Shown: piece after piece, positions 1 to 64,000 of the stretch
How the letters are laid out: each line of letters begins with the position of its first letter
How positions within the stretch are numbered: the first letter of the stretch is position 1
Assembly: GCA_902500055.1 (NCBI GenBank)
Contig: GCA_902500055.1_4131.1
DNA: 64,000 nt
From: Escherichia coli
GTDB taxonomy: Bacteria > Pseudomonadota > Gammaproteobacteria > Enterobacterales > Enterobacteriaceae
Reading direction: 5' to 3' (one strand)
The notes under the pieces: generated by a model
Databases searched by the model: none
The model's input: the letters and a program-made list of their open reading frames with translations, nothing else
What the model was told of the DNA's origin: nothing
Made by a program: the position numbers and the translations under genes

Positions 1-248
1 TCATGACAGTAAGAAATAGAAGAATCGCTATACATTACTACATCACGAATTGCAACTTCTTTTGTAAAACCTTTTTTGACGGAAATTTGAAAGTCATTGT
101 ATGGGAAGATTGTATATCCATCGTATGCATTTGATGTACTGATACCAAATGGTGTAGTAGAATTCAGAAATTCGTTGATATGTTCAAGTACTGAATACTT
201 TTTAAAATTAAGAAAATCTGAAATGTCTAACATATATACAATCCTCAT
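1..248 (-). CDS. hypothetical protein, 3' end beyond window edge; possible famA member
   Basis: Open minus-strand frame from ATG at 248 (MRIVYMLDIS...) runs off the window; YNDFQISV resembles the famA core. Confidence 0.35.
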   Translation of the reverse strand, partial: MRIVYMLDISDFLNFKKYSVLEHINEFLNSTTPFGISTSNAYDGYTIFPYNDFQISVKKGFTKEVAIRDVVMYSDSSISYCH

Positions 249-264
249 AAATTTAGACAAAAAA

Positions 265-396
265 TTAGTCGAGAATAAATCTCGACTTGTGTTTTACTTT
301 ACCATTTTTCATTTCTTTTTTACGATCCACATGTGTCTGAGGCTTGTTAAACTCATTCATGTGTTTCTGTACGAAATTGTTTACTTTCTTAGCCAT
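265..396 (-). CDS. small Lys-rich basic protein (43 aa)
   Basis: Hand-translated; ATG at 396 with GGAG 6 nt upstream; MAKKVNNFVQKHMNEF... Confidence 0.35.
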   Translation of the reverse strand: MAKKVNNFVQKHMNEFNKPQTHVDRKKEMKNGKVKHKSRFILD

Positions 397-398
397 AC

Positions 399-872
399 TT
401 ACTCCAAACTGGGATCTTTAACTGTTAGACTTTCTATGTCACTCGCATAAAGAACTACATTGGATTGATTTTCAGACACTTTAAAGTCGTGATAACTGTC
501 TTTGACGATAAAATTATCTAATATAAACCCTTTACTACAGCACATCATAATTTTATCATCTTTGATTGTGTAGGTGTTTTTCTTTTTACGTACTTCAGAT
601 TGTGGTGTAATACTATCGTTATTACGAATAACACAATCAATATATTGTTCATTTGTACTCATAGGCATACCCATGATAAACGAGTTTTCAGTACTGATTG
701 TTAGTATAAAAACGTTAGTATTTGGGTTGTGAAAAAAATCATGCATTGTCTTGCTACACAAAAATAGACATTGAATAATGTCCTTCACATTAAACATTAT
801 ATCATGAACTTTGAATGCGTCCAACTCTAAAATGTCATCAATTTTCCCATTTTCAACAGTTTTAATCTCCAT
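399..872 (-). CDS. hypothetical protein (degenerate famA-like)
   Basis: 157 aa ORF in minus-strand operon chain; no clear FQxS core. Confidence 0.5.
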   Translation of the reverse strand: MEIKTVENGKIDDILELDAFKVHDIMFNVKDIIQCLFLCSKTMHDFFHNPNTNVFILTISTENSFIMGMPMSTNEQYIDCVIRNNDSITPQSEVRKKKNTYTIKDDKIMMCCSKGFILDNFIVKDSYHDFKVSENQSNVVLYASDIESLTVKDPSLE

Positions 873-914
873 GATCTATCCTTGATCTTCTAATGCACTC
901 CATGTGCGTTTTTA

Positions 915-1412
915 TTAAGTCACTGCATTATATTTCTCTATAGCATTAGTAATATTTAATATAGCTTCAGGAACCATTTCTTTATTGTATTCACGTTTTA
1001 AATTTTCCATTTTCTTAATAATTTCCAAGAAAAATGGCAAAATACATGAAGTATCTGTAAAATTACATGAGTACAAAGTACTCATTTGAAATAATTCACC
1101 TGAATCAATATTAAGAGTATTGTATTCCTTAACAATGTTTTCGTTTGAATTGAAAATGTGAAATACTGTTCCCATGTGATGAAGATATACACCATTCTCA
1201 TTTTGAATATTGCATGGTGTGATTACAATAGCAGTGTTGTCAATATTATTTACTATTGATAAACGCAGACTATGTAAACCAAAAATAACAGTGCAATCAC
1301 TTGAACTGCTTTGAATTTGGTCAGCGGTTTGTGTAACACTTGTAATATTATCTCCATCAAGACAACTCTTGATTTTATCAAATGAATTTTTCATTGATTT
1401 AGTTAGATACAT
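915..1412 (-). CDS. famA paralog (FQxS-core), hypothetical protein
   Basis: 165 aa; core GELFQMSTLY. Confidence 0.6.
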   Translation of the reverse strand: MYLTKSMKNSFDKIKSCLDGDNITSVTQTADQIQSSSSDCTVIFGLHSLRLSIVNNIDNTAIVITPCNIQNENGVYLHHMGTVFHIFNSNENIVKEYNTLNIDSGELFQMSTLYSCNFTDTSCILPFFLEIIKKMENLKREYNKEMVPEAILNITNAIEKYNAVT

Positions 1413-1816
1413 TTATGAACACCTTCGAAATATTTGATTAATGATTTTATCATATCGCTACTAATGCCATGTAAGTCAACACCTAAACACTCGTATTGAA
1501 AAAAATCAATATCCTCCAGCGTGTTTAGATCAATTTCCACCTTATCATGACCCAACGAATTCATAATAACACTGTTATCATTAATTGTCAAGAAAGTTTT
1601 ATTACTTGAACCTAAAAAGATTTTAACATGTTTATTTGGCATTGCATCATAAGACAACGATTGTGAACCATAAATGTATGTACCTTCCATCGAACCAGTA
1701 TCTATAAAGTATAGACGAATACCTTTATGGTATTTTGAATCCTTAGTGATCGCCTCTATTAGTTCATCTGTGGTTGTTAACCTTATTTCTTTCTTCTCTG
1801 AATTGCTCAAATGCAT
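1403..1816 (-). CDS. famA-like paralog, hypothetical protein
   Basis: 137 aa; core DIDFFQYECL; 53-nt overlap with neighbour, start uncertain. Confidence 0.5.
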   Translation of the reverse strand: MHLSNSEKKEIRLTTTDELIEAITKDSKYHKGIRLYFIDTGSMEGTYIYGSQSLSYDAMPNKHVKIFLGSSNKTFLTINDNSVIMNSLGHDKVEIDLNTLEDIDFFQYECLGVDLHGISSDMIKSLIKYFEGVHKCI

Positions 1817-2237
1817 AAAATAATACCTTGATCATTTGTAATGTTTCAGACATAACGTCTGATGAAAATTGAACATCAGTGTATTTTACCATAGTACTTT
1901 GAGTAAAGAAAGTAGCTTCAATATCTTCAAGGTCAAATGGCTCATCAAATAAATTAGTACTGAACATATCAGTTTTTTTCTTATAAGTCAACATAAACTT
2001 AGCACTGTATCTCAATACAATTTCATCTTTACTTACTAAAATTCGTGCAATGTTCTGTCTACCCAGTGTTGTAATGTTAACATTAAACGTATTCTTTCGT
2101 GCCTCAACAATATCAACGAAATAACCATCACCTTGGTAAACGTTATGACGAACTTCTAATCCTTGTTGAACTGTATTGAACAGTGCATCCTGGATAAAAT
2201 AATTTGCAGTATCGATGTTTCCTAAAATATCTAACAT
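1764..2237 (-). CDS. famA-like paralog, hypothetical protein
   Basis: 157 aa; variant core IEATFFTQSTMV. Confidence 0.5.
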   Translation of the reverse strand: MLDILGNIDTANYFIQDALFNTVQQGLEVRHNVYQGDGYFVDIVEARKNTFNVNITTLGRQNIARILVSKDEIVLRYSAKFMLTYKKKTDMFSTNLFDEPFDLEDIEATFFTQSTMVKYTDVQFSSDVMSETLQMIKVLFYAFEQFREERNKVNNHR

Positions 2238-2767
2238 AACTTCTCCTTTATAGCTGTCATATTTAGAAGAAATTCAGTAAGCAATTCCTCCGTAACATGC
2301 TCTGTATACCAGAATATCACAATATCTTTTGAAAGTCGTGTATTCATAAAAATATCTACTAACTCTTTGTAGTACTCTAGCGTTTCGAGATTTGTGAGAA
2401 TTAACGAGTACTGAAAGAGTAATTCTTCTGTTAGATTAAATTCTGGATAAAGTAAATCATTGAACTCATGTGATGCAGTTTGAACTTTAATTTCTTTGAA
2501 GTTATTGGTTATACAACCGGAATAAATATTTCGGTGCAACTCTCTGTACAACGCAGCATAATCTATGAATTTTGCTTTAGGGTTAAAATCAAGAACACTT
2601 TCACCTTTATATGACAATCGGTGGAACGCCGAGAACATAGTCACTTCCCACGGTTGCTTAATATCTAGCTCAGTAATATCAATATTATTGGACAGAAGAA
2701 CCGTAAAAATCTCACCAATCTTTAATAGTAACTTAGTACGTGCCAGTGCTACCATCGGGTCAGTCAT
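2231..2767 (-). CDS. famA paralog, hypothetical protein
   Basis: 178 aa; core EELLFQYSLIL. Confidence 0.6.
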   Translation of the reverse strand: MTDPMVALARTKLLLKIGEIFTVLLSNNIDITELDIKQPWEVTMFSAFHRLSYKGESVLDFNPKAKFIDYAALYRELHRNIYSGCITNNFKEIKVQTASHEFNDLLYPEFNLTEELLFQYSLILTNLETLEYYKELVDIFMNTRLSKDIVIFWYTEHVTEELLTEFLLNMTAIKEKLC

Positions 2768-3180
2768 TATACACCTTCATATTCATCAAGAAAATCTTCG
2801 ATAATCATTTCAGCTTCATCCATATGCATAGCATCAACTTCAATGATGCGAACTTTAGATGCATCCCAAATCATAAAGCTAGGAACATTGTCTGGCTCGT
2901 AATCATTTTTGTACTGAACAGCATCATAACCTTGAGCAGTGCAATTCTCAATAAGTGAACGCCACTCATCATCACTGCCTAAATCTTCACACAGAAGCAC
3001 GTTATCAACATCAACTTCTAAGGTATGCAAGTATACTGTACATGCGTCTACTACGTTCAGTGGGCTTCTCAGCTTGCGTAATGCAGCTTCCAAAGCACTG
3101 TGTTTACCTCCCATATGAAGACCACCATACGGGATATAAAAGTTATCAATTTTTACAGTACTCGCATGATACAGTTTCAT
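2767..3180 (-). CDS. hypothetical protein (no famA core)
   Basis: 137 aa; MKLYHASTVKID...; acidic C-terminus. Confidence 0.5.
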   Translation of the reverse strand: MKLYHASTVKIDNFYIPYGGLHMGGKHSALEAALRKLRSPLNVVDACTVYLHTLEVDVDNVLLCEDLGSDDEWRSLIENCTAQGYDAVQYKNDYEPDNVPSFMIWDASKVRIIEVDAMHMDEAEMIIEDFLDEYEGV

Positions 3181-3189
3181 ATTTCATTC

Positions 3190-3774
3190 CTATTTCAGTA
3201 CTTTAGTCAATGCTTTCACTACAGTTTCAAGTTGAGCATAGTCGTTGATTGTAAGATAATGAATACCATGTGCATTCATTTCAGCATCTATTTTACTATA
3301 TAAATCAAACATGTCAAGGATATGATTGTATGCATATGAAGTATTTGAAACACACAATTCTTGGAACAAGCGTTCTTCCAAGTCATTCACAACTTCACCA
3401 TTAATGTCAAGTACTACACCATCTTTGTAAGTGTAGTATTCTTCACTCCAATCTTCAGAAAGTCGGAACAGTAACGGATTCCCGCCGAACACTTCCATGT
3501 CATAGGAATTTATCTCACTAAGTAGTGTTTCACCTGGTTCTGGTGTGAAGTCAAAATATGCGAGTGTTGAACCATCATAGTCCTTGAGTGATATACCAGT
3601 ATGATTTAAGGTTACTTCACCATAATTATTATTCTTGAACTTGATTTTGATATTAATCTCAATTGTTTTTACAGTGTCATCATCACTGAAATTGTAATCA
3701 ACTTTATACTTTTCCCAAAGAAGTTTGATATCTTTGAAGTACTTTAATTTACTTTCAATTTCTTTAAAGTCCAT
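3190..3774 (-). CDS. famA-like paralog, hypothetical protein
   Basis: 194 aa; variant core ERLFQELCVS. Confidence 0.55.
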   Translation of the reverse strand: MDFKEIESKLKYFKDIKLLWEKYKVDYNFSDDDTVKTIEINIKIKFKNNNYGEVTLNHTGISLKDYDGSTLAYFDFTPEPGETLLSEINSYDMEVFGGNPLLFRLSEDWSEEYYTYKDGVVLDINGEVVNDLEERLFQELCVSNTSYAYNHILDMFDLYSKIDAEMNAHGIHYLTINDYAQLETVVKALTKVLK

Positions 3775-4366
3775 CTGGAACCACCATTTCTTGAATGTGC
3801 TTACATTTTATATTTTCCATATTGGTATGTAATATAATGCTGTGTTTACGCAATGATTTTACTTTATAGCACTCATTGAGTACTGAAATAATTCCCCATA
3901 ACTCTTCTACACTAATAGTGATAGGTTCACTTGTACTCAGTTGCATCAGTGCTGCTTGAACATCATCTTTGTTATTAATAGTGAACTGGATTCCTCTTTT
4001 GAGAATTTTAGTTTTTGGATTGTACTCAGCTAATACATCACCTTCTGGATAACCCTCATGAAGTAATAATGTTGTTTCAAAATCACCGCAGTTGAAGTTA
4101 ATTTCATCATAATCAGGTACACAAATGTTCCCTTCCCCGTACTCATTAGGTTCAGATTCTAGTGTTAAAATACGCTGATTCTCATTGCTCAGGATGATAG
4201 AATCATTCCAGTACTGTGTAGTATATGCACTACGTTTCTTTTGAAAGCACATACTCGACATTGGACCATACTTCTTGTATATGGACTTCTTGAACTCAAT
4301 AGCAGCAGGAGCCACCTTGATAACTTCACGAATTAAGTCAATAGCTTCTTGATAACTTTTTCTCAT
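3764..4366 (-). CDS. hypothetical protein (degenerate famA-like)
   Basis: 200 aa; in operon chain. Confidence 0.5.
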   Translation of the reverse strand: MRKSYQEAIDLIREVIKVAPAAIEFKKSIYKKYGPMSSMCFQKKRSAYTTQYWNDSIILSNENQRILTLESEPNEYGEGNICVPDYDEINFNCGDFETTLLLHEGYPEGDVLAEYNPKTKILKRGIQFTINNKDDVQAALMQLSTSEPITISVEELWGIISVLNECYKVKSLRKHSIILHTNMENIKCKHIQEMVVPDGL

Positions 4367-4914
4367 TTATCGTATCCATATAAAATATGATCTAGTGTAC
4401 TTTGTACTTCTTCATGAAAGAATGAAGGGTAAACTTGTATCAATTTATCTTTAAGTTCAAGGGAATGGCATAGTTCTAAAGTTTTGTAACAATCCTCGTA
4501 CTGTGCCAGATCATGTAATGTACTTAACTGAAAATGTTGTTCTTCGGAGTACAATAAATCATAAACCATATTATCGGATAAAAGATTAGATTTGATTGAA
4601 GGATCAAGTACTGTCTGGTGGTGACCAACCCAAAAGATAGCTTTTGAGTTAATGTTATTACAACCCCATCCTTTCCCCATCTTTTGGTGAATAGCAAATA
4701 CACAGGAATCATACAAATTAATGCTCAGACGTTCTTCGTCTGCATGGATAGTTACACCATCAATAGATAGTGTATATTTGAAATCCATAGCCCCCTCACT
4801 TCGTACACGAGAACTAAAGACCAGATATCGATGAATTATGGTATTGATTTTATCTGTCCATCCATCAACACATTTGGATGCACATAATGTAAAAAGATCA
4901 TGATTGTAGTTCAT
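4363..4914 (-). CDS. famA paralog, hypothetical protein
   Basis: 183 aa; core EEQHFQLSTLH; ATGA overlap with downstream gene. Confidence 0.6.
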   Translation of the reverse strand: MNYNHDLFTLCASKCVDGWTDKINTIIHRYLVFSSRVRSEGAMDFKYTLSIDGVTIHADEERLSINLYDSCVFAIHQKMGKGWGCNNINSKAIFWVGHHQTVLDPSIKSNLLSDNMVYDLLYSEEQHFQLSTLHDLAQYEDCYKTLELCHSLELKDKLIQVYPSFFHEEVQSTLDHILYGYDK

Positions 4915-4932
4915 AAAATTCTCCTTTAGGAC

Positions 4933-4961
4933 AATGTATCATACAAAAATACCAGAGTCAA
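4933..4961 (-). promoter_or_regulatory. sigma70-like promoter inside famA array
   Basis: Minus sense TTGACT-17 nt-TACATT, then AAAGGAG and the ATG of 4976..5557. Confidence 0.4.
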
Positions 4962-4975
4962 CCCCTGGTACAAAT

Positions 4976-5557
4976 TTAATCCATCATAAGTGGGATAATT
5001 GCCCATATCTTTTTCATAATCATATCTTCAGTAAAAACAAATGTTTTAGGAGCAGTATATGATATTGATACACCAAATGGAAGATGGATTGCATCATCAA
5101 TTATATTATGAATATCAAACCATGTTTTAACATAATCATACGGTGGAAGTTCATGAATTGTACTTAACTGAAAGTAATTCTCTTCACCAAAATCATTATA
5201 TTCAATTTCACAAATTTTAGTGAATTGATGATTCCATTTAGATATAATACTATTTTTATTATTGTACATAGTAGTTCTATGCATAAAACCATTTTTGCTA
5301 GTATGATTTGATATTACGTTTTCTTCAATGTCAGTATCTATTTTAAAATTCATATCAAAGTTGTAGTACGGACTTGACGATTCTTTGAATTTTAAATGTA
5401 AATTACGATTGTTATTAATTTCAATTTCAATACAAAACACATCTGAATCAAAACGATTAAACTTGTAATCGTTATCTTCCGGTAGATTCTGTATTTTTTT
5501 CATAATACTAAGCATAGGGTGTACTACACTTTTAATAAAATCATTTGTTATTTTCAT
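4976..5557 (-). CDS. famA paralog, hypothetical protein
   Basis: 193 aa; core EENYFQLSTIH. Confidence 0.6.
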   Translation of the reverse strand: MKITNDFIKSVVHPMLSIMKKIQNLPEDNDYKFNRFDSDVFCIEIEINNNRNLHLKFKESSSPYYNFDMNFKIDTDIEENVISNHTSKNGFMHRTTMYNNKNSIISKWNHQFTKICEIEYNDFGEENYFQLSTIHELPPYDYVKTWFDIHNIIDDAIHLPFGVSISYTAPKTFVFTEDMIMKKIWAIIPLMMD

Positions 5558-6050
5558 AGTATTCCTTTAGAACTTTATATGATTCAACAATACTATTTTG
5601 TGTATAATTTGAACTATATACAACAGCACTTGTTTTAGTTGACCATAGATATGACATAAAGGTTATAACACTACTACATGGACTTAATGTATTGTTTTGA
5701 AATTCAATTTCTTCAATGTTATCAGTACTGGTATATATGAATTGGAAAGTATCCATTGATTTATTGGACAGCGATACTATAGTAGAATCCGTACCGGGAC
5801 TATACATGAATGTCTCATTACTAATTGAACTATCATTAGTATATGATGGTTTGGGAATATAAATCAAACGCATGATATCGCGTTCAAGACCTGACTTATT
5901 ACTTTCCACCAAAGAAATCATATCTATATTTGATATATTTTCAACACTGACATGGAACTTTTTGTCGAGAATCACATCTCCATGAGAATTTTTATATGAA
6001 GACAAAATCTCATACATCTCAACCAATTCGCGTGCATTTAATAAACTCAT
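5541..6050 (-). CDS. famA-like paralog, hypothetical protein
   Basis: 169 aa; variant core EIEFQNNTLS. Confidence 0.5.
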   Translation of the reverse strand: MSLLNARELVEMYEILSSYKNSHGDVILDKKFHVSVENISNIDMISLVESNKSGLERDIMRLIYIPKPSYTNDSSISNETFMYSPGTDSTIVSLSNKSMDTFQFIYTSTDNIEEIEFQNNTLSPCSSVITFMSYLWSTKTSAVVYSSNYTQNSIVESYKVLKEYYENNK

Positions 6051-6475
6051 GTTTTGTCTCTTAATGAAAGAATATCCTTAGTATAAACTGAAACAGAAAT
6101 ATGATTATATTTCATCATTAATTTATACACATAAGAAGCTAGTACTAAATCGTAAATTAATTTAGTATTATACAGTACTTGGTATTGTAACGCAAGTGAA
6201 TCAATATCATCTTTACTTTCAATATCCAGAAATGTACCAAAAATTGTAGTACCGTGGAGATGAAAAGTGGAATTAATGCAATCAATGCATTCATTGTCCA
6301 ACAGAGTAGATGCTGATGTCCTCGGTGAATCCCAAATAGTCACTGCGTGTATGTCCTCAACGAACAAATCTATCCATGTTTTGTGTCGTTGTCTTTTTTG
6401 TGTTTTATAATTTTCTGGATTTGAAAGTGTAGTTTCAATTATATCCCATATGTACAAACAATCATCTCTTGTCAT
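6047..6475 (-). CDS. hypothetical protein
   Basis: 142 aa; ATGA-coupled in chain. Confidence 0.5.
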   Translation of the reverse strand: MTRDDCLYIWDIIETTLSNPENYKTQKRQRHKTWIDLFVEDIHAVTIWDSPRTSASTLLDNECIDCINSTFHLHGTTIFGTFLDIESKDDIDSLALQYQVLYNTKLIYDLVLASYVYKLMMKYNHISVSVYTKDILSLRDKT

Positions 6476-7053
6476 TATAGCACCTTATCCATTGCTGAAT
6501 TTAATGCTTTTAAACGATCTACATTCAAATTATTGAAGATGTACGTTCCTAACATGTGGAAATCGAACTGGTTCTTTTTGTATTCATGATAAATTAAACT
6601 ACAAAAAATAACAGTACTAAGAACCTCTTCAGGTATAACAGTGCTCATCTGGAACAGTTCTTCTTCAACTGTACTTGAATCTGGATTGATAGCTTTTAAC
6701 ACATACTCTTCATCACCGAATAGAACTTTAATATTATATAAAACACCAACAGTACTAATATGGAATGGGTGATGTGAAAAACTTCCATCATCCTTAATTT
6801 GTATATCGGTTCTAATCTCACACTCTTCATTACTTTTACTTTTATTTTTTACAATACAAATATTTCTGGCCCCAGAAATAGTAAGAATACCGTGGTCGTA
6901 ATATTCATTTGACCAACATTTAGATGAAATTGCTACATCACGGATGAGATATTGTTTTTCAATTTCTTTCGCACTACCAACAATTGATAGCATTTTTTTA
7001 CTGATATCATATAATAACTGATGGCGTTCTGTCATATAACTATAAGCGTTCAT
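6475..7053 (-). CDS. famA paralog, hypothetical protein
   Basis: 192 aa; core EEELFQMSTVI. Confidence 0.6.
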   Translation of the reverse strand: MNAYSYMTERHQLLYDISKKMLSIVGSAKEIEKQYLIRDVAISSKCWSNEYYDHGILTISGARNICIVKNKSKSNEECEIRTDIQIKDDGSFSHHPFHISTVGVLYNIKVLFGDEEYVLKAINPDSSTVEEELFQMSTVIPEEVLSTVIFCSLIYHEYKKNQFDFHMLGTYIFNNLNVDRLKALNSAMDKVL

Positions 7054-7624
7054 ATTTTTCCTTAACAGATTCTATATTTTGAAGTAGTGTATTCAGAACA
7101 TCAGTCTTGCAATTGATAAAATCATTGTACATAACTAGTTCACCACAATCAAGAACTTTTGCAGTATCGTAACAAAGCATTAAGTACTCGAATTCTTTGT
7201 AATTGTCCAACAATGATTTCTGGAAAATGAATGCATCTCGAATATCTTCACTTTGGTCTAATTCTGGTGGAACTTCCAAACCAATAAAACCATCATCTTC
7301 ACTGAAATTAGATTCTACAATTTTATTCATTTTTTCATGTAATGCATTCGCAAATACCATATTATAAGAAATAGAACCAATACGTTCACGATTTCTGGAT
7401 GTGCGAATGTACATAGTAATCGTATCCCATGAACTTTTAATTTTTTTAGAAAATTCATAAGTTTTATATACATCCAACTGAACTGAACCAAAACGATGTT
7501 TGGATTTGTTTTCAATTTTCAGTCGATAATTATCAAATTCAACAATTTCTGTAATGTCATGAATCTCTGAAAGTTCTGCAATGTCATGCATGAGTCTCAA
7601 AATTTTAGTTCTGATATGGTTCAT
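7040..7624 (-). CDS. famA-like paralog, hypothetical protein
   Basis: 194 aa; variant core DAFIFQKSLL. Confidence 0.55.
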   Translation of the reverse strand: MNHIRTKILRLMHDIAELSEIHDITEIVEFDNYRLKIENKSKHRFGSVQLDVYKTYEFSKKIKSSWDTITMYIRTSRNRERIGSISYNMVFANALHEKMNKIVESNFSEDDGFIGLEVPPELDQSEDIRDAFIFQKSLLDNYKEFEYLMLCYDTAKVLDCGELVMYNDFINCKTDVLNTLLQNIESVKEKYERL

Positions 7625-8199
7625 TGTGCATCCTCGAATTTAACAGGTACATGTTCATTAATGAAATTCTTAAGAGCCTGTACTAAATCCTCTAATTCTT
7701 TTGTACTGTATTTTAAAATTGTTTTAAAGTGAATCAAATCTTTTCTTTCCATGATCTTTGGAATTTTATATGCTAACTCTAAACAGCGTACAGTACTGGC
7801 ATCATACAAAAGGTTTGCGTTGAACATTAGAACATTGTATTCATCAGATGAAATTTTATAATTATATGTATCAATCACTTCATGTGTGTATAAATTCTTA
7901 TACACAATTTTATTCTCACTGAAGTTTGAGCAAACACACAGATGATCGTTGTAAAATGAAGAACGATAATCTTGTTTACGTTGTACATCTGCTATGATTT
8001 GTAATACTGTATATTTTTCTTCAGAATCCAACTCAATGTTAGCATAACTGCTCGCAGTTTCAGATACAAGGATATTGATGTTATATTTCTCATTAACTTT
8101 AATGTACTGGCGGGAACCAGTATCAGGAATGAACTTAAAACAATGCTTCAGAAGTAATGTGACTTCTTTAATTAATTCAGTACTCATAGATTCCTCCAA
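7621..8199 (-). CDS. hypothetical protein (degenerate famA-like)
   Basis: 192 aa. Confidence 0.5.
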   Translation of the reverse strand: MEESMSTELIKEVTLLLKHCFKFIPDTGSRQYIKVNEKYNINILVSETASSYANIELDSEEKYTVLQIIADVQRKQDYRSSFYNDHLCVCSNFSENKIVYKNLYTHEVIDTYNYKISSDEYNVLMFNANLLYDASTVRCLELAYKIPKIMERKDLIHFKTILKYSTKELEDLVQALKNFINEHVPVKFEDAQ

Positions 8200-8214
8200 C
8201 TCTATTTAAAATCA

Positions 8215-8243
8215 AGTATAACACACCTGAATGCTCTTGTAAA
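8215..8243 (-). promoter_or_regulatory. sigma70-like promoter
   Basis: Minus sense TTTACA-17 nt-TATACT, then GGAGGAA and the ATG of 7621..8199. Confidence 0.4.
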
Positions 8244-8253
8244 GCCATAAACA

Positions 8254-8274
8254 CAAAAAGACCCATACGGGTCT
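8254..8274 (-). terminator. intrinsic terminator after 8275..8841
   Basis: Hairpin AGACCCGTATGGGTCT followed by a T-run on the minus sense strand. Confidence 0.5.
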
Positions 8275-8841
8275 TTATTTGGGTAAAACACTGTCAATGT
8301 ACGCTAGAACCTCATCTCGAAGGTACGTTCCATCTATAGTTAGGTAATAGTTCATGGGAATATCACTCCCAACCTTCTCATAAATTTTCATACATGATAT
8401 CACATCTTCATCACAAATGGTACTCAATTGAAAAAGAACTTCATCGGTTAACGGTACGATATCATGTTTAGATAGGGGATTTGTATTTTCATTCAACACA
8501 ATATTAATCAAGTTAGGAGTATTCTTTGACGAAATATAACGATGCTTACTACGAATTACCATTCTCGATAGTGAAATACTGGAACTCCATCTTGGATCAA
8601 CATCTTCATATGATAACGATATTAACATCTCGTGAAAATCTTGAAATTTCATTGACGCATAATATGTTTTATCCTCACCGTACATACCAAATGATTTAAA
8701 TTCAATATCCCCTACTTTGTATGTATCGACATCATTATTTGAGAACTTTATTAAACTATTAATTAGTCTAATTAGAATATCATCTTTATCCATTCTTAAA
8801 TAACTCCAAGTGCATGTCGTATAAATCTCTGAAGTCTTCAT
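8275..8841 (-). CDS. famA paralog, hypothetical protein
   Basis: 188 aa (start may be internal Met at 8793); core DEVLFQLSTIC. Confidence 0.6.
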   Translation of the reverse strand: MKTSEIYTTCTWSYLRMDKDDILIRLINSLIKFSNNDVDTYKVGDIEFKSFGMYGEDKTYYASMKFQDFHEMLISLSYEDVDPRWSSSISLSRMVIRSKHRYISSKNTPNLINIVLNENTNPLSKHDIVPLTDEVLFQLSTICDEDVISCMKIYEKVGSDIPMNYYLTIDGTYLRDEVLAYIDSVLPK

Positions 8842-9349
8842 AGAAATCTTTTTCTTCCAGAATATCCTTTAAACTAGGAAACACTGCCATAATTTCTTCT
8901 ATATCCGATTCCATGAAAAACCCTGATGGATTATCGTAGTTTTGTAACAGATAACTGAAAGTAATAATGTAAAGAAGTTCATTAGGATTATGAATTAAAC
9001 TTAGCTGGAACATAGCTGATTCTAAATCTGATTCAGTACTAAGATCAACCCAACGTGAATTTCTATAATCAATTCGCACTTGACTTGTATTTGGATTCCA
9101 TGTGAAGCAATGTGTACCAATATGACCTATACAACCAACCCTTGTACTGTCTCCGGTATCAACACTGATATCAACAAATAGTTCAATACCGATATCGGTT
9201 GATGTTACACGACCTTTTTTCAGAAATAAATCATTATCCTTACGAAATTGTTTGGATGAAAGAGTGTCAATGATGCACATCAATGTTTTTGCAAATGCAA
9301 CACAATGACGAAATTCAAGCCTATGAAATTGGTAATCATTGATATTCAT
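8786..9349 (-). CDS. famA paralog, hypothetical protein
   Basis: 187 aa; core ESAMFQLSLIH. Confidence 0.6.
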   Translation of the reverse strand: MNINDYQFHRLEFRHCVAFAKTLMCIIDTLSSKQFRKDNDLFLKKGRVTSTDIGIELFVDISVDTGDSTRVGCIGHIGTHCFTWNPNTSQVRIDYRNSRWVDLSTESDLESAMFQLSLIHNPNELLYIITFSYLLQNYDNPSGFFMESDIEEIMAVFPSLKDILEEKDFYEDFRDLYDMHLELFKNG

Positions 9350-9888
9350 AATTCAACCCTCAATATTTTATCAGCAATTGATATAACCTTATCATTGAAT
9401 ACATTACCAATCTCAATCCTTATATACATAGCAGGTGGAATCTTTCCTTGTAGTGAATAATATGTTTGTATACCTAAGTACTCATTATCTGATAATGAAA
9501 ATTTGATTCTCTCCATATCAATGTCTGTTACTGGTAAATCTATCATTTCATAATGGTAGTCAACGTTTTCAGTGTATATTTTATCGAAGTAATTTGAATA
9601 ATCACTACTAATGTAGATGCTATCATCACGAATAATTACTTTATAATCAGAAGGTTCAAATTTATCTTTACAGGAAAAGAATGCATCATCTATTTTCTCT
9701 TCTCTTATACCGAATAACATTTTACCATCATATTTTACATCAAGAATACTACCTAGTATATTAATGGTACAATGCTCATCAATATTATGATGTAATGAAC
9801 GTTTTTTGTATTTTGGATTAATGAAAATTTTCATTAATTTTATACAAATGTCAGTAATGCATTTTACATTCTCATTTTCTATGTACAT
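9346..9888 (-). CDS. hypothetical protein
   Basis: 180 aa; no clear core. Confidence 0.5.
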   Translation of the reverse strand: MYIENENVKCITDICIKLMKIFINPKYKKRSLHHNIDEHCTINILGSILDVKYDGKMLFGIREEKIDDAFFSCKDKFEPSDYKVIIRDDSIYISSDYSNYFDKIYTENVDYHYEMIDLPVTDIDMERIKFSLSDNEYLGIQTYYSLQGKIPPAMYIRIEIGNVFNDKVISIADKILRVEL

Positions 9889-10375
9889 TAAAAGCCCTCT
9901 TTAATTCTTTTACATTTTTAATGAATACTTTCATTGCAGAAATCTCAAAAGATAATGTATTAAATTTGCAGTACTTTTTAAAGTACGACATAATATATAA
10001 CATTTTGAGTTCTTTTTCTGTATAAATTAAACTGTTTTGAAAGTAACTTTCTTCGGAAATGTCCGTAAGAAAAGAATAAAATGTATTTTGCTTGTGCACA
10101 ATTTTAATACTATCAGACCAAGATTTGTATGAAACGTAATCAGTACGTGCAAAATCATATAGTGAATTAGATGTATCTGTGTATGTTTCCGAGAACACAA
10201 TCTTATATATCTTATCTTGAATTCGAGAACATATGTACCTATGGTCATCTGTCTCACTGATTGCAATGTATCTATGGAGTAAATCTTTATGAGCATTGAT
10301 GAACTCAAACACTTCTAAACACTCCCTAGCGAACTTCATAGTTTCTCTGTACTTTCGGTTCATTAGTCTCTCCAA
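9872..10375 (-). CDS. famA paralog, hypothetical protein
   Basis: 167 aa; core EESYFQNSLIY. Confidence 0.6.
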   Translation of the reverse strand: MERLMNRKYRETMKFARECLEVFEFINAHKDLLHRYIAISETDDHRYICSRIQDKIYKIVFSETYTDTSNSLYDFARTDYVSYKSWSDSIKIVHKQNTFYSFLTDISEESYFQNSLIYTEKELKMLYIMSYFKKYCKFNTLSFEISAMKVFIKNVKELKRAFNVHRK

Positions 10376-10776
10376 ACTTTACCAGGGAAGTGTTTCTCGT
10401 AGTACTCATCATCACTTAACATATAATCAGGAGTTTCTACTTCTATGGTTTTGAAGATTGTTTCTGGAATGTGTGTGACTTTATTGGGTTGTACTTTATG
10501 TTCGCGTAAAACCTTCTGTATCGCTCCTAGACGTTGTAAATCGATACATGTAGGAAAGACTAAGCTGTACTGAAATAACTCATCAGGGGTCATTATAGAC
10601 ACATCTTTAGCTTGTTTGATTTGATAATTAGTACTAATGAATATATCAAATCCTTGTACAGCATTATAGCTTACATAGGTTGTTTTATTTTTGTCAATAG
10701 GAGCACTTAAACGATATCCATATATCCCGTGTTGGTCAACAACACAACGTTGCATAATTTTAATCATTTCTAACAT
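10363..10776 (-). CDS. famA paralog, hypothetical protein
   Basis: 137 aa; core PDELFQYSLVF. Confidence 0.6.
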   Translation of the reverse strand: MLEMIKIMQRCVVDQHGIYGYRLSAPIDKNKTTYVSYNAVQGFDIFISTNYQIKQAKDVSIMTPDELFQYSLVFPTCIDLQRLGAIQKVLREHKVQPNKVTHIPETIFKTIEVETPDYMLSDDEYYEKHFPGKVWRD

Positions 10777-11122
10777 AATTTACCTCATATGTATTGTAAC
10801 ACCACGGTTTAACAATATCGATTTGTATATCATTTGCTTCATGAAAATGTTTAAGTACCTTCTGGTATTCCATTATTTCGTACACATCTTCAGTACTTAT
10901 AGTGCTCTCCTGAAATAATTCCTCTTCTGATAAAGTACTATAATCAGGGATTTTTATTTCTGAATATATATCATTTATCTTTCCATTATATTGATAAATC
11001 TGGATATAAAATTGATTGTATTCTGGAATATAGGTTACATAATGGTTGTGGTTGATTACATATCTTGAAACAAAGTATTCAGTACCATCAGTCATGTACT
11101 GAATTGTTGTCGTATTTTGCAT
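10760..11122 (-). CDS. famA paralog, hypothetical protein
   Basis: 120 aa; core EEELFQESTIS. Confidence 0.6.
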   Translation of the reverse strand: MQNTTTIQYMTDGTEYFVSRYVINHNHYVTYIPEYNQFYIQIYQYNGKINDIYSEIKIPDYSTLSEEELFQESTISTEDVYEIMEYQKVLKHFHEANDIQIDIVKPWCYNTYEVNYVRND

Positions 11123-11582
11123 TCAAATAATCCACGCATTTATAGTATACTGCTAAATCTAAAAAGAATCGTTGTTTGTATTTGTAATGATGAAGTAGTG
11201 CACCATAAAATAACATAGCATTAAGTACTTTTACATCATGAATACAAGAACCCTGAAAGTACATTTCCTCTGACATGAATACTAAATCATTATACGGAAC
11301 AAATACTGCTTCTCTAAATGTATCAATATTAATCTTCAAATCAGACCCAGGGCAATATGAAATGTATTCTGCTTTGTAATGAAAGTCATTATCATCAAAG
11401 TACTCCGCGTAGATTTGATTACCTCTACCATTAGTAAATGCTAGTCTTCCTTTAGATGAACTGAACTCATCGTATTGAAACATACCACCAAAAGGTTTAG
11501 GACTTCTGAACTCCTTTGCAATGCGATAGATATTTTCTGCAAATTCTAAAACACCATCGTAATCATATTCTGTAGTAATCAT
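11088..11582 (-). CDS. famA paralog, hypothetical protein
   Basis: 164 aa; core EEMYFQGSCIH. Confidence 0.6.
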   Translation of the reverse strand: MITTEYDYDGVLEFAENIYRIAKEFRSPKPFGGMFQYDEFSSSKGRLAFTNGRGNQIYAEYFDDNDFHYKAEYISYCPGSDLKINIDTFREAVFVPYNDLVFMSEEMYFQGSCIHDVKVLNAMLFYGALLHHYKYKQRFFLDLAVYYKCVDYLNAKYDNNSVHD

Positions 11583-12055
11583 AAACCATTTTTCTCCAGG
11601 TACTCAATAATACAATCGACATTGTTCAGGTCCAAGTAGAAATGATCACTATCGGAATTTAGTTCATTTTTAAGGGCTGTTAAAATCACTGAACTGAAAA
11701 CAATCCTCTCTGGATACACAGTATTGTACTGGAAGAACTCTTCTTCAGTGTTAATTACAATCGTATCAAATGCTTCATTTATAAGAAGATGATTGTAGTA
11801 TTTGAAATTATCTGAACTTGGGAAATGGTATGAAATAAAATCACCACTTGGTACTTCATCAAGCACTCTAATACTACAAGTTGATTCATCTGAACTATAG
11901 AGTAACCCATCCATAAAGGAAAGGTATCCATTTCGTTTTTTGACTGTATGTTTGCCCACTGAAAAATCTTCAGTAACATTCGAAAGGAATTTATAAACCC
12001 TGATAATGTCTTTTGCTATTTTTTGTGCATTGCTAAATGATAGGTCTTTGGACAT
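11579..12055 (-). CDS. famA paralog, hypothetical protein
   Basis: 158 aa; core EEEFFQYNTVY. Confidence 0.6.
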   Translation of the reverse strand: MSKDLSFSNAQKIAKDIIRVYKFLSNVTEDFSVGKHTVKKRNGYLSFMDGLLYSSDESTCSIRVLDEVPSGDFISYHFPSSDNFKYYNHLLINEAFDTIVINTEEEFFQYNTVYPERIVFSSVILTALKNELNSDSDHFYLDLNNVDCIIEYLEKNGL

Positions 12056-12065
12056 TGTGTTATAA

Positions 12066-12118
12066 CCCTTTACAATTAATATAAAGGGATTATATCACAA
12101 AAAATCGGTGGGTGTCAA
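12066..12118 (-). promoter_or_regulatory. sigma70-like promoter plus 5' leader hairpin
   Basis: Minus sense TTGACA-18 nt-TATAAT followed by palindrome CCCTTTA..TAAAGGG before the ATG of 11579..12055. Confidence 0.4.
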
Positions 12119-12699
12119 GAGTGGTTGCGAAGTTCTACCATTTCTTCCCAAACTAATTGGTAATCTTCTAAGTCCAGATAGAAGTCTTCATTCCAGTGCT
12201 CATGAAAGTACTTATACATGAATAGAACTCCTAAATCGTATGCAGGAAACAATAATGATAGTTGAAAGTAGTATTCCTGATTTAAAACTATATCAATAAA
12301 CTCTAATGTACGTATGCCACCTTTCGATGAACGTATCTCAATGTGTGAGGTATCCTTCATACTGTAACACATGAAACCACCTCTAAATTCTGGATCATAT
12401 TCACATTCGAACTGCTCACTGTTGTTATAGAAATCTCTCCCACTTTCTTGATCTTTCGGTCTACGTACTGATACATGAATATTTTTATCACGGTACATTG
12501 AACGATTTAGTATTTTCAAACATTTGAACTTATCTTCTTTAATGAACTTGATAATATCAATTATATCTTGTGCTGTACTGATAGCTGATTCGAATGTATC
12601 CAACTTAAGATGATTATATTGGGTTCCAGAGTTCATTTTTTTATCTAACATATAAACCTCATAATTCATACATTTTTGATTTGAACTGCATATGACCAC
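12115..12699 (-). CDS. famA paralog, hypothetical protein
   Basis: 194 aa; core QEYYFQLSLLF. Confidence 0.6.
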   Translation of the reverse strand: MVICSSNQKCMNYEVYMLDKKMNSGTQYNHLKLDTFESAISTAQDIIDIIKFIKEDKFKCLKILNRSMYRDKNIHVSVRRPKDQESGRDFYNNSEQFECEYDPEFRGGFMCYSMKDTSHIEIRSSKGGIRTLEFIDIVLNQEYYFQLSLLFPAYDLGVLFMYKYFHEHWNEDFYLDLEDYQLVWEEMVELRNHS

Positions 12700-13000
12700 C
12701 TATTTCACATGGATAACAATTCATAATTTTGTTCAATAGAATCTGGTATTTTTTAATAACTTCTATATCAATTTTTATATTACTATTAAAAACTAATGAT
12801 TCTTGAAATAATTCCCCCTCGTCAAGTGAAGTAAAATCATTTATCTTCAAGGGTATATTGTTGCATCGCAAGGAGAATGTATTTTCATCACGAATTAAAG
12901 TATAGAAATCATTATGTTTTTTATTATAATCAAATTTAACAAGTAGTAGTTTAATATGAGTAGCGTACATTACTTTAACTAATTCAGATTCACGTCGCAT
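12659..13000 (-). CDS. famA paralog, hypothetical protein
   Basis: 113 aa; core EGELFQESLVF. Confidence 0.6.
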   Translation of the reverse strand: MRRESELVKVMYATHIKLLLVKFDYNKKHNDFYTLIRDENTFSLRCNNIPLKINDFTSLDEGELFQESLVFNSNIKIDIEVIKKYQILLNKIMNCYPCEIGGHMQFKSKMYEL

Positions 13001-13422
13001 ACAATACCTCTCTTATGATGCAAACATTCTTGCATAATGTGTTGTATTTTTCGTAACAGAAACACATCCAGTTCATTAAAAACAGTACTGTACTGGAACA
13101 TCTCTTCTTCCCCGTACTCAGTTAAATCGTCAATTTCATCTCTAGAAACAGCTACAATATTAAAACCACGTGTACTACAATAACCCTTAGTAAGATAATA
13201 TATGTACTTGTACTCTCCGTTGATATCTAAGAGATCTTGTGTGATACAGAAGCTTTTGGGTGACAGTTTATCATCAGGAACCATATGCCTTGCTTGTACA
13301 TAGCAACGGATACCATCACCTATACTATATGTAATAACTTCAAATTCAATCTTCATAGGTGAATATAATCCTTTTATATTGCTCAGGTGCAGTACTGAAA
13401 CGTTTGATTGGATAATTATCAA
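12979..13422 (-). CDS. famA paralog, hypothetical protein
   Basis: 147 aa; core EEEMFQYSTVF. Confidence 0.6.
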   Translation of the reverse strand: MIIIQSNVSVLHLSNIKGLYSPMKIEFEVITYSIGDGIRCYVQARHMVPDDKLSPKSFCITQDLLDINGEYKYIYYLTKGYCSTRGFNIVAVSRDEIDDLTEYGEEEMFQYSTVFNELDVFLLRKIQHIMQECLHHKRGIVCDVNLN

Positions 13423-13708
13423 AGATTCTTTTCATTTCTTTCTGGATTAAACATAAGAAATCAAAGTTACAATCGTACTTATTATCCCATACTAAACTTT
13501 CTTGGAATAACTCATCCTCTTGCATTAGTGTAGTGTCAATTACATCTTCACGGACATAGCTATATACTTCATAGCTCTTGAAGCCATCTTCTGATAATTC
13601 TAATTCATATGCAGCCATATCAAACATATCATCATGGTTTGTCTTCAAAGATATTAAACAAGTAACTAATTTTTTAGTTGTATAGTATGTAATACTTAAT
13701 GTGTTCAT
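13346..13708 (-). CDS. famA paralog, hypothetical protein
   Basis: 120 aa; core EDELFQESLVW. Confidence 0.6.
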   Translation of the reverse strand: MNTLSITYYTTKKLVTCLISLKTNHDDMFDMAAYELELSEDGFKSYEVYSYVREDVIDTTLMQEDELFQESLVWDNKYDCNFDFLCLIQKEMKRIFDNYPIKRFSTAPEQYKRIIFTYED

Positions 13709-13713
13709 TTGTT

Positions 13714-14316
13714 TTATACCTCAGTGTATAGCTTACAATAACTTTCATCGAAGTCACAAACACTTCTCAAGTACTGACACAGGTCATTGAAAATATTTAC
13801 ATTTGATATATATACATTATCAAATTCTGTTCGTTGAAAGAATGTATGCATAGAATTTGTAATATATCGCATTGCATCTTCACGTCCCATAGTTATATCA
13901 TTTGTGAACATTGCATCTTCATCAGTACTGATGTGTTCTATTTTAAATGATTTCATAAATGGAATACTCTTTCCTAGGGCATAACCATCACCATATGATG
14001 CTTCTACTGCACCTTTGGAATAAAGGAATTGATATAAGTCCGAATCACGATTATAAAAAGTACGACATACGGAGGAACATAATTTATTATCTATATGAAA
14101 TAAAAATCTTTTAGCATTTTTGTCTAATACTATTCGCAATGCATCACTCTCTAGAAATATATCACCATCAAGCATAAATGAGAACTGTACTAATGCTTTT
14201 TCTAAATCCGCTCGTTTGTGATAAATCATTTCCTGCATATATATAATATCATTTGCTAATTTCTTAAAAAACAAATGCACATCTGCACTACAACATTTAT
14301 TTGCATTTATTGACAT
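13714..14316 (-). CDS. hypothetical protein (degenerate famA-like)
   Basis: 200 aa. Confidence 0.5.
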   Translation of the reverse strand: MSINANKCCSADVHLFFKKLANDIIYMQEMIYHKRADLEKALVQFSFMLDGDIFLESDALRIVLDKNAKRFLFHIDNKLCSSVCRTFYNRDSDLYQFLYSKGAVEASYGDGYALGKSIPFMKSFKIEHISTDEDAMFTNDITMGREDAMRYITNSMHTFFQRTEFDNVYISNVNIFNDLCQYLRSVCDFDESYCKLYTEV

Positions 14317-14867
14317 AATAGTTCCTTATACATATGATGTACTTTACAAATCTCATTATAGTATTTCATATCAATGTCATTTGTAATAAAAACGGAAACA
14401 GACAATACTGCTAACTTATCAATTAAGTAATTATTATCGGCGTACTGTTTTAACTTATTGAACATATAGATGCATTTTATACTTAATTCATCATGCAACA
14501 CACTGTTCTGAAAAATATTCTCTTCAGTATTAGGAGATAAGTAATCTTCAATTATATACGATAAACTACTATCGCAATCTTTATAGATTGAAATTGATGG
14601 ATGTAATGTGTCATACATTACACTAAACAGATCACCGTCATATGTGGATATTAAACTATTATTGGAAACAGTAGGATGATAATATTTCAGTACTGAAAAC
14701 TTTGAACAATCAGTGCAGTAAAAATGATCCATCCCTCGACGACTTTCGTATGAGAATAGTTTACTTGTATATTCAATCCCTTTGGTGCGACGGATTGTTT
14801 CATGCATTTCTGCACATTGCATTAAAATTACCATACGTTCAAACGCAAGATCTAAATCATCGTACAT
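14307..14867 (-). CDS. famA paralog, hypothetical protein
   Basis: 186 aa; core EENIFQNSVLH. Confidence 0.6.
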   Translation of the reverse strand: MYDDLDLAFERMVILMQCAEMHETIRRTKGIEYTSKLFSYESRRGMDHFYCTDCSKFSVLKYYHPTVSNNSLISTYDGDLFSVMYDTLHPSISIYKDCDSSLSYIIEDYLSPNTEENIFQNSVLHDELSIKCIYMFNKLKQYADNNYLIDKLAVLSVSVFITNDIDMKYYNEICKVHHMYKELLCQ

Positions 14868-15048
14868 AACGGATATCCTTCTTCAACGAATTAATATATT
14901 CCAAAATAACTTGTTCCTGATATTGGGTTCCCAAGTACATCAGTACTTTCAACTCTTTGAATTCAGTACTATATGAGTCTGTTTGCATCATTCTAGTAGA
15001 ATATATATTGAATAGTTTAGCAATATCATCTTGGTCTATTATTTTCAT
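14857..15048 (-). CDS. famB paralog (LGTNYQE-core small protein)
   Basis: 63 aa; core YLGTQYQEQVILEYI; isolated copy inside famA array. Confidence 0.55.
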   Translation of the reverse strand: MKIIDQDDIAKLFNIYSTRMMQTDSYSTEFKELKVLMYLGTQYQEQVILEYINSLKKDIRYVR

Positions 15049-15244
15049 TAACCCTCTTCTGTATTAGTTCCTGTAAGTGCTGAATATAACCCTTCATTGC
15101 AACATCCTGTTTGTTAGAGCCAACGAAGAACAAGAGCTTAAAGTCATGGTAATCCATTTTTGGTTTAGTAGTGAACCATATGTCCCACACTGCACTCACA
15201 GTTCTCATGTATTCAATTCGATTAAATGTTTTTGAATACTTCAT
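15026..15244 (-). CDS. famB-like small protein
   Basis: 72 aa; degenerate core FVGSNKQDVAMKGYI. Confidence 0.45.
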   Translation of the reverse strand: MKYSKTFNRIEYMRTVSAVWDIWFTTKPKMDYHDFKLLFFVGSNKQDVAMKGYIQHLQELIQKRVNENNRPR

Positions 15245-15758
15245 CGATGTTCATTGCCAATAAGTTAATATACAAATTACTGTTAAATGCTATCTGCAAT
15301 TCCATATAGAACTGAATGATTGCATAGTCAGGGTCAGTACACGATAGTTGAAAACACTGTTCGTCGAATGCATTGTAATTGTACTTAGGGATGTGAATTT
15401 CACGCTTCAAATCAGGTTGCCCCCACTTCATCGCGTACACACCAATGTTATTGTTCTTTTTCCTTTTCTTAAATGTTAATTGTTGAATATTTCCTGCGTT
15501 ATCCAGGAAAATAGAATTATTCGACACAGGTGCACCAATAGAAAACAATGATGTATCAATTACGTGTTTCTCACGTACATCACACTTCTGAAATGCACCT
15601 GTACCCTGTAATACACGATGAAAATTGTACTTCTCATTAACAACAGTACTAGGATCAATTAAACCAGTACTGCATTTTTTGAGTACTGGTACAATGGTGC
15701 GAATCTTTTTTGATAAATCTTGTAATGCATCAAAGTCATTGATGTTAACTTTCATCAC
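15222..15758 (-). CDS. famA paralog, hypothetical protein
   Basis: 178 aa; core DEQCFQLSCTD. Confidence 0.6.
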   Translation of the reverse strand: MMKVNINDFDALQDLSKKIRTIVPVLKKCSTGLIDPSTVVNEKYNFHRVLQGTGAFQKCDVREKHVIDTSLFSIGAPVSNNSIFLDNAGNIQQLTFKKRKKNNNIGVYAMKWGQPDLKREIHIPKYNYNAFDEQCFQLSCTDPDYAIIQFYMELQIAFNSNLYINLLAMNIDEVFKNI

Positions 15759-16204
15759 TCGAATGTAGCCTCTTCAGTAGTAACAAAATTGGTTAGTGTA
15801 TCCAGTTCAGCAGTGTCAAGATAAAATACATCTAGTACAGATTTCTGATATATTACACTGAATGTGCATAGATTGTCAAGTGTCCCTTGTTCATAAACAG
15901 TACTACCCTGGAAGTACCCTTCTTCAGTACTCAGGGATAAAATATCTGAAATTTTAAAAGATTCTTCAGTTGCATGTCTTTCTATATTAACTATATTGCC
16001 GTTTCGGTTCAATGAAATATAATCGTATGCTAACTCAATTAGACTATAATTATCCGCATTAGTGTCAAATAAAGCGACAATTTTTCGTCTCAATCTCTCA
16101 TCGTGATCATGGTTTTCATCAGCTAAGTATTCAGGATTTTCTTTGAAGAATTTAACGACGCGTAGAATATCATTTGCTTTCTTGATTGCACTTTCGTAAC
16201 TCAT
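15755..16204 (-). CDS. famA paralog, hypothetical protein
   Basis: 149 aa; core EEGYFQGSTVY. Confidence 0.6.
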   Translation of the reverse strand: MSYESAIKKANDILRVVKFFKENPEYLADENHDHDERLRRKIVALFDTNADNYSLIELAYDYISLNRNGNIVNIERHATEESFKISDILSLSTEEGYFQGSTVYEQGTLDNLCTFSVIYQKSVLDVFYLDTAELDTLTNFVTTEEATFE

Positions 16205-16509
16205 AATAATTCAACCACTCCATCTCTAAAGTACATATAACTACCACCATTGGATACTGTGAATTCTATTGTCCCCAATAATATATTATATTTTTTTATT
16301 TCACATGTAGTACTTGTAGTGTAAGGCTCACCATCTCCTAAGTACATTGACATATGACATAGAACTTTTCTACCAGCATATTTCTCTTCAAACGATTGTT
16401 CAAAACTATGCATAATTTGATTTAAAGCTGAAATGTAATTAATAAAGTCAGGTATTTCTGTCAATGAATTATAAACCGTACAAAGTGAATCAAATTCATT
16501 TTTAGTCAT
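16201..16509 (-). CDS. hypothetical protein
   Basis: 102 aa; no famA core. Confidence 0.5.
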   Translation of the reverse strand: MTKNEFDSLCTVYNSLTEIPDFINYISALNQIMHSFEQSFEEKYAGRKVLCHMSMYLGDGEPYTTSTTCEIKKYNILLGTIEFTVSNGGSYMYFRDGVVELL

Positions 16510-16823
16510 TATATTTCTATCTCAATGTAATCCTGTGTGATTAAGTAATTCCAATGATACTTCACCTGCTTTTGTAATTCAATTAACGTAAAGAAGTTGA
16601 TCGATTTATCCCACACGAGCGATTCCTGGAAAATAAATGATTCATGTTCATCGTAATAATCACACTCTAAAAAATCAGGTATATATTCACTATCGTGAAT
16701 GTATTCAACAAATGAACTAGCTTGGCATTTCTTTACTACTAGTAATAATGAATTATCATGATCAAACAGATACAATAAACTAATTTCACCAGGGACGTAC
16801 TGAACACTGAATAAGTTTTTCAT
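16509..16823 (-). CDS. famA paralog, hypothetical protein
   Basis: 104 aa; core ESFIFQESLVW. Confidence 0.6.
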   Translation of the reverse strand: MKNLFSVQYVPGEISLLYLFDHDNSLLLVVKKCQASSFVEYIHDSEYIPDFLECDYYDEHESFIFQESLVWDKSINFFTLIELQKQVKYHWNYLITQDYIEIEI

Positions 16824-17272
16824 TCTATACCTTCTGGATCTTTACGAAGTTCTTCGAAATCCAAATAAAATCGAGGACAGTTAACACTCTTTAAGTACCA
16901 CATAATAACTAATGCTTCAAGTACTTCATCATCGTAAACAGTACTGTTTTGGAAGTAATACTCTTCACTATCCCACGGACCTTCCAGTACTTCATAATTC
17001 AAAATTAATGGTTTTTTGCGATTAATAAAACGAATGCTACCATTTTCAACATAACTAATAAATTCTGCATCTCTATTGTATTCAGAAAACGATATAGGAC
17101 TATTGGAATTCAACCCAAGAATAACCCTTACACCAACGGAGTTATTATACATTTCATCCTTGTAGTAGTTGCCGTTCTCGGCTTTGTACACTTCTTTGAA
17201 CTTTCCTGCCTTTATATCGTCAAAGTATCCATGTAGTTCTTTTGCTTTTTCAAGAGCACTTTGTAATGACAT
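16820..17272 (-). CDS. famA subfamily A1 paralog
   Basis: 150 aa; N-term MSLQSALEKAK; core SEEYYFQNSTVY; tail VIMWYLK. Confidence 0.65.
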   Translation of the reverse strand: MSLQSALEKAKELHGYFDDIKAGKFKEVYKAENGNYYKDEMYNNSVGVRVILGLNSNSPISFSEYNRDAEFISYVENGSIRFINRKKPLILNYEVLEGPWDSEEYYFQNSTVYDDEVLEALVIMWYLKSVNCPRFYLDFEELRKDPEGIE

Positions 17273-17738
17273 TACCTTCTCCTACAGTATTCTCTACATA
17301 TTCATAATCAAAATAGAAACTACTGGAGTCAATACTTTTGAAATACCACATAATTACAATAACATCCAGTTCTTCTTCATTGTACAACGTACTATTCTGG
17401 AAGTAATACTCTTCACTATCCCACGGACCTTCTAGTACTGAATAAGGAATGATAGTGTCATCAGCATCACTATCTGTGTTGTAGATGGTAATATCTTCAT
17501 TACGGCAATAACTAATGTACTGATTGTACATATGATATTCACAGTTATCACTGTCACCAGTATCAGTGTGCAGTACTAATGTTTCTGCACATACCTCTGA
17601 TTCGTCATAATCATCTCTATCCTTAACGAAGAATTCCGTATCTGATGTTTTGTATACACCTGGTACTGAACCTTCCTGTACCATAATCATGTACTCATGA
17701 ATTTTCTTTGCTTCTTTCAATGCACTTTGTAATGACAT
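17250..17738 (-). CDS. famA subfamily A1 paralog
   Basis: 162 aa; MSLQSALKEAK; core SEEYYFQNSTLY. Confidence 0.65.
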   Translation of the reverse strand: MSLQSALKEAKKIHEYMIMVQEGSVPGVYKTSDTEFFVKDRDDYDESEVCAETLVLHTDTGDSDNCEYHMYNQYISYCRNEDITIYNTDSDADDTIIPYSVLEGPWDSEEYYFQNSTLYNEEELDVIVIMWYFKSIDSSSFYFDYEYVENTVGEGNVITKCS

Positions 17739-17740
17739 TA

Positions 17741-18181
17741 TTATTCCCCTGAAATTAAATACTCACATGATCCCCAGTCAAGAAAGAATGGTTCAAAATT
17801 CAATTCCTTAAAGTACCACAACACAACCAAGGAATCAAGCATTTCTTGGTTAAAAATGAGACTCTGTTGGAAGTAATACTCTTCAGTACCCCACGGGCCA
17901 TCAAGTACTCCGAAGTCAACAGGTGTATTTGATGTGTCAAAAGTAATCTTAGTACCAGGAATATATACCATAAAACTAGTATATTGACTACATGAAGAGT
18001 ACTGTATATTATTGTCTTTATCATGACCCATAAGTAAAATATCATTAGAGTATCTCTTTACTCCAGTGAGGTAATATTCATTCCCATATGCATGTACTTT
18101 ATCAGCATAGAACCCACTTTTTATTTTATCATGGTACTGATGTATTTTGTTGGCTAGTTCTAGTGCTTTTTCTAAACTCAT
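17741..18181 (-). CDS. famA subfamily A1 paralog
   Basis: 146 aa; MSLEKALELANK; core TEEYYFQQSLIF. Confidence 0.65.
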   Translation of the reverse strand: MSLEKALELANKIHQYHDKIKSGFYADKVHAYGNEYYLTGVKRYSNDILLMGHDKDNNIQYSSCSQYTSFMVYIPGTKITFDTSNTPVDFGVLDGPWGTEEYYFQQSLIFNQEMLDSLVVLWYFKELNFEPFFLDWGSCEYLISGE

Positions 18182-18648
18182 ATATCCTCTTTAAGTACTC
18201 TTAGTAGATCCAAGTCTATGTAGAAGCTACTATAATCCGTGTTATGAAAGTACCACGAAATAACAAGTTTGTCAAGTATATCTTCATTATATATAGTACT
18301 CTGCTGGAAATAGTAATCTTCACTACCCCAGTTATTATCCAGTACTGAATACGGAAGATATACCTCTGGTGCACCTGTTTGAATTAATGAATCTTGGATT
18401 AAAATATCAGCATCACGGCAGAAGTACATGTAATTATCTTCCAAATTAACATCACATCCTGTGAGTACTATGTCAGAATCATCTAAGTTTTCTTCATACA
18501 TATGGATATATTCACTACTGTCATCGTATATCATTCGACAATATGATTTACCTTCCTTGAATAGATATCCATTGAGACAATTTGATACAATTTCTTTGCT
18601 GCATAAATCAATTAACTTCGCAATCTCTAATGCTCTTTCTAAACTCAT
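18178..18648 (-). CDS. famA subfamily A1 paralog
   Basis: 156 aa; MSLERALEIAK; core SEDYYFQQSTIY. Confidence 0.65.
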   Translation of the reverse strand: MSLERALEIAKLIDLCSKEIVSNCLNGYLFKEGKSYCRMIYDDSSEYIHMYEENLDDSDIVLTGCDVNLEDNYMYFCRDADILIQDSLIQTGAPEVYLPYSVLDNNWGSEDYYFQQSTIYNEDILDKLVISWYFHNTDYSSFYIDLDLLRVLKEDI

Positions 18649-18649
18649 T

Positions 18650-19144
18650 TCAACCCCTGTTAATACCGTTATCTACAGTTTTCGTTACGTATCTGTAATC
18701 GAAATAGAAGTTCCCAGAACCAATACTTTTAAAGTACCACATAATAACTAATACTTCAAGTACTTCATCATCGTAAACAGTACTTTGTTGGAAGTAATAC
18801 TCTTCACTATCCCACTGACCTTCTAGTACTTCACTCGGAATTATAATGTCATCGGAATCGCAGTCAGTACTGTATATGGTAATATCTGCATCATTAATAT
18901 AGACCATGTACTCATTATGCATATCAATGAAACATTCATAATCATTAGGGTCGGTATCTAGTATGCACGTTTCTGTATCCAGTACGCACGTTTCTGTATC
19001 TGAGCAGTCATTATAAAGGAGGTTATCTGGCACATAATATTGAGTACTTGTGTCTTTGAAAACACCGTAAACTGAACCTTCTTTTGCCATATTCATGTAC
19101 TCATGAATCTTCTTTGCTTTTTCCAATGAACTCTGTAATGTCAT
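18650..19144 (-). CDS. famA subfamily A1 paralog
   Basis: 164 aa; MTLQSSLEKAK; core SEEYYFQQSTVY; internal tandem duplication TETCVLDTETCILDT. Confidence 0.65.
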   Translation of the reverse strand: MTLQSSLEKAKKIHEYMNMAKEGSVYGVFKDTSTQYYVPDNLLYNDCSDTETCVLDTETCILDTDPNDYECFIDMHNEYMVYINDADITIYSTDCDSDDIIIPSEVLEGQWDSEEYYFQQSTVYDDEVLEVLVIMWYFKSIGSGNFYFDYRYVTKTVDNGINRG

Positions 19145-19153
19145 TTTATAATC

Positions 19154-19513
19154 TCATATATTGAAATAATAATTATTCGTTCTTGATGGGGATGGATTAA
19201 ATACGTTTTCTTTTTCAAATCTCTTCATTTCATTTTGCAAAGAAACCATTTCTTCAAATGTACAGGAGTACTTATTCTTATCAAACACTAATGCTTCCTG
19301 AAATAGTTCACCATCGTCCAGTACTGTATAATCTATAAGACTCTCAGATTCATAGTCATAGCCATCATGTAATACATGAATAAATTTAAAACAAGAATCT
19401 TTGTAGTGCATATATAAACTCAACTCATGTTCCGAGTCTCCCTTAATAAGATTACAGCACAAGTCCCATCCTTTAGGTAACTTATAATAGTACATAGAAT
19501 AATCATATGTCAT
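19154..19513 (-). CDS. famA subfamily A2 paralog
   Basis: 119 aa; core DGELFQEALVFDK. Confidence 0.6.
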   Translation of the reverse strand: MTYDYSMYYYKLPKGWDLCCNLIKGDSEHELSLYMHYKDSCFKFIHVLHDGYDYESESLIDYTVLDDGELFQEALVFDKNKYSCTFEEMVSLQNEMKRFEKENVFNPSPSRTNNYYFNI

Positions 19514-19869
19514 TTTGGAATTCCTATATTGAATTTGTATTCTTGATTAATACATTCATTAGGTTTATTCAACGATGCATACACCTTCATTTCATTTTGT
19601 ATAGTAATTACTTCTTCAAGTGTACAGATGTACTTCTTGTCAAATACTAATGCAGCTTGAAATAGTTCACCAGCATCCATCAATGTATAGTCCGGCATAT
19701 CAGTGTATGGAAAATCTAATGAACTGTAATCAATAAATGAGAATTTACCATCAGTAAAATGAATATACTCATTCGCACTGTGCATTAAATCACCTTTGTT
19801 TAAATTACAAAAGTACTGATAACTGTGCTTAAAAGAATGTACTGATATTAAAAAATCAAATTCCATCAC
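19510..19869 (-). CDS. famA subfamily A2 paralog
   Basis: 119 aa; core AGELFQAALVFDKKYICTLEE. Confidence 0.6.
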   Translation of the reverse strand: MMEFDFLISVHSFKHSYQYFCNLNKGDLMHSANEYIHFTDGKFSFIDYSSLDFPYTDMPDYTLMDAGELFQAALVFDKKYICTLEEVITIQNEMKVYASLNKPNECINQEYKFNIGIPK

Positions 19870-20243
19870 ACTTCCCCTAGATTGAAATGATTACAAAAAT
19901 CAACTTCACCAGTACTGCACCAGATATCTATACATTCCCTGTGAATACATTTAATTCTACGCTGTAATTCAATCATCTCTTCTAATGTACAGATGTACTT
20001 CTTATCAAATACTAATGCCTCCTGAAACAGTGCAGCATCATCAAGTACTGTATAGTCCAACATCTCGGTTGCTTTACCCCTAAACCCAGTACTAAAATCC
20101 ATCAAATAAAAGTCAGCATTCCAGTACTTTAAAATCTTGTCCCTAGCGTAGTTTAAATCACCCTTGTATAAGTTAGAGTGCGTAACTAACTCACCAGTGT
20201 ACATCCATGTCCTTGCACAAAATTCATTATATTTTATTTCCAT
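19866..20243 (-). CDS. famA subfamily A2 paralog
   Basis: Track ORF 19866..20384 trimmed to Met48 (MEIKYNEF...); core AALFQEALVFDKKYICTLEE. Confidence 0.5.
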   Translation of the reverse strand: MEIKYNEFCARTWMYTGELVTHSNLYKGDLNYARDKILKYWNADFYLMDFSTGFRGKATEMLDYTVLDDAALFQEALVFDKKYICTLEEMIELQRRIKCIHRECIDIWCSTGEVDFCNHFNLGEV

Positions 20244-20439
20244 CTTAATCTCTACTATAATTAATAAGGTAAACTCCAATATAAGGAGCACGTTCGGCGG
20301 CGGGGTATTTTTTGTTTCAGGAAACATGAACTGTACTCTGAAAAACACAATATAAAACTTTATATTAAACATATACCTTAGCATGTTTTTCAGCGGAAAT
20401 TTTTTTGACCCCCCTGCGGCCTGTCAAAATGAAACGTCT

Positions 20440-29969: not shown

Positions 29970-30181
29970 TTTAGTTCAATCGCTCGTTTAAGTGTATTAA
30001 TATAATCTTTAATGTCGTGTTCTTGATAGTTCGTTCCAAGGGTAGCTAGAACATAGACTTCATTTCTCTTAATAATTTTATCCATATCTGGTATATCTGA
30101 TGTGTTAATGACGAAGAGCTTCAAAAACAGTCCATTTATGATTGTTAGGTATTCTGCATCGGTAATGATTTTCATTTGCAT
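29954..30181 (-). CDS. famB paralog
   Basis: 75 aa; core TLGTNYQEHDIKDYI. Confidence 0.6.
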   Translation of the reverse strand: MQMKIITDAEYLTIINGLFLKLFVINTSDIPDMDKIIKRNEVYVLATLGTNYQEHDIKDYINTLKRAIELKCQNH

Positions 30182-30387
30182 TTTCTCAGTACTAATTCTT
30201 TAAGTTCATTGATGTAGCACTCTACATATTCTTCTTGTAGGTTTGTTCCGATATGTAACAGTACTCTTAAATCTGCTCTCAGTACTTCTTTGTCATCTTC
30301 ATCTATATCAGACAGTGTTATGTTTAAGAATTTACTTGAACTCTCTATAAGTAATATTACTGAATCACCTTTGCTTAAAATTTTCAT
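30172..30387 (-). CDS. famB paralog
   Basis: 71 aa; core HIGTNLQEEYVECYI. Confidence 0.6.
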   Translation of the reverse strand: MKILSKGDSVILLIESSSKFLNITLSDIDEDDKEVLRADLRVLLHIGTNLQEEYVECYINELKELVLRKCK

Positions 30388-30595
30388 AATCTCTTTTTGC
30401 TTTCCTCGCCAAAAGGTACATATACGATTCTTCGTATTGTGCTTGGAAGTTTGTGTTTAAGAGTCGAAACAACTTCTGTTCTGCTAGAACGAGTTGCTTA
30501 TCTTCATAACAACGGTAGCGTATCAACTTTTTGTATTCGATGTTGATTACATCCATTACTATAAGCCCATGTTCATCATCTGTCAAGTGCTTCAT
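30365..30595 (-). CDS. famB paralog
   Basis: 76 aa; core LLNTNFQAQYEESYM. Confidence 0.55.
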   Translation of the reverse strand: MKHLTDDEHGLIVMDVINIEYKKLIRYRCYEDKQLVLAEQKLFRLLNTNFQAQYEESYMYLLARKAKRDYENFKQR

Positions 30596-30833
30596 GCTTT
30601 TTTCTTTTCCTGATGTGTTTAGTTAAAAGGTATATTAGTTTTCTGATGTATTCTTCCTGATAGTTTGTTCCTAGGAGTGCAAGAAGTTTTGCTTCAACTA
30701 GAGCTAATTGGCGTTCTTCGAATGTGTGTTCCAGTATGTACTTTGGGTTTGATTTTTTAGAAATTTCACTATTAGTTTTCATTACAATCTTATGATATTC
30801 ATTAACTGTTAGGATTTTTAAATTCTTGAGCAT
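30576..30833 (-). CDS. famB paralog
   Basis: 85 aa; core LLGTNYQEEYIRKLI. Confidence 0.6.
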   Translation of the reverse strand: MLKNLKILTVNEYHKIVMKTNSEISKKSNPKYILEHTFEERQLALVEAKLLALLGTNYQEEYIRKLIYLLTKHIRKRKKHEALDR

Positions 30834-31053
30834 GTATCTTTTCCTTTATAGAGAATTTAAGATATCGAAGCATACTTTCAATGTAATACTCTTGTCTGTC
30901 AGTTCCAAGAAAGTACATGAGTTGAATGTATAAAACTTCTGCACTCCTTTCGGCATGTGACTTGTTTGTGTCGTTTGGAAGTTGATTTGTAAGTTTTCTG
31001 GATTTAATTAGTCGTTCTTTTAACTCATCGTCTGTTAAGTATTTCATTTGCAT
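30802..31053 (-). CDS. famB paralog
   Basis: 83 aa; core FLGTDRQEYYIESML. Confidence 0.6.
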   Translation of the reverse strand: MQMKYLTDDELKERLIKSRKLTNQLPNDTNKSHAERSAEVLYIQLMYFLGTDRQEYYIESMLRYLKFSIKEKIHAQEFKNPNS

Positions 31054-31279
31054 TTACTTTTTCCTTAATAGTGATTTTAAGATATCTAATCATACGTGCA
31101 ACATATTCCTCTTGTCTATCAGTTCCCAGAAGATATGGTAGTGATTGGAATAATACTTCTGCACTCCTTTCTGCTGGGGTTTGGTTTAGGTCAATTGGAC
31201 GTTTATTGGTATATCTCTTGGCACGAACTAATCTCTCGACGTATTCATTATAGGTTAAGTATATCATTTCATTTTGCAT
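31025..31279 (-). CDS. famB paralog
   Basis: 84 aa; core LLGTDRQEEYVARMI. Confidence 0.6.
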   Translation of the reverse strand: MQNEMIYLTYNEYVERLVRAKRYTNKRPIDLNQTPAERSAEVLFQSLPYLLGTDRQEEYVARMIRYLKITIKEKVNANEILNRR

Positions 31280-31515
31280 TTAATGTTTCTTACGTAAATT
31301 GTCTGGATTAAACAATCAATCCAAGTTTGAATATATTGGTTTTGATACTGTGTGCCTAAGAGACTCTGCATTTTAAACTCTGCTTCAAGTTCATATCTCT
31401 TTTCTATAGAAAAGCTCAAATGACCATATTCTTTATCGTATCTTCTCAGTGCTTCCCCAATTCTATCAAATCTTTCTGCTAATCTGATGTTATTCACAAT
31501 ATTCATCGCATTCAT
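31264..31515 (-). CDS. famB paralog
   Basis: 83 aa; core LLGTQYQNQYIQTWI. Confidence 0.6.
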   Translation of the reverse strand: MNAMNIVNNIRLAERFDRIGEALRRYDKEYGHLSFSIEKRYELEAEFKMQSLLGTQYQNQYIQTWIDCLIQTIYVRNIKCKMK

Positions 31516-31790
31516 CGATCAGTACACCTCAGTGGCTGGGTCATTTGATGAAAGTACAGCTTACCTTTGATTTCCAATAGTAACTCAGCAATTAATCGAT
31601 TTACTTCTGGCTCTTGATAGTTTGTTCCCAAGAATACACCCATCTTTAACTCACGCATCATAATCATTTTCTTACTGTGTTGAATTTCTGGGTTGTGATA
31701 GATTGTATTACGTTTGTGCGTAATTTTTGTCATACGCTCGGTATATTCATCTTTACTTAAATTGATCATTTGCATGTTCATCAACCTCAC
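31512..31790 (-). CDS. famB paralog
   Basis: 92 aa; core FLGTNYQEPEVNRLI. Confidence 0.6.
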   Translation of the reverse strand: MRLMNMQMINLSKDEYTERMTKITHKRNTIYHNPEIQHSKKMIMMRELKMGVFLGTNYQEPEVNRLIAELLLEIKGKLYFHQMTQPLRCTDR

Positions 31791-32001
31791 ATTTATTTTC
31801 GATACAAATCATTAGTTCTCTAAGATAGTTTTTTACCTTACCTGCCTGATAGTTCGTCCCCAGGAAGTTGCATAACTCTGCTTCTATCATTTTGATTCTT
31901 CTGGTGTCAGGTTTCAATTTTTTGTTATTGAAGATTTGAATCCTTATATCCCTTGATGCATTTAAACGTTTTTGATAATCATGGTAAGATAAATGAATCA
32001 T
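31753..32001 (-). CDS. famB paralog
   Basis: 82 aa; core FLGTNYQAGKVKNYL. Confidence 0.6.
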   Translation of the reverse strand: MIHLSYHDYQKRLNASRDIRIQIFNNKKLKPDTRRIKMIEAELCNFLGTNYQAGKVKNYLRELMICIENKCEVDEHANDQFK

Positions 32002-32216
32002 TTACTTTGTATCTCTCTCTGGAGGGCATCAATTAACAACAGTACAGCATTCTCTTGATAGTTTGTTCCTAAGACTGAAAGCATCTTAATCTCATTTACT
32101 ACGATCAACTTCTTTGAGCGTTCAATAATGTTACTATTATAAACGGCGTTACGTGCTGGATAAGTTTTTGCAAGACGAACATAATATTCATCTTTACTTA
32201 AATTAATCATTTGCAT
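31998..32216 (-). CDS. famB paralog
   Basis: 72 aa; core VLGTNYQENAVLLLI. Confidence 0.6.
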   Translation of the reverse strand: MQMINLSKDEYYVRLAKTYPARNAVYNSNIIERSKKLIVVNEIKMLSVLGTNYQENAVLLLIDALQREIQSK

Positions 32217-32425
32217 TTACTTTTAACCTCTTTCTGTAGAGCGTCAATCCATAGATCCACATACATTTGTTGATAGTTTGTGCCTAAGAGTGCACCTACA
32301 TAGAGTTCAGTTACTAGTGCGTGCTTAAGGTTAGCTTGGATGCTCTTATCGCTTGATAAGATTTTCCTTCTGCTGGTGCATGTTTTCAGGAGTCTGATGT
32401 ATTCAAAGCCTTGTAAATTTCTCAT
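32207..32425 (-). CDS. famB paralog
   Basis: 72 aa; core LLGTNYQQMYVDLWI. Confidence 0.6.
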   Translation of the reverse strand: MRNLQGFEYIRLLKTCTSRRKILSSDKSIQANLKHALVTELYVGALLGTNYQQMYVDLWIDALQKEVKSKCK

Positions 32426-32649
32426 ATTTTGGATACCACCTTGTTACGTAAGGCACTTAACAATACGTCAGTGTAGATGTTTTGATAGTTTGTCCCTACG
32501 AAAGCACCCAACTTCATTTCAGCTATTATAACACATTTGTCCTCTTGTGCAATAGATTTGTTTAACACAATACTATACACTTTTGATTTGATAGTTTGTA
32601 ACCTCCAATGATACTGAAACTCATTTAGTGTTATCATTCTCGTCTCCAT
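32422..32649 (-). CDS. famB paralog
   Basis: 75 aa; core FVGTNYQNIYTDVLL. Confidence 0.6.
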   Translation of the reverse strand: METRMITLNEFQYHWRLQTIKSKVYSIVLNKSIAQEDKCVIIAEMKLGAFVGTNYQNIYTDVLLSALRNKVVSKI

Positions 32650-32870
32650 ATCTCGGTTCTAATGTGTTGACATTGTGCTTCGATGAACATATCTATTGAT
32701 TTGGCAATTGCTTTTTTATCAGTGCCTGTCATCAGTACAAGCATCTCTGCCTCACTATGAATTAAACGCATGATATCATAGGGTAATATTTCAGATACAG
32801 TGTCATAGTGTTTCTGTGCCAGTGTCTGCAATAGTTTACAATACATTTTGTGATTTAGTCTTTGTCGCAT
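32634..32870 (-). CDS. famB-like paralog
   Basis: 78 aa; divergent core LMTGTDKKAIAKSIDMFI. Confidence 0.5.
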   Translation of the reverse strand: MRQRLNHKMYCKLLQTLAQKHYDTVSEILPYDIMRLIHSEAEMLVLMTGTDKKAIAKSIDMFIEAQCQHIRTEIWRRE

Positions 32871-33127
32871 TGTTTATTCCATTCTTTTTTGGCTCTATGG
32901 GTTTTATATTGGATTTGGTTTCTCAATGCTGCCAGGTATCGTAGAATGAACAGTTCTTGATAGTTTGTTCCAATGAATTTCATAAGATAAACATCACCGT
33001 TGATAACATCCAATTCAGGTGCACCATGTAATGCATAGTTTTTTCTAAGGGTGTTAAGAATAGAGAAGAGGGCGGCTTGATACTCAGAGCTTGATAAAGT
33101 TTTCATATTTTTCCACAATTCGTTCAT
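32855..33127 (-). CDS. famB paralog
   Basis: 90 aa; core FIGTNYQELFILRYL. Confidence 0.6.
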   Translation of the reverse strand: MNELWKNMKTLSSSEYQAALFSILNTLRKNYALHGAPELDVINGDVYLMKFIGTNYQELFILRYLAALRNQIQYKTHRAKKEWNKQCDKD

Positions 33128-33341
33128 TTAGTTTTATCTGTATAAGATCCATTAGTTGTTCAAGATAATCGGTACAATATTTCTCTTGATATTGGGTTCC
33201 CACAAAGTACAGCAACCATAGCTCATGAACTTTAACTTTCATCTCGTTCCATGAAAGTGCATCGTCATCGTAGATTACTCTTGCTTCTGGGGTGAGCTTT
33301 CGAATTCTAAGTGAATATTCATCGTTCGTCAAGTGTTTCAT
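33084..33341 (-). CDS. famB paralog
   Basis: 85 aa; core FVGTQYQEKYCTDYL. Confidence 0.6.
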   Translation of the reverse strand: MKHLTNDEYSLRIRKLTPEARVIYDDDALSWNEMKVKVHELWLLYFVGTQYQEKYCTDYLEQLMDLIQIKLNERIVEKYENFIKL

Positions 33342-33496
33342 TTACATTTATCCCTTATTAGATTTGTGAGTGCAACTATGTGTTCATGGATATAAAAATT
33401 CTGATGAGAAGTTCCAAGAAAGTACAACATCCATCCCTCACTCTGCTCGACTTCTAGTTTAGTATCGAGTTGGTCAGATATGTTAATGAAAACCAT
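33338..33496 (-). CDS. famB paralog (52 aa, below track cutoff)
   Basis: Hand-translated MVFINISDQ...; core FLGTSHQNFYIHEHI; ATGA and TAATG junctions with neighbours. Confidence 0.5.
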   Translation of the reverse strand: MVFINISDQLDTKLEVEQSEGWMLYFLGTSHQNFYIHEHIVALTNLIRDKCK

Positions 33497-33753
33497 TAGT
33501 TCTTTTCCTTTCTTTCTATTTGTTTCATAAGAACATTGATATACTCACCCGCAAACCTATTCTGATACTGCGTCCCCATGAATTCCAACATCCATACTTC
33601 AGCAACCTTTTCTTCAATTTCAGTCCATTGTAAGTACATCATAGTGAAGTAAATGGTGTTCTCTTTTTTTCTGGCACTCTTAGCACGGGCCTCGTATTCA
33701 AAGTTATTAATGATGTTCATTACATTTGTCCATAATGTAATTCTTGAGTGCAA
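33496..33753 (-). CDS. famB paralog
   Basis: 85 aa (start probably internal Met); core FMGTQYQNRFAGEYI. Confidence 0.55.
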   Translation of the reverse strand: MHSRITLWTNVMNIINNFEYEARAKSARKKENTIYFTMMYLQWTEIEEKVAEVWMLEFMGTQYQNRFAGEYINVLMKQIERKEKN

Positions 33754-33934
33754 CTATGTGTGCAATAACATACTCTTCCTGGAAGTTCGTCCCCAGTACA
33801 GCCATCATGCGTATATCGGTGGTGTTTATCCTGTGTTCTCTTATACATAAACCTTCTTTGTGAGGAAGTGTAAAATATTTGTTTATTGCAGCAATGATAA
33901 TTTTATTCTTCTCGGAATTACTTAAATGTTTCAT
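33707..33934 (-). CDS. famB paralog
   Basis: 75 aa; core VLGTNFQEEYVIAHI. Confidence 0.6.
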   Translation of the reverse strand: MKHLSNSEKNKIIIAAINKYFTLPHKEGLCIREHRINTTDIRMMAVLGTNFQEEYVIAHIVALKNYIMDKCNEHH

Positions 33935-34143
33935 AGTTTACTCCTGATATAATTCTGAAGTGCAATTAAGTATTCCCCTACATAATACACCTGAAAGTCT
34001 GTATCAAGGAATGCACCCATAAGTAAATCTTTTTCTAATACCCTTGATAAGTTAAGGTCTGCATTTGAAAGGTATATAAGTAAGATTTCACCCTGTGCGG
34101 AATTGAAACGTTTCTTATATTCTTCTGGTGTTAAAAAAATCAT
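33931..34143 (-). CDS. famB paralog
   Basis: 70 aa; core FLDTDFQVYYVGEYL. Confidence 0.6.
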   Translation of the reverse strand: MIFLTPEEYKKRFNSAQGEILLIYLSNADLNLSRVLEKDLLMGAFLDTDFQVYYVGEYLIALQNYIRSKL

Positions 34144-34355
34144 AATTTGCTCCTGATATATTTCTCAAGAGATGACAAATACTTTTCCTCATAATACTTC
34201 TGATAGTCTGTTCCTAAGAATGCACCCAATAGTATATCATTTTCCAATACCTCGGCTAAGTTTAAATCAGAAGTCTCTTCGTATATTATGAGGATTTCAA
34301 GTTGTCTGGCAGCGATGCGTTCAGTATATTGATATGAGTTTTCTATAATAATCAT
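34140..34355 (-). CDS. famB paralog
   Basis: 71 aa; core FLGTDYQKYYEEKYL. Confidence 0.6.
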   Translation of the reverse strand: MIIIENSYQYTERIAARQLEILIIYEETSDLNLAEVLENDILLGAFLGTDYQKYYEEKYLSSLEKYIRSKL

Positions 34356-34561
34356 AATTTACTCTTTATATCTTCTATTAAAAATCGAATCCATTCTTCA
34401 ACATAATCTTCCTGATGGTTTGTGTTCAGTACAGCTAACATGCGGATCTCTGCTCTTGCAACTTGGATTTCAGTTTTAGGAAGGTCTTTGCTGATATCCA
34501 ACATTAAGTCCATGTATTTCAAGATAAGACCTAATGATTGGGTTCGTGTTATAGTTTTCAT
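34352..34561 (-). CDS. famB paralog
   Basis: 69 aa; core VLNTNHQEDYVEEWI. Confidence 0.6.
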   Translation of the reverse strand: MKTITRTQSLGLILKYMDLMLDISKDLPKTEIQVARAEIRMLAVLNTNHQEDYVEEWIRFLIEDIKSKL

Positions 34562-34764
34562 TGTTTACTCTTTATATCTTTTATTAAATGTAAAATCCAA
34601 TCATTAACAAAACTTTCTTGGAAGTTGGTTCCCAGTCCAGCCATCATCCACCACTCCGATAGAATAAACTTTTTTTCATCCCTAGATAACTCATCTGGTA
34701 TATATATATTCTTTCTATATTCGATCATAAGATTATATAGTTGAAATTGTGTGATAATTTTCAT
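34558..34764 (-). CDS. famB paralog
   Basis: 68 aa; core GLGTNFQESFVNDWI. Confidence 0.6.
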   Translation of the reverse strand: MKIITQFQLYNLMIEYRKNIYIPDELSRDEKKFILSEWWMMAGLGTNFQESFVNDWILHLIKDIKSKQ

Positions 34765-34958
34765 AGTTTACCCGTTATATCTTCAATTAAATATGAAATC
34801 CAATCCTTGACATACCTTTCCTGAAAGTTAGTTCCAATGAATAGTGCCATAACCAATTCACGCTTATATGCAATACCACGGATATGTGACATATGTAGGA
34901 TATATGCCATGTTATTGATAAGTCTTTCGTGATGTTCTGCTTGAGTTAAAATACGCAT
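34761..34958 (-). CDS. famB paralog (first gene of array)
   Basis: 65 aa; core FIGTNFQERYVKDWI. Confidence 0.6.
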   Translation of the reverse strand: MRILTQAEHHERLINNMAYILHMSHIRGIAYKRELVMALFIGTNFQERYVKDWISYLIEDITGKL

Positions 34959-34988
34959 AGGGACTCCATTAAAAATAATATCAATCCT

Positions 34989-35016
34989 ATAATATACGAT
35001 TCGTATAAAAAGTCAA
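34989..35016 (-). promoter_or_regulatory. sigma70-like promoter heading the famB array
   Basis: Minus sense TTGACT-16 nt-TATTAT about 30 nt upstream of the ATG at 34958. Confidence 0.4.
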
Positions 35017-35207
35017 TAACATTTTATTAGTAATACCCCTTTATCGAAGTCGCTAAGGTTACCCGCAGTTAAGCCCCCTACGCATTTTGCCATAGTCCAA
35101 TCCCTTTTTATTCATAAAAGTCAAGGGATTACCTATGCATTTTTTTAACGCTGAAATTTAAAAATGCCTTGACTTTTTTATGATTCAGTACTAAATCCTT
35201 TTACGCA

Positions 35208-35417
35208 TTAATCCTTCGTTACGCTTACGATTATCTGTGTATCCCCATAGTCCTGCCATACTTCCACGCCAGCCGTCGCCCTGGTTAGTCGTGCTGTCAT
35301 CTGCTTAATGGTCTTAGGCTTTAGTGGAACCTGTTGCAGTACTGTACGCATAGCACTATCGACGTTATCATGTACGCCTGCAATAGTGCCTAGAACGCTG
35401 TATACTGTATAGAACAT
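35208..35417 (-). CDS. hypothetical protein
   Basis: 69 aa; AGGAGG upstream of ATG. Confidence 0.5.
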   Translation of the reverse strand: MFYTVYSVLGTIAGVHDNVDSAMRTVLQQVPLKPKTIKQMTARLTRATAGVEVWQDYGDTQIIVSVTKD

Positions 35418-35443
35418 ATGTATGCCCTCCTGATATAGTTAAG

Positions 35444-35461
35444 GCCGCTAGAGAGCGGCCT
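35444..35461 (-). terminator. hairpin, probable terminator
   Basis: Perfect palindrome GGCCGCT-AGAG-AGCGGCC just downstream of 35486..35887. Confidence 0.4.
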
Positions 35462-35485
35462 ATGATGTTTGGTGATGTGTATTGC

Positions 35486-35887
35486 TTACAGCCCTAAGAT
35501 AGTACGTGCTTCGTTACGTTCCTTAGTTTGCTGCATGATGTAAGCTAACTGGTCCTTGCTAATGTATCCCTTGTCCATAGCTTCACGGATAGATACATCA
35601 TAAGCACCGAACCCCGTGCGAACGATACGCACATCATTCAGGTTAGTGTTATAGATACCGCCGAGATCAACGGATTCGAATACTGCATCAACTGTATATT
35701 CGTTGTTACCGTCATTGAAGTTTTCAATCTCAATGTTACGGGACACGGCCCAACGTTTACAGCTTCCAATGATGCGGCAATATTCAGGGTGCATATGACC
35801 ATTACTTACAGCGTGTTCAAGGCCAGCTTTACCAAAAGTCCGGGCCAGTACTAAAACGTCAGCGAAGGAATTGATTGAGAAGGTCAT
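35486..35887 (-). CDS. hypothetical protein
   Basis: Track ORF trimmed to Met12 (MTFSINSF...), which follows AAGGAG; the longer ORF reads through the leader hairpin. Confidence 0.55.
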   Translation of the reverse strand: MTFSINSFADVLVLARTFGKAGLEHAVSNGHMHPEYCRIIGSCKRWAVSRNIEIENFNDGNNEYTVDAVFESVDLGGIYNTNLNDVRIVRTGFGAYDVSIREAMDKGYISKDQLAYIMQQTKERNEARTILGL

Positions 35888-35941
35888 GATAAAACTCCTT
35901 AATTTAGGAGGGAGAACCATTTCCCCCTCTCTATGTAAAAC

Positions 35942-35970
35942 ATTATACTTGATTCTAAGTACTATGCAAG
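35942..35970 (-). promoter_or_regulatory. conserved early-type promoter
   Basis: Minus sense CTTGCA-17 nt-TATAAT, then leader hairpin and the ATG at 35887. Confidence 0.5.
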
Positions 35971-35976
35971 TACTTT

Positions 35977-36309
35977 TTACATTTTAATACCTGGATTCAG
36001 GTAGCGGTGAGATCCATATTCTGGATCGGTTTCGGTCCAGTACTGTAAATCGATAGTACCTTTCGCGTTAATCTTGTCTACCAGCTTATTCATCTTAGCG
36101 TATACTACATCAGCATCGATGCGTTTAAAGCCAGTGGCTTTAGTGAAGTAGTAGTGATTTGCTTCACTATCATTCAGGATGTACCGAGAACCGTTTGCCG
36201 TTTGTGCGATAATGATTGAGTATTCTACGTTACGGTCGAGGCCGTCGATGAATACAGAGGAAACATTAGTACGGATGAAAGCTTTAACGATAGCGATTGA
36301 AGTAGTCAT
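35977..36309 (-). CDS. hypothetical protein
   Basis: 110 aa; AGGAG upstream. Confidence 0.55.
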   Translation of the reverse strand: MTTSIAIVKAFIRTNVSSVFIDGLDRNVEYSIIIAQTANGSRYILNDSEANHYYFTKATGFKRIDADVVYAKMNKLVDKINAKGTIDLQYWTETDPEYGSHRYLNPGIKM

Positions 36310-36363
36310 TTTGAATCTCCTAACTTTGTGGGCCGTCGCACCATTGCCGCCCTACGAGATACA

Positions 36364-36391
36364 TTATTGCAGTACTGATATACTTTGTCAA
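36364..36391 (-). promoter_or_regulatory. conserved early-type promoter
   Basis: Minus sense TTGACA-17 nt (contains CAGTACTG)-AATAAT. Confidence 0.45.
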
Positions 36392-36461
36392 TACTTTTTT
36401 TATTAATAGTTTTCACTCCACCAGCAGATAGTTACTCACCGTTATTAACTATATATTTTGG

Positions 36462-36540
36462 ATACACTTATGCACCCTGTGGGCTAGTTTTTGTCTATGC
36501 GTATATAATAGCAAAGGGACTGACCGGAGTCAATCCCTTT
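36462..36540 (+). repeat. conserved intergenic unit, copy 1
   Basis: ATACACTTATGCACCCTGTGGGCTAG ... hairpin AAAGGGACTGACCGGAGTCAATCCCTTT plus T-run; also at 39212, 42222, 45607. Confidence 0.6.
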
Positions 36541-36555
36541 TTTTATTCTTTTTTG

Positions 36556-36756
36556 TTAGATGATTCTCCAATCATCAACGATCATGGTAAGATACCGAAC
36601 CAGTGATTCGAGTGATTCGTGTTCTCGATAGTCTGCCGCACCGCCAGCGGTACAAGTACAGCCGATTAAGCCGTTTTGCAATTCCTTAATCTGTACATCG
36701 ATAAGGTTGGCTTTAGCTTCTTTCAGTACTTCAACCAGGGCGATAGCGATAGACAT
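36556..36756 (-). CDS. hypothetical protein
   Basis: 66 aa. Confidence 0.5.
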   Translation of the reverse strand: MSIAIALVEVLKEAKANLIDVQIKELQNGLIGCTCTAGGAADYREHESLESLVRYLTMIVDDWRII

Positions 36757-36778
36757 AATGTTTTACTCCAAACTATTG

Positions 36779-36839
36779 GCGGGAGAACTATTCCCCCGCT
36801 CTATGTAAAACATTATACATTACTGGTTAGTACTGTCAA
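36779..36839 (-). promoter_or_regulatory. conserved promoter plus 5' leader hairpin
   Basis: Minus sense TTGACA-N-TATAAT followed by GCGGGGGAA..TTCTCCCGC palindrome. Confidence 0.5.
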
Positions 36840-36846
36840 ATAGTTT

Positions 36847-37104
36847 TTATGAAATATCTTCGATGTAGTCGGCCCATTTCATTTTTTCAGTACTGTCAAG
36901 TGCAATCGGATTGCTAGGATCAAACCATTCACCATTCCCGCAATACATCCCCACGGCGACGGTTTTATATCCATCCTGGGCCGCACTCCACGACATTGCA
37001 CGATAGATATGGCCTTTAACTGGTTGCAGTACTGGTAACGTTTTATGGTCTTCTACGTAGGCCATAGCTTGAGGATTTACCCGATATTGTGTGAATTGAT
37101 CCAT
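36847..37104 (-). CDS. hypothetical protein
   Basis: 85 aa. Confidence 0.5.
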   Translation of the reverse strand: MDQFTQYRVNPQAMAYVEDHKTLPVLQPVKGHIYRAMSWSAAQDGYKTVAVGMYCGNGEWFDPSNPIALDSTEKMKWADYIEDIS

Positions 37105-37180
37105 TATGTTTCCCCTTGTAGTTAGTAAAGTTATTACATCAGTACTATCAAGCTATGTCAATAGTACTGAAATAAAACTT

Positions 37181-37405
37181 TTAGATTAGATTATTGAGGC
37201 CGTTGATGGTAGACTCGCTTTCTTCTTTCTCCCATTGGCGGTAGTACTTCCATGCTTCATGATATGTGGCGATTAGTTCATCTTTTTGATCCTGGTTACA
37301 TGCCAGTACTGAATCACGGTGAGCGGTGTTATAGATAGAATCGAATGATTTCTTCTCTTCTGCCAGGTTAGCTACTTCCCGCATCAGTTCATCAAAGTTA
37401 GCCAT
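37181..37405 (-). CDS. hypothetical protein
   Basis: 74 aa; AAAGGAG upstream. Confidence 0.55.
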   Translation of the reverse strand: MANFDELMREVANLAEEKKSFDSIYNTAHRDSVLACNQDQKDELIATYHEAWKYYRQWEKEESESTINGLNNLI

Positions 37406-37423
37406 TTTATTACTCCTTTTAGT

Positions 37424-37480
37424 GGGGGAGGATATCTCCCCCTATGCAAAACATTATACTTTGTTTTAGTTATTATGCAA
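37424..37480 (-). promoter_or_regulatory. conserved promoter plus 5' leader hairpin
   Basis: Minus sense TTGCAT-16 nt-TATAAT, then GGGGGAGATATCCTCCCCC palindrome. Confidence 0.5.
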
Positions 37481-37736
37481 GTACTTTTTTCATATAAACA
37501 TTAAATTCTACACCGCCGTAACCTTCCACGATGATATGTTTTGCGTTATCACGCTTGCACATAGTGAAACCGTTGTTGATATGTTCTGCATTTTCCAGGG
37601 ATACATCACCGATTGCAGCACATACGGCACTAATAACAGTATTCCGCAAAGTACTGGTATCATTAGCGGTCATAGTAGTTTGCAGTACTACGTTGTCGTA
37701 TACGTGTGCATTGATAGTGATTTCGATAGTGTTCAT
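37473..37736 (-). CDS. hypothetical protein
   Basis: Track ORF trimmed to Met19 (MNTIEITIN...); upstream part is leader hairpin read-through. Confidence 0.5.
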   Translation of the reverse strand: MNTIEITINAHVYDNVVLQTTMTANDTSTLRNTVISAVCAAIGDVSLENAEHINNGFTMCKRDNAKHIIVEGYGGVEFNVYMKKVLA

Positions 37737-37823
37737 GGTGTATCTCCTGGACTTGAGGGGAAACCATTTCCCCCTCTCGATATAAAACATTATACGTTAA
37801 TCTAACTACAATGCAAGTACTTT

Positions 37824-38015
37824 TTAAATTTTATTTCCGATATAGTCCGGCATGTTCTTTTCAGTCATACGCTTTGCTAATGTCTGCATATGGCTTATAG
37901 CGTTCAAGGTGTCTTCCTCCAGGGATGAATCAAGATAATCAGGATCATTCTTCACCTTGCAATGATTATGATAGCGTAGTACAGCCAGTACTTTTTTAAC
38001 TTCTTCAACTGTCAT
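37824..38015 (-). CDS. hypothetical protein
   Basis: 63 aa. Confidence 0.5.
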   Translation of the reverse strand: MTVEEVKKVLAVLRYHNHCKVKNDPDYLDSSLEEDTLNAISHMQTLAKRMTEKNMPDYIGNKI

Positions 38016-38284
38016 AATAAGTACCCCACTTCGTTAGCTTTCAGGTTAGTATCAATCATCAGTGGATTTTTGTAGTTCACAAAACGATTAGTTTTCTCGA
38101 TAGCGAATCCCATATAATCCAGCTTGCTTACAGTACATTCATTCTTAAAAACTTCTTTCGCTGTATCGATGGCTGATTGCATGGATAACCGCCCATCTAA
38201 ATTAATGTTTCCAAATGATCCACCAGCAGAAGTAGGATTACCGTTCATATCTTTAATGATCATAGTAGCGGAGTAGCTGGACAT
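38012..38284 (-). CDS. hypothetical protein
   Basis: 90 aa; ATGA-coupled to downstream gene. Confidence 0.5.
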   Translation of the reverse strand: MSSYSATMIIKDMNGNPTSAGGSFGNINLDGRLSMQSAIDTAKEVFKNECTVSKLDYMGFAIEKTNRFVNYKNPLMIDTNLKANEVGYLL

Positions 38285-38372
38285 AATTTTGTTTCCTTTT
38301 ATTGGTGGGGGAGAACTATTCTCCCCTTGATGTAAACTATTATACAGTACTGATATACTTTGTCAAATACTT

Positions 38373-38777
38373 TTATTCGCCCATATAGATTAAGTTATCA
38401 TCGCCTACATAGGGATCGCAAACGTTGATTTCTTCGCAGTACTTCGTGAATACATCGCCATAGTGACCTAAACCACGATCCCAAAAACCAGTTCCGTGAC
38501 CTTCGCGGGTAAGGAACAGATCATGACCAGCTTGCTCATAACCGTAATCAATAAACATACCGCGAACTACTTCCAGATCATTACCGTGTTTCTCAATGAA
38601 GCGAGAACATGCAATCACCGCCGCTTGACGTGCTTCATCAGATAACTCATAATCTTCCAGGTAATCGCCGTTATCATTATGTACAGTACTGAATTGCATA
38701 GCTTCAATGTAACCAGCGACCATTGCAGCATGATTTTTATCGTTGGCGATATTCCGAGCAAGATTAGTAGTAGTCAT
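38373..38777 (-). CDS. hypothetical protein
   Basis: 134 aa; motif REGHGTGFWDRG. Confidence 0.55.
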   Translation of the reverse strand: MTTTNLARNIANDKNHAAMVAGYIEAMQFSTVHNDNGDYLEDYELSDEARQAAVIACSRFIEKHGNDLEVVRGMFIDYGYEQAGHDLFLTREGHGTGFWDRGLGHYGDVFTKYCEEINVCDPYVGDDNLIYMGE

Positions 38778-38798
38778 GATTTTATTCCTTTTAGTATC

Positions 38799-38857
38799 GG
38801 GGAGAACTATTCTCCCCTTGATGTAAACTATTATACAGTACTAAGATACTTTGTCAA
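38799..38857 (-). promoter_or_regulatory. conserved promoter plus 5' leader hairpin (archetype)
   Basis: Minus sense TTGACA-16 nt (AGTACTG)-TATAAT, GTTTACATCAA, then GGGGAGAATAGTTCTCCCC, then AAAGGAA and ATG. Confidence 0.55.
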
Positions 38858-38861
38858 ATAC

Positions 38862-39083
38862 TTAATTACGTTTAAAATGATATGTACCTTTATCATCCTG
38901 TACGCCCCATACTGATTTACCATCAACACCAGTGAAGCCGGATTGTAATTCAATATGGAAACCATTATTATCAACTACAAAAACTTTTTTATTTTCATCC
39001 CGATAACATTGATATTCTGAATCAACATTAAAGGCCGCATCATTCAGACGATTGGAAGCGTAAATGCAAGTCATTGTAGTCAT
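38862..39083 (-). CDS. hypothetical protein
   Basis: Track ORF trimmed to Met12 (MTTMTCIY...). Confidence 0.5.
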   Translation of the reverse strand: MTTMTCIYASNRLNDAAFNVDSEYQCYRDENKKVFVVDNNGFHIELQSGFTGVDGKSVWGVQDDKGTYHFKRN

Positions 39084-39211
39084 GATTTTATTCCTTAATA
39101 TACCAGGGAGAACCATTTCCCCCTCTCGATATAAAACATTATACTTGATTCTAAGTACAATGCAAGTACTTTTTAAAAAATAGTTTTCAGTACTGAATAC
39201 TTATATAATAG

Positions 39212-39295
39212 ATACACTTCCGCACCCTATGGGTCAGTGAGTTATCTCTCAATGGATATATAATAGCAAAGGGACTGACCGGAGTCAATCCCTTT
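39212..39295 (+). repeat. conserved intergenic unit, copy 2
   Basis: GATACACTTCCGCACCCTATGGGTCAG ... AAAGGGACTGACCGGAGTCAATCCCTTTTTT. Confidence 0.6.
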
Positions 39296-39306
39296 TTTAA
39301 TCTTTT

Positions 39307-39891
39307 TTATCGTGTTACCTTACTTGCTGCCACATCACGCTTTTTATAGTACTGATTCCAGATATTGCAGGTTAAACCGTAATCAAGTACTTTAATAAGG
39401 CCATTACGATCCTGGCCGATATTCTGTTTTCTGATATCTCTTATCGTTAGTGTTGATAATGTATCATCGACGTGTTGTAGTGCATCAGCAAAGCGGTGCT
39501 GGCGTTCGATTGCATTACGTTTAATATTGTACTTTAATTCATTGCACGCGTTTACGTGCTTCACACTACCTTTGCTTGCAGTACTCAACCGATCCATAAC
39601 GATAAACATATTATCAGGATCGCATAAATGCATATGCACCTTTGCAAAGTACTGTTTCAACTGAGGGCGGTCATAGTCTAAAAAATTCCATACCTTACAT
39701 TCAGTTTCATTTTGTTCTACACCCGCATCACAATTCGCGACCTTAATCACTAACCGATCATTTAAAGCGAAAACTATACGGGAAGAACCAGCACCGATGA
39801 TCTCCAGGCCAGCTAACCGACAAGCTGAAAGGATCTCTTTGTTGGTTTCCATTTCTGACAGTGTACGGATGAATTTAGTATAATTACGCAT
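39307..39891 (-). CDS. Hanks-type (eukaryotic-like) Ser/Thr protein kinase-like protein
   Basis: Trimmed to Met20 after AAGGAG; Gly loop IGAGSSRIVF, Lys in VIKV, catalytic-loop-like RDIRKQN, DYG in place of DFG. Confidence 0.55.
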   Translation of the reverse strand: MRNYTKFIRTLSEMETNKEILSACRLAGLEIIGAGSSRIVFALNDRLVIKVANCDAGVEQNETECKVWNFLDYDRPQLKQYFAKVHMHLCDPDNMFIVMDRLSTASKGSVKHVNACNELKYNIKRNAIERQHRFADALQHVDDTLSTLTIRDIRKQNIGQDRNGLIKVLDYGLTCNIWNQYYKKRDVAASKVTR

Positions 39892-39922
39892 TGCATGTTC
39901 TCCTTGAGTTAATGAAACTATA

Positions 39923-40165
39923 TTACAGTACTTTACTATCAATGGCAACTACTTTTTTAACATTAACGGCGTGGATCACTTCCTTCGTGTTTTTAGTACT
40001 GAATACTTTCGCCGCTCCTTGTTCGACCGTGATACGATAGCGACCATTAACATCAACCATATTAATAAAGTCCGGCGTGCTGAATGGTGTTGTTTTACAT
40101 TTGAGTACTGTTAACAGTTCCACCAGCGATGTAGTTTCTTTGATACGTTTTTCTAAAGTAATCAT
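39923..40165 (-). CDS. hypothetical protein
   Basis: Track ORF trimmed to Met20 (MITLEKRIK...). Confidence 0.5.
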   Translation of the reverse strand: MITLEKRIKETTSLVELLTVLKCKTTPFSTPDFINMVDVNGRYRITVEQGAAKVFSTKNTKEVIHAVNVKKVVAIDSKVL

Positions 40166-40222
40166 TTTGTTTCCCCCGTGTTGGTATGTACATATAGTAC
40201 TAAAACATTTGAGTACTGTCAA

Positions 40223-40441
40223 TTAGATAATATTATATTTCTTTAAAGATAATGCGTCTTGGGTTGGCTGATACTCGATACCGTTCCCATTATTGACTTC
40301 AACTAATAAACCTTTGTCAATTAGTTTTTTAATAGTACGATACCCCTGTTGAAAATTGGTAAAATGTGAATCATTACGAAAGGTATAACCGTGCTTAACT
40401 GCTTCATCAATAGTTTTCTTTTCGATTTTAGATAATTTCAT
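40223..40441 (-). CDS. hypothetical small protein, possible DNA-binding
   Basis: Trimmed to Met20 (MKLSKIEKK...); shares leader sequence with the upstream gene. Confidence 0.45.
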   Translation of the reverse strand: MKLSKIEKKTIDEAVKHGYTFRNDSHFTNFQQGYRTIKKLIDKGLLVEVNNGNGIEYQPTQDALSLKKYNII

Positions 40442-40494
40442 TTTGTTTCTCCCGTGTTGGTATGTGTACATAATACTAAAACAATTGAGTACTG

Positions 40495-40749
40495 TCAACG
40501 TGATATTAGTTTTATTTTCTTATTATATTGTTGGTGTTCATATAGGTTTATTTTTCCTGTGTTCTCTATTACTATTCTGTTGTTAGTGTCCACATCGATT
40601 ACACGCAGTTTCCCGTTGCTTAACTTCCTTGGTAATAGGTTACCATTAATAAACTCATTAGCAAGCTGTACGGCCTTTGTGATGATTCTCTTCGGTGCTT
40701 TATAGTGTACCCGTAAGATGTTATCTTTATATAGTTGAACCTTAATCAT
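40495..40749 (-). CDS. hypothetical protein
   Basis: 84 aa. Confidence 0.5.
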   Translation of the reverse strand: MIKVQLYKDNILRVHYKAPKRIITKAVQLANEFINGNLLPRKLSNGKLRVIDVDTNNRIVIENTGKINLYEHQQYNKKIKLISR

Positions 40750-40810
40750 TTTGTTTGTCCTATAAAAAAGGCGGGATCAGTTCCCGCCGTGTTGTTAGTA
40801 CTGCAAGTTA

Positions 40811-41206
40811 TTAGATAACCTGGCGGCGTTTACTGTATACTGTTACACGATTACCCTTACGATCATGTCGGATCTCTTTCTGGTTGCGAATCAGTTCACT
40901 TGGACGCTTAAGGTTTGCCAGGTGATCCGCGTGAGTCCATGCGGTGTGGTTTACCTGTACTTTGATATCAGAATCAGCGATAAACTCATCTTGTGCGTCA
41001 AGTATTGCCGCCAGCATATCCGCTCGTTTTAGTTCTGCTGCTGTTAGTACTGGCTCAGGTGAATTCACAATATCAGAGATTTCTTTGAACTGTACGGCCC
41101 AGCGTTGACCTTTCGGTGCTGTCGTTCCCATGTCTTTAAATGCTGCTCCTTCCTCGCGTGCAACAATACGGGCAGCTTCACGGGTAGCGTAGAATTTAGT
41201 AATCAT
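40811..41206 (-). CDS. hypothetical protein, paralog of 52866..53132
   Basis: Start set to Met4 (MITKFYATREAARIV...) by alignment with MNIKYFATREQARIA; shared ...RKGNRVTVY tail. Confidence 0.55.
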   Translation of the reverse strand: MITKFYATREAARIVAREEGAAFKDMGTTAPKGQRWAVQFKEISDIVNSPEPVLTAAELKRADMLAAILDAQDEFIADSDIKVQVNHTAWTHADHLANLKRPSELIRNQKEIRHDRKGNRVTVYSKRRQVI

Positions 41207-41301
41207 GGTATACATCCTATTAGTTGAGTTAGTACTACAAGTTAGAGTCTATTATAAAGTACTATCTGGGCAATGTCAAATAGTACTTTAAATGGATTCT
41301 A

Positions 41302-41625
41302 TTACATGTCTTTCTTACGTTTTACATCGTAGTAGCGAACTGTTATTTCTTTGTTAATCTCTTTTTCGATGCGGTGAATAACTTTTTCTTTCGGGTTGAA
41401 ACCTATAACGGTTTCTTTAATGATCTCCAAACCAGTGTATTCGCCTTGCGTACCGTAACCGTATGTAAAGGTTTCGTGTCCCAGGTCTTCCCAGCGGTCG
41501 CCAATTAACGCAGACACGTAGCAAGAGTGGTAAGTATTGCCGTTCCGATCAGTCCAGCGATTAACTTTAATGTCAAAGGAGGTTACAATTTTCAATTCCA
41601 CTTTCTGGGTAAGGATCATAGCCAT
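41302..41625 (-). CDS. hypothetical protein, paralog of 47258..47602
   Basis: 107 aa; shared YGYG and C-terminal VKRKKD. Confidence 0.55.
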   Translation of the reverse strand: MAMILTQKVELKIVTSFDIKVNRWTDRNGNTYHSCYVSALIGDRWEDLGHETFTYGYGTQGEYTGLEIIKETVIGFNPKEKVIHRIEKEINKEITVRYYDVKRKKDM

Positions 41626-41712
41626 TTTTATTTCTCTCTCTTTGTTAGGAGGGGAACCATTTCCCCGCCTTGATGTAAACTATTATACAGTACTAAGATA
41701 CTTTGTCAATAC

Positions 41713-41988
41713 TTAAGTATTGTAAATGTCGTGAATAGTGATAAAGTTTTTACGCCCGTAAACCTGTAAATCGGTATTAATGTAATGCTTATCAAGTACA
41801 TCCTCGACGCTTAAAGCCGTGTCGTGAATATCTTCGTAGAATTGAGGATCTACAATCTTGCTTAAGTCATCCGGCGTTAACTTATCGTTAAGCCATTGAA
41901 CCGCCTGGATATCTGCATCACGTTTCCATTGTTCCAGGTTAGTAGTCAGTACTTGTTCGATTTCGTTAGCTGTCAGTAGAATCCGCAT
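41713..41988 (-). CDS. hypothetical protein
   Basis: 91 aa. Confidence 0.5.
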   Translation of the reverse strand: MRILLTANEIEQVLTTNLEQWKRDADIQAVQWLNDKLTPDDLSKIVDPQFYEDIHDTALSVEDVLDKHYINTDLQVYGRKNFITIHDIYNT

Positions 41989-42008
41989 TTTAATGTTTCC
42001 TTATCAGT

Positions 42009-42150
42009 GGTTGATGTAAGTATTATACTCGTTTACTTTCTATTGTCAAACTATTTTATCAGGGGAGTTTTTCGTATGTCTTACTCCTGGACTACTTAAC
42101 GGGGTTACTTGTTTCGTTCCCCGTCCTGATGTAAAACATTATACTTGATT
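42009..42150 (-). repeat. duplicated ~140-bp leader cassette, copy 1
   Basis: Near-identical to 52141..52282; contains two tandem promoters and hairpins CGGGGAACG..CCCCG and GGAGTAAG..CTCC. Confidence 0.55.
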
Positions 42151-42221
42151 CTAAGTACAATGCAAGTACTTTTTAAAAATAGTTTTCAGTACTTGATAGT
42201 ACTAGCCACCAGCAAACAATA

Positions 42222-42301
42222 GATACATTTATGCACCCGGTGGGCTAATTTGTTTCTATGCGTATATAATAGCAAAGGGACTGACCGGAGTCAATCCCTT
42301 T
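42222..42301 (+). repeat. conserved intergenic unit, copy 3
   Basis: GATACATTTATGCACCCGGTGGGCTAA ... AAAGGGACTGACCGGAGTCAATCCCTTTTT. Confidence 0.6.
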
Positions 42302-42312
42302 TTCAATTATTT

Positions 42313-42462
42313 TTAAACTTCTTTCGGGTTGCGATAGGTGATAGCGTTCGGGTACATTTGTTTAATGTTATTCCATGCCTGGTTAACATTATAACCACTT
42401 GAGCGAATCAGTTGGTTACTACCGACACCTTGAAACACTACTTCAAATAAGAATTCTTTCAT
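42313..42462 (-). CDS. small hypothetical protein (49 aa)
   Basis: Hand-translated MKEFLFEVVFQGVGSNQ...; ATGA-coupled to upstream gene. Confidence 0.35.
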   Translation of the reverse strand: MKEFLFEVVFQGVGSNQLIRSSGYNVNQAWNNIKQMYPNAITYRNPKEV

Positions 42463-42632
42463 GCTTTCACCTCGCTATCTGCTTTGCCTTTACGCCAGGC
42501 CGTTGCTAATTGTTCGCGTTGCCATAAGTCGAGTGATACGTAAAGTTTTGCATTATCACCCTTCGGATATTCGCCAGTAGTACCAATCCGATAAAACAGA
42601 TCTTTCAGTACTGTTAATTCTACCTGGACCAT
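42459..42632 (-). CDS. small hypothetical protein
   Basis: Track ORF trimmed to Met35 (MVQVELTVLKDLF...) downstream of the leader hairpin. Confidence 0.45.
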   Translation of the reverse strand: MVQVELTVLKDLFYRIGTTGEYPKGDNAKLYVSLDLWQREQLATAWRKGKADSEVKA

Positions 42633-42718
42633 TATACTTTCCTCTTTGTTAGGAGGGGAACTATTCCCCTTCCGATATAAAACATTATACACTTTATTCA
42701 GTACAGTGCAAGTACTTT

Positions 42719-42931
42719 TTAATCTTTCAGCCAATGATCCTGAATGAATTTTTCACCGAAACCTTGCTGCATTGATTGTAACAGACGTTCGCGATGAGCG
42801 GCGGCGAATTGCTCAGTACTATGCGTTACACCTGGTTGATATCTGGATTCACCATTGGGGGCGATGTATTGTACATCCCACGGTTTTTCGTTAGTATCAG
42901 ACCATTTACGAACGATTAGTTGACCTTGCAT
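42719..42931 (-). CDS. hypothetical protein
   Basis: 70 aa. Confidence 0.5.
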   Translation of the reverse strand: MQGQLIVRKWSDTNEKPWDVQYIAPNGESRYQPGVTHSTEQFAAAHRERLLQSMQQGFGEKFIQDHWLKD

Positions 42932-43017
42932 TTTTCTTTCCTCTTAGTGGGGAGAATCATTTTCTCCCCTTCATGTAACTTATTATACAGTACTATAATC
43001 TATTGTCCAGTACTTTT

Positions 43018-43206
43018 TTACAGTTTATGAATTAATTCTTTATCTAAGCGATAGCGTACATTATTAATGGTAACAGCATTATTTTTAATGCTACGCTGTA
43101 CGGGTCCACCAGCAATAACAAACGTTGCTTTATTGCCCCGAACAATGATAGCACTTCCAGGATTACCGAAATCATCTTGTACTAAAATACTTGATAAGTT
43201 TTCCAT
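43018..43206 (-). CDS. hypothetical protein
   Basis: 62 aa. Confidence 0.5.
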   Translation of the reverse strand: MENLSSILVQDDFGNPGSAIIVRGNKATFVIAGGPVQRSIKNNAVTINNVRYRLDKELIHKL

Positions 43207-43284
43207 TTTTATTTCCTCTTAGTAGGGGAAGATGTTTCCCCTTGATGCAAGTACTATAACAGTACTGAAAACTAAATGCAAGTA

Positions 43285-43641
43285 CTATGATAAAATCATG
43301 ATAGGATATTCACTATCTATCAATACCTCGAATCCGAAACCTTCGTACCATTCTTTAAGATTAAAGGCGTTATCTTCTCCCGTATCGCATTCTAAGATGA
43401 TACAATCTGAATCATCGGCGGCATCGATAAAGGCATTCATTAATTCGTTACCTTCACCATTGCCCCGACTATCAGGATCAACATAAAGAGAATCAATAAA
43501 CGCTACACGGTCATAATCAAGATCCGGTGCAATGATTCCACGTTTAACAAACCAGTACTGCAATTGTGCTACTTTGCCCTGTACCTGATAACCAGTGATC
43601 TCTCCATTGTCAGTAGTACGCGTGATATGTTGTATTCCCAT
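43285..43641 (-). CDS. GNAT-family N-acetyltransferase-like protein
   Basis: 118 aa; acetyl-CoA motif-A-like IDSLYVDPDSRGNGEGNELMNAFIDAA. Confidence 0.5.
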   Translation of the reverse strand: MGIQHITRTTDNGEITGYQVQGKVAQLQYWFVKRGIIAPDLDYDRVAFIDSLYVDPDSRGNGEGNELMNAFIDAADDSDCIILECDTGEDNAFNLKEWYEGFGFEVLIDSEYPIMILS

Positions 43642-43705
43642 GATTACTATCCTCAGTTAAGATATAAAACATTATACACTATCTTTCAGTACTGTCAATT
43701 ACTTT

Positions 43706-43963
43706 TTATCTCATAGATCTATGCCAACAATTACGCGGTTGACGTTTAAAAATACTATCATGATCCTCCTGGCAAGTTATGCAGTACTTACACCCCTTAA
43801 CGACCTGGCGGCGATTCTCAGGGATTTTATCGCCGCAGTCGAGGCAATGTATCAGTGATTCTATTTGTGCGTTAATTTGCGTTCTAGCGTGGTTAACAGC
43901 AGCCTGAATCACTGCGTTAATCTCGTCTTGTTCGGCCCCATCTTTCGCGAATCCTACAGCCAT
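43706..43963 (-). CDS. TraR/DksA-type C4 zinc-finger protein
   Basis: 85 aa; CLDCGDKIPENRRQVVKGCKYCITC (CxxC...CxxC). Confidence 0.5.
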   Translation of the reverse strand: MAVGFAKDGAEQDEINAVIQAAVNHARTQINAQIESLIHCLDCGDKIPENRRQVVKGCKYCITCQEDHDSIFKRQPRNCWHRSMR

Positions 43964-44164
43964 TATTTTAACCTCATTATAAAAATACTATAGTACTGTA
44001 ATGCGACAATAATATTACTTGTTCTTACTTTTTCCAATCCACATGATACCACATATTCATTACCATATGTGCGGAACGATACACCATGAAAATTTTTATA
44101 CACTTGCACTACTAATCATAACCTTTCGTCTAACCAACTGCATAGAATTATACTACTTTACGCA

Positions 44165-44205
44165 AATTGATCAAGTATTGATCAGATCATTTTTGATCAA
44201 TATTA
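44165..44205 (-). promoter_or_regulatory. cluster of TTGATCA palindromes (4 GATC sites in ~40 bp) in a leader
   Basis: AAATTGATCAAGTATTGATCAGATCATTTTTGATCAATATT. Confidence 0.4.
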
Positions 44206-44293
44206 TACAGTTACATTTGTGCACCCTATGGGTTAGTGACGTTCTCGTCTTGATGTAAGTATTATGCCAGTACTGGATGATATTGTCAATAGA

Positions 44294-44491
44294 TTATTTT
44301 AATTTTTTTCTGTCATTGATTAATGCTTTCAGTACTATACTAATGATTTGCAATGATTCATCAATGACTATAAAATTATTTTCTTTCATTAGATGATAGT
44401 TACCATTGATTGTATATTCTAAGGAGTACTGTTTACGTTTAATTTTTGATAATGTTTCTATTTGTTTTTGTACTGATTTCATGCTAATCAT
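44294..44491 (-). CDS. hypothetical protein
   Basis: 65 aa. Confidence 0.45.
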   Translation of the reverse strand: MISMKSVQKQIETLSKIKRKQYSLEYTINGNYHLMKENNFIVIDESLQIISIVLKALINDRKKLK

Positions 44492-44596
44492 TGGTAAACG
44501 TCCTGTAACGCATTCTAACGAGATAAACGGTTGAGTACTGGCATTGTATAGGGTAATGAATTAAAGCCCACCAGCGTTAACCAGTGGGCTATAATC

Positions 44597-44740
44597 TTAC
44601 ATCTTGCGGATAATCTTAACAGTATCTTTCACCGATTTACCGTTTTGCTGACATTGCTCGATCATCGCGTATTGTTCTGCGGTCAGATCCTCGCCAGTTT
44701 TTGCCAGTACTGCGTCGATGAATGAATCCAGTGCGATCAT
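44597..44740 (-). CDS. small hypothetical protein (47 aa)
   Basis: Hand-translated MIALDSFIDAVLAKTGEDLTAEQ...; promoter and leader upstream. Confidence 0.35.
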   Translation of the reverse strand: MIALDSFIDAVLAKTGEDLTAEQYAMIEQCQQNGKSVKDTVKIIRKM

Positions 44741-44832
44741 TTTGTTTCTCTCTCTTAGGTTAAGTTAACTACTGTTTATAAAACTTATTATACAGTACTA
44801 TCAAACGTTGTCAATAGTACTGGTAATATATT

Positions 44833-45045
44833 TTAATTGATGATGGTTAATGTAAAGTTATAATCCCCTGCCTGGTATAGTACTTTATCGCCGAACGTGC
44901 CGACACGTTTCATATTGCAATAGATACCCATAACACTTTTTACATCTTTGATATTCCGAACGCCCGTAATATCCTTGTTTAAATGATCGTGATCAGAAAA
45001 TAAAACTTGTTTTGCATTTTTCAGTACAGTGCAGATATTAGCCAT
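44833..45045 (-). CDS. hypothetical protein
   Basis: 70 aa. Confidence 0.5.
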   Translation of the reverse strand: MANICTVLKNAKQVLFSDHDHLNKDITGVRNIKDVKSVMGIYCNMKRVGTFGDKVLYQAGDYNFTLTIIN

Positions 45046-45141
45046 TTTGTTTTCTCTCTCTGTTAGTGGGGAGAAGTTTTTCTCCCCTTGATGTAAACTA
45101 TTATACAGTACTATAATCTATTGTCAAACTATTTTTTTATA

Positions 45142-45483
45142 TTATTCGAAATCTTCTGGACCGGACTGATAATCATCTTCACCGTATGCACTTTCTAACT
45201 TCTCGCCAGTGTGATCATCAGTTAGTGAATCATCCTCATAATTCACGTCTACGCCTACAATGTAAAACTGGCTATCGTCTGGATCATTGAAATTAATTTT
45301 CTGAATGTTTACAATAACTGTATTGATGCCCAGGACACAGCCATCAGCCGTTACAAAGTACTGATATTTTTCACAACCGCCTGAATTGAAACCGTAATTA
45401 ATTTCGGCCCGACCATCATTTAAACGCAGTGCCTGGGCGATGATTTCATTTTCAAAGTTAGATTGAGCAATTGAGATAGTCAT
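45142..45483 (-). CDS. hypothetical protein with acidic C-terminus
   Basis: 113 aa; C-terminal ...ESAYGEDDYQSGPEDFE. Confidence 0.5.
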   Translation of the reverse strand: MTISIAQSNFENEIIAQALRLNDGRAEINYGFNSGGCEKYQYFVTADGCVLGINTVIVNIQKINFNDPDDSQFYIVGVDVNYEDDSLTDDHTGEKLESAYGEDDYQSGPEDFE

Positions 45484-45606
45484 GATTTGTTTCCTTATTA
45501 CCAGGGGAAACCGTTTCCCCTTTCGATGTAAAACATTATACGCTTATTGAGATAGTTTGCAAGTACTTTTTAAAAATAGTTTTCAGTACTCAATACTTAT
45601 ATAATA

Positions 45607-45692
45607 GATACACTTATGCACCCGGTGGGCTAGTGAGCTATCTCTCAATGAATATATAATAGCAAAATGGCTGACCGAAGTCAACCACTTTT
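45607..45692 (+). repeat. conserved intergenic unit, copy 4 (degenerate hairpin)
   Basis: GATACACTTATGCACCCGGTGGGCTAGTGAG ... AAAATGGCTGACCGAAGTCAACCACTTTTTT. Confidence 0.55.
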
Positions 45693-45697
45693 TTCAT

Positions 45698-45832
45698 TTA
45701 TTTTTTAGCTTTCAGTACTGCCGCCTTTCGCGTCATGCCTTGCTTAATGTACTCCTTTACTTTCGCTTTACGTGCTTTCGCTTTATCTGCTTTCGTTTTA
45801 GGAGTACTGTAAATTAAACCGTTAGGATTCAT
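45698..45832 (-). CDS. small basic protein (44 aa)
   Basis: Hand-translated MNPNGLIYSTPKTKADKAKARKAK...; TAAATG junction with upstream peptide. Confidence 0.35.
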   Translation of the reverse strand: MNPNGLIYSTPKTKADKAKARKAKVKEYIKQGMTRKAAVLKAKK

Positions 45833-45922
45833 TTAAATCACCATAAAGAATAGATAGGTTACTAACAATGCCGCGATCAATGCACCGATCACCGCTGAAC
45901 TGTAATAAGCTAATGATTTCAT
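45833..45922 (-). CDS. small hydrophobic peptide (29 aa), probable single TM helix
   Basis: Hand-translated MKSLAYYSSAVIGALIAALLVTYLFFMVI; ATGA-coupled to upstream gene. Confidence 0.35.
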   Translation of the reverse strand: MKSLAYYSSAVIGALIAALLVTYLFFMVI

Positions 45923-46071
45923 TTTTTAGCCTGAAAATAATGTTTAATTTGAGCGGCGGTCAGTGCACAATTACGCAGGAAGTTTTCTGTATAACTTTTG
46001 CGAGTACTGAAAGAGAATTGACCTTTGCCGTTACCGATAGTAACATCAAACCGAGCGTTGTATTGTTTCAT
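45919..46071 (-). CDS. small hypothetical protein (50 aa)
   Basis: Track ORF trimmed to Met11 (MKQYNARFDVTIGNGKGQ...). Confidence 0.4.
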   Translation of the reverse strand: MKQYNARFDVTIGNGKGQFSFSTRKSYTENFLRNCALTAAQIKHYFQAKK

Positions 46072-46152
46072 TTTGTTTCTCCTGTTATTGGGGAGAATCA
46101 TTTCTCCCCTTCATGTAAACTATTATACAGTACTAAAAACTAATTGCAAGTA

Positions 46153-46299
46153 CTATTTTTTAGATTTACGCAAACTTTCTACCATCTCAGGAGTAAGGCC
46201 CGGCGGGTAGGAAACTACTTCATCAACGAAACGTAAAGGGAATACCCCAGCGAAAGGTGAACGTGCTTTCTTAGTATTACTCTTTTTTGATGCTTTCAT
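46153..46299 (-). CDS. small basic protein (48 aa)
   Basis: Hand-translated MKASKKSNTKKARSPFAGVF...; leader hairpin GGGGAGAATCATTTCTCCCC upstream. Confidence 0.4.
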   Translation of the reverse strand: MKASKKSNTKKARSPFAGVFPLRFVDEVVSYPPGLTPEMVESLRKSKK

Positions 46300-46368
46300 T
46301 TCATATTCCTTAATTAGTGGGGAGAATCATTTCTCCCCTTCATGTAAAACATTATACGCGTTTAAAAA

Positions 46369-46578
46369 CTAATTGCAAGTACTATTTGAAAGTAAATGCT
46401 CATACGCTGCATTAACTACGTTTTCAATAACCGACTGTACAGAAAGATCCCCCACGTCCTGGCTATAGTAGAAATCGCTTACAGTGGTGTCATCGTATGC
46501 AAATACTTTACCAGGTACGGCATCAATCACATACATATTAACCTTTAAGATGTCGATCTTATCCTGTACAGTAAGCAT
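46369..46578 (-). CDS. hypothetical protein
   Basis: 69 aa. Confidence 0.5.
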   Translation of the reverse strand: MLTVQDKIDILKVNMYVIDAVPGKVFAYDDTTVSDFYYSQDVGDLSVQSVIENVVNAAYEHLLSNSTCN

Positions 46579-46583
46579 ATTAA

Positions 46584-46856
46584 TTAACCTTTTAAGTACT
46601 GGCTTAAGTAGTCTTGTTGATCTTCGGTGATTGCAGCCATCTTCCCTAGTACTGGATTGATGATATAATCCCCTGTAACGTCCTGTAACGCATTCTCAGG
46701 CGGTTTAACGGCTGGGGTAGCCATAGCCATTGCCTGGACTTGTTCGACGCTGTAACGCTCATATAGGCGGCATTCTTCCGGTGTTAACATAGCATCAGTA
46801 CGCTTCATCGGTTTAATGATGCTTTCGATCTCATTCAGTACTTGATTAACGTTCAT
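46584..46856 (-). CDS. hypothetical protein
   Basis: 90 aa. Confidence 0.5.
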   Translation of the reverse strand: MNVNQVLNEIESIIKPMKRTDAMLTPEECRLYERYSVEQVQAMAMATPAVKPPENALQDVTGDYIINPVLGKMAAITEDQQDYLSQYLKG

Positions 46857-46907
46857 GGTATAATCCCCAATATAAGCGGCCTGAATCGACCGCTAACGAT
46901 GTTTTGA

Positions 46908-47177
46908 TTAATAGGTGTATGGTTGACGCTCAAACAATGATTGCACGTTGTACGCCCCGCTTATGGGCTTCGCTGGTAAATCAATTTTATATTGTTCACG
47001 CTTAAAGATAATAAAACGGCAATTGTTTTTAACATCAAAATTGATTGAACGTTCCAGGAGTTTACCATCGTGCACAAATACAAGATAACCGCTTGGTACT
47101 TGTTTTGTAGTACTGGTTGCAACCATAGACCGCCGAACATGTGTACCTGCATCGATTAAAGTACTGATATTTTTCAT
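46908..47177 (-). CDS. hypothetical protein
   Basis: 89 aa. Confidence 0.5.
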   Translation of the reverse strand: MKNISTLIDAGTHVRRSMVATSTTKQVPSGYLVFVHDGKLLERSINFDVKNNCRFIIFKREQYKIDLPAKPISGAYNVQSLFERQPYTY

Positions 47178-47257
47178 TATACGATCCTCTTAAGTTAATT
47201 TAATTTCTTTCCCCTATGCAGACACTATATCAAAGTATCTGCATAAAGTAAAGCTAA

Positions 47258-47602
47258 TTAAAGATCTTTTTTGCGTTTAACATCAGTTACCGAACTGTAA
47301 ACAGTGATATTATTGTCACGGCAAAAACGGGAAAGATAAGAACCGCGTAAAAACTCTTTATCTTCCATATTAATAACCTTGCTAAATTCTTCCATTGCTA
47401 CAGTGTCAAAGTGATCCCCGTATCCATATTGGAACGGCACGTTTACTACTTCAATAAAATTACCATCAATTTCTACGTCTACACTTAAAGAGAAATAAGT
47501 GTTACCATATGAAGCCTGGAACCAACGCCGAGCGGCAATATGTACAACTTCAACAGAAGACAGGTTGATATTTTGTTTTGCGATAGTGTTGATATTAGCC
47601 AT
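47258..47602 (-). CDS. hypothetical protein, paralog of 41302..41625
   Basis: 114 aa; shared YGYG and VKRKKD tail. Confidence 0.55.
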   Translation of the reverse strand: MANINTIAKQNINLSSVEVVHIAARRWFQASYGNTYFSLSVDVEIDGNFIEVVNVPFQYGYGDHFDTVAMEEFSKVINMEDKEFLRGSYLSRFCRDNNITVYSSVTDVKRKKDL

Positions 47603-47683
47603 TTTAATTTCCTCTTAGTTGTCTTGATAAAATCTATTATGCCAGTACTATCAAACTATGTCAATAGTACTGTGATAATATTT

Positions 47684-47896
47684 TTACTTACTTTCTTTCG
47701 CTGCTTTGTGCGTTGCCACTGCCATAACCACATCAGCACGAACAAAGTTTTTTACCGTGTCAGTGTAGTAATTGATTGCATCGTCAACATCTGTAAAAAT
47801 CCGATACATGCCGCACCACGATACTTTATAACCTTCTTTCACTTCTTCCAGCTTAACCAGTGATTTGTTTACTTTGATTTTTGTGATGATAGCCAT
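47684..47896 (-). CDS. hypothetical protein
   Basis: 70 aa; promoter TTGACA-17-CATAAT upstream, duplicated at 47620 and 47920. Confidence 0.5.
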   Translation of the reverse strand: MAIITKIKVNKSLVKLEEVKEGYKVSWCGMYRIFTDVDDAINYYTDTVKNFVRADVVMAVATHKAAKESK

Positions 47897-47980
47897 TATT
47901 GTTTCCTCTTAGTTGTCTTGATAAAATCTATTATGCCAGTACTATCAAACTATGTCAATAGTACTGTGATAATATTTTTA

Positions 47981-48121
47981 CTTACTTTTTGCTTTCTTTG
48001 CTGCTTCCACCTGGTCGGCCCACTCTTTACCCCATACCTGAGCGTTATAGTGATACTGACAAAGAGCAACGCCCCGCTTTAAACCAGTAATAGATTTCTG
48101 ACCACATTGACAAGTTTTCAT
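47981..48121 (-). CDS. small Cys-containing protein (46 aa), possible zinc ribbon
   Basis: Hand-translated MKTCQCGQKSITGLKRGVALCQYHY...; leader hairpin upstream. Confidence 0.35.
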
Positions 48122-48207
48122 TTTAGTTTCCTTGTAGTGGGGAGAACCATTTTCTCCCCTTGATGTAATGTATTATACTTTATTCGATTTACTTTGCAAG
48201 TACTTTT

Positions 48208-48435
48208 TTAATTTAATTCATCAAGGCAAAGGATACGCTCAACGCCCAAATCAGTTAAACTAATCGACGGCACTTGATAGGTTTCAATGTATGCTACACT
48301 TGCCCACTGACCGAACTCATTAACGGCCCAGGTATTCATTGCATTTTGCAATTCCGCACCTTCCTTGTTGGTAATGACTGCAACTACTTGTTCGTTGCCA
48401 GTAGTACCAGATACGCGAGTAATGATAATAGCCAT
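48208..48435 (-). CDS. hypothetical protein
   Basis: Track ORF trimmed to Met20 (MAIIITRVSG...). Confidence 0.5.
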   Translation of the reverse strand: MAIIITRVSGTTGNEQVVAVITNKEGAELQNAMNTWAVNEFGQWASVAYIETYQVPSISLTDLGVERILCLDELN

Positions 48436-48549
48436 TGTTTTGATTCCTTTGATTTGGAAGGAGAACCGTTTCCCCCTCTCGATGTAAAACATTATACGCT
48501 AATCTCTTAATCGTGCAAGTACTTTTTATTACTTTTTGCAAAATACTTT

Positions 48550-48650
48550 AAACGCACTCAATCGCATTCTAACGACTTTAACGCCACCAGCTAGGGCAAT
48601 GCATCAGATAAACAGTTTAATACGTTAGAATCGTTTCTAGGCGGTGCTGG
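48550..48650 (-). other. interleaved inverted repeats (A-B-A'-B')
   Basis: CGCATTCTAACG ... GCCACCAGC ... CGTTAGAATCG ... GCTGGTGGC. Confidence 0.4.
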
Positions 48651-48672
48651 TGGCCTGGTAAACGATAAACAC

Positions 48673-48698
48673 AAAAAAGCCCACTGTATAAGTGGGCT
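48673..48698 (-). terminator. intrinsic terminator after 48720..49202
   Basis: Hairpin AGCCCACTTATACAGTGGGCT followed by T-run on minus sense. Confidence 0.55.
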
Positions 48699-48719
48699 AA
48701 TGATTCAGTACTTTAATTG

Positions 48720-49202
48720 TTATGCTTCAACTTTGCGATGAGCTTCGATCCATTCCTCGCGAGTCATACCACTGGAGTTAATCGCATCCAGTACTACCGC
48801 AATGCAGTTACCACGCACCGGAATCAGATATTCTTCCCCGTTATCAAGTACTACCGCTACACGTTCTTGAATCCATTTTTTAGCTTTTACTTCTGGCTTA
48901 TCTTCACCGTACTTTTTCGCCAGGGCTTTTTGTGCCATCTCTGTAACTACTTCCAGATCCAATCCAACTACTGCCGCCTGAATACTTTCAATTGTTGCTT
49001 GTAGTTCTGCTTCACGGGCCGCCTTTGCCGCTTCAATTTCTGCCGCTTTATTTGCTTGTAGTTCTTTCGCAGTACTGTAAGCGATGTTAAAATTATTGCG
49101 TACCGCTTTCATGGTATCGTTATCCAGTTCAGCCAGGATCTCAGCCGCGACGTTAGTTTCATTTGCTACCAGTGCTTTGATGAATGATTTTACATTAGCC
49201 AT
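48720..49202 (-). CDS. Ala/Glu-rich coiled-coil protein, hypothetical
   Basis: Trimmed to Met6 (MANVKSF...) after GAGGA; central KAAEIEAAKAAREAELQATIESIQAA. Confidence 0.5.
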   Translation of the reverse strand: MANVKSFIKALVANETNVAAEILAELDNDTMKAVRNNFNIAYSTAKELQANKAAEIEAAKAAREAELQATIESIQAAVVGLDLEVVTEMAQKALAKKYGEDKPEVKAKKWIQERVAVVLDNGEEYLIPVRGNCIAVVLDAINSSGMTREEWIEAHRKVEA

Positions 49203-49408
49203 TTTATAAATCCTCAATTAAAGTTTAGTTTACGTTTATTAGTGTATCAAAGTTTTCTCGACGTGTCCAGTTTTTCGTTCGACTTACTGGCGGTCTACTT
49301 AGTGCTCCCCGTCTTGATGTAATACATTCTACGCTTTTCTGCGGTAATGTCAACTACTTTCTTAAAACTATTTTCAAAGTATCTCAGTACTACGATACTA
49401 CAAAAACA

Positions 49409-49430
49409 AAAAAAGCCCACCAGGTGGGCT
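49409..49430 (-). terminator. intrinsic terminator after 49437..49667
   Basis: Hairpin AGCCCACCTGGTGGGCT followed by T-run on minus sense. Confidence 0.5.
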
Positions 49431-49436
49431 ATGTAC

Positions 49437-49667
49437 TTAATCAGTGAGTAAAATATTAAACACTTTACCATTTAACGTTATTGGTGCACTGCTACCAGGC
49501 TCAAGATCCGTTAATATACCTGCAATCGCTTTATCATTGGCGACCTTTCCAGTGTCCAACAGTACTACAGTACTGATAAGATTAACGCTCGTTTCAATAT
49601 CATAATGCACGGCGTTAAGTAGTTGTGTAGTACTGCTTTCGTTAAGTAAAACAATTCGCTTAGTCAT
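49437..49667 (-). CDS. hypothetical protein
   Basis: 76 aa. Confidence 0.5.
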   Translation of the reverse strand: MTKRIVLLNESSTTQLLNAVHYDIETSVNLISTVVLLDTGKVANDKAIAGILTDLEPGSSAPITLNGKVFNILLTD

Positions 49668-49688
49668 GATGTTACCCCGTAGTATCTA

Positions 49689-49988
49689 TCAACGGCAATT
49701 AATAACGCCGGTATGCGTTACTTTCTCAGTATCCATTACAGTGACCGAACCGCGTTTAGTACTGGCATCATAATAAATTGTCGTGCTACCGTTTTCGTCT
49801 TCTTCATGGAACGGGCCGTTTTTAAATGCTTCCGGCTGAATCTCCAGATCCTTTAATACAATCTCGCCAGTACTTTCATCGGTCATTGCAACAGTGCACT
49901 GAATGAATTTTTCACTACTTACATCTAATGACGCATTAACAGCGAAAGAGGAAACAGATAAAGCCAGGGCGATGATTGTAATTTTCAT
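49689..49988 (-). CDS. secreted or periplasmic small protein
   Basis: 99 aa; N-terminal signal peptide MKITIIALALSVSSFAVNA with AxA-type cleavage site. Confidence 0.5.
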   Translation of the reverse strand: MKITIIALALSVSSFAVNASLDVSSEKFIQCTVAMTDESTGEIVLKDLEIQPEAFKNGPFHEEDENGSTTIYYDASTKRGSVTVMDTEKVTHTGVINCR

Positions 49989-50072
49989 TTGATTATCCTT
50001 AGTTACCAGGGGGAACCGCTCCCCCTTGCGATGTAAAATATTATACAGTACTAAAAACTATTATCAAGTACT

Positions 50073-50309
50073 TTATGATTTTTTATAAAACATTTCAGCA
50101 GTGATATTTTTACCCGTTGGCTGTACTTTATCCAGAATTTTTTGATGCCCTGGTCGTCCAAAGGAATATGATCCGTAAACAGTAAACCAGTAGTTGCCAT
50201 CAGTGTTTACATGTACAGCACAATAGGGTACGCCCCGCGATTCATCACTAGTAAAGTGTGCTACCGTTCCCGTTACATTCGAAGTCGTTGATTTGATTTG
50301 TTCAAGCAT
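50073..50309 (-). CDS. hypothetical protein
   Basis: 78 aa. Confidence 0.5.
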   Translation of the reverse strand: MLEQIKSTTSNVTGTVAHFTSDESRGVPYCAVHVNTDGNYWFTVYGSYSFGRPGHQKILDKVQPTGKNITAEMFYKKS

Positions 50310-50418
50310 TTTATTATTCCTTAGTTACCAGGGGGAACCGCTCCCCCTATGCAAAACATTATACGCGTTTAAAAACTAATTGCAAGTATTTTAATAAAAA
50401 GTATTTGAAAAATAGTTG

Positions 50419-50447
50419 TTGACAAGTGCATCCAGTACTGGCATAAT
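50419..50447 (+). promoter_or_regulatory. plus-strand sigma70-like promoter, divergent from early genes
   Basis: TTGACA-17 nt (CCAGTACTG)-CATAAT on the plus strand. Confidence 0.45.
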
Positions 50448-50448
50448 T

Positions 50449-50562
50449 ACTACATCAAGACGAAACAGTCACTAACCCACCGGGTGCCGAGATCCGTCTA
50501 TTAAATGATTCAGTACTGAAAAAGTAACGGGGAGTTATTATCTCCCCGCGTTGTTATTTTGT
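50449..50562 (+). ncRNA. candidate short plus-strand transcript
   Basis: Runs from the promoter at 50419 to hairpin CGGGGAGTTATTATCTCCCCG plus T-rich tract; contains CCCACCGGGTGC box; no ORF. Confidence 0.25.
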
Positions 50563-50775
50563 AAGGTATAAACAGAAGTCGCCTTTATTTGCTACGCCGC
50601 CAGTGTAACGCGATGAATAGTTAGAAACGTCCTGGACTTCTGCTATTACCAGGGTATCATCATTCAATTCGTCGCAGAAGCAAACGGCTGGATCTTGTAC
50701 GCCGATTTTGTCGGCATGTTCCCGCATAGATTTCACCAGTGCTTCCAGTTGGGAAAGAGTAGTGATATTAGCCAT
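50554..50775 (-). CDS. hypothetical protein
   Basis: Track ORF trimmed to Met11 (MANITTLSQ...). Confidence 0.5.
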   Translation of the reverse strand: MANITTLSQLEALVKSMREHADKIGVQDPAVCFCDELNDDTLVIAEVQDVSNYSSRYTGGVANKGDFCLYLTK

Positions 50776-50863
50776 TTTATTTTCCTCATTACCAGGGAGA
50801 ACCATTTCTCCCTTTGATGTAAACCATTATACAGTACTGAAAACTAATTGCAAGTACTTTTTT

Positions 50864-51124
50864 TCAGTATTGTTTATCGTCGTCTTCCTCGATGAATTGA
50901 CCGACGAAATGATCTACTTTCGCTTTGAGGCTTTTATAATCTTCTTCTACTTCCGTTAAACGTTCCTGGTAGTATTCCAGTGCCTCAAGATACGCCGCCT
51001 CAGCAGTTTTTGCACGCATAGCTAAATTCATTCCACGCGTTTCATCATAAAGCCAATAACCATCGGTGCACTGGCTAATAGATAATGACTTGCTTAGTGC
51101 TGTATAGCTAATTACTTTACTCAT
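50864..51124 (-). CDS. hypothetical protein
   Basis: 86 aa. Confidence 0.5.
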   Translation of the reverse strand: MSKVISYTALSKSLSISQCTDGYWLYDETRGMNLAMRAKTAEAAYLEALEYYQERLTEVEEDYKSLKAKVDHFVGQFIEEDDDKQY

Positions 51125-51181
51125 TAGATAACCCTCAGTAAAGGCGGGAACTATTACCCGCCATTATCTCAGTACTGAATA

Positions 51182-51421
51182 TTACATTCCAACCATTGCA
51201 GCACGGATCGCCGTAGTGCTATACTTGAATCCGTCCGGCGTTGTAGTAGTACCGTTGGCTTTTAATCTGCGGTACATACATTCCGCAGCAATATCTTTCG
51301 TTTTACTTTGTGCGATGCAATTTTGAGCAATCCGGTATAATGATTCATCGTTATTGATCCAAAGGCTTACATTCCAATGAGTTTTGTTTTTGTGCCCGTT
51401 GTAAGTTTTAGTACTAGCCAT
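51182..51421 (-). CDS. hypothetical protein, paralog of 53221..53460
   Basis: Trimmed to Met11 (MASTKTYNGHKNKTHWNVSLWINNDE...); shared C-terminal PDGFKYSTTAIRAAMVGM. Confidence 0.55.
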   Translation of the reverse strand: MASTKTYNGHKNKTHWNVSLWINNDESLYRIAQNCIAQSKTKDIAAECMYRRLKANGTTTTPDGFKYSTTAIRAAMVGM

Positions 51422-51511
51422 TTTTAAATCCTCGTTTGAGCGGGGAACCACTCCCCGCCTTGATGTAAAGTATTATACGCTTTTAAACTTAGTTTACAAG
51501 TACTTTTTAAA

Positions 51512-52120
51512 TTAATATTCGATTGATTCCACTACGCCATCAATAACATTGAATTGATATTCGTTACCCTCAATCAGTGCAGTAATGTTTTCAGTAGTGA
51601 ATTGATCCTCATATGCATTCTCTAAATCACGGTACAACTTACGAGATAATTCACGGATCGCATCAGTCAGTAAGTTTTCCAGATCCTCAGCCAATGCCGC
51701 CTGTTTTACAGTTAAATCAGTGTAGCGAGTATCAACGCAACCGCCTACCGTGTTTTCGTGTGCGTAGCGTGATTGGAAACGTTCTACACTCATTTCTAAA
51801 TCATCCTCGTTCAACAGGTGACGGATTGAACGATATTTCGTTAACGCCTTAACCTTGCGTAAAAACTTCTCAGCGTCAACGTGGTTAGTACTGATTGATG
51901 CACCGTCACCTTGCGACCAAAAACCACTGTATTGCAATTCAGCTTCATCTATGCCGTATTCTGGTAGTACTGTTTCTTTATAGTACTCGATAACGCCCTC
52001 AGCAAAGAAATTATCCTCACATGAACGCTCACGATCCCGAACCAGTTCAATAGCCGCCGTTTTTTGTTCTGCGTTCAGTTCAGAAAAAGCCATAACAAAA
52101 GTAGTAGTGATAGTTTTCAT
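51512..52120 (-). CDS. hypothetical protein
   Basis: 202 aa; motif SGFWSQGDGAS; preceded by duplicated leader cassette. Confidence 0.55.
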   Translation of the reverse strand: MKTITTTFVMAFSELNAEQKTAAIELVRDRERSCEDNFFAEGVIEYYKETVLPEYGIDEAELQYSGFWSQGDGASISTNHVDAEKFLRKVKALTKYRSIRHLLNEDDLEMSVERFQSRYAHENTVGGCVDTRYTDLTVKQAALAEDLENLLTDAIRELSRKLYRDLENAYEDQFTTENITALIEGNEYQFNVIDGVVESIEY

Positions 52121-52140
52121 TTTGTAACCCTCATTCAGTA

Positions 52141-52282
52141 GTTGATGTAAGTATTATACGCTTTTACTTTCTATTGTCAAACTATTTTATCAGGGGAGTT
52201 TTTCGTGTGCCTTACTCCTGGGCTACTTAACGGGAAGTTACTTATTTCGTTCCCCGTCCTGATGTAAAACATTATACGCCTT
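52141..52282 (-). repeat. duplicated ~140-bp leader cassette, copy 2
   Basis: Near-identical to 42009..42150. Confidence 0.55.
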
Positions 52283-52344
52283 TAAACATAGTTTACAAGT
52301 ACTTTTTAAAAATAGTTTTCAGTACTGAATATTAAAAAAAAGTA

Positions 52345-52373
52345 TTGACAGCATTATCAAGTACTGGCATAAT
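52345..52373 (+). promoter_or_regulatory. plus-strand sigma70-like promoter
   Basis: TTGACA-17 nt-CATAAT, followed by CCCACCGGGTGC box. Confidence 0.4.
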
Positions 52374-52547
52374 ATACCCCATGACAACAGCTAACCCACC
52401 GGGTGCACAATTGTAACTATACTAAACTAATTTTTCTATAGATACACTCCCGCACCCTATGGGCTACGGCTTATCTGCCAATGAATACATTATGCCAGTA
52501 CTGACAAAATAAGTCAATACCGGCAATTGTAAAGATTTGTAAACTGC

Positions 52548-52784
52548 TTATACTGCAATCGCGTCCAGGCTGTAATAATAATAAGTGCCGTATTGGTGTA
52601 CTTTATTACCTTTTATTTCAGTACTGAATGAATCCGAACGGTTTGCATATGATGTTAATTTAAAGTACTTTGATTTGCTGATACGTTGCCATACACCACA
52701 GATCCGCTGTAAGTAAGTAGTTTTATTCGTGGTAGTATCTTTTACGGTTTTAACTTCAGTCATATACATATTAGTCATTTTCAT
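52548..52784 (-). CDS. hypothetical protein
   Basis: 78 aa. Confidence 0.45.
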   Translation of the reverse strand: MKMTNMYMTEVKTVKDTTTNKTTYLQRICGVWQRISKSKYFKLTSYANRSDSFSTEIKGNKVHQYGTYYYYSLDAIAV

Positions 52785-52865
52785 TACTCCAGGTTATAGG
52801 CGGGAAGAGTTCCCGCTCTCGATGTAAAACATTATACGCTTTTATCAGTACGGTGCAAGTACTTT

Positions 52866-53132
52866 TTATTCAAGTACTGCAATCTTTTTAGTACGGTACA
52901 CGGTCACGCGGTTGCCCTTTCGGTCGAGCTTTATTTCTACCACTCGACGCGATACACTATCGGGACTTTTTAAGGCCGCTAACCAGTACTGTAATGATCT
53001 GGCCGTACTACGCTTTACAATGGCCCAACGTTCACCACTTGCCGATCCCGCTCCCATATCTTTAAACGTTGCCCCGTCCTGGCGTGCGGCGATCCGAGCT
53101 TGTTCACGCGTCGCAAAATACTTAATATTCAT
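52866..53132 (-). CDS. hypothetical protein, paralog of 40811..41206
   Basis: Trimmed to MNIKYFATREQARIA... Confidence 0.55.
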   Translation of the reverse strand: MNIKYFATREQARIAARQDGATFKDMGAGSASGERWAIVKRSTARSLQYWLAALKSPDSVSRRVVEIKLDRKGNRVTVYRTKKIAVLE

Positions 53133-53220
53133 GTTGTTGCCCTTATCGTTGGTGTATGAATAAAACACTATTATAAAGTACTATCCCCGTGCAATAGTAC
53201 TTTAAATAAATTCTATTCTA

Positions 53221-53460
53221 TTACATTCCAACCATAGCCGCACGGATCGCAGTAGTGCTATATTTGAATCCGTCCGGTGTTTTATCTTGTCCAGTCTGTT
53301 CTAAAAATAACATCATATGACGGGCCGCATCATTGCGATTAGTATTGGCGGCAATAAAGTCCAGGGCCAACCGATACAATCCCTCATCGTTATTAATCCA
53401 CAGGCTTACATTCCAATGAGTTTTGTTTTTGTGACCTAAGAACATTTTTGATTTAGCCAT
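53221..53460 (-). CDS. hypothetical protein, paralog of 51182..51421
   Basis: Trimmed to Met14 (MAKSKMFLGHKNKTHWNVSLWINNDE...). Confidence 0.55.
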   Translation of the reverse strand: MAKSKMFLGHKNKTHWNVSLWINNDEGLYRLALDFIAANTNRNDAARHMMLFLEQTGQDKTPDGFKYSTTAIRAAMVGM

Positions 53461-53552
53461 TTTTTTAATCCTCTTATATAGTGGGGAACTATTCCCCACC
53501 TGATGTAAAACATTATACGCTTTTATTCAGTACTGTCAAACTAATTTTTAAC

Positions 53553-53915
53553 TTATTCGTAAATTTTGCCACTGTCAGCCCATACCAGGAAACGAGGCAT
53601 ATTATCCCATGCATCTTGTTTTAAATTTAAACCGTGTAATACTTCTGTACTTTCCATTCCTGGTACTGGTTTACTATACACCGCGAAATTTTCGCCCATA
53701 TACTGATAAACCATCGTCAAATCACTGGCGATCATCTTATGGATCATCGCATCAAGCATCACGGTGGCGGCGTATTGTTCACGCTTAAGCGGCAGCATTT
53801 TAATCAGTTCGCGGTATGCGTCAATGTGAGTTTTAACCGTTGCCGCCGGAAGATCTTTCATATCGTCGCGGAAGTTAACCAGGTTAGCAATGATTTTAGT
53901 GATTTGAGTCGCCAT
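53553..53915 (-). CDS. hypothetical protein
   Basis: 120 aa; first gene of the early-like cluster. Confidence 0.55.
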   Translation of the reverse strand: MATQITKIIANLVNFRDDMKDLPAATVKTHIDAYRELIKMLPLKREQYAATVMLDAMIHKMIASDLTMVYQYMGENFAVYSKPVPGMESTEVLHGLNLKQDAWDNMPRFLVWADSGKIYE

Positions 53916-54028
53916 CGTTTTAATCTCTTAAAAGTGAGTAGGGAAGTGTTCCCGCTCTCGATGTAAAACATTATACGCTTTTTTCAGTACTGTGCAAGTA
54001 CTTTCTACAAATACTTTTAAAATAGTTT

Positions 54029-54125
54029 TCTTTCTATATAGGGGAACTATTATTCAGTACTGAATCAATCCAGGGGAACTATCTTTCTATATAGGAGTAC
54101 TATTATTCAGTACTGAATCAATCCA
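54029..54125 (+). repeat. two ~43-bp direct repeats
   Basis: TCTTTCTATATAGGGGAACTATTATTCAGTACTGAATCAATCCA repeated with 2 mismatches. Confidence 0.6.
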
Positions 54126-54277
54126 CTAAATCATCCCTATACCCCGTAAAACGGCCTCAGACGCATTCTAACGCATTAATACACCTAAGCTATACATTTG
54201 CACCATTCTAATCATTCCAGGGCTTTACGGGCCGTTTAAACGCGTTAAATTATTTTCAATTATTTTGTTTTTAGGTA

Positions 54278-54305
54278 TTGACTTGATCCTGAAAAAGCGT
54301 ATAAT
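54278..54305 (+). promoter_or_regulatory. plus-strand sigma70-like promoter
   Basis: TTGACT-16 nt-TATAAT. Confidence 0.4.
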
Positions 54306-54493
54306 TACTACATAGACGCGAGAAAGCGGAAACCCCAGGGGGTGCGGAATTACGCCCAAAATTCAAGATATAAAAAAAGGATACACTCCCGCACCCTAGC
54401 AGGCAAACGCACTTTCTCAGTACTGAAATATAGTACCATAGTCCGGCCCAGGATAGCAAGCAAATTAATTAAAATTTTTTTGCTTCCAGGGTA

Positions 54494-54521
54494 TTGCTTT
54501 ATTTTTTCAGTACTGTATAAT
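54494..54521 (+). promoter_or_regulatory. plus-strand sigma70-like promoter
   Basis: TTGCTT-16 nt (CAGTACTG)-TATAAT; downstream sequence paralogous to that after 54305. Confidence 0.4.
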
Positions 54522-54743
54522 AGTTCCATCAAGTCGAGAAAGACTCAAGCCCACCGGGTGCATAGTTACGCCCAAAATTCAGTACTGAAAAAATTTTTAA
54601 AAATATCCGTCCAGGCCGTTGACATTGCCCCCAGTTTATAAGATAATGATTCCAGATTCAGAAAAATCTAACTCCAGATACTGCGGGGAAACTATCCCCA
54701 CGCGGTAGGGGAACTATTGGAAAAAACAAAATAAAATTTTGAT

Positions 54744-54870
54744 TTAGCCGTCTATACTTCCAGACGTGTAACCATCTAGCCGTTTAGCCGTCCAAACGTC
54801 TAGCCATCCAGCCATCCAGAAATCTAGCCGTTTAGCCGTCTAGATGGATAGCCATCTTTACTTCCAGACT
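54744..54870 (+). repeat. iteron-like short direct repeats
   Basis: At least 8 copies of TAGCC(G/A)T within ~110 bp, flanked by CTTCCAGAC x2. Confidence 0.5.
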
Positions 54871-55925
54871 TCTGGAGGGCTAGACATATCTACGTCCAAA
54901 ATCCACCCAGGGTAACTACACCCAAAATCCGTCAGTACTATACCATAGATCTATCTTTTGAAAGGGAGTATTCAGTACTGCCATCATAGCCCTCACTATG
55001 TTACCCTAGGAGGATGAAGACCATCATGTAGTACTGAATACTGTTAGAGGGAATCCACCAGCTTGTGCTGGTGGCATAATGCATTAAATTAAAATCAGTA
55101 CTGACACCATTCTGTTAATATCAGTACTGTTTATATTACGAAAAAAGAGGTTATAAAAAGATGTACCACCCATAGGAGGAACTATCCTTTCAGTACTGTC
55201 TCACGACAGGAGGTAGAGTGAATGAATTGTTTGCGGCAACTCATCTCTCTATGTAGAACATTATACAGTACTGAATCATAATGTCAATAGCTTTCTTTCA
55301 TTATTCAGTACTGATATTCTTGAGAACTACCCGACTACAAACATCATTATATCCCACAAATCATAAACGTCCCAACGTAAATTTCAACTTTCGAAGATCC
55401 AACTTTTATTTCATAGGTACTCCAAAATTTTTAGGATCGAGATTTAGGATGGAGTACTAACCAACTTTTTGCTGGAGCCTCAAGGGGTAATGGAATTTTA
55501 CCCCGAAGGGTAAAAGGGTAATTGTAATTAAGGTGAAAGTAATAATTCAGTACTAATCATTGTGTGATTACTTTTGATTACATTTGATGTAATTTGCAAA
55601 ATGGAAAAGGAGCTTGGAAACTACAAAGTACGGCAGACTTCCTCTGCCTACTTAGTGGGATATCAGTACTGAATCATTCACACACATTTCCGTGCATTCT
55701 TGAGCAATCTTGTCTATACTAATCAGTACTGAATCATATATAATCATTCTGTGATTCTACGGTGCTCATATAAATGTTTATATATGATTACTTATGACTA
55801 CCTATGATTACGGGGTTTAGCCTGGGGAGAATCCTAGTGATCGCATTTGTCCAGGCTGAATTTTAACAATTCGCCTGTACATAAAGGTTGTTCACTAGGA
55901 GCTTCCCCTGTCTCTATGTGTTTAA

Positions 55926-56117
55926 TTACTTTCTATATATAAGCATTAAGATATAGTAGTACTGATTATACTGTACATTCTCTTTAATATTATAAGGGTC
56001 TATAGCAATCTCGGTACATCTGTTAAATGCATATCTATTAAATGCCAGTGGAATTATAGATCTAATCCATACTTGTTCATTTTCTTTTAGTTTACTTATA
56101 TAGAAGTTTTTATACAT
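55926..56117 (-). CDS. famC paralog (KEYY...LIFRY small protein)
   Basis: 63 aa; MYKNFYISKL...ILMLIYRK. Confidence 0.5.
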   Translation of the reverse strand: MYKNFYISKLKENEQVWIRSIIPLAFNRYAFNRCTEIAIDPYNIKENVQYNQYYYILMLIYRK

Positions 56118-56132
56118 AGTATTCTCTATTAA

Positions 56133-56315
56133 TTAATATGATAGTACTAGTGTTAGTACTGAGCACAATTGTTCTTTATAGTTCTTATGGTATATAGAAT
56201 CTTTTATGCACTCATTGAAGTGCCATAGGTATAATCTTGGGTCGCATTCTTTATATATTCTTACGGGGACGAATGTTAGTTTTCGTATATAGAATTCTTT
56301 ATGTTCTTTATTCAT
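56133..56315 (-). CDS. famC paralog
   Basis: 60 aa; MNKEHKEFYIRKL... Confidence 0.5.
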   Translation of the reverse strand: MNKEHKEFYIRKLTFVPVRIYKECDPRLYLWHFNECIKDSIYHKNYKEQLCSVLTLVLSY

Positions 56316-56316
56316 A

Positions 56317-56505
56317 TTAGTACCTGAATATAAGTAGGATTATGTTATAGTACTGGTTAGTACTGCAATGATTCTCTATACATCGATTAACAGTTATGGA
56401 ATAGCTATATCTGGCGTAAGCATTATCCAGCGGGATTTTACATTGAGCACTTAGAGAAAGTACAGTAGGTAGTGTATTCAAATAGAAGTCTTTGTAATTA
56501 TTCAT
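56317..56505 (-). CDS. famC paralog
   Basis: 62 aa; MNNYKDFYLNTL...IILLIFRY. Confidence 0.55.
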   Translation of the reverse strand: MNNYKDFYLNTLPTVLSLSAQCKIPLDNAYARYSYSITVNRCIENHCSTNQYYNIILLIFRY

Positions 56506-56707
56506 ACAGGAATAGTATACCTATGATACCTGAGTACAGGTTAGTACTGTTACCATCTTCGTTTGCGTTTAAAGTCATTTGAATACAATTATTGTAGCAT
56601 ACTCTGCCGAAAAATGTATTAGTACTTAAAGGTGGAGTAGTCCTTAGAAACATTTGTTCTGAGGGGCTGAGGTGTTTGGAGTAGTATTCTTTATGTTCTT
56701 TATTCAT
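56498..56707 (-). CDS. famC paralog
   Basis: 69 aa; MNKEHKEYYSKHL... Confidence 0.5.
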   Translation of the reverse strand: MNKEHKEYYSKHLSPSEQMFLRTTPPLSTNTFFGRVCYNNCIQMTLNANEDGNSTNLYSGIIGILFLYE

Positions 56708-56712
56708 ATTAG

Positions 56713-56898
56713 TTAGTGTCTGTATATAAGTAATAGTAAGAATACGTACTGCACTTGTTCATCTTTAGTATTGAGTACTGTACGTATTGCGTCATTAAAC
56801 AAGAATATAGTACTTGGGTCATGAGAATTTAAAGGGGTTCTGGGTACGGCATGTTTGTAGTTCCCTTTAACAAATTGTGTGTAGTATTCTCTATGCAT
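56713..56898 (-). CDS. famC paralog
   Basis: 61 aa; MHREYYTQFV...LLLLIYRH. Confidence 0.55.
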   Translation of the reverse strand: MHREYYTQFVKGNYKHAVPRTPLNSHDPSTIFLFNDAIRTVLNTKDEQVQYVFLLLLIYRH

Positions 56899-56899
56899 A

Positions 56900-57085
56900 T
56901 TAGTACCTATATATTAGGGCGATAATGTAGTACAATTCATATGGAATGTAATTTGGGGTGATCGCACACTGTGTATGGTAAATGAATTGTTCGGTATTTT
57001 TCTTATCCTTGATATCTATTGGGATTAGTGGTATAAGCATTTGGGAGTTTAGATCGAGATGGCTTAAGTAGAATTCTTTATGCAT
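56900..57085 (-). CDS. famC paralog
   Basis: 61 aa; MHKEFYLSHL...IIALIYRY. Confidence 0.55.
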   Translation of the reverse strand: MHKEFYLSHLDLNSQMLIPLIPIDIKDKKNTEQFIYHTQCAITPNYIPYELYYIIALIYRY

Positions 57086-57094
57086 ATTGTTCTT

Positions 57095-57283
57095 TTAGAA
57101 TACGAAAGCTAGGTACAGGGTATGATACAGTACTCGATGATAGCTATCAAAATCTAGTATACATGCTTTAGTGCACATAGTAAAGTACACTTTATCGTTT
57201 TGTGCAATGATACCGCGAGGTTTATCTAATAGATTAGTACTGAGGTACATTGGGAAATATTTTGTGTAGTATTCTTTATGCAT
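57095..57283 (-). CDS. famC paralog
   Basis: Track ORF trimmed to Met16 (MHKEYYTKYF...). Confidence 0.5.
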   Translation of the reverse strand: MHKEYYTKYFPMYLSTNLLDKPRGIIAQNDKVYFTMCTKACILDFDSYHRVLYHTLYLAFVF

Positions 57284-57284
57284 A

Positions 57285-57467
57285 TTAGTACCTGAATATA
57301 AGTAGGATAGTGTTATATAGCTGGTCATAACTACTACTATTTTCTATACTTCGTTCTATGCAGTTATTGAATCCCAGTACTGCCAAATCGTTATCCATAG
57401 GGACTTTGTATCTGGCGTAGTGTTCAAAAATGCTGGGGAGAAATTGTGTGTAGTATTCTTTGTGCAT
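57285..57467 (-). CDS. famC paralog
   Basis: 60 aa; MHKEYYTQFL...ILLIFRY. Confidence 0.55.
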   Translation of the reverse strand: MHKEYYTQFLPSIFEHYARYKVPMDNDLAVLGFNNCIERSIENSSSYDQLYNTILLIFRY

Positions 57468-57468
57468 A

Positions 57469-57660
57469 TTAGTACCTATATATTAGTAAAAGGATGTGAT
57501 ACAGTACTCGATTATAGTCTTCAATATATATCGAGGATTTAGTGCACTTAATGAAATAGTCTTTTTCGTAGTCTTTTTCTATACTCAATTGTTTTGTTGG
57601 TACAAGGTGTTGGAGATACATTGGGAGTTTCTCTATGTAGTATTCTTTGTGGTTATTCAT
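57469..57660 (-). CDS. famC paralog
   Basis: 63 aa; MNNHKEYYIEKL...ILLLIYRY. Confidence 0.55.
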   Translation of the reverse strand: MNNHKEYYIEKLPMYLQHLVPTKQLSIEKDYEKDYFIKCTKSSIYIEDYNRVLYHILLLIYRY

Positions 57661-57668
57661 ATTATGTG

Positions 57669-57848
57669 TTATTTCGTGAAAACAAGGGTTAGTACTGCAT
57701 AGTACAAGTCATACGTATCTTTAGGGTTAATAGCACCTTTAATACATTCTTTCATTACTTCATTATAGATAATTTTAGTACTGAATGTATTGGATGTTAC
57801 TATATCGGAATTAAGGTACGAGAGGTAGAATTCTTTATAAGTATTCAT
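57669..57848 (-). CDS. famC paralog (59 aa, below track cutoff)
   Basis: Hand-translated MNTYKEFYLSYL...AVLTLVFTK; coordinates approximate. Confidence 0.4.
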   Translation of the reverse strand: MNTYKEFYLSYLNSDIVTSNTFSTKIIYNEVMKECIKGAINPKDTYDLYYAVLTLVFTK

Positions 57849-57849
57849 A

Positions 57850-58032
57850 TTAGTACCTGAATGTTAGCATTACTACGTAGTACAGCATATATGGATTATC
57901 ATCGTATATGAGCGTGTACTTAGTACATTGTTGGAACATTATCTTTGCGTGATCTTTGATACCCAATGCAACGTTTGGTATATGGTGTTGTAGATGCATT
58001 GGGATTTTATCTTTGTAGTATTCTTTATACAT
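57850..58032 (-). CDS. famC paralog
   Basis: Track ORF trimmed to Met22 (MYKEYYKDKIP...VVMLTFRY). Confidence 0.5.
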   Translation of the reverse strand: MYKEYYKDKIPMHLQHHIPNVALGIKDHAKIMFQQCTKYTLIYDDNPYMLYYVVMLTFRY

Positions 58033-58684
58033 AGTTTGAAATATACGTAATGAGGTGATGAAATTTCTTATCAGTACTGATAAGTTCCTGTACATGTTTT
58101 GTTAGTTTGTACGCGTTTTTATAGAGTTCTGGATTATCGATTACAGTACTGTACATGAATTCTTCTTCTGGTGTTAATTCTTTGTTTTGTAGTTCTTTGA
58201 GGAATTGCAGTACTGTATCAGTTTCGTTAGTACGTTGCTTTTGGAAGAAGTGCATGTTATCGTGTATTTTTTCTGAACCCATGCAGTACATATCGCCGAT
58301 TTGGAATTGTGCAGTACTGATATCATGGGTGCTATTACAATTCCCGAAGAAGTATACATTCCCGAAAGATAGAATTATAGTGCACGGGATATTATCCATG
58401 TGTATATAGATAGATGCATTCTTTAGTGCTTTTGTGCTGGTATTAGTACTCAATACTTTTAAATCAGTATGATAGATATTAATAAAAGCAAGAGCTATAT
58501 TATTTTTCTTCAAGTACGATTTGAGGTTCTTAGATACGAGAACATTTCTGGATTTTTTCTTTTTATTTCGTTTCTTTAGTACATTAGGGTGATACGTATA
58601 TGCAGATGTAATAGATTCTGCTTGAATACTGTTGAGGTACTTAAAGTGCTTAAGGTATTGTTTGCTGTGTGCATTAAGTTTCAT
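58025..58684 (-). CDS. hypothetical protein with famA-like core, embedded in famC array
   Basis: 219 aa; EEEFMYSTVIDNPELY resembles the famA core. Confidence 0.5.
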   Translation of the reverse strand: MKLNAHSKQYLKHFKYLNSIQAESITSAYTYHPNVLKKRNKKKKSRNVLVSKNLKSYLKKNNIALAFINIYHTDLKVLSTNTSTKALKNASIYIHMDNIPCTIILSFGNVYFFGNCNSTHDISTAQFQIGDMYCMGSEKIHDNMHFFQKQRTNETDTVLQFLKELQNKELTPEEEFMYSTVIDNPELYKNAYKLTKHVQELISTDKKFHHLITYISNYV

Positions 58685-58694
58685 TTGGTTTCCT

Positions 58695-58874
58695 TTATAC
58701 AGATGCTAGTGCGAGGATTTCCCTGAAGGGATTATCTTTTGTTAGTGCGTGATGAATGCAGCTATTGAGATTAATATTTTTAGTACTGTTAGTTGCCAGG
58801 TTGTAGTACTTCACGAAGGTGTCGTACATGAAACGGTCTTTAATGCTTATGTGTTCTATATAGTATTCTTGCAT
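58695..58874 (-). CDS. famC paralog
   Basis: Track ORF trimmed to Met26 (MQEYYIEHIS...). Confidence 0.5.
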   Translation of the reverse strand: MQEYYIEHISIKDRFMYDTFVKYYNLATNSTKNINLNSCIHHALTKDNPFREILALASV

Positions 58875-58882
58875 ATTATTCC

Positions 58883-59062
58883 TTACATAGAGATGAGTTT
58901 CAGTACTTCTCTGTACGTGTACTTTTCGTTTTGTGCTTCTACTGTACATGATAGAAAGTATCGTTTTTTATCTCTTTTGTTCCCGACTGTGTAGTACCTT
59001 TGGAATTTATTATAGTTGTATCTATCTTTGTGCTGAAGTTTATAGATATAGAATTCTTGCAT
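58883..59062 (-). CDS. famC paralog (59 aa, below track cutoff)
   Basis: Hand-translated MQEFYIYKLQ...REVLKLISM; coordinates approximate. Confidence 0.4.
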   Translation of the reverse strand: MQEFYIYKLQHKDRYNYNKFQRYYTVGNKRDKKRYFLSCTVEAQNEKYTYREVLKLISM

Positions 59063-59070
59063 AGAGTACC

Positions 59071-59256
59071 TTAGATAGAGATTAGTTTCAGTACTTCAAT
59101 ATATGTGCGGTACTCTGCTTTAATTAAATTTGTACACACTGTAAGGGAATTTCTTTGTATAAGTTTATTGCCGCTTTTATACGCATTTCTCCACACATAG
59201 AGATGAGATCTTTCTGGCATAGATAGTTTATTTGTATAGTACTCAAATGTATTCAT
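59071..59256 (-). CDS. famC paralog
   Basis: Track ORF trimmed to Met8 (MNTFEYYTNKL...IEVLKLISI). Confidence 0.5.
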   Translation of the reverse strand: MNTFEYYTNKLSMPERSHLYVWRNAYKSGNKLIQRNSLTVCTNLIKAEYRTYIEVLKLISI

Positions 59257-59266
59257 AGTATTCTCT

Positions 59267-59452
59267 TTACATATCAATAAGTTTCAGTACTGCTCTGTAC
59301 GTGTACTTAGTTGTTAGTGTTTCTTTTATAGCAGTACTGAAGTAATGTTGTTTGTCCCTTATACTACCGCGTTTGTAGTACCATACATGGGAGTTGTGGG
59401 TGTACTTGTCCCTGTCGGATAGATTTTGGTAATAGTATAATATATGATTCAT
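59267..59452 (-). CDS. famC paralog
   Basis: 61 aa; MNHILYYYQNL...RAVLKLIDM. Confidence 0.5.
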   Translation of the reverse strand: MNHILYYYQNLSDRDKYTHNSHVWYYKRGSIRDKQHYFSTAIKETLTTKYTYRAVLKLIDM

Positions 59453-59652
59453 GGTAATGTAATTAGCCTTATTATGTTAAAGTACTCGGTTCCTGGTACA
59501 CCTTGTAGAATATTATCAACTACATTTTCTTGGTGCAGGATTAATACATTCGGTGCGGTTCTTTTAAGGTTTTTTAAAGTACTGTATTCTTGTTTAAGGA
59601 TGAACTGTACATCTTTAGGGAGAATATCTAAGTAGTACTGGTGTATGTTCAT
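59449..59652 (-). CDS. famC paralog
   Basis: Track ORF trimmed to Met4 (MNIHQYYLDILP...). Confidence 0.5.
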   Translation of the reverse strand: MNIHQYYLDILPKDVQFILKQEYSTLKNLKRTAPNVLILHQENVVDNILQGVPGTEYFNIIRLITLP

Positions 59653-59672
59653 AGTTTTCATATAGTACTCTT

Positions 59673-59858
59673 TTAGAACTTAAAGATGAGGTTCATGATA
59701 GATAAGTACTTAGTTTCAGGAAATTGATGTTCTATTGCATAACGTGTCTCCAGTCTGAAGTCAAATTTATAAAAGGGACTATTCATATCCATAGGTTCAT
59801 TGGGAAATGAATCTCTGTATTGTTTGTGCAGCTTACTACAGTAGAATTCTTTATACAT
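59673..59858 (-). CDS. famC paralog
   Basis: 61 aa; MYKEFYCSKL...IMNLIFKF. Confidence 0.5.
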   Translation of the reverse strand: MYKEFYCSKLHKQYRDSFPNEPMDMNSPFYKFDFRLETRYAIEHQFPETKYLSIMNLIFKF

Positions 59859-59859
59859 A

Positions 59860-60063
59860 TTAGTGCTCGATTAAAAGGGTTAGGATGTAATAGTATTGCA
59901 TACTTTCTACCCCTTGTACAGCATTTCTTATTTTATTATTCCTGTACGAGTTCAAGAGTTTAGGACAATGTTTGAAGTTTATATAATTATTTTGTGTATA
60001 CAGTAGGCTTTCTCGTAGACCTTTTGTTGGTAGTGCATCGATGTAGTACTGTTCAATGTTCAT
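59860..60063 (-). CDS. famC paralog
   Basis: Track ORF trimmed to Met4 (MNIEQYYIDALP...ILTLLIEH). Confidence 0.5.
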   Translation of the reverse strand: MNIEQYYIDALPTKGLRESLLYTQNNYINFKHCPKLLNSYRNNKIRNAVQGVESMQYYYILTLLIEH

Positions 60064-60068
60064 AGTGT

Positions 60069-60296
60069 TCATAGAGCTACCAGTACTAAGATTTTTGATA
60101 ATTGTTTATTGCTATCCCCGCAGATGGTGCTGTGTAAAATACTCACTACAAGGGTATCAAGTGCATTGTTCAGCATAAGGTTACATCCAGTACTGTTATG
60201 TGTTTTTAGCTCTATTAGCCACGAACAATCCGCGAGAAACTTACCGTACTCTAGTTCATTTAGAGTATTAATGTAGTACTTAAGTGTAGCTGTCAT
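60069..60296 (-). CDS. famC-like protein (first gene of array)
   Basis: Track ORF trimmed to Met19 (MTATLKYYINTLNE...). Confidence 0.45.
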   Translation of the reverse strand: MTATLKYYINTLNELEYGKFLADCSWLIELKTHNSTGCNLMLNNALDTLVVSILHSTICGDSNKQLSKILVLVAL

Positions 60297-60398
60297 GTGT
60301 AGTTCTCCTTGTATTCCTTCTATAGTACACCAGTACTGAAAGGATGTCAAGGGTTTTGTTTATGGGGTAAATATGATATAATGAATAAAGGAGGAAAT

Positions 60399-61304
60399 AT
60401 GTTACCTTTTGTTAGAATGTTTGATTATGGGAATGAAGCTCCATTACCAGCCCCAAATGGTGGTATACGAACTCAATTTACCACATCACCAGTACCTTCA
60501 GCACGAAATAACTTTGGTTATACGTATGATGCATCAAGAAATACTGCTTATATATTTGGTGGTATAATGAATACTTCGAACCAGGATAATCAGTTATGGA
60601 GTTTTAATTTAAATTCTAGAATATGGGTACAATTATCATCACCACCAGTATCCACCTATGGAAGTGCATTGTGTGCCTATCAAGGAAAAATATATTTGTT
60701 CGGTGGTTTAGGTGCAGCGAATGTTGCTAATAATAATTTTTATGTATATGACATAAGCTCTGATACATGGACACTGAATAATACAAGTGTTGGCAAACCT
60801 AACCAGGCAGTATATAGTAAGATGATTACTACAGGGGATAAGATATATTTGTGGGGTTCACCGTCTAATACTGCATTATATAGTTATACGCCGAGTACTA
60901 ATACATGGGCATCGTTAGGTACTACTGGGAATACAACAAACAATGGTGGTGGTGATATGTGCACTGATGGTACTTACATATATTTTACAGGACAAGGATC
61001 TACTCCTGCACAAAAATATCACATAGAGAGTGCGGTTTGGTCAAGAATGGCAGCAGTTGGTGGAGCTAACCCTAGTAAGATAATTTACAATAGATATGAC
61101 AAAGGTATATATGCAGTATCTTATGGTGCATTAAATTTATTAAAATATGATGCCGAGCAAAACAAATGGATACCATTAGCTATCAATACAACGTTGAGTA
61201 ATAGTACTGGTGCATTATTTGGCTCTAATAATAGTGCTGAAATATTTTACGTACTTGGTTACGACAACGGGACACGTGTTAATACGCAGTATGTTTTTAA
61301 ATAA
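60399..61304 (+). CDS. famD: Kelch-like beta-propeller protein with conserved MLPFVRMFDYGNEAP N-terminus
   Basis: Start set at ATG after AAAGGAGG; Kelch-like periodicity AYIFGG...LWSF, KIYLFGGLG...DTWT, KIYLWG...NTWA. Confidence 0.6.
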   Translation: MLPFVRMFDYGNEAPLPAPNGGIRTQFTTSPVPSARNNFGYTYDASRNTAYIFGGIMNTSNQDNQLWSFNLNSRIWVQLSSPPVSTYGSALCAYQGKIYLFGGLGAANVANNNFYVYDISSDTWTLNNTSVGKPNQAVYSKMITTGDKIYLWGSPSNTALYSYTPSTNTWASLGTTGNTTNNGGGDMCTDGTYIYFTGQGSTPAQKYHIESAVWSRMAAVGGANPSKIIYNRYDKGIYAVSYGALNLLKYDAEQNKWIPLAINTTLSNSTGALFGSNNSAEIFYVLGYDNGTRVNTQYVFK

Positions 61305-61316
61305 TTTGGAGGAAAT

Positions 61317-62466
61317 ATGTTACCTTTTGTAAGAATGTTTGATTATGGGAATGAAGCACCTACCAACTCTGGGCGTTTTAAAATATATTCCAGTGATTCT
61401 ATGTATCTTCATGATACTTATACTGATAAGTTGTATGCATCTTCTGCGACGAATTGGGGTACTGGTACAGGTGTAGCATCGAGTAAATTTATTCTTTGTG
61501 CGGAGAATGTTAAACGAGTTCTATTGGAAGATAACAGTAGTGATTGTCAATTGTATGAAGAGAAAGGTACTGGAAAAGTTTTTATCACTGGTAACACGAA
61601 GGCATTCACTGGTGTAACTGATAGAAAAACTTTGTGGACGGACTGTACTACGTGGATAACATCAAGTGGTATTAATGTTTCTGATATAAAATACATGAGT
61701 AGTTTTTATGATATGAAGGTGAATTTGATAACAAACGATGGTACATTGTATTGTTGTGGAACTAACAATATATCGAACATATCATCATTTGGTGATGGCA
61801 CAAACATTAATTCTTTTAACACATTCAAAAGAGTAGATACTATAACTTCGGTTAAAAAGGCAGTTGGTAACATTTATTTGCGAGAAGATAATACTTTATG
61901 GGGTTGTGGTTTTAACTATTACTACCAGTTGGGTACTGGTAATCAAACTTCGATTACTGGGGTGACGATGATTTCTTCGGATGTTATAGATTTTGATGTA
62001 AGTTATCAGAGTACATTTTTTTATCAAATCGGATAATAATTTGTACGCATGTGGGAAGCAGTACGGAGCACAATATGGTAATGAATTTGGCACAGGTGGA
62101 ACATCTACTAGTACTGATATTCAATACAAGACTCCTACATTATTGAGTACAGGGGTATATGGTGTATATGCATGTGTTGCTAACATGGCATCACATATTG
62201 TCAAAGCAGATGAAGTTCTATATGCTTCTGGATCGAATGGGTTTGGGCAATTAGGTGTTGGTAATAATAATAATCAGTACTCCTATACTCCTTCATATAC
62301 TTCGTTTAATACTTCGTGTAATTTGGTACGCACTCCATCTGGTTCACTTATACTTACTGACACTTCGAAGTTATATTATTCGGGTGCTTCATTTGTAGTA
62401 ATGGGTGGTAGTGCTGGACAGAACGTTCTTAATTATACCGAAGTCGATATGTCATTTGTGCAGTAA
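61317..62466 (+). pseudogene. famD: RCC1-like repeat protein split by a frameshift in a T7 run
   Basis: ORFs 61317..62036 and 62041..62466 both carry RCC1-like repeats (LYCCGTNN, LWGCGFNYYYQLGTGN; LYACGKQYG, LYASGSNGFGQLGVGN); a 1-nt shift in TTTTTTT at 62016-62022 joins them. Confidence 0.5.
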
Positions 62467-62475
62467 ATTAATATA

Positions 62476-62500
62476 CCAGTACTTGATACTGGCTTTTTTT
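62476..62500 (+). terminator. intrinsic terminator
   Basis: Hairpin CCAGTA-CTTGA-TACTGG followed by TTTTTTT. Confidence 0.6.
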
Positions 62501-62534
62501 GATTAAATATAGTATAATGAATAAAGGAGGAAAT

Positions 62535-63644
62535 ATGTTACCTTTTGTAAGAATGGTTAAGTACGGGAATATTGCACCAGTACCGAAAAAAATAAAGAAA
62601 GTTATAGCAGGATATGATAATTTATATGTACTATATGGTGATGGTTCGCTATATGGTTGTGGAATCAATAACTATCAACAGTTAAATATTGATGGAACTG
62701 CTACACAAAATAATTGGGTACTAATTACCAATGGTGTTAGTAATGCATGGGCTGGTGGATACAATATTTTATATTTGAAAGAAGATAAATTTATAATGCA
62801 CGGAACTAATGTCTCATTAGGTTTAGGAAATACTACAATTCCATTAGGTGGAGTAGATGTAACTTCTTCATTCCCAGATATCTCTAATATTAAAATGATA
62901 TCCATTGGTTTTGATTCAATGCACTATGTTAGTGCTGATGGTACAACTGTATATGGAAGAGGTATGAACACAAATGGTTCTGTTGGTTCAGGTAGTACTT
63001 ACTCACAGAGTACTTTCACTTCAGTACTGAATAATGGAACTAATCAGGTTATTGATATATTTGGTAACGTTAATAATACAGTGCTTCTAACATCGAATGG
63101 TGAGCTTCGAGCATGTGGGACAAGTGCTTATGGTTCTATAGGAAATGAAACTGGTAAGTGGACATCGTTTGGTTTAAAATTATCTGGCACTAAAATAATG
63201 GGTGGTAATGGGTATAGTACGCTTGCATATACAAATTCGGGAATGTACCACTCAGGGTGGCAGTTAAATGGGGAACTAGGAAATGGTTTAGATACTAACG
63301 TACAGGTATATCCATTTCAATTTAACTCTAAAACGATAGATAGCAAGATAGATAAAATTGCCAAATCATCATCTGGGTCATATGTTAACATGTACTCAAC
63401 AACAGAAGGAAAGATATATACGACAGGTTCGTTTGGTAAAAACGGGTCAACTACTGCATTGAATTTGTTCACCAATACATTAACACTTATAAATTACAAT
63501 CCAGATACCGCCTCGTTGTATACGTGCACAAACTTCAGTGTTGTGTATGATGGTAATGAAACTATTGCTGTAAGTGGTAGTCCTACATATGTACCAGGGG
63601 GCGTTGCCGCTAATAGATGGACTACAATTCCATTACCCAAGTAA
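62535..63644 (+). CDS. famD: RCC1-like repeat beta-propeller protein with MLPFVRMVKYGN N-terminus
   Basis: Start at ATG after AAAGGAGG; repeats LYGCGINNYQQLNIDG, VYGRGMNTNGSVGSG, LRACGTSAYGSIGNE, MYHSGWQLNGELGNG. Confidence 0.6.
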   Translation: MLPFVRMVKYGNIAPVPKKIKKVIAGYDNLYVLYGDGSLYGCGINNYQQLNIDGTATQNNWVLITNGVSNAWAGGYNILYLKEDKFIMHGTNVSLGLGNTTIPLGGVDVTSSFPDISNIKMISIGFDSMHYVSADGTTVYGRGMNTNGSVGSGSTYSQSTFTSVLNNGTNQVIDIFGNVNNTVLLTSNGELRACGTSAYGSIGNETGKWTSFGLKLSGTKIMGGNGYSTLAYTNSGMYHSGWQLNGELGNGLDTNVQVYPFQFNSKTIDSKIDKIAKSSSGSYVNMYSTTEGKIYTTGSFGKNGSTTALNLFTNTLTLINYNPDTASLYTCTNFSVVYDGNETIAVSGSPTYVPGGVAANRWTTIPLPK

Positions 63645-63651
63645 TACTATG

Positions 63652-63676
63652 CCAGTACTTGATACTGGCTTTTTTT
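63652..63676 (+). terminator. intrinsic terminator
   Basis: Same hairpin CCAGTACTTGATACTGG plus T-run as at 62476. Confidence 0.6.
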
Positions 63677-63711
63677 GATTAAATATAGTATAATGAATAA
63701 AGGAGGGAATT

Positions 63712-64000
63712 ATGTTACCTTTTGTTAGAATGTTTGATTATGGGAATATAATCGAAGTTAATAATATAAAGAAAAGTGTTGTTAGTTACACTCTTGAAAT
63801 GTTTCTAATGCAAGATGGCACTGTATATGCACACGGTGAAGATTCAAACTATAATGCGGGTTTAAGTACAAAGTTTGTATCGTTAGGAGCAGTTCAACAA
63901 ATCACAACTGAAGTTGATGACTTATGGTTAGGATCGTTTTCCGTTGTTATTAAAGGTGATAAAATATATGGTTCAGGTTCAACATATGCATTCACGAATT
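63712..64000 (+). CDS. famD: RCC1-like repeat protein, 3' end beyond window
   Basis: Starts MLPFVRMFDYGNIIEV after the conserved cassette (here AAGGAGGG); VYAHGEDSNYNAGL, IYGSGS; open to window end. Confidence 0.5.
   Translation, partial: MLPFVRMFDYGNIIEVNNIKKSVVSYTLEMFLMQDGTVYAHGEDSNYNAGLSTKFVSLGAVQQITTEVDDLWLGSFSVVIKGDKIYGSGSTYAFTN

Follow-up and report, generated by a model that had tools for sequence, protein, structure and literature searches.

An untranslated block at the probable chromosome end of a Rak2-like jumbo coliphage

The source of the 64,000-nucleotide stretch of DNA analyzed here (the window) is a jumbo coliphage of the Rak2-like group, an Asteriusvirus resembling PBECO4, 121Q and G17. 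Its gene-free block at 53916-55925 is probably the untranslated end segment of a direct terminal repeat (DTR) of ~20.6 kb, with the terminase cut falling inside the block, between positions 55652 and 55653. This packaged chromosome end is the main identity of the locus and was absent from the preliminary description, which had proposed a replication origin or regulatory hub. The repeats, Chi sites and orphan promoters of the block look like chromosome-end equipment rather than a demonstrated origin; the roles of individual elements (TGATTAC repeats as terminase sites, the octamer array, promoters P1-P4) we infer from position and analogy alone.

From the early genes to the end, the block contains three outward-facing promoters (P1-P3), an array of 8-bp repeats, a Chi/Chi palindrome and the inward-facing promoter P4, followed by a conserved palindrome, TGATTAC repeats that flank the cut in 10-bp phase, and a terminal hairpin (Table 1). 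The features listed in the preliminary description were all located where it had placed them, each far above chance, and its view of the ~2 kb as free of credible ORFs was borne out. The longest ORF, 99 amino acids from a GTG start (54342-54641), spans two promoter units and was rejected as coding, being frameshifted in phAPEC6 and containing an out-of-frame segment in 121Q. The block is left unannotated in the curated records of G17, phAPEC6, fEgEco12, vB_Ec-M-J and BF17. ARAGORN found no tRNA or tmRNA, and an IMG/VR search for relatives of the flanking gene returned 121Q itself as the sole match. The block is alignable over 100% of its length, versus 87-92% for the DTR genes, with core segments 98-100% identical, and its element order is kept in GAP32 and Yen9-04.

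Table 1. Features of the block and the terminal repeat, in window coordinates (a slash in a cut motif marks the cut)
Feature	Coordinates	Strand	Remarks
Direct terminal repeat (DTR), 20.6 kb	35056-55652		~50 small minus-strand early genes, then untranslated 53916-55652
Promoter of first DTR gene (53553-53915)	53970-53997	-	-35 TTGCAC, -10 TATAAT; then 5'UTR hairpin GGGAAcacTTCCC
Two 44-nt direct repeats, 53-bp period	54029-54125	+	Copies 54029-54072 and 54082-54125, 95% identical, each with TTCAGTACTGAATCA
Orphan promoter cassette 1, P1 TTGACT-N16-TATAAT	54278-54420	+	Leader with HP1 (CGC-GAGAAA-GCG, 54317-54328) and HP2 (CCCCAGGGGGTGCGG, 54333-54347, pairing with CCGCACCCTAGCAGG, 54389-54403, in a long hairpin); fold z = -2.8
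Four copies of ACRYCCAAAATYC	54356-54930	+	CCAAAATYC core starts at 54356, 54572, 54896 and 54922
Orphan promoter cassette 2, P2 TTGCTT-N16-TATAAT	54494-54590	+	HP1 AGTC-GAGAAA-GACT (54532-54545); HP2 CCCACCGGGTGC (54550-54561), then ACGCCCAAAATTC
P3 TTGACA-N17-GATAAT, 11/12	54619-54743	+	Leader with GGGGAA...TCCCC hairpins; points into octamer array
Contiguous 8-bp repeat array, unit TYYAGCCR	54744-54875	+	~12-16 units; plus strand C-rich, GC 48.5%, skew -0.25
Chi/Chi palindrome	55055-55074		GCTGGTGG on minus strand 55055-55062 and plus strand 55067-55074; 578-597 bp inside end
Terminator-like inverted pair	55096-55129	-	CAGTACTG-containing arms (14 pairs), then ATTTTAATTT; downstream of P4
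P4 TTGACA-N16-TATAAT, 12/12 sigma-70	55260-55287	-	365-392 bp from chromosome end, inward
Conserved imperfect palindrome GGTACTCCAAAATTTTTAGGATCGAGATTTAGGATGGAGTACT	55416-55458		Invariant in nine Asteriusvirus sequences
Three TGATTAC-type repeats, 10-bp phase	55565-55598	+	55-88 bp inside cut; candidate terminase recognition repeats
Terminal hairpin GGCAGA-CTTCC-TCTGCC	55632-55648		Stops 4 nt short of chromosome end
Physical chromosome end / DTR boundary	55652-55653		...CTGCCTACT / TAGTGGG; cut motif CT/TAG
Untranslated overrun beyond DTR, 273 bp	55653-55925		Two TCAGTACTGAATCAT sites (CAGTACTG at 55664 and 55724)

The terminal repeat and its cut sites

The limits of the DTR were taken from the records of relatives and transferred to the window phage by mapping. 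In G17, the left copy (1-20668) equals the right copy (350150-370817) and matches window positions 35056-55652. Position 55652 is the end of six independent linear GenBank records of close relatives: besides G17, the records of fEgEco12, vB_Ec-M-J, E9.1, BF17 and WPEC5 end here, next to the non-coding block. Three of the six (G17, fEgEco12 and vB_Ec-M-J) have their far ends at 35056, and the vB_Ec-M-J record carries the annotation 'Direct Terminal Repeats'. Termini were determined by PhageTerm in fENko-Kae01, by PhageTerm together with restriction digests in fEgEco12, and by PhageTerm in Sharanji, where the DTR measures 20,668 bp (PMC11895373). The DTR is thus shown to occupy 35056-55652, with the virion DNA of close relatives ending at both nucleotides.

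The cut motif CT/TAG at 55652/55653 is mirrored at 35055/35056, where the reverse complement reads ...GTAACCT/TAGCGAC. Since CT/TAG appears at both boundaries when read outward from the DTR, the two sites are in inverted orientation. The boundary sequences are CCTACT/TAGTGG and AACCT/TAGCGA in the window phage, AGATA/TAGCGG and TGCCT/TAGCCA in fENko-Kae01, ACGCT/TAGCGA in CBB and AGGCT/TAGCAC in Muenster; the boundary annotated beside the early genes is CT/TAGC in fENko-Kae01, CBB and Muenster alike. Across these four Rak2-like lineages (Asteriusvirus, fENko-Kae01, CBB and Muenster), CT/TAG(Y) is found at six of seven boundaries and TA/TAG at the seventh. The end hairpin differs in fENko-Kae01 (TATCTTCT-ctgtata-AGAAGATA).

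The TGATTAC repeats previously noticed near this end are exact at 55565, 55575, 55785 and 55805, with a TGACTAC variant at 55795, and keep a 10-bp phase. They form one trio inside the cut and a second in the overrun, at 55783-55811; vB_Ec-M-J has one additional 10-bp unit. No comparable repeat set is present at the 35056 boundary, and therefore recognition is either asymmetric or independent of the TGATTAC repeats. A comparison of the two DTR boundaries for shared recognition repeats yielded as the only long common word the ubiquitous ATGATTCAGTACT, asymmetrically placed, and 9-mers common to both boundaries were no more numerous than in shuffles.

We propose that terminase recognizes the phased repeats and nicks the two inverted CT/TAG sites on opposite strands, and that strand-displacement synthesis then duplicates the 20.6 kb, as in the T7-type model of terminal-repeat generation, so that each packaged genome would carry two copies. 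Many Rak2-like jumbo phages are now being isolated for therapy. Yet there is essentially no description of the cutting, packaging, injection or protection of their ~350-kb chromosomes, the literature examined giving only the existence of ~20-kb terminal repeats. The block offers several cis elements for such work: a multi-genus CT/TAG motif, repeats that are candidates for terminase binding, a Chi palindrome set at a constant distance from the end, and promoters expected to be among the first DNA transcribed. For annotators, it is also a simple guide for orienting and trimming genomes; many records are still permuted or collapsed assemblies.

Chi sites and repeats near the end

The 'perfect hairpin' previously described near 55060 is present as CCACCAGC-TTGT-GCTGGTGG at 55055-55074, and it consists of two E. 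coli Chi sites placed back to back, 0.58 kb inside the end. The window holds 11 Chi sites versus 0.41 expected, 10 of them in the DTR (6-7 of these 10 intergenic). Eight minus-strand sites face the 35056 end, on the strand active for RecBCD entering there, and the plus-strand site at 55067-55074 is active for RecBCD entering at 55652. Because the favored strand is also the coding strand, codon usage may play a part in this bias. Over 350 of the 352 kb of a relative's genome, the 21-kb DTR contains 11 sites and the remaining 329 kb contain 17, with ~1.5 expected overall; per kb, Chi is ten times as frequent in the DTR as elsewhere. Seven relatives have the Chi pair about equally far from the end, and in fENko-Kae01, a more distant Rak2-like phage outside Asteriusvirus, it lies at 484-503 from the end.

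After injection, RecBCD entering from either free end would reach a correctly oriented Chi site within 0.6-1.4 kb. With Chi near both ends and ten sites in the DTR, we propose that the ends are therefore spared and channeled into recombination, which would join the repeats to give circles or concatemers.

Several other repeats accompany the Chi pair. The direct repeats at 54029-54125, reported earlier as two copies of 43 bp, were recovered as 44-nt copies; G17 and WPEC5 have a single copy, and vB_Ec-M-J and BF17 carry 13 extra nucleotides. The clustered CAGTACTG palindromes were likewise recovered, 65 in the window against 0.75 expected and 14 of them inside the block. The four CCAAAATYC cores are the only ones in the 64-kb window, and the motif also occurs after the array in GAP32 and in CBB. 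The imperfect palindrome at 55416-55458 is recognizable in fENko-Kae01 (86-130 nt from the end) and GAP32.

The octamer array had been described as at least eight TAGCC(G/A)T iterons; seven exact TAGCCRT units were found at 54745-54855, whereas the eighth is CAGCCAT. Tandem Repeats Finder reports a period of 8 with 12.4 copies (54745-54843), and among relatives the array changes length by steps of 8 or 16 bp. The same array class is found in GAP32, Yen9-04, both terminal repeats of the T7-like PGT2, and the T5-like Vibrio phages pVp-1 and Pontus, lying in the T5-like and T7-like phages in non-coding end-region DNA. A scan of IMG/VR viral contigs gave 19 matches, about half of which are chance two-unit matches. 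Among the matches listed from a scan of bacterial genomes, most were microsatellite-like and came from Gemmatimonadales and Anaerolineae MAGs; none was an enterobacterial chromosomal site, and thus no lead to a host factor emerged. Since unrelated bacterial MAGs carry this array too, as a plain microsatellite, its recurrence among phage groups could be convergence; if it is not, the array would represent a common answer to a common problem at phage chromosome ends. A shared DNA-binding protein behind the array was sought by tblastn with 205 ORFs of the array-bearing T7-like and T5-like loci against the window phage and rejected, the sole match being a DUF7249 early protein shared with PGT2.

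Promoters, leader hairpins and the origin question

The two plus-strand promoters of the preliminary description were confirmed, that at 54278 matching 11 of 12 consensus positions and that at 54494 having a perfect -10 and a weak -35, and their downstream sequences are paralogous, as had been said. Two further promoters were absent from that description, at 54619 (plus strand, 11/12) and 55287 (minus strand, 12/12). Three promoters of at least 11/12 in the block compare with 0.09 expected in shuffles, and these three near-consensus sigma-70 promoters have no ORF behind them. The predicted ORF-less transcript of P4 crosses the Chi palindrome; in fENko-Kae01, an inward TTGACA-N17-CATAAT is located ~330-360 bp from the left end, upstream of that phage's own Chi pair. 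Under the terminal-repeat-end model, promoters that face outward at a DNA end would serve no obvious purpose.

The two paralogous units are 2 of 10 copies of an early-promoter cassette family dispersed through the DTR, most of them upstream of genes. Cassette 1 is conserved at the nucleotide level in fENko-Kae01, Muenster, GAP32 and Yen9-04, and the core of cassette 2 shares 91% identity over 43 nt with a site within the CBB terminal repeat. The promoter cassette of the first gene has ~78% identity in rV5/phi92-like phages, and GAP32 and Yen9-04 share the arrangement of a promoter followed by GCGGAAGGGGAACTAATGG and then the array.

Could the block have been left behind when early genes were lost, as empty promoter cassettes and functionless debris? 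Two or three cassettes of a dispersed family stand here without ORFs, and repeat copy numbers drift among relatives, as decay would have it. However, the block is always present and at least as conserved as the neighboring genes while DTR genes come and go, its element order is kept across genera sharing little other nucleotide identity, and Chi, CCAAAATYC and the cut-site motif are position-specific. Decay is therefore very improbable.

The earlier suggestion of a regulatory hub or small RNAs holds in part: three ORF-less near-consensus promoters and a covarying leader hairpin are present, but the promoter units belong to a ten-copy family found mostly upstream of genes. In its full form, this reading makes the block a cluster of small non-coding RNA genes, with short structured RNAs from P1-P4 acting in trans on targets in host or phage, or through nut/put-type antitermination in cis, and we regard it as possible though somewhat unlikely. 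HP1 has a conserved purine-rich hexaloop, and all four of its stem pairs covary across five phages. In the set of 13 aligned copies, chosen by eye, stem pairing is 94%, with 26 double-change cells versus 8.8 in shuffles (0 of 500 shuffles as high), and a single G-U pair agrees with an RNA made from the transcribed strand. The predicted P4 transcript (fold z = -5.4) and that of unit 1 favor the same reading. Much of the folding energy, however, comes from DNA palindromes and is equal on either strand; HP1 is missing from 4 or 5 of 22 cassette copies; and no Rfam 15 family was matched, a search of the whole window at gathering score and of the block at E-values up to 5 giving only noise. As most of the ten copies are upstream of genes, the cassette is a leader element rather than a block-specific gene. 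HP1 resembles nut/boxB-type leader hairpins in its position just downstream of early promoters, its 4-bp covarying stem and its GAGAAA/AGATAA/GCGAAA loop (in hand-selected copies), and an antitermination role of this type stands as a lead only.

The cassettes recall the PeSL (promoter-early stem-loop) cassettes of T4-type phages, which also combine a dispersed early sigma-70 promoter with a stem-loop among small variable early genes. The sequences are unrelated. Unlike in PeSL, the hairpin of the window phage lies downstream of the promoter, in the leader, with a conserved hexaloop and a second conserved box CCCAYNGGGTGC, and the copies often form convergent pairs.

A replication origin had been proposed on the basis of iterons in an AT-rich non-coding block. 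Similar to the block, iteron-type origins of plasmids and phages, as well as T4 oriE, combine short direct repeats with non-coding DNA and adjoining promoters. The proposal nevertheless failed the tests applied to it. Unlike iteron-type origins, whose iterons of 17-22 bp stand at helical spacing, the repeats here are contiguous units of 8 bp. There is no AT-rich unwinding element, the GC content being 38.2% in the block versus 34.5% in the window and still higher in the array. No DnaA box (TTWTNCACA) occurs in 53916-55925, and the window-wide count is at chance. The neighboring proteins, which matched only DUF7249 and unannotated PHROGs, have no recognizable initiator domain.

Transcription-primed origins of the T4 and T7 type need none of these (DnaA boxes, AT-rich element, spaced iterons or initiator gene), and T4 origins are promoter-based. 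The block might be an origin in which ORF-less promoter transcripts prime DNA synthesis and the array binds an initiator protein; in a variant, the P4 RNA, G-rich across the array, could persist as an RNA-DNA hybrid, as at T4 oriF/oriG or in T7, whose replication origins have promoters at them. We consider an origin unlikely overall. It would account for the three near-consensus ORF-less promoters and for the strong conservation of the block, and because the plus strand of the array is C-rich, inward transcripts across it are G-rich. The replication proteins of Rak2-like phages are also of the T4 type (PMC5259590). Over a relative's whole genome, the cumulative GC skew after detrending has its global minimum at kb 21, the locus of the block. 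However, this minimum is shallow (-0.26), a second at kb 176 (+0.42) is nearly equal, and the curve follows blocks of gene orientation, so that the locus is not singled out. Locally, the skew switches at 55.5-56 kb, just where an array of small Tyr-rich ORFs begins. The same octamer class moreover occurs in the end regions of phages with unrelated replication systems.

DNA entry and comparison with known phage ends

Returning to the block as the end segment of the DTR, its host-type promoters would fire once the DNA enters the cell, and promoters and array together may control DNA entry, either as a transcription-driven lead end like that of T7 or as a stop region like that of T5. The closest described analogue is Repeat Region 3 of T5, which harbors the injection-stop signal and of which the block would by analogy be the functional counterpart. 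Repeat Region 3 is 1.2 kb of untranslated DNA, mostly inside the terminal repeat with a 270-bp overrun, and is more conserved than neighboring ORFs (bioRxiv 10.1101/866236). Similarly, the block of the window phage is untranslated over more than 1 kb (1737 bp inside the DTR and 273 bp outside), occupies the same end of a long terminal repeat bearing early host-takeover genes, is dense in direct as well as inverted repeats and in palindromes, and is more conserved than adjacent ORFs. T5-like Vibrio phages carry the same array class in their counterpart region. Unlike in T5 itself, to which there is no nucleotide similarity, the window phage has a Chi/Chi palindrome and strong ORF-less promoters. 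The window has no Fur-box-like palindromes, which are frequent in Repeat Region 3 as well as near the ends of Muenster and fENko-Kae01. Paired DnaA boxes (IRD'-spacer-IRC'), proposed in Davison's T5 preprint (10.1101/866236) to be central to the injection stop, are absent from the block.

Under a T5-like injection stop, the 35056 end would enter first, transfer would pause at the block while the ~50 early genes are expressed, and the rest would then enter. The layout matches that of T5, with a long repeat of small early genes under host-type promoters and a conserved untranslated region at its far end. The T5-like Vibrio phages have the octamer array between DnaA boxes and GCAAATCC repeats, where first-step transfer stops in T5. 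Yet the block has neither DnaA boxes nor sequence similarity to Repeat Region 3, and transcription runs away from the non-coding end in every DTR gene and for tens of kb further, which fits T7-like entry from that end at least equally. The literature searched contains no account of two-step transfer for any Rak2-like phage. An injection stop of this kind thus seems improbable.

More speculatively, and in our judgment quite improbably, the array, the Chi/Chi palindrome and the near-end promoters may form a conserved 'DNA-entry checkpoint' common to three unrelated lineages of DTR phages, the Rak2-like, T5-like and T7-like. The array would halt or pace transfer once a set length of DNA had entered, perhaps through binding to some conserved factor of the envelope or nucleoid, and host RNA polymerase would then load while Chi tames RecBCD. 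If true, injection in Rak2-like jumbo phages would be a two-step process, and a recognizable sequence module of the T5 injection-stop signal would exist beyond the T5 family.

The left end of T7 has a terminal repeat of ~0.16 kb, arrays of short repeats, and the host promoters A1-A3 within ~0.75 kb of the end. The window phage likewise has a non-coding, possibly leading segment with short-repeat arrays, a strong inward promoter for host RNA polymerase a few hundred bp in (P4), and downstream genes all co-oriented with this promoter. In the T7-like PGT2, an array of the octamer class lies in the terminal repeat, 40-114 bp from the record ends. Unlike in T7, the terminal repeat of the window phage is 20.6 kb long, and three of its promoters face outward.

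Clusters of Chi at or near the chromosome ends are a known phage strategy, described for P1, LLS and MD8 (PMC12315714). As in those phages, Chi is here strongly over-represented, concentrates within or close to the terminal region, and favors the orientation active for RecBCD that enters at a free end. Unlike them, the window phage is a virulent jumbo myovirus with terminal repeats of fixed sequence, in which one Chi pair forms a perfect palindrome whose distance to the end is conserved.

The untranslated end of the terminal repeat

A megablast search of the GenBank phage collection with 53500-56400 matched 44 records, almost exclusively jumbo phages of E. coli or Salmonella in the genus Asteriusvirus, a member of the Rak2-like group of ~350-kb myoviruses. 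PBECO4, 121Q, phAPEC6, G17 and E9.1 were among the matches, with 89-96% identity over the full query length. The preliminary description had singled out 53916-55925 (here, the block) as lacking a credible ORF. The ORFs in it are indeed short and overlapping, the longest being a 99-aa frame with a GTG start that spans two promoter units; it was rejected as coding because of a frameshift in phAPEC6 and a segment out of frame in 121Q. In G17 and phAPEC6, which were annotated by hand, the corresponding ~1.9 kb carries no annotation. The features listed in that description are all real, and the observation itself is confirmed: two 44-nt direct repeats (95% identical, spaced 53 bp), a perfect hairpin at 55055-55074, TGATTAC repeats with 10-bp phasing, two plus-strand promoter units paralogous to each other, seven exact TAGCCRT units plus one CAGCCAT (period 8, 12.4 copies, 54745-54843), and clustered CAGTACTG palindromes (65 in the window versus 0.75 expected, 14 of them within the block).

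In every one of several linear related records of 366-384 kb, the block lies 18-22 kb from one end. The first 20,668 bp of G17 are repeated at its right end and map to window 35056-55652. The block-side ends of fEgEco12, vB_Ec-M-J, E9.1, BF17 and WPEC5, all five of those fetched, correspond to window 55652 (...GGCAGACTTCCTCTGCCTACT / TAGTGGG, the slash marking the end), and the far ends of fEgEco12 and vB_Ec-M-J correspond to window 35056 (...GTCGCTA / AGGTTACCC); the vB_Ec-M-J record labels 1-21525 'Direct Terminal Repeats'. The fEgEco12 termini were determined with PhageTerm and confirmed by restriction digest (PMC13070987), PhageTerm also gave a 20,668-bp repeat in Sharanji (PMC11895373), and in CBB a twofold rise in read depth, together with pulsed-field gels, indicated a 22.5-kb repeat (PMC5259590). 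Because the record ends of the relatives map to 55652 and 35056, the block is the final 1737 bp of a direct terminal repeat (DTR) followed by 273 bp of unique sequence. The virion chromosome has one copy at its extreme tip, and the other at an internal junction between repeat and unique DNA. We regard the terminus position at 55652 as close to certain. The GC content of the DTR is 38.8%, versus 32-33% in its flanks, and the GC step at ~35 kb falls at the left boundary of the repeat.

Compared with G17 and the close relative EC22.5-2, the block is 93-96% identical and 100% alignable, whereas the genes of the DTR are only 87-92% alignable. Within the block, identity reaches 98-100% in the segments 54278-55054 and 55291-55652. 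In EJP2, a more distant Asteriusvirus, the promoter cassettes are 96% identical and the 360 bp nearest the terminus only 43% alignable; given this strong divergence, the chromosome end of EJP2 may be different.

When the boundaries of this phage and of relatives outside the genus are read outward, away from the DTR (table), TAG(Y) directly follows the cut at seven boundaries, with CT ahead of it in six of the seven, far beyond chance for fixed positions, which supports sequence-specific cleavage at the DTR boundaries. Under the classical model, staggered nicks at two inverted sites 20.6 kb apart, followed by strand-displacement synthesis, would yield the duplicated repeat. The TGATTAC-type repeats on both sides of the cut at 55652 are reasonable candidates for small-terminase binding sites; no matching set was found at the other DTR boundary (35056).

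Chromosome boundaries and features in and near the block (a slash marks the cut)
Feature	Position or sequence	Remark
DTR boundaries, this phage	CCTACT/TAGTGG and AACCT/TAGCGA	read outward; inverted orientation
fENko-Kae01 boundaries	AGATA/TAGCGG and TGCCT/TAGCCA	
CBB boundary	ACGCT/TAGCGA	
Muenster boundary	AGGCT/TAGCAC	
Small hairpin	55632-55648	just inside chromosome end
TGATTAC-type repeats, inner set	55-88 bp inside cut	three copies, 10-bp phased
TGATTAC-type repeats, outer set	131-159 bp outside cut	three copies
Conserved palindrome	55416-55458	43 bp
DUF7249 early protein	53221-53460	minus strand
DUF7249 paralogue	51185-51421	minus strand

Chi sites, promoter cassettes and palindromes

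In the perfect hairpin, CCACCAGC-TTGT-GCTGGTGG, each strand carries the E. coli Chi octamer. The window has 11 Chi sites versus 0.41 expected, a count reached in 0 of 100 shuffles; ten of these sites fall within the DTR and none in the 35 kb leftward of it. Eight minus-strand sites are oriented for recognition by RecBCD that enters at the 35056 end, from which the nearest is 1.4 kb away, and the plus-strand site at 55067 has the right orientation for entry at the 55652 end, 0.58 kb in. Over 350 of the 352 kb of EC22.5-2, there are 28 Chi sites versus ~1.5 expected; the 21-kb repeat accounts for 11 of them and the other 329 kb for 17. Since six or seven of the ten sites in the DTR are intergenic, codon usage alone is insufficient to explain the excess. 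In seven relatives within Asteriusvirus, the Chi palindrome keeps roughly the same spacing to the chromosome end, and in fENko-Kae01 it lies at 484-503. End-oriented Chi clusters near the chromosome ends of P1, LLS and MD8 have been read as a means of recruiting RecBCD, both for protection and for growth that depends on recombination (PMC12315714), and by analogy we infer the same role here. A second convergent Chi pair, 62 bp apart, occupies an intergenic gap of the DTR (48584-48653); further sites lie directly after a promoter-cassette box (42206) and within a terminator-like hairpin (44568).

The two plus-strand promoter units, at 54278 (cassette 1) and 54494 (cassette 2), are members of a family with ten copies in the window, all ten inside the DTR. 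Many further copies, often in convergent pairs, occur in fENko-Kae01, GAP32, Yen9-04, CBB and Muenster. Each cassette consists of a near-consensus sigma-70 promoter, a short leader hairpin (HP1) and a box, CCCAYNGGGTGC. Among 13 copies from five phages, all four stem pairs of HP1 covary and a purine-rich hexaloop (GAGAAA, AGATAA or GCGAAA) is retained; the aligned copies were picked by eye, and of 22 copies four or five have no hairpin and three have a 7-nt loop. Paired cells make up 94% of the alignment, double-change cells number 26 versus 8.8 in shuffles (0 of 500 as high), and the signal is lost on sliding the partner columns. This is good evidence that HP1 is a functional leader element, for which the PeSL cassettes of T4-type phages and nut-type hairpins offer a possible comparison. 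The cassettes are not specific to the block, and the majority of copies precede genes. 

Two further promoters lie in the block, P3 at 54619 (plus strand, 11/12 consensus) and the inward-directed P4 at 55287 (minus strand, a perfect 12/12), and promoters scoring at least 11/12 number three in the block versus 0.09 in shuffles. Across the wider region, there are 23 such sigma-70 promoters in the DTR, 11 in the 35 kb leftward and none in the 8 kb rightward. The order of cassette 1, P3 leader, octamer array and CCAAAAT box is also kept in GAP32 and Yen9-04; the four ACRYCCAAAATYC copies in the block are the only CCAAAATYC sites in the 64 kb. The predicted ORF-less transcript from P4 (fold z = -5.4) crosses the Chi palindrome, and the same promoter-then-Chi order is found at the end of fENko-Kae01. 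Elsewhere, convergent cassettes at 52395 (plus) and 52463 (minus) lie in a 430-bp gene-free gap (52121-52547), with their CCCAYNGGGTGC boxes in inverted repeat. fENko-Kae01, GAP32, Yen9-04 and CBB have this convergent arrangement too, and it could yield overlapping sense and antisense short RNAs or act as a bidirectional terminator. The first early promoter with its 5'UTR hairpin (53920-54018) resembles cassettes between genes of many rV5/phi92-like (Vequintavirinae) coliphages at ~78% nucleotide identity.

In EC22.5-2 (350 kb), CAGTACTG occurs 202 times versus 3.4 expected, and its core AGTACT 913 times versus 119. These motifs are densest in the terminal repeat and also fill the terminal regions of fENko-Kae01, GAP32, Yen9-04 and Muenster. 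In early promoters they variously overlap the -35 element, sit in the spacer or abut the -10 element, and they occur within genes as well, which suggests a putative binding site for a phage or host factor.

The octamer array and replication-origin readings

The repeats previously called iterons form contiguous octamers (54744-54875, unit TYYAGCCR) whose copy number differs from one close relative to another by 8 or 16 bp. By distant blastn matches, GAP32, Yen9-04 and Erwinia jumbo phages have similar arrays in the equivalent region, and phages of other families also carry such arrays. PGT2, a T7-like Ermolevavirus, has the array 40-114 bp from its record ends, in both terminal repeats; in the T5-like Vibrio phages pVp-1 and Pontus, it occupies the region corresponding to T5 Repeat Region 3, flanked by DnaA boxes on one side and GCAAATCC repeats on the other. 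The octamer is not confined to phages: bacterial MAG contigs of Gemmatimonadales, Anaerolineae and Cytophagales contain near-perfect tandem arrays of TCTAGCCA or TCCAGCCG with as many as 13 units. Because the same octamer is a microsatellite in these unrelated bacteria, independent origin of the arrays in several phage groups is possible. A 79-aa DUF7249 early protein, encoded outside the block at a distance of two genes, is 75% identical to a PGT2 ORF (83% for the EC22.5-2 copy), and its paralogue is 59% identical. This similarity, in a phage that also carries the array, suggests that Autographiviridae and jumbo myoviruses have recently exchanged early-region DNA.

The form, composition and company of the array do not match a plasmid-type iteron origin. 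An iteron/DnaA-type origin fails on repeat size and spacing, and neither an AT-rich element nor DnaA boxes were found in 53916-55925. Nor is the block AT-rich, as had been stated: its GC content is 38.2% versus 34.5% for the window, and that of the array is 48.5%. Neighboring proteins matched only families of unknown function.

The cumulative GC-skew check proposed earlier was run on EC22.5-2 (350 kb). The raw curve falls near-monotonically because most genes are on one strand. After detrending, one minimum does fall at the block locus (kb 21, -0.26), but a second, near-equal minimum lies at kb 176 (+0.42), with maxima at kb 50 and kb 231; such a profile reflects blocks of gene orientation, not one origin. 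Locally, the skew changes sign at 55.5-56 kb, where an array of small Tyr-rich ORFs, likewise on the minus strand, begins. This array consists of ~20 tandem paralogous ORFs of ~60 aa (MxKEYY...LLIYRY, phrog_11711) from 55926 to ~60900, with a plus-strand GC skew of +0.18, opposite to every other minus-strand gene in the window, and its reversed skew accounts for the switch beside the block. Given the two near-equal minima and this local cause, the skew is compatible with an origin at the block and not diagnostic of one. Inward transcripts from P4 would be G-rich across the octamer array, as might suit an origin primed by transcription, a reading we consider unlikely.

Comparison with the ends of T5 and T7

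The earlier interpretation of the block as a replication origin or regulatory hub is partly supported. A regulatory, cis-acting hub stands, and the primary identity of the block is instead the untranslated DTR end with the physical chromosome end; the functions of its individual elements we infer. We found no report of two-step DNA transfer, or of the non-coding region of the block, in Rak2-like phages in the literature searched.

The best match in layout is Repeat Region 3 of T5, 1.2 kb of untranslated DNA mostly within the long terminal repeat, with a 270-bp overrun; it is dense in repeats and palindromes, more tightly conserved than the adjacent pre-early ORFs, and holds the injection stop signal (bioRxiv 10.1101/866236). 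The block resembles it in placement, overrun, conservation and repeat density, and has the octamer array in common with T5-like Vibrio phages. Palindromes of the GAGAATCATTATCATTCTC type, which agree with the Fur-box consensus at 14-16 of 19 positions, exceed expectation several-fold in T5 Repeat Region 3 (T5 9180-10500) and in the non-coding terminal DNA of Muenster and fENko-Kae01 (1-1295); none were found in the 64-kb window or in Yen9-04. Unlike the T5 region, the block has no DnaA-box pairs, and it has no sequence similarity to T5. For these reasons, we call it a likely functional analogue of Repeat Region 3, not a member. At the left end of T7, host promoters directed inward lie some hundreds of bp from the tip and the genes are all co-oriented, a comparison that suits the orientation of the genes in this phage no less well than T5.

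Follow-up and report, generated by a model that had tools for sequence, protein, structure and literature searches.

A tandem array of small paralogous genes beside the terminal repeat of an Asteriusvirus jumbo coliphage, with the predicted organization of a single polycistronic operon

Introduction

The host-takeover module of phage SPO1 and the pre-early genes of T5 are located in terminal repeats, are transcribed by the host RNA polymerase and are thought to subvert the host; in SPO1, both the promoters and the Shine-Dalgarno (SD) sequences of the takeover genes are strong. The multigene families of ASFV and the gene "accordions" of poxviruses are also found near genome termini, and paralogue expansions of large viruses are usually interpreted as adaptation to host defences. 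Bacillus phage G carries about 35 zinc-ribbon copies as the result of a lineage-specific expansion (PMC7824862).

The hyperplastic regions of T4-type phages contain clusters of small, early, non-essential ORFan genes which are shuffled through PeSL cassettes (PMC2839356, PMC4122927). In the Rak2-like phage CBB, RpoD-like promoters with UP-like elements are clustered among short hypothetical ORFs, both within a terminal repeat of ~22 kb and in the adjoining DNA, and the authors suspect that these are early host-takeover genes (PMC5259590).

Here we analysed a 64,000-nucleotide stretch of DNA, hereafter the window, from an Asteriusvirus (121Q/PBECO4-like) jumbo coliphage (DNA identity of 90-97% to 36 Asteriusvirus records), which contains a tandem family of small genes, famC. 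Taken as a whole, it is likely that the famC array is a single early polycistronic operon of 20 genes, with coupled and weak-SD translation and with probable host-takeover or anti-defence products. The genetic architecture by itself is highly probable; the functional part, a guess made from context only, is tentative.

Array Content and Genomic Setting

As shown in Table 1, the array (55926-60296) comprises 19 ORFs of 59-75 amino acids and one ORF of 219 amino acids, every one on the minus strand. This agrees with the initial annotation, which had proposed about 19 tandem small ORFs in units of ~190 bp; the units do measure about 190 bp. The start of gene H was set at an internal ATG (58874) preceded by AAGGA 5 nt upstream.

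The array is flanked on one side by virion Kelch/RCC1 genes of divergent orientation and on the other by the right copy of a direct terminal repeat of ~20.6 kb (window positions ~35056-55652), the boundary of which was set by alignment to vB_Ec-M-J (genome position 1 of vB_Ec-M-J = window 55652). No famC gene lies inside the repeat, the last famC stop codon (55926) being 274 bp outside of it, and the structured untranslated stretch in between could represent a boundary for transcription or packaging. Array and repeat are continuous, and the repeat is full of sigma70-type cassettes: the 28 significant copies (E < 0.001) of the phage early promoter/stem-loop cassette are all within it, at 35.9-54.0 kb.

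Table 1. Coordinates of the array genes and associated features in the window.
Feature	Position	Strand	Description	Support
Promoter	60322..60350	minus	sigma70-like: TTGACA 60350-60345, 17-nt spacer, TACTAT 60327-60322	consensus scan, 10/12 match
Shine-Dalgarno	60305..60310	minus	AAGGAG, 8 nt before first cistron ATG	duplex energy -8.5 kcal/mol, array's strongest
Gene A	60069..60296	minus	75 aa, first cistron, predicted four-helix protein	pLDDT 90.1; first gene in all relatives
Gene B	59860..60072	minus	70 aa, MNTMNIEQYY... subgroup; ATGA overlap with A	
Gene C	59673..59858	minus	61 aa, core family member (MYKEFY...LIFKF)	
Gene D	59449..59661	minus	70 aa, B subgroup	36% identity to B
Gene E	59267..59452	minus	61 aa, subgroup with ...VLKLIDM end; ATGA overlap with D	
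Gene F	59071..59256	minus	61 aa, E-H subgroup	
Gene G	58883..59062	minus	59 aa, E-H subgroup	
Gene H	58695..58874	minus	59 aa, E-H subgroup	
Gene I	58025..58684	minus	219 aa, basic (pI 9.4), phrog_29152, short famA-like motif EEEFMYSTVIDNP	
Gene J	57850..58032	minus	60 aa, core member; 8-nt overlap with gene I at its start	
Gene K	57669..57848	minus	59 aa, core member	
Gene L	57469..57660	minus	63 aa, core member	
Gene M	57285..57467	minus	60 aa, core member, four-helix model	AF2 pLDDT 93.8, pTM 0.77
Example junction	57281..57306	minus	CCTACTTATATTCAGGTACTAAT-ATG: gene M (I)LLIFRY codons + TAA, one T, gene N ATG	
Gene N	57095..57283	minus	62 aa, core member	
Gene O	56900..57085	minus	61 aa, core member	
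Gene P	56713..56898	minus	61 aa, core member	
Gene Q	56498..56707	minus	69 aa, core member	
Gene R	56317..56505	minus	62 aa, core member; 8-nt overlap with Q	
Gene S	56133..56315	minus	60 aa, core member	
Gene T	55926..56117	minus	63 aa, core member, last cistron	
Structured stretch	55640..55925	minus	untranslated, last stop codon to repeat boundary (~55652)	RNA fold z-score -3.97

Comparison With Described Systems

[quoted passage not shown] Unlike them, famC has no intergenic cassette, its genes share one promoter and are mutually paralogous, and its homology patch lies in the codons for conserved protein termini. PeSL-like cassettes (A-rich, TTGCA, N17, TATAAT, G5/C5 stem-loop) occur in this phage only in the adjacent terminal repeat, and within 55926-60296 the cassette model gave only chance-level matches (E >= 5.7). 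Given this result and gaps of at most 15 nt, classification as T4-type PeSL-flanked ORFans was rejected.

Like the SPO1 and T5 modules, famC packs small, predicted early genes closely together at a genome end, where host RNA polymerase would transcribe them; unlike that of SPO1, it would be a single operon with weak SDs. No SPO1 or T5 protein homologues were found among its members, and assignment to a terminal-repeat takeover module of the SPO1/T5 type was discarded because the genes lie outside the repeat. With the expansions of phage G, ASFV and poxviruses it shares tandem paralogue arrays near genome ends whose copy number varies between isolates, whereas the proteins are unrelated, the units are of ~60 amino acids and they are predicted to form one translationally linked operon. 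CBB belongs to a different genus, and a tandem 60-amino-acid family is not described there (PMC5259590). The families phrog_11711 and phrog_29152 (PHROGs v4, function unknown), which match array members as given below, are automatic clusters without a name or a description of the array.

The Small Proteins and the Central Gene

Clear paralogues account for 12 of the 19 small genes, with the remaining 7 in looser subgroups. The motif previously noted for every unit holds, in the form M(H/N/Y)KE(Y/F)Y ... Y..ILxLI(F/Y)RY, for the 12 core members, whereas in the other 7 only distant similarity is found. Likewise, the phrog_11711 profile matched 12 small ORFs at E <= 0.01 (best 5e-26) and none of the other 7 at that threshold. 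These 7 genes (60069, 59860, 59449, 59267, 59071, 58883 and 58695) are at most weakly related to the core: an HMM built from the core alone recovered them with E values of 1e-5 to 0.011 (database of 7 sequences), and hhalign linked the core to the E-H subgroup (E 7e-4) and to the B/D subgroup (E 4e-4), the comparison of the core with gene A not being significant. The alike four-helix predictions for A and M, together with the conserved context, favour a common ancestry without proving it.

The family HMM had no match elsewhere in the 64-kb window, and tblastn revealed no famC homologues outside 36 matching Escherichia and Salmonella phage records. The model of gene M was based on an alignment of 77 sequences, and no structural relatives of the predicted fold are known. 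No transmembrane segment was detected (maximum Kyte-Doolittle 19-residue mean <= 1.23); membrane or secreted proteins were thus ruled out by hydropathy, and soluble helical bundles are predicted. The products are predicted to be soluble proteins of ~60 amino acids, each a small four-helix domain without known relatives, in which hydrophobic core positions (N-terminal KEYY, F..C and C-terminal Y..ILLLI) are conserved and the remainder is variable. In virion mass spectrometry of phAPEC6, the neighbouring gp549 and gp551 were present and members of the famC array were absent, on which basis the array products are not virion proteins (PMC7247149).

The 219-amino-acid gene I does interrupt the array, and a central gene of 219-224 amino acids is found mid-array in every relative. 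The "famA-like core" ascribed to it was reduced to a motif match of 22 columns, in which hhalign placed EEEFMYSTVIDNP against EExxFQxSLV (probability 79%, E 1.6e-5; aligned motif EE..F(Q/M).S(L/T)V). HMMs of famA gave no significant match to the 219-amino-acid protein (E 0.13-0.24, negative scores), and membership in this 37-member family (1-29 kb) was rejected, there being no significant profile match beyond the short motif. The whole of gene I aligns with phrog_29152 (E 1.9e-113), and it contains no Pfam domain.

Transcription and Translation of the Array

The literature searched contained neither transcript data nor ribosome profiling or proteomics on an Asteriusvirus, and the timing, operon structure and translation of the array are therefore predictions. 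Both hexamers of the promoter ahead of gene A, the spacer of which contains CAGTACTG (60338-60331), are conserved in 9 related loci, some of them ~80% identical, with TACAAT in two of the 9; transcription is predicted to start near 60315. As judged from the sequence, this promoter before the first gene would serve the whole array, and host sigma70 RNA polymerase would start at TTGACA-17-TACTAT (60350-60322) and read through 20 cistrons. Early expression is suggested by the context, namely the adjoining sigma70-type cassettes of the terminal repeat and the parallel with CBB (PMC5259590).

The first cistron would be translated from its strong AAGGAG, which is conserved in all relatives. Along the array, stop-to-start distances range from -8 to +15 nt, and the junctions include 7 of the TAAT-ATG type, 2 ATGA and 2 overlaps of 8 nt. 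The median anti-SD duplex energy of the internal SDs was -3.7 kcal/mol; a set of 56 large ORFs gave a stronger value, -5.6 kcal/mol (p 6e-5), and random sites a weaker one, -1.7 kcal/mol (p 0.03). The earlier statement that the junctions lack an SD was overstated: their SDs are weaker than those of the large ORFs but not absent, given the AGGT elements and duplexes stronger than at random sites. At 8 junctions, AGGT, AAGG or AAGGA precedes the start codon by 5-6 nt. For the penultimate Arg, AGG, otherwise a minor codon, is used in 5 of 7 cases, compared to 7 of 44 at other positions of the array (Fisher p 0.005), and in 27 of 31 cases in relatives; AGGT is thereby brought to 6 nt from the ATG that follows. 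Start regions were also less folded than random sites (-2.2 vs -4.0 kcal/mol, p 0.003).

Same strand, one upstream promoter, close stop and start codons and weak internal SDs give the array what appears to be the geometry of a coupled operon. The sequence thus fits the translational coupling that had been put forward as one of two alternatives, with these spacings, the TAAT-ATG junctions, and a promoter and AAGGAG only before the first gene. Ribosomes would terminate 1-15 nt upstream of the next ATG, or overlapping it, and then re-initiate, aided by weak AGGT or AAGG in the last codons of the preceding gene and by unstructured, A-rich starts. These same weak SDs and significantly unstructured starts might instead let 30S subunits bind at each internal cistron of the same operon independently, without coupling, and at 8 junctions the genes are 8-15 nt apart, farther than in classical overlaps. 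We consider independent initiation possible but rather unlikely: cistrons 57850, 57469 and 56498 have no SD-like element (duplex energy >= 0 kcal/mol), and they start 8 nt inside the preceding gene (57850) or 8 and 5 nt past its stop codon (57469 and 56498, respectively), a geometry typical of coupling.

Evolution in Relatives and Possible Function

In each of five phages, all units are intact ORFs on the same strand, in 15, 17, 20, 21 and 22 copies, and they stay open and in register despite a divergence of 5-20% and many indels. Pooled dN/dS was 0.30-0.40, which is only a moderate constraint, changes were mostly at third positions, and purifying selection was detected in every pairwise comparison. 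From the intact ORFs, the dN/dS values and the four-helix prediction, the array units look like true genes. The layout (first gene of 75 amino acids, two sub-arrays and central gene) is retained even in loci ~70-80% identical. Within it, the small paralogues are rapidly reshuffled: gene-order strings across relatives differ by whole-gene indels and reshuffling, and colinearity breaks against four relatives are within 26 nt of gene starts or ends.

Going by context only, the small four-helix paralogues would tentatively be a diversifying set of early effectors of host takeover or anti-defence, in which different paralogues might act on different host targets. Alternatively, the phage might largely do without these genes, although they are real, and the array would be a neutral "ORFan nursery" created by recombination-prone duplication and with no specific host-directed role, as copy numbers of 15-22 among near-identical phages, the free loss of single paralogues, the confinement of the family to one genus and the moderate constraint would allow. 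This is improbable in view of the consistent purifying selection, the retained architecture and the conservation of promoter and SD.

The Conserved Junction

Gene junctions had been described as a near-identical sequence of ~28 nt. This holds for 5 of 18 internal junctions, two of them exact (the example in Table 1 and a second, identical copy of CCTACTTATATTCAGGTACTAAT at 56313-56338) and 3 more with 20-21 of 26 positions; the other 14 match at 8-17 of 26. In the "conserved junction", the codons for the conserved C-terminus (LLIFRY and stop) lead into the ATG and the conserved N-terminus of the next gene. Being coding sequence of conserved protein ends, it makes the array an ordinary, if neat, phage multigene family. 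It would double as a homology patch for recombination, so that the array would evolve by gain, loss and reshuffling of whole genes at their conserved ends.

It had also been suggested that TATATT could act as a -10 element at each unit. Every unit would then be its own transcription unit, with TATATT or TATATA ~11-13 nt upstream giving leaderless or near-leaderless mRNAs, in line with the weak SDs and with the 5 of 19 junctions that carry either hexamer 9-11 nt ahead of the ATG, a spacing from which transcription would begin a few nt upstream of the AUG. We dismissed this proposal as very improbable. The hexamer represents Leu-Ile-(Phe/Tyr) codons, TATATT (CTT ATA TTC, Leu-Ile-Phe) being present at 2 junctions, it is missing in either form from 14 of 19, and it is accompanied by neither a -35 nor an extended -10; the region shows no excess of sigma70-like sites, with 22 found vs 32.9 +/- 5.3 in shuffles, the phage early promoter model is null in the array, and one strong conserved promoter precedes it.

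Equally hard to sustain is the idea that the ORFs are incidental to a DNA-level element without functional proteins, such as a region rich in AGTACT that serves binding, condensation or packaging: AGTACT is 25-fold over-represented in the array, occurs in all three frames, exceeds synonymous-codon shuffles (35 observed vs 8.6 +/- 2.5) and is conserved above background, and the array abuts the repeat boundary, but the units remain open in every relative, dN/dS is 0.30-0.40, the predicted folds are of high confidence and alignment-supported, and AGTACT is enriched genome-wide, bona fide late structural genes included, and is therefore no argument against coding.

As a separate observation, the palindrome AGTACT is enriched 6-25-fold and under nucleotide-level selection, and part of the nucleotide conservation of the array stems from this superimposed word and not from the protein.

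Composition of the famC array

The tandem array of small genes proposed in the initial annotation is real, and better ordered than a reading of the sequence alone could see. It is composed of 19 ORFs of 59-75 aa together with one of 219 aa, here named A (first cistron) to T (last), which are separated by gaps of -4, 1, 11, -4, 10, 8, 8, 10, -8, 1, 8, 1, 1, 9, 1, 5, -8, 1 and 15 nt. An HMM built for this family (famC) matched these 19 ORFs and no others in the window, and an independent profile, phrog_11711, matched 12 of the 19 (best E 5e-26). Twelve genes (C and J-T), the core members, have M(H/N/Y)KE(Y/F)Y ... F..C ... Y..ILxLI(F/Y)RY in common, genes E-H (n = 4) end in ...EVLKLISM, and genes B and D begin with MxTMNIxQYY. 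The link of these two subgroups to the core is weak and the family is not uniform; similarity of the 75-aa first gene, A, to other array genes was not significant. The 219-aa gene I had been correctly placed mid-array, but the "famA-like core" attributed to it amounts to a 22-column motif match to famA, a family of ~37 ORFs found elsewhere in the window. It belongs to phrog_29152, its lineage restriction equals that of the small genes, and a Pfam search detected no domain in it. Divergence among the units is too great for Tandem Repeats Finder, which missed the array.

Deposited annotations (slurp01, BF17, vB_Ec-M-J) omit many small genes, tblastn matches often fall on unannotated DNA, and in BF17 the annotated part of the array is the 219-aa gene and 11 of the 22 small family genes. 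Public protein sets consequently contain too few members of the family; in practical terms, several array genes are unannotated in many deposited genomes.

Genomic context

The 4.7 kb around the array matched 36 GenBank phage records at 90-97% identity, and the genus-assigned records among them were Asteriusvirus (121Q/PBECO4/slurp01/phAPEC6 group, 350-386-kb jumbo coliphages). These phages have direct terminal repeats of ~20-21 kb (PMC13070987, PMC11895373). The repeat is annotated at positions 1-21525 in vB_Ec-M-J; when its ends were aligned to the window, genome position 1 fell at 55652 and the repeat end at ~35056, so that the assembly behind the window has the repeat collapsed to one copy. 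In minus-strand order, famC is followed by the terminal repeat, a 30-member family and the ~37-gene family (29-1 kb). All genes below 60.3 kb share a single transcription direction, and the Kelch/RCC1-repeat genes upwards of famC are divergent. The main array of the 30-member family, with 26 abutting or overlapping genes, begins directly after the terminal repeat, and thus both repeat flanks carry small-gene arrays.

Features mapped in and around the famC array
Feature	Coordinates	Strand	Remarks
famC array, 20 ORFs (19 of 59-75 aa, one of 219 aa)	55926-60296	minus	
Sigma70-like promoter TTGACA-17-TACTAT	60350-60322	minus	AAGGAG 8 nt before first ATG
Structured 291 nt, last famC stop codon to terminal-repeat boundary	55640-55930	minus	-75.5 kcal/mol, z -3.97
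Direct terminal repeat, ~20.6 kb, single copy	35056-55652		Mapped with the annotated repeat of vB_Ec-M-J
Promoter/stem-loop cassettes (examples)	35909-35979, 39105-39175, 52798-52868, 53937-54007	minus	HMM; full span 35909-54007
Second tandem family, 30 ORFs of ~65-90 aa	29080-34958, also 14857-15244, 27325-27779	minus	
famA, ~37 ORFs of 100-230 aa	915-29090	minus	EExxFQxSLV motif, F and Q invariant
Three paralogous Kelch/RCC1-repeat genes	60397-63644	plus	Common N-terminus MLPFVRMFDYGNEAP

The famA ORFs have little in common except their motif and are without Pfam match. For the first Kelch/RCC1 gene, the true start is the ATG near 60397, which has a GGAGG Shine-Dalgarno (SD) sequence, rather than the TTG at 60309. 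The phAPEC6 homologues gp549 and gp551 are virion proteins found by mass spectrometry (PMC7247149) and are annotated as "DNA condensation protein". One hairpin in the structured region downstream of famC is long and imperfect (CAGGGGAAGCUCCUAGUGA...UCACUAGGAUUCUCCCCAGG), and two copies of CAGTACTG close another; this fold could be a terminator or a signal tied to genome-end formation. Known RNAs and tRNAs were searched for within the window and none were found.

Probable transcription from a single promoter

Both hexamers and the SD of the promoter preceding gene A are conserved in nine loci (TACAAT in two). Inside the array, sigma70-like matches were fewer (22) than in shuffles (32.9 ± 5.3). 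For a stricter test, the phage's own early promoter served as the model. It is part of a dispersed cassette of the terminal repeat that consists of an A-rich tract, AAAAAGTACTTGCA, ~17 nt, TATAAT, a GAGGGGGAAA...TTCCCCCTC stem-loop, an SD and an ATG. An HMM of this cassette (~70 nt) retrieved 28 minus-strand copies at E < 0.001, every one of them between 35.9 and 54.0 kb; weaker partial matches were few and likewise outside the array, and those in famC were at chance level (E >= 5.7). The cassettes fit the description of T4-type promoter/stem-loops (PeSLs), which carry a strong sigma70-like promoter, an AT-rich upstream region and a polyG/polyC stem-loop (PMC2839356, PMC4122927). Taken together, the cassette and promoter scans reveal a clear contrast, since the terminal repeat is made of many cassette-driven small units whereas famC has one promoter and 20 abutting cistrons and would be one translationally linked operon.

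In the related phage CBB, RpoD-like promoters cluster among short hypothetical ORFs beside and inside the terminal repeat, and its authors view that promoter-rich region as an early, host-takeover region (PMC5259590). By analogy, we infer that famC would be expressed early. A literature search retrieved no infected-cell transcriptome or proteome for Asteriusvirus and no mention of the family.

Gene junctions and translation

The initial annotation had described a near-identical gene junction devoid of an SD, whose TATATT might act as a -10 element giving near-leaderless mRNAs, with translational coupling as the other option. Scored over the 26-nt sequence proposed there, the match is exact at 2 junctions and 20-21 of 26 at 3, but is at most 17 of 26 at the remaining 14. 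In frame, CCTACTTATATTCAGGTACTAAT-ATG encodes (I)LLIFRY followed by TAA, one T and the next start codon, and its conservation is confined to junctions with a 1-nt gap and a canonical C-terminus on the upstream protein; the junction therefore represents protein-level conservation seen in the DNA. The promoter reading of TATATT finds no support, as the hexamer corresponds to Leu-Ile-Phe codons and promoter-like sites in the array are fewer than in shuffles. A strong SD is indeed absent from the junction, but a weak one is embedded in the coding sequence: AGG encodes the penultimate Arg in 5 of 7 cases, whereas the rest of the array has it in 7 of 44 (Fisher p 0.005) and 56 large ORFs in 31 of 241; relatives have it at 27 of 31 junctions. 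Through this usage AGGT comes to lie 6 nt ahead of the ATG, with an anti-SD pairing energy of -3.8 kcal/mol. What seemed odd in the junction, its lack of an SD and a possible -10, comes down to coding sequence and a weak SD embedded in it.

Internal SDs of the array were weaker than those of the 56 large ORFs (median of -3.7 vs. -5.6 kcal/mol, p 6e-5) and stronger than random positions (p 0.03). Three cistrons are without any SD-like element, and their starts overlap or closely trail the preceding stop. Start regions (-25 to +25) are A-rich (ATG CAT AAA GAA ...) and less structured than random array sites (-2.2 vs. -4.0 kcal/mol, p 0.003). To judge from the sequence, spacing, weak SDs and open starts have the look of termination-reinitiation coupling aided by weak SDs. 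The genetic architecture of the array, on its own, we consider highly probable.

Reshuffling of famC genes

Compared with the arrays of E9.1, G17, BF17 and TH47, breaks in colinearity lie 26 nt or less from gene starts or ends, and orthologue order strings reveal insertions, deletions and re-ordering of whole genes. Paralogues have junction stretches of 52-69 nt in common (63-88% identity), and homology below 50 bp is enough for T4-type recombination (PMC2839356); therefore, unequal exchange at gene ends suffices as a mechanism, and it would drive gain, loss and re-ordering of famC genes. The conserved protein termini would combine three roles, in the folding core, in handing over ribosomes and as a patch for recombination, and the array offers a clean natural case of a jumbo phage building and reshuffling a lineage-specific family of tiny proteins.

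Coding evidence, predicted fold and possible function

The array ORFs look like genuine genes. Family members number 15, 17, 20, 21 and 22 in the arrays of five related phages, and every one is intact and in the same orientation. Metagenomic relatives (~70-85% identical) display the order Kelch gene, divergent promoter, 75-aa gene, small genes, 223-224-aa gene and more small genes. Pooled Nei-Gojobori dN/dS against five relatives was 0.30-0.40, with third-position changes being the commonest.

Gene M, a core member, was modelled by AlphaFold2 from a 77-sequence alignment as a four-helix domain (pLDDT 93.8, pTM 0.77) with predicted helices at residues 3-7, 12-19, 27-42 and 46-58, and the model of gene A is a comparable four-helix domain (pLDDT 90.1). 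Conserved columns are apolar or aromatic (Y6, F..C and the C-terminal I/L run) and the others are variable; the pI of the array proteins ranges from 5.5 to 9.6. A membrane location suggested by the hydrophobic C-terminus was discarded, given that no stretch reaches transmembrane length and the segment forms helix 4 in the predicted bundle.

Neither structure nor sequence comparisons identified relatives of known function, and profile searches of Pfam, PHROGs, NCBIfam and PDB sequences were not informative on famC function. An exhaustive HMM search of 1.84 billion representative proteins recovered only 32 clusters, all of ~60 aa, and the 2 that were traced to contigs lay in the same array architecture. 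By tblastn, no more than 36 of 50,697 phage records contained the family, and these were Escherichia or Salmonella phages of this group. The famC family is undescribed, and of a familiar kind: small early phage genes expanded in tandem within one lineage. Terminal families of ASFV and poxviruses are comparable. Further comparable cases are the terminal-repeat genes of SPO1 and T5, the ORFans of T4 hyperplastic regions, and the zinc-ribbon expansion of phage G (PMC7824862).

By analogy with such systems, famC proteins may be host-takeover or anti-defence effectors, because they form an early one-directional paralogue block, have an orphan fold with conserved core and variable surface, are confined to one genus and change rapidly in copy number, a pattern usually read in that way; we give this reading well under an even chance. 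If it holds, the variable copies, 15-22 in number, would amount to a ready-made set of small proteins that bind E. coli targets, and they could account for differences in host range among therapeutic Asteriusvirus isolates.

The AGTACT palindrome

The word AGTACT occurs 272 times in the window, compared to 21.5 expected from base composition, and is densest at 35056-60296. Observed and expected counts were 36 and 1.4 in famC (25-fold), 139 and 6.6 in the terminal repeat (21-fold), 65 and 6.7 at 1-20 kb, and 106 and 16.9 in 50 kb of late structural genes (vB_Ec-M-J 150000-199999; 6-fold), where it leads all 6-bp palindromes. No other 6-bp palindrome is strongly enriched in this genome, from which palindromes are otherwise purged. 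The core of AGTACT sites is CAGTACTG and the flanks are symmetric, T-rich 5' of the site and A-rich 3' of it; 49% of copies have C at -1 and 46% have G at +1.

In famC the word falls in all three reading frames (14, 9 and 12 sites). Synonymous-codon shuffles that kept proteins and codon usage yielded 8.6 ± 2.5 copies in famC, where 35 were observed, and 21 ± 4.1 in 56 large ORFs, where 72 were observed. Codon usage is bent towards the word, as Tyr is encoded by TAC in 61% of cases in famC vs. 43% in large ORFs, and Val by GTA in 74% vs. 42%. The sites were conserved above background 6-mers in 9 of 9 pairwise comparisons (e.g., 70% vs. 46%). The spacer of the famC promoter also carries the word, as do the -35 flank and the spacer of terminal-repeat cassettes. 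No periodicity was detected, apart from an excess of pairs 10-29 nt apart.

Judged by sequence statistics, AGTACT looks like a selected, double-strand-symmetric recognition word with a putative reader. This implies that part of the nucleotide conservation of famC is not owed to the proteins, and AGTACT may partly lie behind their Tyr-rich conserved motifs (KEYY, QYY, xVL). The array and the whole phage genome may be under a second, non-protein code, in which the word could be what an undescribed phage system recognises, a proposal that we hold tentatively and well short of even chances. Such a system could be a DNA-binding or condensing protein acting as a dimer, an activity for self-marking or modification, or a regulator of early promoters, several of which contain AGTACT. 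Paired copies of CAGTACTG do not correspond to LexA boxes, since no pair has the 18-nt spacing required by CTG-N10-CAG. This genome-wide word is the larger question arising from the analysis; it may outweigh the array itself and merits its own follow-up.

A literature search retrieved no paper that mentions the AGTACT word. Ten enzymes have been tried on fEgEco12 DNA, ScaI not being among them (PMC13070987). The avoidance of other palindromes is consistent with strong selection against restriction sites. In vB_Ec-M-J 150000-199999, most other 6-bp palindromes are strongly avoided, and at least 8 of them, including ACCGGT, AGCGCT, AGGCCT, CAGCTG and CCATGG, have zero copies where 2-6 are expected.

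Follow-up and report, generated by a model that had tools for sequence, protein, structure and literature searches.

Encapsulin cargo-loading peptides are short, terminal and unstructured on their own; they dock diverse cargo onto an HK97-fold shell, are usually C-terminal, and bind the shell interior. The internal proteins of phage T4 (IPI, IPII, IPIII and their hypervariable relatives) likewise share a capsid-targeting sequence (CTS), a short constant N-terminal peptide on unrelated, fast-evolving proteins carried in the virion, and the locus encoding them varies between close relatives (PMC3012670). In T4, the prohead protease cuts the CTS off at L/I-x-E, and the proteins that bear it are small and basic and lie inside the virion. 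The N-terminal peptide of KP32 RBP2 was demonstrated by experiment to be necessary and transferable (PMC13352976); KP32 has one trimeric beta-helix depolymerase per phage, with a 29-aa peptide and a known socket. In branched-RBP systems of this type, the docking site belongs to the primary RBP, whose T4gp10-like branching domain serves as partner. In the same broad clade as the phage described here, CBA120 (TSP1-4) and RaK2 (gp526-534) also have a conserved N-terminal assembly element, the D1/XD domains, on several variable virion proteins per phage (PMC10253068). An array of RCC1-like genes, with virion association of several members, has already been published (PMC7247149, PMC5259590), namely the multi-copy genes of 121Q, PBECO4, phAPEC6 and GAP32 (gp1) named [quoted passage not shown]. 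Those two papers regarded the genes as RCC1 homologues that might condense DNA or belong to the inner body, and they mention neither an N-terminal tag, nor its non-RCC1 carriers, nor a link to virion incorporation.

The DNA analysed here, a window of 64,000 nucleotides (64 kb), came from an Asteriusvirus, a 121Q/phAPEC6-like jumbo coliphage. It shared ~96% DNA identity and the same gene order with vB_Ec-M-J, Ecwhy_1 and others, and the closest phages (the window, vB_Ec-M-J and Ecwhy_1) showed roughly 96-97% mutual identity. The tandem RCC1-like genes at the end of the window sit at the genomic position of the published array in a 121Q-like genome and are the same genes. The window's four tagged genes open a tandem array of ~15 genes. 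In vB_Ec-M-J, a 96%-identical relative, the array runs on to 15 genes, every one of them with an N-terminal tag, giving a cassette count for that relative. An earlier note, made from the window alone, had not recognised a described system; for the array this was mistaken, as the RCC1-like genes are known, and the novelty lies in the tag, of which no mention was found in the two papers. Several other tandem paralogue families are also present in the window.

The window contains exactly four copies of the sequence ATGTTACCTTTTGT, each in + orientation (60399, 61317, 62535, and 63712), and a 90-nt direct-repeat family spanned the same four sites. The earlier note was right that four + strand genes begin there with near-identical 5' DNA encoding MLPFVRM(F/V)(D/K)YGN, and its division of the bodies into one Kelch and three RCC1-like was borne out by Pfam matches, in the case of gene 4 through a full-length orthologue. 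In gene 1 (60399-61304; 301 aa), the tag MLPFVRMFDYGN (60399-60434) is joined through a Pro-rich linker to a Kelch propeller of six blades. The product matched PF24681 at 2.9e-26, with Kelch_1, 3, 4, and 6 also above their cut-offs; the AlphaFold2 (AF2) model (pLDDT 83, pTM 0.84) resembled the Kelch domains of KLHDC2, KLHL, and NS1-BP in Foldseek (TM 0.63-0.76), so that both Kelch repeats and the propeller fold were recovered. The product is 100% identical to that of a vB_Ec-M-J gene annotated “virion structural protein”. Gene 2 (61317-62466; tag at 61317-61352) is RCC1-like, and both of its halves matched RCC1 Pfam models, the first passing PF00415 and PF13540. Gene 3 (62535-63644; 369 aa) has the tag MLPFVRMVKYGN (62535-62570) linked by IAPVPKK to an RCC1-like propeller of seven blades; its RCC1 repeats scored 36.6 bits against PF13540 (cut-off 22), and its model (pLDDT 86, pTM 0.88) superposed on solved RLDs, with Foldseek matches to UVR8, RPGR, HERC2, and RCC1 (E 1e-21 to 1e-14, TM 0.66-0.79). 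The window ends within gene 4 (63712-64000), so that only its tag MLPFVRMFDYGN (63712-63747) and the first part of an RCC1-like propeller are included; its full-length orthologue, EcMJ_583 of vB_Ec-M-J, passed PF13540. The RCC1-like bodies of the window scored below the cut-off of 150 for the whole-domain model PF25390.

Upstream of gene 1, the array-head version of the 5' cassette (60367-60398, + strand) contained a TATAAT-like box GATATAAT, a Shine-Dalgarno sequence AAAGGAGG, and a 4-nt spacer. The box is a putative promoter, and no -35 element was found upstream of it. The 28-nt leader TTAAATATAGTATAATGAATAAAGGAGG was present exactly at 62503 and 63679 and with three mismatches at 60367, and nowhere else in the 64 kb; shuffled sequence gave zero copies. 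The cassette of gene 3 (62503-62534, +) is an exact TTAAATATAGTATAATGAATAAAGGAGG copy plus spacer, and that of gene 4 (63679-63711, +) has a spacer 1 nt longer, which places the upstream ATG out of frame. The same terminator hairpin had been reported ahead of two genes, and it is indeed there: CCAGTACTTGATACTGG followed by a T-run lies 3' of gene 2 (62476-62499, +) and 3' of gene 3 (63652-63675, +), two copies against 0.01 expected, both terminator-like by score. The gap between genes 1 and 2 is 12 nt and holds a Shine-Dalgarno sequence only. The proposal that each gene has the same 5' cassette was thus correct for the tag and incorrect for gene 2, where the Shine-Dalgarno sequence and tag are present but the hairpin and TATAAT part are missing. 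In vB_Ec-M-J, 3 of the 15 tagged genes were without the promoter/terminator part. A tag without it occurred in about one-fifth of genes.

MLPF is the true start, because AAGGAGG lies 5-6 nt upstream of it and the MNKGGN extension is broken. That upstream extension was considered as the real start, which would have reduced the conservation to a shared leader, and was rejected; a stop interrupts it before gene 2, and ahead of gene 4 its frame differs from that of the tag. A +1 frameshift at a T7 homopolymer (62016-62022, +) divides gene 2 itself into two ORFs (61317-62036 and 62041-62466); alignment to L001 and Ecwhy_1 gave T6 in these two relatives. The orthologues in vB_Ec-M-J and Ecwhy_1 are intact at 382 aa, and the frameshift reflects a sequencing error or else recent pseudogene formation.

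The tag followed the consensus M-[L/I]-P-F-x-[R/Q/K]-[M/I/L]-h-x-Y-G-N, always from residue 1. The strictly conserved peptide was 12 aa, shorter than the 15 aa originally suggested, and these first 12 aa were 87% identical on average vs. 16-32% for whole proteins. Tagged genes were also found in Salmonella Munch (14/14) and Erwinia Hallingskeid (10/10); in Xanthomonas XbC2 all seven begin with MLPFP, and the full YGN follows in five. M1, P3, F4, Y10, G11, and N12 were invariant across 100 distinct tags, a set chosen for the presence of YGN. Codon identity at identical residues was 0.59-0.66 in the tag vs. 0.45-0.49 in the body in the genera of these Salmonella, Erwinia, and Xanthomonas phages, and 0.83-0.90 vs. 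0.46 in Asteriusvirus. As the peptide persists in the other genera despite codon variation, selection on the tag appears, from these comparisons, to act at the protein level.

The 127 tagged ORFs fell into nine clusters, and the carriers included at least five body types: RCC1, Kelch, ConA/LamG lectin-like (Laminin_G_3), glycine-rich (Gly_rich_2), and PHROG 6011, the last of which is found without a tag in Cronobacter phage CR3. In PHROGs, the LamG bodies matched parts of a baseplate wedge subunit and of very large structural proteins of the virion. Among the 2.9 million viral contigs of IMG/VR, true tags, defined by a Shine-Dalgarno sequence, an ORF start, and a long ORF, occurred only on jumbo-phage contigs of 349-378 kb plus one contig of 109 kb; matches on other contigs had neither a Shine-Dalgarno sequence nor an ORF start. 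Among 1.84 billion proteins, 39 representatives matched the tag, 36 of them at residue 1 or just past a mis-called start. Cellular Kelch/RCC1 homologues and the RCC1-like proteins of unrelated phages had no tag. In the AF2 models, the tag was predicted as coil with pLDDT <50 outside both propellers (residues 1-17 of gene 1, 1-12 of gene 3); the alignment was shallow, and low pLDDT does not prove disorder.

The tagged proteins had a median pI of 7.0, a net charge of 0, 5-7% K+R, and ~40% G+S+T+N. Being neutral and K/R-poor, their composition does not appear to support a DNA-condensing role. To our knowledge, the bacterial host has neither Ran nor nucleosomes. The RCC1 label was carried over from eukaryotic RCC1 and holds no information on phage function, and “DNA condensation proteins” is a misnomer for the RCC1-like array proteins.

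Two published virion proteomes provided the check that had been proposed for packaging of these proteins. Mass spectrometry detected gp003, 005, 006, 007, 009, and 010 in phAPEC6 virions (PMC7247149, Table 1), and all six have the tag, with exactly matching molecular weights. In CBB, the detected proteins included CBB_144, 247, 536, 537, 548, 549, 551, 552, and 553 (PMC5259590, Table 4), each of them tagged; CBB_144 and CBB_247, which belong to the six CBB structural proteins that GAP32 lacks, are each an isolated insertion amid nrd and endonuclease VII genes. Detection thus reached 9 of 11 tagged proteins in CBB (hypergeometric P 2.4e-8) and 6 of 12 in phAPEC6 (P 8.6e-4), these inventories, drawn from parts of each genome, being lower bounds. 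The 2 of 11 (CBB) and 6 of 12 (phAPEC6) tagged proteins undetected in virions may reflect low abundance or a tag that is insufficient alone; coverage of the phAPEC6 members was low (1-4 peptides, 3-17%). The tag stays on the mature virion protein and is not cleaved off, because CBB virion peptides cross the tag-body junction, covering the linker boundary in CBB_536 (LFEYANVIIPPNYK, residues 7-20) and CBB_548 (YANVIVEYATK, residues 10-20). The MLPFxR peptide itself, a short tryptic peptide, was not in the CBB peptide list.

The order of cassettes differed between close phages through whole-gene indels. The window has Kelch, gene 2, gene 3, and gene 4; vB_Ec-M-J has Kelch, gene 2, and then the gene 4 orthologue and onward; Ecwhy_1 has gene 2, gene 3, and a J5-like gene. 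The gene 3 cassette is missing in vB_Ec-M-J; Ecwhy_1 and fEgEco12 carry it at 100% identity. In Ecwhy_1, gene 516 consists of the upstream DNA and codon 5 (GTT) of gene 1 fused to the body of gene 2, and the crossover maps within the tag-coding repeat. Orthologous bodies occurred with different tag alleles (IK in P0003, FD in P0005), and the variable tag positions were homogenised within each genome. The indels and this crossover lend sequence-level support to the idea of cassette exchange via the conserved DNA. The array probably evolves by duplication of bodies followed by divergence, and by homologous recombination between the repeated 5' units, in which a terminator hairpin and a TATAAT-type leader precede the Shine-Dalgarno sequence and the DNA coding for the tag. 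Through this recombination cassettes would be gained, lost, or re-headed and the tag homogenised within a genome. With its crossover mapped, the locus is a clean case of cassette turnover mediated by repeats.

The best reading of these findings, and one we consider probable, is that the tag is a retained virion-docking peptide on exchangeable binding modules. Each product consists of the 12-residue tag, a short and often proline-rich linker, and an autonomous beta-rich binding module, which is a Kelch or RCC1-like propeller in the window and, in related genera, can also be a ConA/LamG lectin-like, glycine-rich, or other small domain. Unstructured alone, the tag may bind one common socket on a virion component, and since it is kept on the mature protein, the phage could mount many interchangeable modules. 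The shared anchoring or targeting peptide that had been suggested is supported by conservation with varied codons, unrelated folds, the predicted out-of-fold position, and both proteomes, and it is from this correlation that a docking step is inferred. The resemblance to KP32 RBP2, as we propose it, is that of a retained N-terminal peptide whose first residues matter and which acts as a portable plug for a variable module; retention of the tag was seen, as was, in the two proteomes, its association with virion incorporation. In contrast to KP32, the array provides 10-15 predicted monomeric modules of several folds (propellers, ConA/LamG-like, glycine-rich) in place of a trimeric beta-helical depolymerase or tailspike, and a 12-aa tag of unrelated sequence, in jumbo myoviruses. 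The D1/XD elements, being folded, about 100 or more residues long, and carried on trimeric tailspikes, are unlike the 12-aa tag, and no MLPF...YGN tag was found at the RaK2 tail-fibre locus. Encapsulin peptides are similar as short terminal peptides, the likeness being in cargo docking; their sequences are unrelated, and nothing here indicates a capsid protein as socket.

An unlikely alternative would be that the tag is a targeting sequence of the T4 internal-protein type, which would send diverse cargo to the prohead core. The cargo would be packaged with the DNA, possibly as the inner body, and after ejection into the host would act against its defences or in its take-over. The layout agrees: a short N-terminal peptide stays constant, the cargo is hypervariable, the locus is hyperplastic, and diverse members are present in the virion. 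In addition, phAPEC6 has an inner body, for which its authors proposed the RCC1-like proteins (PMC7247149). However, no sequence similarity to the CTS was seen, there is no conserved Glu for cleavage at L/I-x-E (I, T, V, E, and K all occur at position 13), and the tag-linker junction is intact in mature CBB virions. The cargo comprises neutral, Lys/Arg-poor, beta-rich propellers and lectin-like domains of 25-45 kDa instead of small basic proteins, and coverage of 3-17% in phAPEC6 is ill-suited to a bulk inner-body component. Another idea is that the tag is a part of the propeller, a “velcro” ring-closing strand conserved for folding. The ring of RCC1-family and Kelch propellers is often closed by a terminal strand, and the tag is hydrophobic and strand-like; nevertheless, its predicted place outside two confident propellers, its presence on non-propellers (LamG, glycine-rich, PHROG 6011), and its absence from the cellular homologues and from RCC1-like proteins of unrelated phages have largely refuted this already, and we give it almost no credence.

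That the tag has no dedicated function, its carriers being tandem duplicates whose N-termini are homogenised by gene conversion of repeated 5' ends, is improbable. It would fit the 83-90% identity of synonymous tag codons in Asteriusvirus vs. 46% in the body, the crossover inside the tag-coding repeat, the per-genome homogenisation, and the other tandem paralogue families of the window, yet leaves unexplained the six residues invariant across genera with different codons, the unrelated folds, the solitary far-off genes (CBB_144, 247), and the virion enrichment. We regard as more improbable still a nucleic-acid-level element, such as a translation-initiation region for a translational repressor or small RNA, or a recombination signal, with the peptide as by-product. 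In Asteriusvirus, conservation is unbroken from the leader to codon 12, including synonymous sites (e.g., the rare GGG for Gly11), and the leader is array-specific within the window; however, outside Asteriusvirus the upstream DNA is unconserved and the codons vary with the peptide kept, and three tagged vB_Ec-M-J genes have no leader.

Returning to a docking tag, an external, non-DNA role is favoured because of the neutral composition, the lectin-like and peptide-binding folds, and the LamG matches to virion structural proteins. The preferred site would be the particle exterior, e.g., the hair-like fibres on capsid and tail sheath, with the modules as accessory adhesins. More speculatively, and with some doubt on our part, the tag could be a universal plug for one socket on these fibres, giving each virion 10-15 fast-exchanged lectin-like or peptide-binding heads, a second modular adhesion layer beside the baseplate tail fibres. 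If so, a new head could be mounted wherever in the genome its gene had been inserted, CBB_144 and 247 being examples. With a docking tag in general, a testable function would take the place of misleading names that hundreds of genes in jumbo phages now bear (“DNA condensation protein”, “HERC1”, “RPGR regulator”); the heterogeneous small “structural proteins” of two virion proteomes would be accounted for; and a sequence rule would predict virion components in a clade with about 80% unknown genes. The tag, retained and fold-tolerant at 12 residues, could also serve as a compact handle for display or loading of foreign proteins on a very large phage. The makeup and role of the hair-like appendages of 121Q, phAPEC6, and CBB would become testable. 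The fibre idea is weakened because GAP32, for which hair-like structures were not described according to the CBB authors (PMC5259590), also has tagged proteins. The same authors expected the whisker proteins among the structural genes that GAP32 lacks (PMC5259590), and all six CBB structural proteins absent from GAP32 carry the tag.

The ATGTTACCTTTTGT motif was present in exactly four copies in the window, all on the plus strand (60399, 61317, 62535 and 63712), and a 90-nt direct-repeat family fell on the same four sites, bearing out the earlier note's description of four plus-strand genes with near-identical 5' DNA. The constant N-terminus, which had been put at 15 aa, was shorter, as the invariant peptide measured 12 residues (the tag, of the type MLPFVRM(F/V)(D/K)YGN). 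The 28-nt leader TTAAATATAGTATAATGAATAAAGGAGG was exact at 62503 and 63679 and carried three mismatches at 60367, with no match elsewhere in the window or in shuffled sequence, and the same terminator hairpin did precede two of the genes, as CCAGTACTTGATACTGG followed by a T-run at 62476 and 63652. Profile matches agreed with the assignment of one Kelch-like and three RCC1-like bodies: gene 1 (60399-61304) encoded a Kelch propeller, gene 2 (tag at 61317) and gene 3 (62535-63644) were RCC1-like, and gene 4, which runs from 63712 beyond the window end, was assigned by its RCC1-like full-length orthologue. Gene 2 was split by a T7 homopolymer at 62016-62022, where the coliphages vB_Ec-M-J and Ecwhy_1 have T6 and an unbroken counterpart of 382 aa; the split reflects a sequencing error or else a gene that has very recently become a pseudogene.

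The MLPF ATG stands as the true start, as AAGGAGG was found 5-6 nt upstream of it in each gene. The opposing reading, in which the upstream MNKGGN extension is the real start, was ruled out because the Shine-Dalgarno sequence sits inside the extension, a stop precedes in gene 2 and the frame differs in gene 4. Mechanical ORF calls nevertheless place starts at upstream TTG/ATG codons (60309 and 62499; e.g. MNKGGN-MLPF...), and the database entries P0019, P0101 and P0113 carry such mis-called starts, so that the position of the tag at residue 1 goes unseen. We can only infer a promoter role for the leader, since a sigma-70 scan of the window gave fewer matches than shuffled sequence and found no -35 element; use of the leader as a promoter across the window was ruled out by its confinement to the array. 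The hairpin type is not unique to the array: a two-mismatch copy lay at 52351-52367, and a hairpin with a 14-bp stem at 55096-55129, both on the minus strand and both with arms made of CAGTACTG.

The array region was ~96% identical to that of Asteriusvirus jumbo coliphages such as vB_Ec-M-J, Ecwhy_1, fEgEco12, 121Q and phAPEC6. The array of vB_Ec-M-J comprised 15 genes, one Kelch gene annotated as 'virion structural protein' and 14 annotated as 'regulator of chromosome condensation'. For the array past 64 kb, this relative indicated that the expected cassette continues as the tag, with 15/15 genes starting MLPF[V/A]R[M/L][F/V][D/K]YGN, and not always as the hairpin/TATAAT unit, which was missing from three genes, each close behind its neighbour. 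Directly downstream of the tagged array, a syntenic run of ~100-125-aa genes on the opposite strand was seen in Asteriusvirus (region L001, 38616-41055), an Erwinia phage (L004, 12094-16617) and CBB (L027, 11036-13952), where the CBB annotation lists them as putative membrane proteins.

The earlier note did not recognize a described system, and that judgment holds in part. The RCC1-like array was already known: 11 RCC1-like genes were reported in phAPEC6, six of them with products detected in virions by mass spectrometry (PMC7247149), and the CBB paper pointed out the RCC1-like copies of 121Q and PBECO4 and listed GAP32 gp1 among virion proteins (PMC5259590). The N-terminal peptide was unmentioned in the phAPEC6, CBB, fEgEco12, RaK2 and Alcyoneusvirus adsorption papers, in the jumbo-phage survey by Iyer et al. 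and in a 2026 jumbo-phage review, and NCBIfam held no curated family for the tagged array proteins; the tag and its virion link thus appear undescribed within the literature searched. Names given to array genes in databases ('DNA condensation protein', 'HERC1', 'RPGR regulator', 'S-layer protein', 'Ig domain-containing protein') are transferred from unrelated proteins and carry no information on function.

Conservation of the tag was far from that of the proteins bearing it. Paralogues of vB_Ec-M-J shared 16-32% identity overall, while mean pairwise identity was 87% over the first 12 residues and 28% over the following 12-column block. In the matching arrays of phages from other genera, the tag was present in 14/14 Salmonella Munch genes as MIPFxRIhxYGN, in 10/10 Erwinia Hallingskeid genes as close variants of this (two ending YGQ/YGR and one FGN) and in 7/7 Xanthomonas XbC2 genes, all of which start MLPFP, five with the full YGN. 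The rate of identical codons at identical residues was 0.59-0.66 in the tag against 0.45-0.49 in the body for Munch, Hallingskeid and XbC2, and 0.83-0.90 against 0.46 in Asteriusvirus. The codon test in both groups showed that the tag peptide itself is under selection and that in Asteriusvirus DNA-level homogenisation acts in addition. The tag is a module maintained as a peptide and not simply left over from paralogy. A second subtype, MLPF(P/S)II(S/N), often without YGN (e.g. MLPFPIISNTNI and MLPFPIISKTTI), occurred alongside the YGN type in Xanthomonas, Serratia and Yersinia phages (regions L005, at 919 and 4365, and L009; proteins P0021 and P0022), and could reflect two sockets or a degenerate tag.

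The bodies behind the tag were diverse. When the first 14 residues (the tag plus two) were cut, 127 tagged ORFs fell into nine body clusters, and profile searches identified RCC1-like propellers, Kelch propellers, Laminin_G_3/ConA-like lectin folds, Gly_rich_2 and PHROG 6011, the last annotated as 'virion structural protein' and untagged in Cronobacter phage CR3. No tag was found on cellular Kelch/RCC1 homologues or on RCC1-like proteins of unrelated phages. AlphaFold2 gave confident propellers for both window proteins modelled, gene 3 (pLDDT 86, pTM 0.88) with residues 1-12 unstructured and gene 1 (pLDDT 83, pTM 0.84) with residues 1-17 unstructured (pLDDT < 50 in both stretches); by Foldseek, the gene 3 model grouped with UVR8, RPGR, HERC2 and RCC1, and the gene 1 model with KLHDC and KLHL Kelch domains. 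A role for the tag as the ring-closing velcro strand of a propeller was rejected, as these models and the non-propeller cargo argued against it.

Virion proteomics, which the earlier note had proposed as a check on packaging, placed tagged proteins in two published proteomes. The molecular weights of the virion-detected phAPEC6 proteins gp003, 005, 006, 007, 009 and 010 equalled the translations to the second decimal, and all six start MLPF[G/A]RM[I/V/L]KYGN. CBB carries at least 11 tagged genes (CBB_144, 247, 536, 537 and 548-554), nine of which are in its published 55-protein virion proteome; the hypergeometric P was 2.4e-8 for CBB and 8.6e-4 for phAPEC6, with both tagged-gene inventories being lower bounds from partial genome scans. 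All six of the CBB structural proteins listed by the CBB authors as absent from GAP32 were tagged. Two of the six come from solitary genes far from the main CBB array, CBB_144 (region L031, 3121-3885) and CBB_247 (region L028, 3166-3900), inserted between nrdD and nrdG and beside endonuclease VII, and mass spectrometry found both products in virions, indicating that a tagged gene reaches the virion wherever in the genome it lies. The peptide-level supplement for CBB contained LFEYANVIIPPNYK, residues 7-20 of CBB_536, and YANVIVEYATK, residues 10-20 of CBB_548, as well as CBB_144 and CBB_553 peptides starting just past the tag. Mature particles thus contain proteins in which tag and linker are still joined.

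The best-supported explanation of these findings is a putative N-terminal docking tag, which would be kept on the mature protein and would attach exchangeable binding modules to the particle. The suggestion of a shared anchoring or targeting peptide is supported by peptide-level selection, unrelated bodies, a tag outside the predicted fold and the virion link. The tag probably belongs with the terminal docking or targeting peptides of phage assembly. The closest experimentally proven analogue is found in the KP32-type secondary receptor-binding proteins, whose conserved N-terminal peptide is needed for incorporation into the virion and can be transferred to confer it (PMC13352976). In evolutionary terms, the nearest analogue is the T4 capsid targeting sequence carried by the internal proteins (PMC3012670), whose defining cleavage step was not seen here.

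We favour an external location for the tagged proteins, as their cargo is neutral and low in Lys and Arg, the folds are of lectin-like or peptide-binding type, the LamG bodies are similar to segments of fibre and baseplate proteins, and hair-like fibres, so far unexplained, are present on the capsid and sheath of these phages. A serious rival, although one we consider unlikely, is an internal role as ejected effectors; the phAPEC6 authors speculated that the RCC1-like proteins act in DNA condensation or an inner body (PMC7247149).

A degenerate tag DNA pattern run against 2.9 million IMG/VR contigs matched only contigs of 349-378 kb and one of 109 kb. A looser pattern added Yersinia fHe-Yen9-04, one more 358 kb contig and ~15 single matches elsewhere, which were dismissed as chance because they had no Shine-Dalgarno sequence or ORF start and fell in short or internal ORFs. 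The profile of the four window N-termini gave 39 matches at E ≤ 0.001 among 1.84 billion representative proteins, with the tag at residue 1 or right behind a mis-called start in 36 and only the RCC1 repeat matched in the other three. A profile built from the N-terminal 40 aa of 94 tagged proteins drew only 21 candidates from a 5.8-billion-protein collection, none of which scored, and no tag was found in the tail-fibre locus of RaK2 (its last 45.8 kb). On the pattern scans and the profile search, the tag is an invention confined to the clade of RaK2-like jumbo phages.

Exchange of cassettes through the conserved DNA, as had been proposed, was supported by whole-gene differences at the array head of three phages that are ~96-97% identical. 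The order was Kelch, gene 2, gene 3 and gene 4 in the window; Kelch, gene 2, the gene 4 orthologue and the further array genes J4, J5 and onward in vB_Ec-M-J; and gene 2, gene 3, a J5-like gene and then a gene without close counterpart in Ecwhy_1. Gene 516 of Ecwhy_1 joins the upstream DNA and codon 5 (GTT) of gene 1 to the body of gene 2, a chimera that places a crossover between codons 5 and 14, inside the short piece of tag-coding DNA common to genes 1 and 2. Orthologous bodies carried differing tag alleles (IK in protein P0003, FD in P0005), and the variable tag positions were homogenised inside each genome, which fits gene conversion and would also fit co-evolution with a genome-specific partner.

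Expanded gene families make up much of the window. On the minus strand, further tandem families of paralogues lay at 6475-34958: one of 28 members (52-90 aa) at 14857-34958, one of 13 members (103-192 aa) and one of 10 members (146-186 aa). Directly upstream of the array, tightly packed tandem ORFs of 59-84 aa lay on the minus strand at 55926-58095 and 58695-59452, all opening with M(H/N)KE(Y/F)Y and closing with LLIYRY, forming BLAST clusters of 10 and 4 members.

Among all hexamers in the window, the palindrome AGTACT showed by far the largest excess, with 272 copies where 21.5 were expected (z = 54), and CAGTACTG was present in 65 copies against 0.6 expected. The excess was 7- to 19-fold in every RaK2-like genus sampled, RaK2 included (window 1-64000 and relatives' regions L001, L003-L007, L009, L027, L029, L030 and L049), and we found no literature on it. 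Most AGTACT sites were unpaired into hairpins, many lay within coding sequence, and their density was uneven, with 1-3 sites per 4 kb between 20 and 28 kb but 24-33 per 4 kb between 36 and 60 kb.

Follow-up and report, generated by a model that had tools for sequence, protein, structure and literature searches.

A probably genuine one-nucleotide insertion splits an RCC1-like propeller gene in the tandem array of an Asteriusvirus jumbo phage

The run of seven T at 62016-62022 of the window, i.e. the whole 64,000-nucleotide stretch analysed here, is probably a genuine, recent and non-programmed insertion of one nucleotide in a tandem RCC1-like gene of an Asteriusvirus jumbo phage. The change from T6 to T7 is of the type made by replication slippage, which would be the likely mechanism. 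The extra T would shift the frame after Phe235, add the four aberrant codons YQIG and lead into a stop codon at 62034-36, and one presumably dispensable paralog would be inactivated, provided that the truncated product is inactive as expected. The window belongs to the 121Q/PBECO4-type jumbo coliphages (Asteriusvirus); the nearest phage records are 94-98% identical, with none reaching 99%. The phage genome apparently forms a single contig in the assembly from an E. coli isolate project.

The split gene and its reading frames

The disrupted gene and its parts, all on the plus strand, are:
61317..62466, +, whole disrupted gene, encoding an RCC1-like beta-propeller of 382 aa when intact
61308..61312, +, GGAGG ribosome-binding site, 4 nt 5' of the ATG of the split gene (from the sequence)
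61317..62036, +, 5' ORF of 239 aa, composed of 235 native residues and the aberrant tail YQIG; deposited as VVZ33380.1 / WP_210765901.1
62002..62466, +, 3' part of the gene, read in the +1 frame and encoding the remainder of blade 5, both following blades (6-7) and the closing strand
62016..62022, +, T7 homopolymer, site of the 1-nt insertion; T6 (TTT TTT, Phe-Phe) in every relative read
62034..62036, +, premature TAA created by the frameshift (from the sequence and the ORF list)
62041..62466, +, downstream ORF of 141 aa with a TTG start, in the +1 frame; deposited as VVZ33402.1

The original prediction of an RCC1-like gene interrupted at a T7 homopolymer is confirmed. On inspection of the sequence, the run lies inside the ORF that ends at 62036, with the frame-0 codons aca ttt ttt tat caa atc gga TAA, and both halves match RCC1-type profiles. 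The +1 frame has no stop from 62002 up to the stop codon at 62464-62466 and overlaps frame 0 by 35 nt (62002-62036), with the T-run within the overlap. Deletion of one T yields an ORF of 1149 nt and 382 aa that lacks internal stops. It reads ...SYQSTFFIKSDNNLYACGK... at the junction and, in a longer view, ...DVSYQSTFFIKSDNNLYACGKQYG..., a normal strand-turn-strand of the repeat. A one-nucleotide change does therefore restore a single protein of about 380 aa, as had been proposed, and relatives with T6 encode 382 aa. To restore the frame, one T has to be removed from the window sequence, which amounts to a +1 shift and not to a -1 shift. Alignment with relatives places the single 1-nt insertion exactly in the T-run, which rules out a chance pattern.

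The split gene (61317..62466) is the ortholog of 121Q gp248, BF17 QXN76574.1 and PBECO4 AGC34969.1. Its two ORFs are both deposited as 'uncharacterised protein [Escherichia coli]' on a contig of 353,697 nt. The TTG of the 141-aa ORF lies 4 nt past the stop of the first ORF. Little if any of the 141-aa product should be made, because its start is only a TTG with a weak GGA 7 nt upstream. Re-initiation at TTG 62041 is possible, and the resulting piece would lack residues 236-241.

The T-run in related phages

The ortholog is carried by 28 records of the phage collection and is absent from 6 of the 34 phage records. In the aligned span, each of the 27 full-length matches among the phage records has fewer bases than the window. 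The deficit is exactly one base in 26 of them; the remaining one, Salmonella phage SD-1_S14, is fragmented by additional deletions, several in number, yet has T6. Read directly, the tract is T6 in 20 of 20 independent sources with 82%-97% nucleotide identity to the window, and neither T5 nor T8 occurs among them. These sources comprise ten phage records (BF17, vB_Ec-M-J, WPEC3, 121Q, SD-1_S14, EJP2, Turkey3, JP4, Ecwhy_1 and fEgEco12), five further NCBI assemblies (one being the assembly record of phage EC22.5-2) and five metagenome contigs. In all annotated relatives the gene is a single CDS of 1149 nt.

Besides the window, only the assembly of run ERR3555814 has T7. The exact T7 33-mer has no match in IMG/VR; a flexible pattern (T5-T9) matched only 121Q in IMG/VR and one metagenome contig, with T6. 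The split gene has no match in the complete RefSeq E. coli genomes. The exact restored sequence of 382 aa is absent from a collection of 15 billion proteins, hence this very allele is not known in a T6 form.

Intact orthologs are 121Q gp248 (AIT14138.1, 'putative DNA condensation protein, RCC1-like'), BF17 QXN76574.1, PBECO4 AGC34969.1 and JP4 CDS0230. Like the window gene, they follow a block of small minus-strand genes of 60-75 aa and precede further RCC1-like paralogs; they have 82-97% nucleotide identity to it, share its N-terminal peptide and have the same 1149 nt once the window loses one T. The window differs from them in T7 instead of T6, in the 239-aa and 141-aa ORFs and in a divergent patch of 130 nt.

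Many of the orthologs come from single contigs of 345-358 kb in E. coli isolate assemblies. Such complete phage contigs recur, and jumbo phages of the 121Q type are thus sequenced time and again along with E. coli isolates, via a carrier state or contamination.

Assemblies and reads

The Logan contig ERR3555814_358 (2101 nt) is 100% identical to window positions 60405-62505 and contains T7 and both split ORFs. Since a separate pipeline assembles Logan contigs directly from the raw reads, T7 is not the product of one assembler or polishing step. Assembler error, among the causes first suggested, is unlikely given this second assembly and the lack of any comparable homopolymer frameshift elsewhere in the window. 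The Logan contig very probably derives from the same run as the deposited assembly, hence it does not represent independent sequencing, and with a shared run a systematic read error at the T-run would show in both assemblies.

Such a read error, i.e. a phage that truly has T6 and a homopolymer miscall in the reads that both assemblies inherited, is the main alternative. Single-base homopolymer length errors are the commonest consensus errors, and T7 is confined to the window and the assembly of one run. Against this stand the agreement of two assemblers on T7 and the lack of any other comparable coding discrepancy among 109 homopolymers of at least 6 nt and about 210 genes. Furthermore, a Logan contig of 2101 nt at 100% identity points to accurate short reads.

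For this comparison the window was aligned with four annotated relatives (121Q, G17, JP4 and BF17), covering about 210 CDS and about 64.6 kb of coding sequence. The split RCC1-like gene contains the only clean single-base homopolymer frameshift in the middle of a gene of more than 100 aa. Other net frameshifts lie in doubtful annotations of 30-64 aa, at extreme gene ends or where the alignment is poor; in addition, the T-run 54475-54481 differs (T7 versus T6) inside a CDS of 70 aa that is annotated in JP4. Homopolymers of at least 6 nt (n=109) have equal length in every relative in 93 cases. The 15 varying runs besides the RCC1 tract are mostly terminator tails, spacers between ribosome-binding site and start codon, and gene termini, with the exception of those at 20308 and 20409 (in a region rearranged relative to 121Q), the run 54475-54481 and a few unclassified ones. 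An error-prone platform is unlikely, because several comparable coding breaks would then be expected. We infer that the reads are correct and regard a miscall as unlikely.

Reading frame downstream of the T-run

Downstream of the T-run the restored frame has no stop codon and no decay, which means that the frameshift either arose very recently or is not real; an artefact would look the same, and to this extent the observation also favours a read error. Substitutions specific to the window (found in 0/12 relatives) number 23, with 21 of the 23 downstream of the T-run at gene positions 738-863. Those past the shift are mostly at third positions and synonymous in the restored frame, including a double change from TCT to AGT (Ser to Ser). 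As the changes are mostly synonymous and no stop codon occurs, the downstream part was coding until very recently.

These substitutions fall in a mosaic patch:
62049..62180, +, divergent patch of about 130 nt, 81-87% identical to all 28 known orthologs, with fEgEco12 and EJP2 closest

Outside the patch the gene is about 97-99% identical to BF17, with the flanks of the patch at about 99%, and variants inside it are held in common with the fEgEco12 and EJP2 alleles. Judged from these sequences, the patch looks like short-patch recombination, with an unsampled allele as donor in which this stretch was coding, in the restored frame, while it diverged. The patch donor was also considered as the source of T7 and rejected, since T6 is present in both of the nearest alleles, those of fEgEco12 and EJP2. 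The edge of the patch lies about 26 nt downstream of the T-run, and this closeness could point to a more complex origin.

Predicted fold and effect of the truncation

Profile searches find RCC1, RCC1_2 and RCC1-like-domain matches in both halves of the gene. The N-terminal fragment exceeds the curated cut-offs of PF13540 (25.8 bits, cut-off 22) and PF00415 (24.5 bits, cut-off 21.7); both fragments match PF25390 (RLD) below the whole-domain cut-off, as expected for half a domain. The structure model is an AlphaFold2 prediction of the ortholog P0002, 92% identical, and not of the split window product. It has a mean pLDDT of 90.3 and consists of seven four-stranded blades and a C-terminal closing strand; residues 1-18, the N-terminal peptide shared in the array, are disordered (pLDDT below 50). 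In Foldseek searches with this model, the top PDB matches are UVR8, the HERC2 RLD, RPGR and RCC1 (E 1e-19 to 1e-13), with TM-scores of about 0.55-0.74. According to profiles and model, these proteins and the phage ortholog are alike RCC1-like seven-bladed propellers; the phage protein differs in being only 12-18% identical to them, in its association with the virion and in its short disordered N-terminal peptide. The name 'regulator of chromosome condensation' appears to derive from homology alone, and Ran-GEF or chromatin functions would find no support in it.

The native sequence ends with Phe235, inside the strand 232-237 that forms the third strand of blade 5 in the P0002 model. Going by this model, the product of 239 aa would lack two and a half blades and the closing strand and is most likely unable to fold; no closed propeller is expected, because blades 6-7 and the ring-closing C-terminal strand are missing.

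The tandem array

The split gene is part of an array of about ten tandem genes for RCC1-like beta-propellers in this phage of the 121Q type. Its surroundings in the window are:
60399-61304, +, Kelch-type propeller gene, with its stop codon at 61302-61304
61317..61361, +, conserved N-terminal peptide MLPFVRMFDYGNEAP of the split gene, disordered in the model
62476..62500, +, terminator-like hairpin CCAGTACTTGATACTGG and T-run, after the split gene
62535-63644, +, RCC1-like paralog of 369 aa
63651-63676, the same terminator-like hairpin CCAGTACTTGATACTGG and T-run, after the next paralog
63712, +, start of a further RCC1-type paralog

A spacer of 12 nt connects the Kelch gene with the split gene, which has its own GGAGG; this junction contains no terminator-like site. 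The same hairpin follows successive paralogs, and each RCC1-like paralog therefore appears to be its own transcription unit or an attenuated unit. The T-tail of the hairpin differs in length among relatives.

Four adjacent genes begin with the start peptide of about 15 residues, MLPFVRMFDYGNEAP or a close variant (60399-60443, 61317-61361, 62535-62579 and 63712-63756). The common start MLPFVRM(F/V)(D/K)YGN is encoded with a nearly identical 21-mer, of which the window holds 4 copies, with 0 expected by chance. One N-terminal peptide thus occurs on two different propeller types, the first gene being of the Kelch type and the others of the RCC1 type. A leader common to two folds suggests a common docking or virion-incorporation signal.

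The content of the array varies among genomes. GCA_917206675.1 has no ortholog of the split gene; the Kelch gene is present in BF17 and vB_Ec-M-J and absent in 121Q, JP4 and WPEC3. In GCA_050939295.1 (JBPBSK010000029.1, 4179-5299) a different RCC1-like paralog is split into ORFs of 177 aa and 149 aa. Its break is a 1-nt deletion (TTT to TT) that changes ATCATTTGG into ATCATTGG, and the counterpart in GCA_917206675.1 has 373 aa. Since the ortholog is missing in some genomes, the Kelch gene is variable and another paralog is broken in GCA_050939295.1, loss of one array member is plausible, and the split gene is plausibly dispensable. The loss would be tolerated because the array is redundant and variable, with some relatives lacking the ortholog. 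In phage phAPEC6 eleven members of the RCC1-like family are found, several of which were detected in virions by mass spectrometry; the link to DNA condensation made by its authors was suggested solely by the domain name (PMC7247149).

Other features of the window

The palindrome AGTACT is present in 272 copies in the 64-kb window, the next palindromic hexamer being TTTAAA with 81. CAGTACT has 258 matches on both strands, compared with 7.2 +/- 2.6 in shuffled sequences. AGTACT is densest between 36000 and 62000 and sparse between 20000 and 28000, with an extended consensus that is roughly T-rich, C, AGTACT, G, A/T-rich. It occurs inside ORFs in all three codon phases as well as in intergenic terminator-like hairpins, and is similarly dense in relatives (2.9-7.2 per kb). 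The motif is a candidate DNA-level signal and could act as a promoter element, bind a protein or be the target of a modification; a literature search on AGTACT in jumbo phages returned nothing relevant.

The minus strand holds about 55 tightly packed same-strand genes of 100-230 aa in 1-29000 and dozens of genes of 60-75 aa in 29000-60300, several of them visibly paralogous (e.g. ORFs of 61-70 aa in 59449-60072). In every relative all these small genes are annotated as 'hypothetical'. One pair of paralogs (17282-17744 and 18673-19149) shares about 70% identity.

Switching, recoding and the status of the split gene

A second alternative holds that the tract is a phase-variable T6/T7 switch of a virion-associated paralog, or that slippage of RNA polymerase or ribosome on U7 still provides part of the protein at full length. 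We consider this improbable. UUU U does let tRNA-Phe re-pair perfectly in the +1 frame, the downstream frame looks selected, and a second paralog is broken in another genome; RCC1-like paralogs, virion-associated by mass spectrometry in phAPEC6 (PMC7247149), would furthermore be an apt target of switching. However, the synonymous pattern is explained by a patch recombined from an intact allele, and the other broken paralog (GCA_050939295.1) is not split at a long homopolymer. Tract length is not polymorphic as a switch would require, since 20 sources have T6, one genome has T7 and neither T5 nor T8 occurs. Moreover, efficient transcriptional slippage needs about 8-9 or more A/T; at seven T the run is short for this and for efficient switching. 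T6 itself is just Phe-Phe in genes in which TTT makes up 84% of the Phe codons. Conservation of T6 as selection for a slippery tract was likewise considered and rejected, since at this codon usage Phe-Phe gives T6 by default. That the T-run acts as an on/off switch at low rate, or that the T7 allele yields some full-length protein by U7 slippage, is very improbable; if true, a phage population would mix particles with and without this paralog.

Programmed +1 ribosomal frameshifting or programmed transcriptional slippage as the normal mode of expression is scarcely credible: it has only the local geometry in its favour, a slippery run (UUU UUU U, on which tRNA-Phe re-pairs one base downstream) in a 35-nt overlap of two frames, but T6 and one uninterrupted gene in 20 of 20 sources, from 82% to 97% nucleotide identity, exclude a conserved site of either kind, the frame-0 A-site codon UAU is neither a stop nor obviously rare, no Shine-Dalgarno-like element lies 5' of the run, the RNA around and downstream of the T-run folds into only a weak hairpin (z = -1.85; 10 of 200 shuffles fold as well), and a run of 7 here and 6 in all relatives is not the long conserved run of transcriptional slippage. 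Of the three explanations proposed at the outset, the genuine frameshift is thus the best reading, while programmed slippage fails on the 20 T6 relatives, the short run and the missing stimulator.

The T7 allele is most likely an ordinary strain-specific frameshift in a known, annotated and redundant phage gene. Its biological weight is small and mainly a point of annotation: VVZ33380.1 and VVZ33402.1 are halves of one frameshifted gene, to be flagged as a pseudogene or frameshifted CDS and not as two proteins. The case adds one example of RCC1-like array members of 121Q-type jumbo phages that can be lost without obvious harm, and fits the variable content of the array. The function of the virion-associated propellers and of their common N-terminal peptide is the more interesting question.

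Known recoding sites, such as those of E. coli prfB (+1), Thermus dnaX, IS elements and Shigella mxiE (slippage), likewise combine a slippery homopolymer with a short overlap of two frames. Unlike at these sites, the T-run of the window is short, not conserved and not accompanied by a stimulator, and its relatives have a single frame. Receptor-binding genes of Campylobacter phages possess hypermutable long poly-G tracts that vary within populations and between isolates. There too the length of a homopolymer decides whether a virion-associated protein is made; the site in the window differs from these tracts in being invariantly T6 in 20 sources, with one T7 exception.
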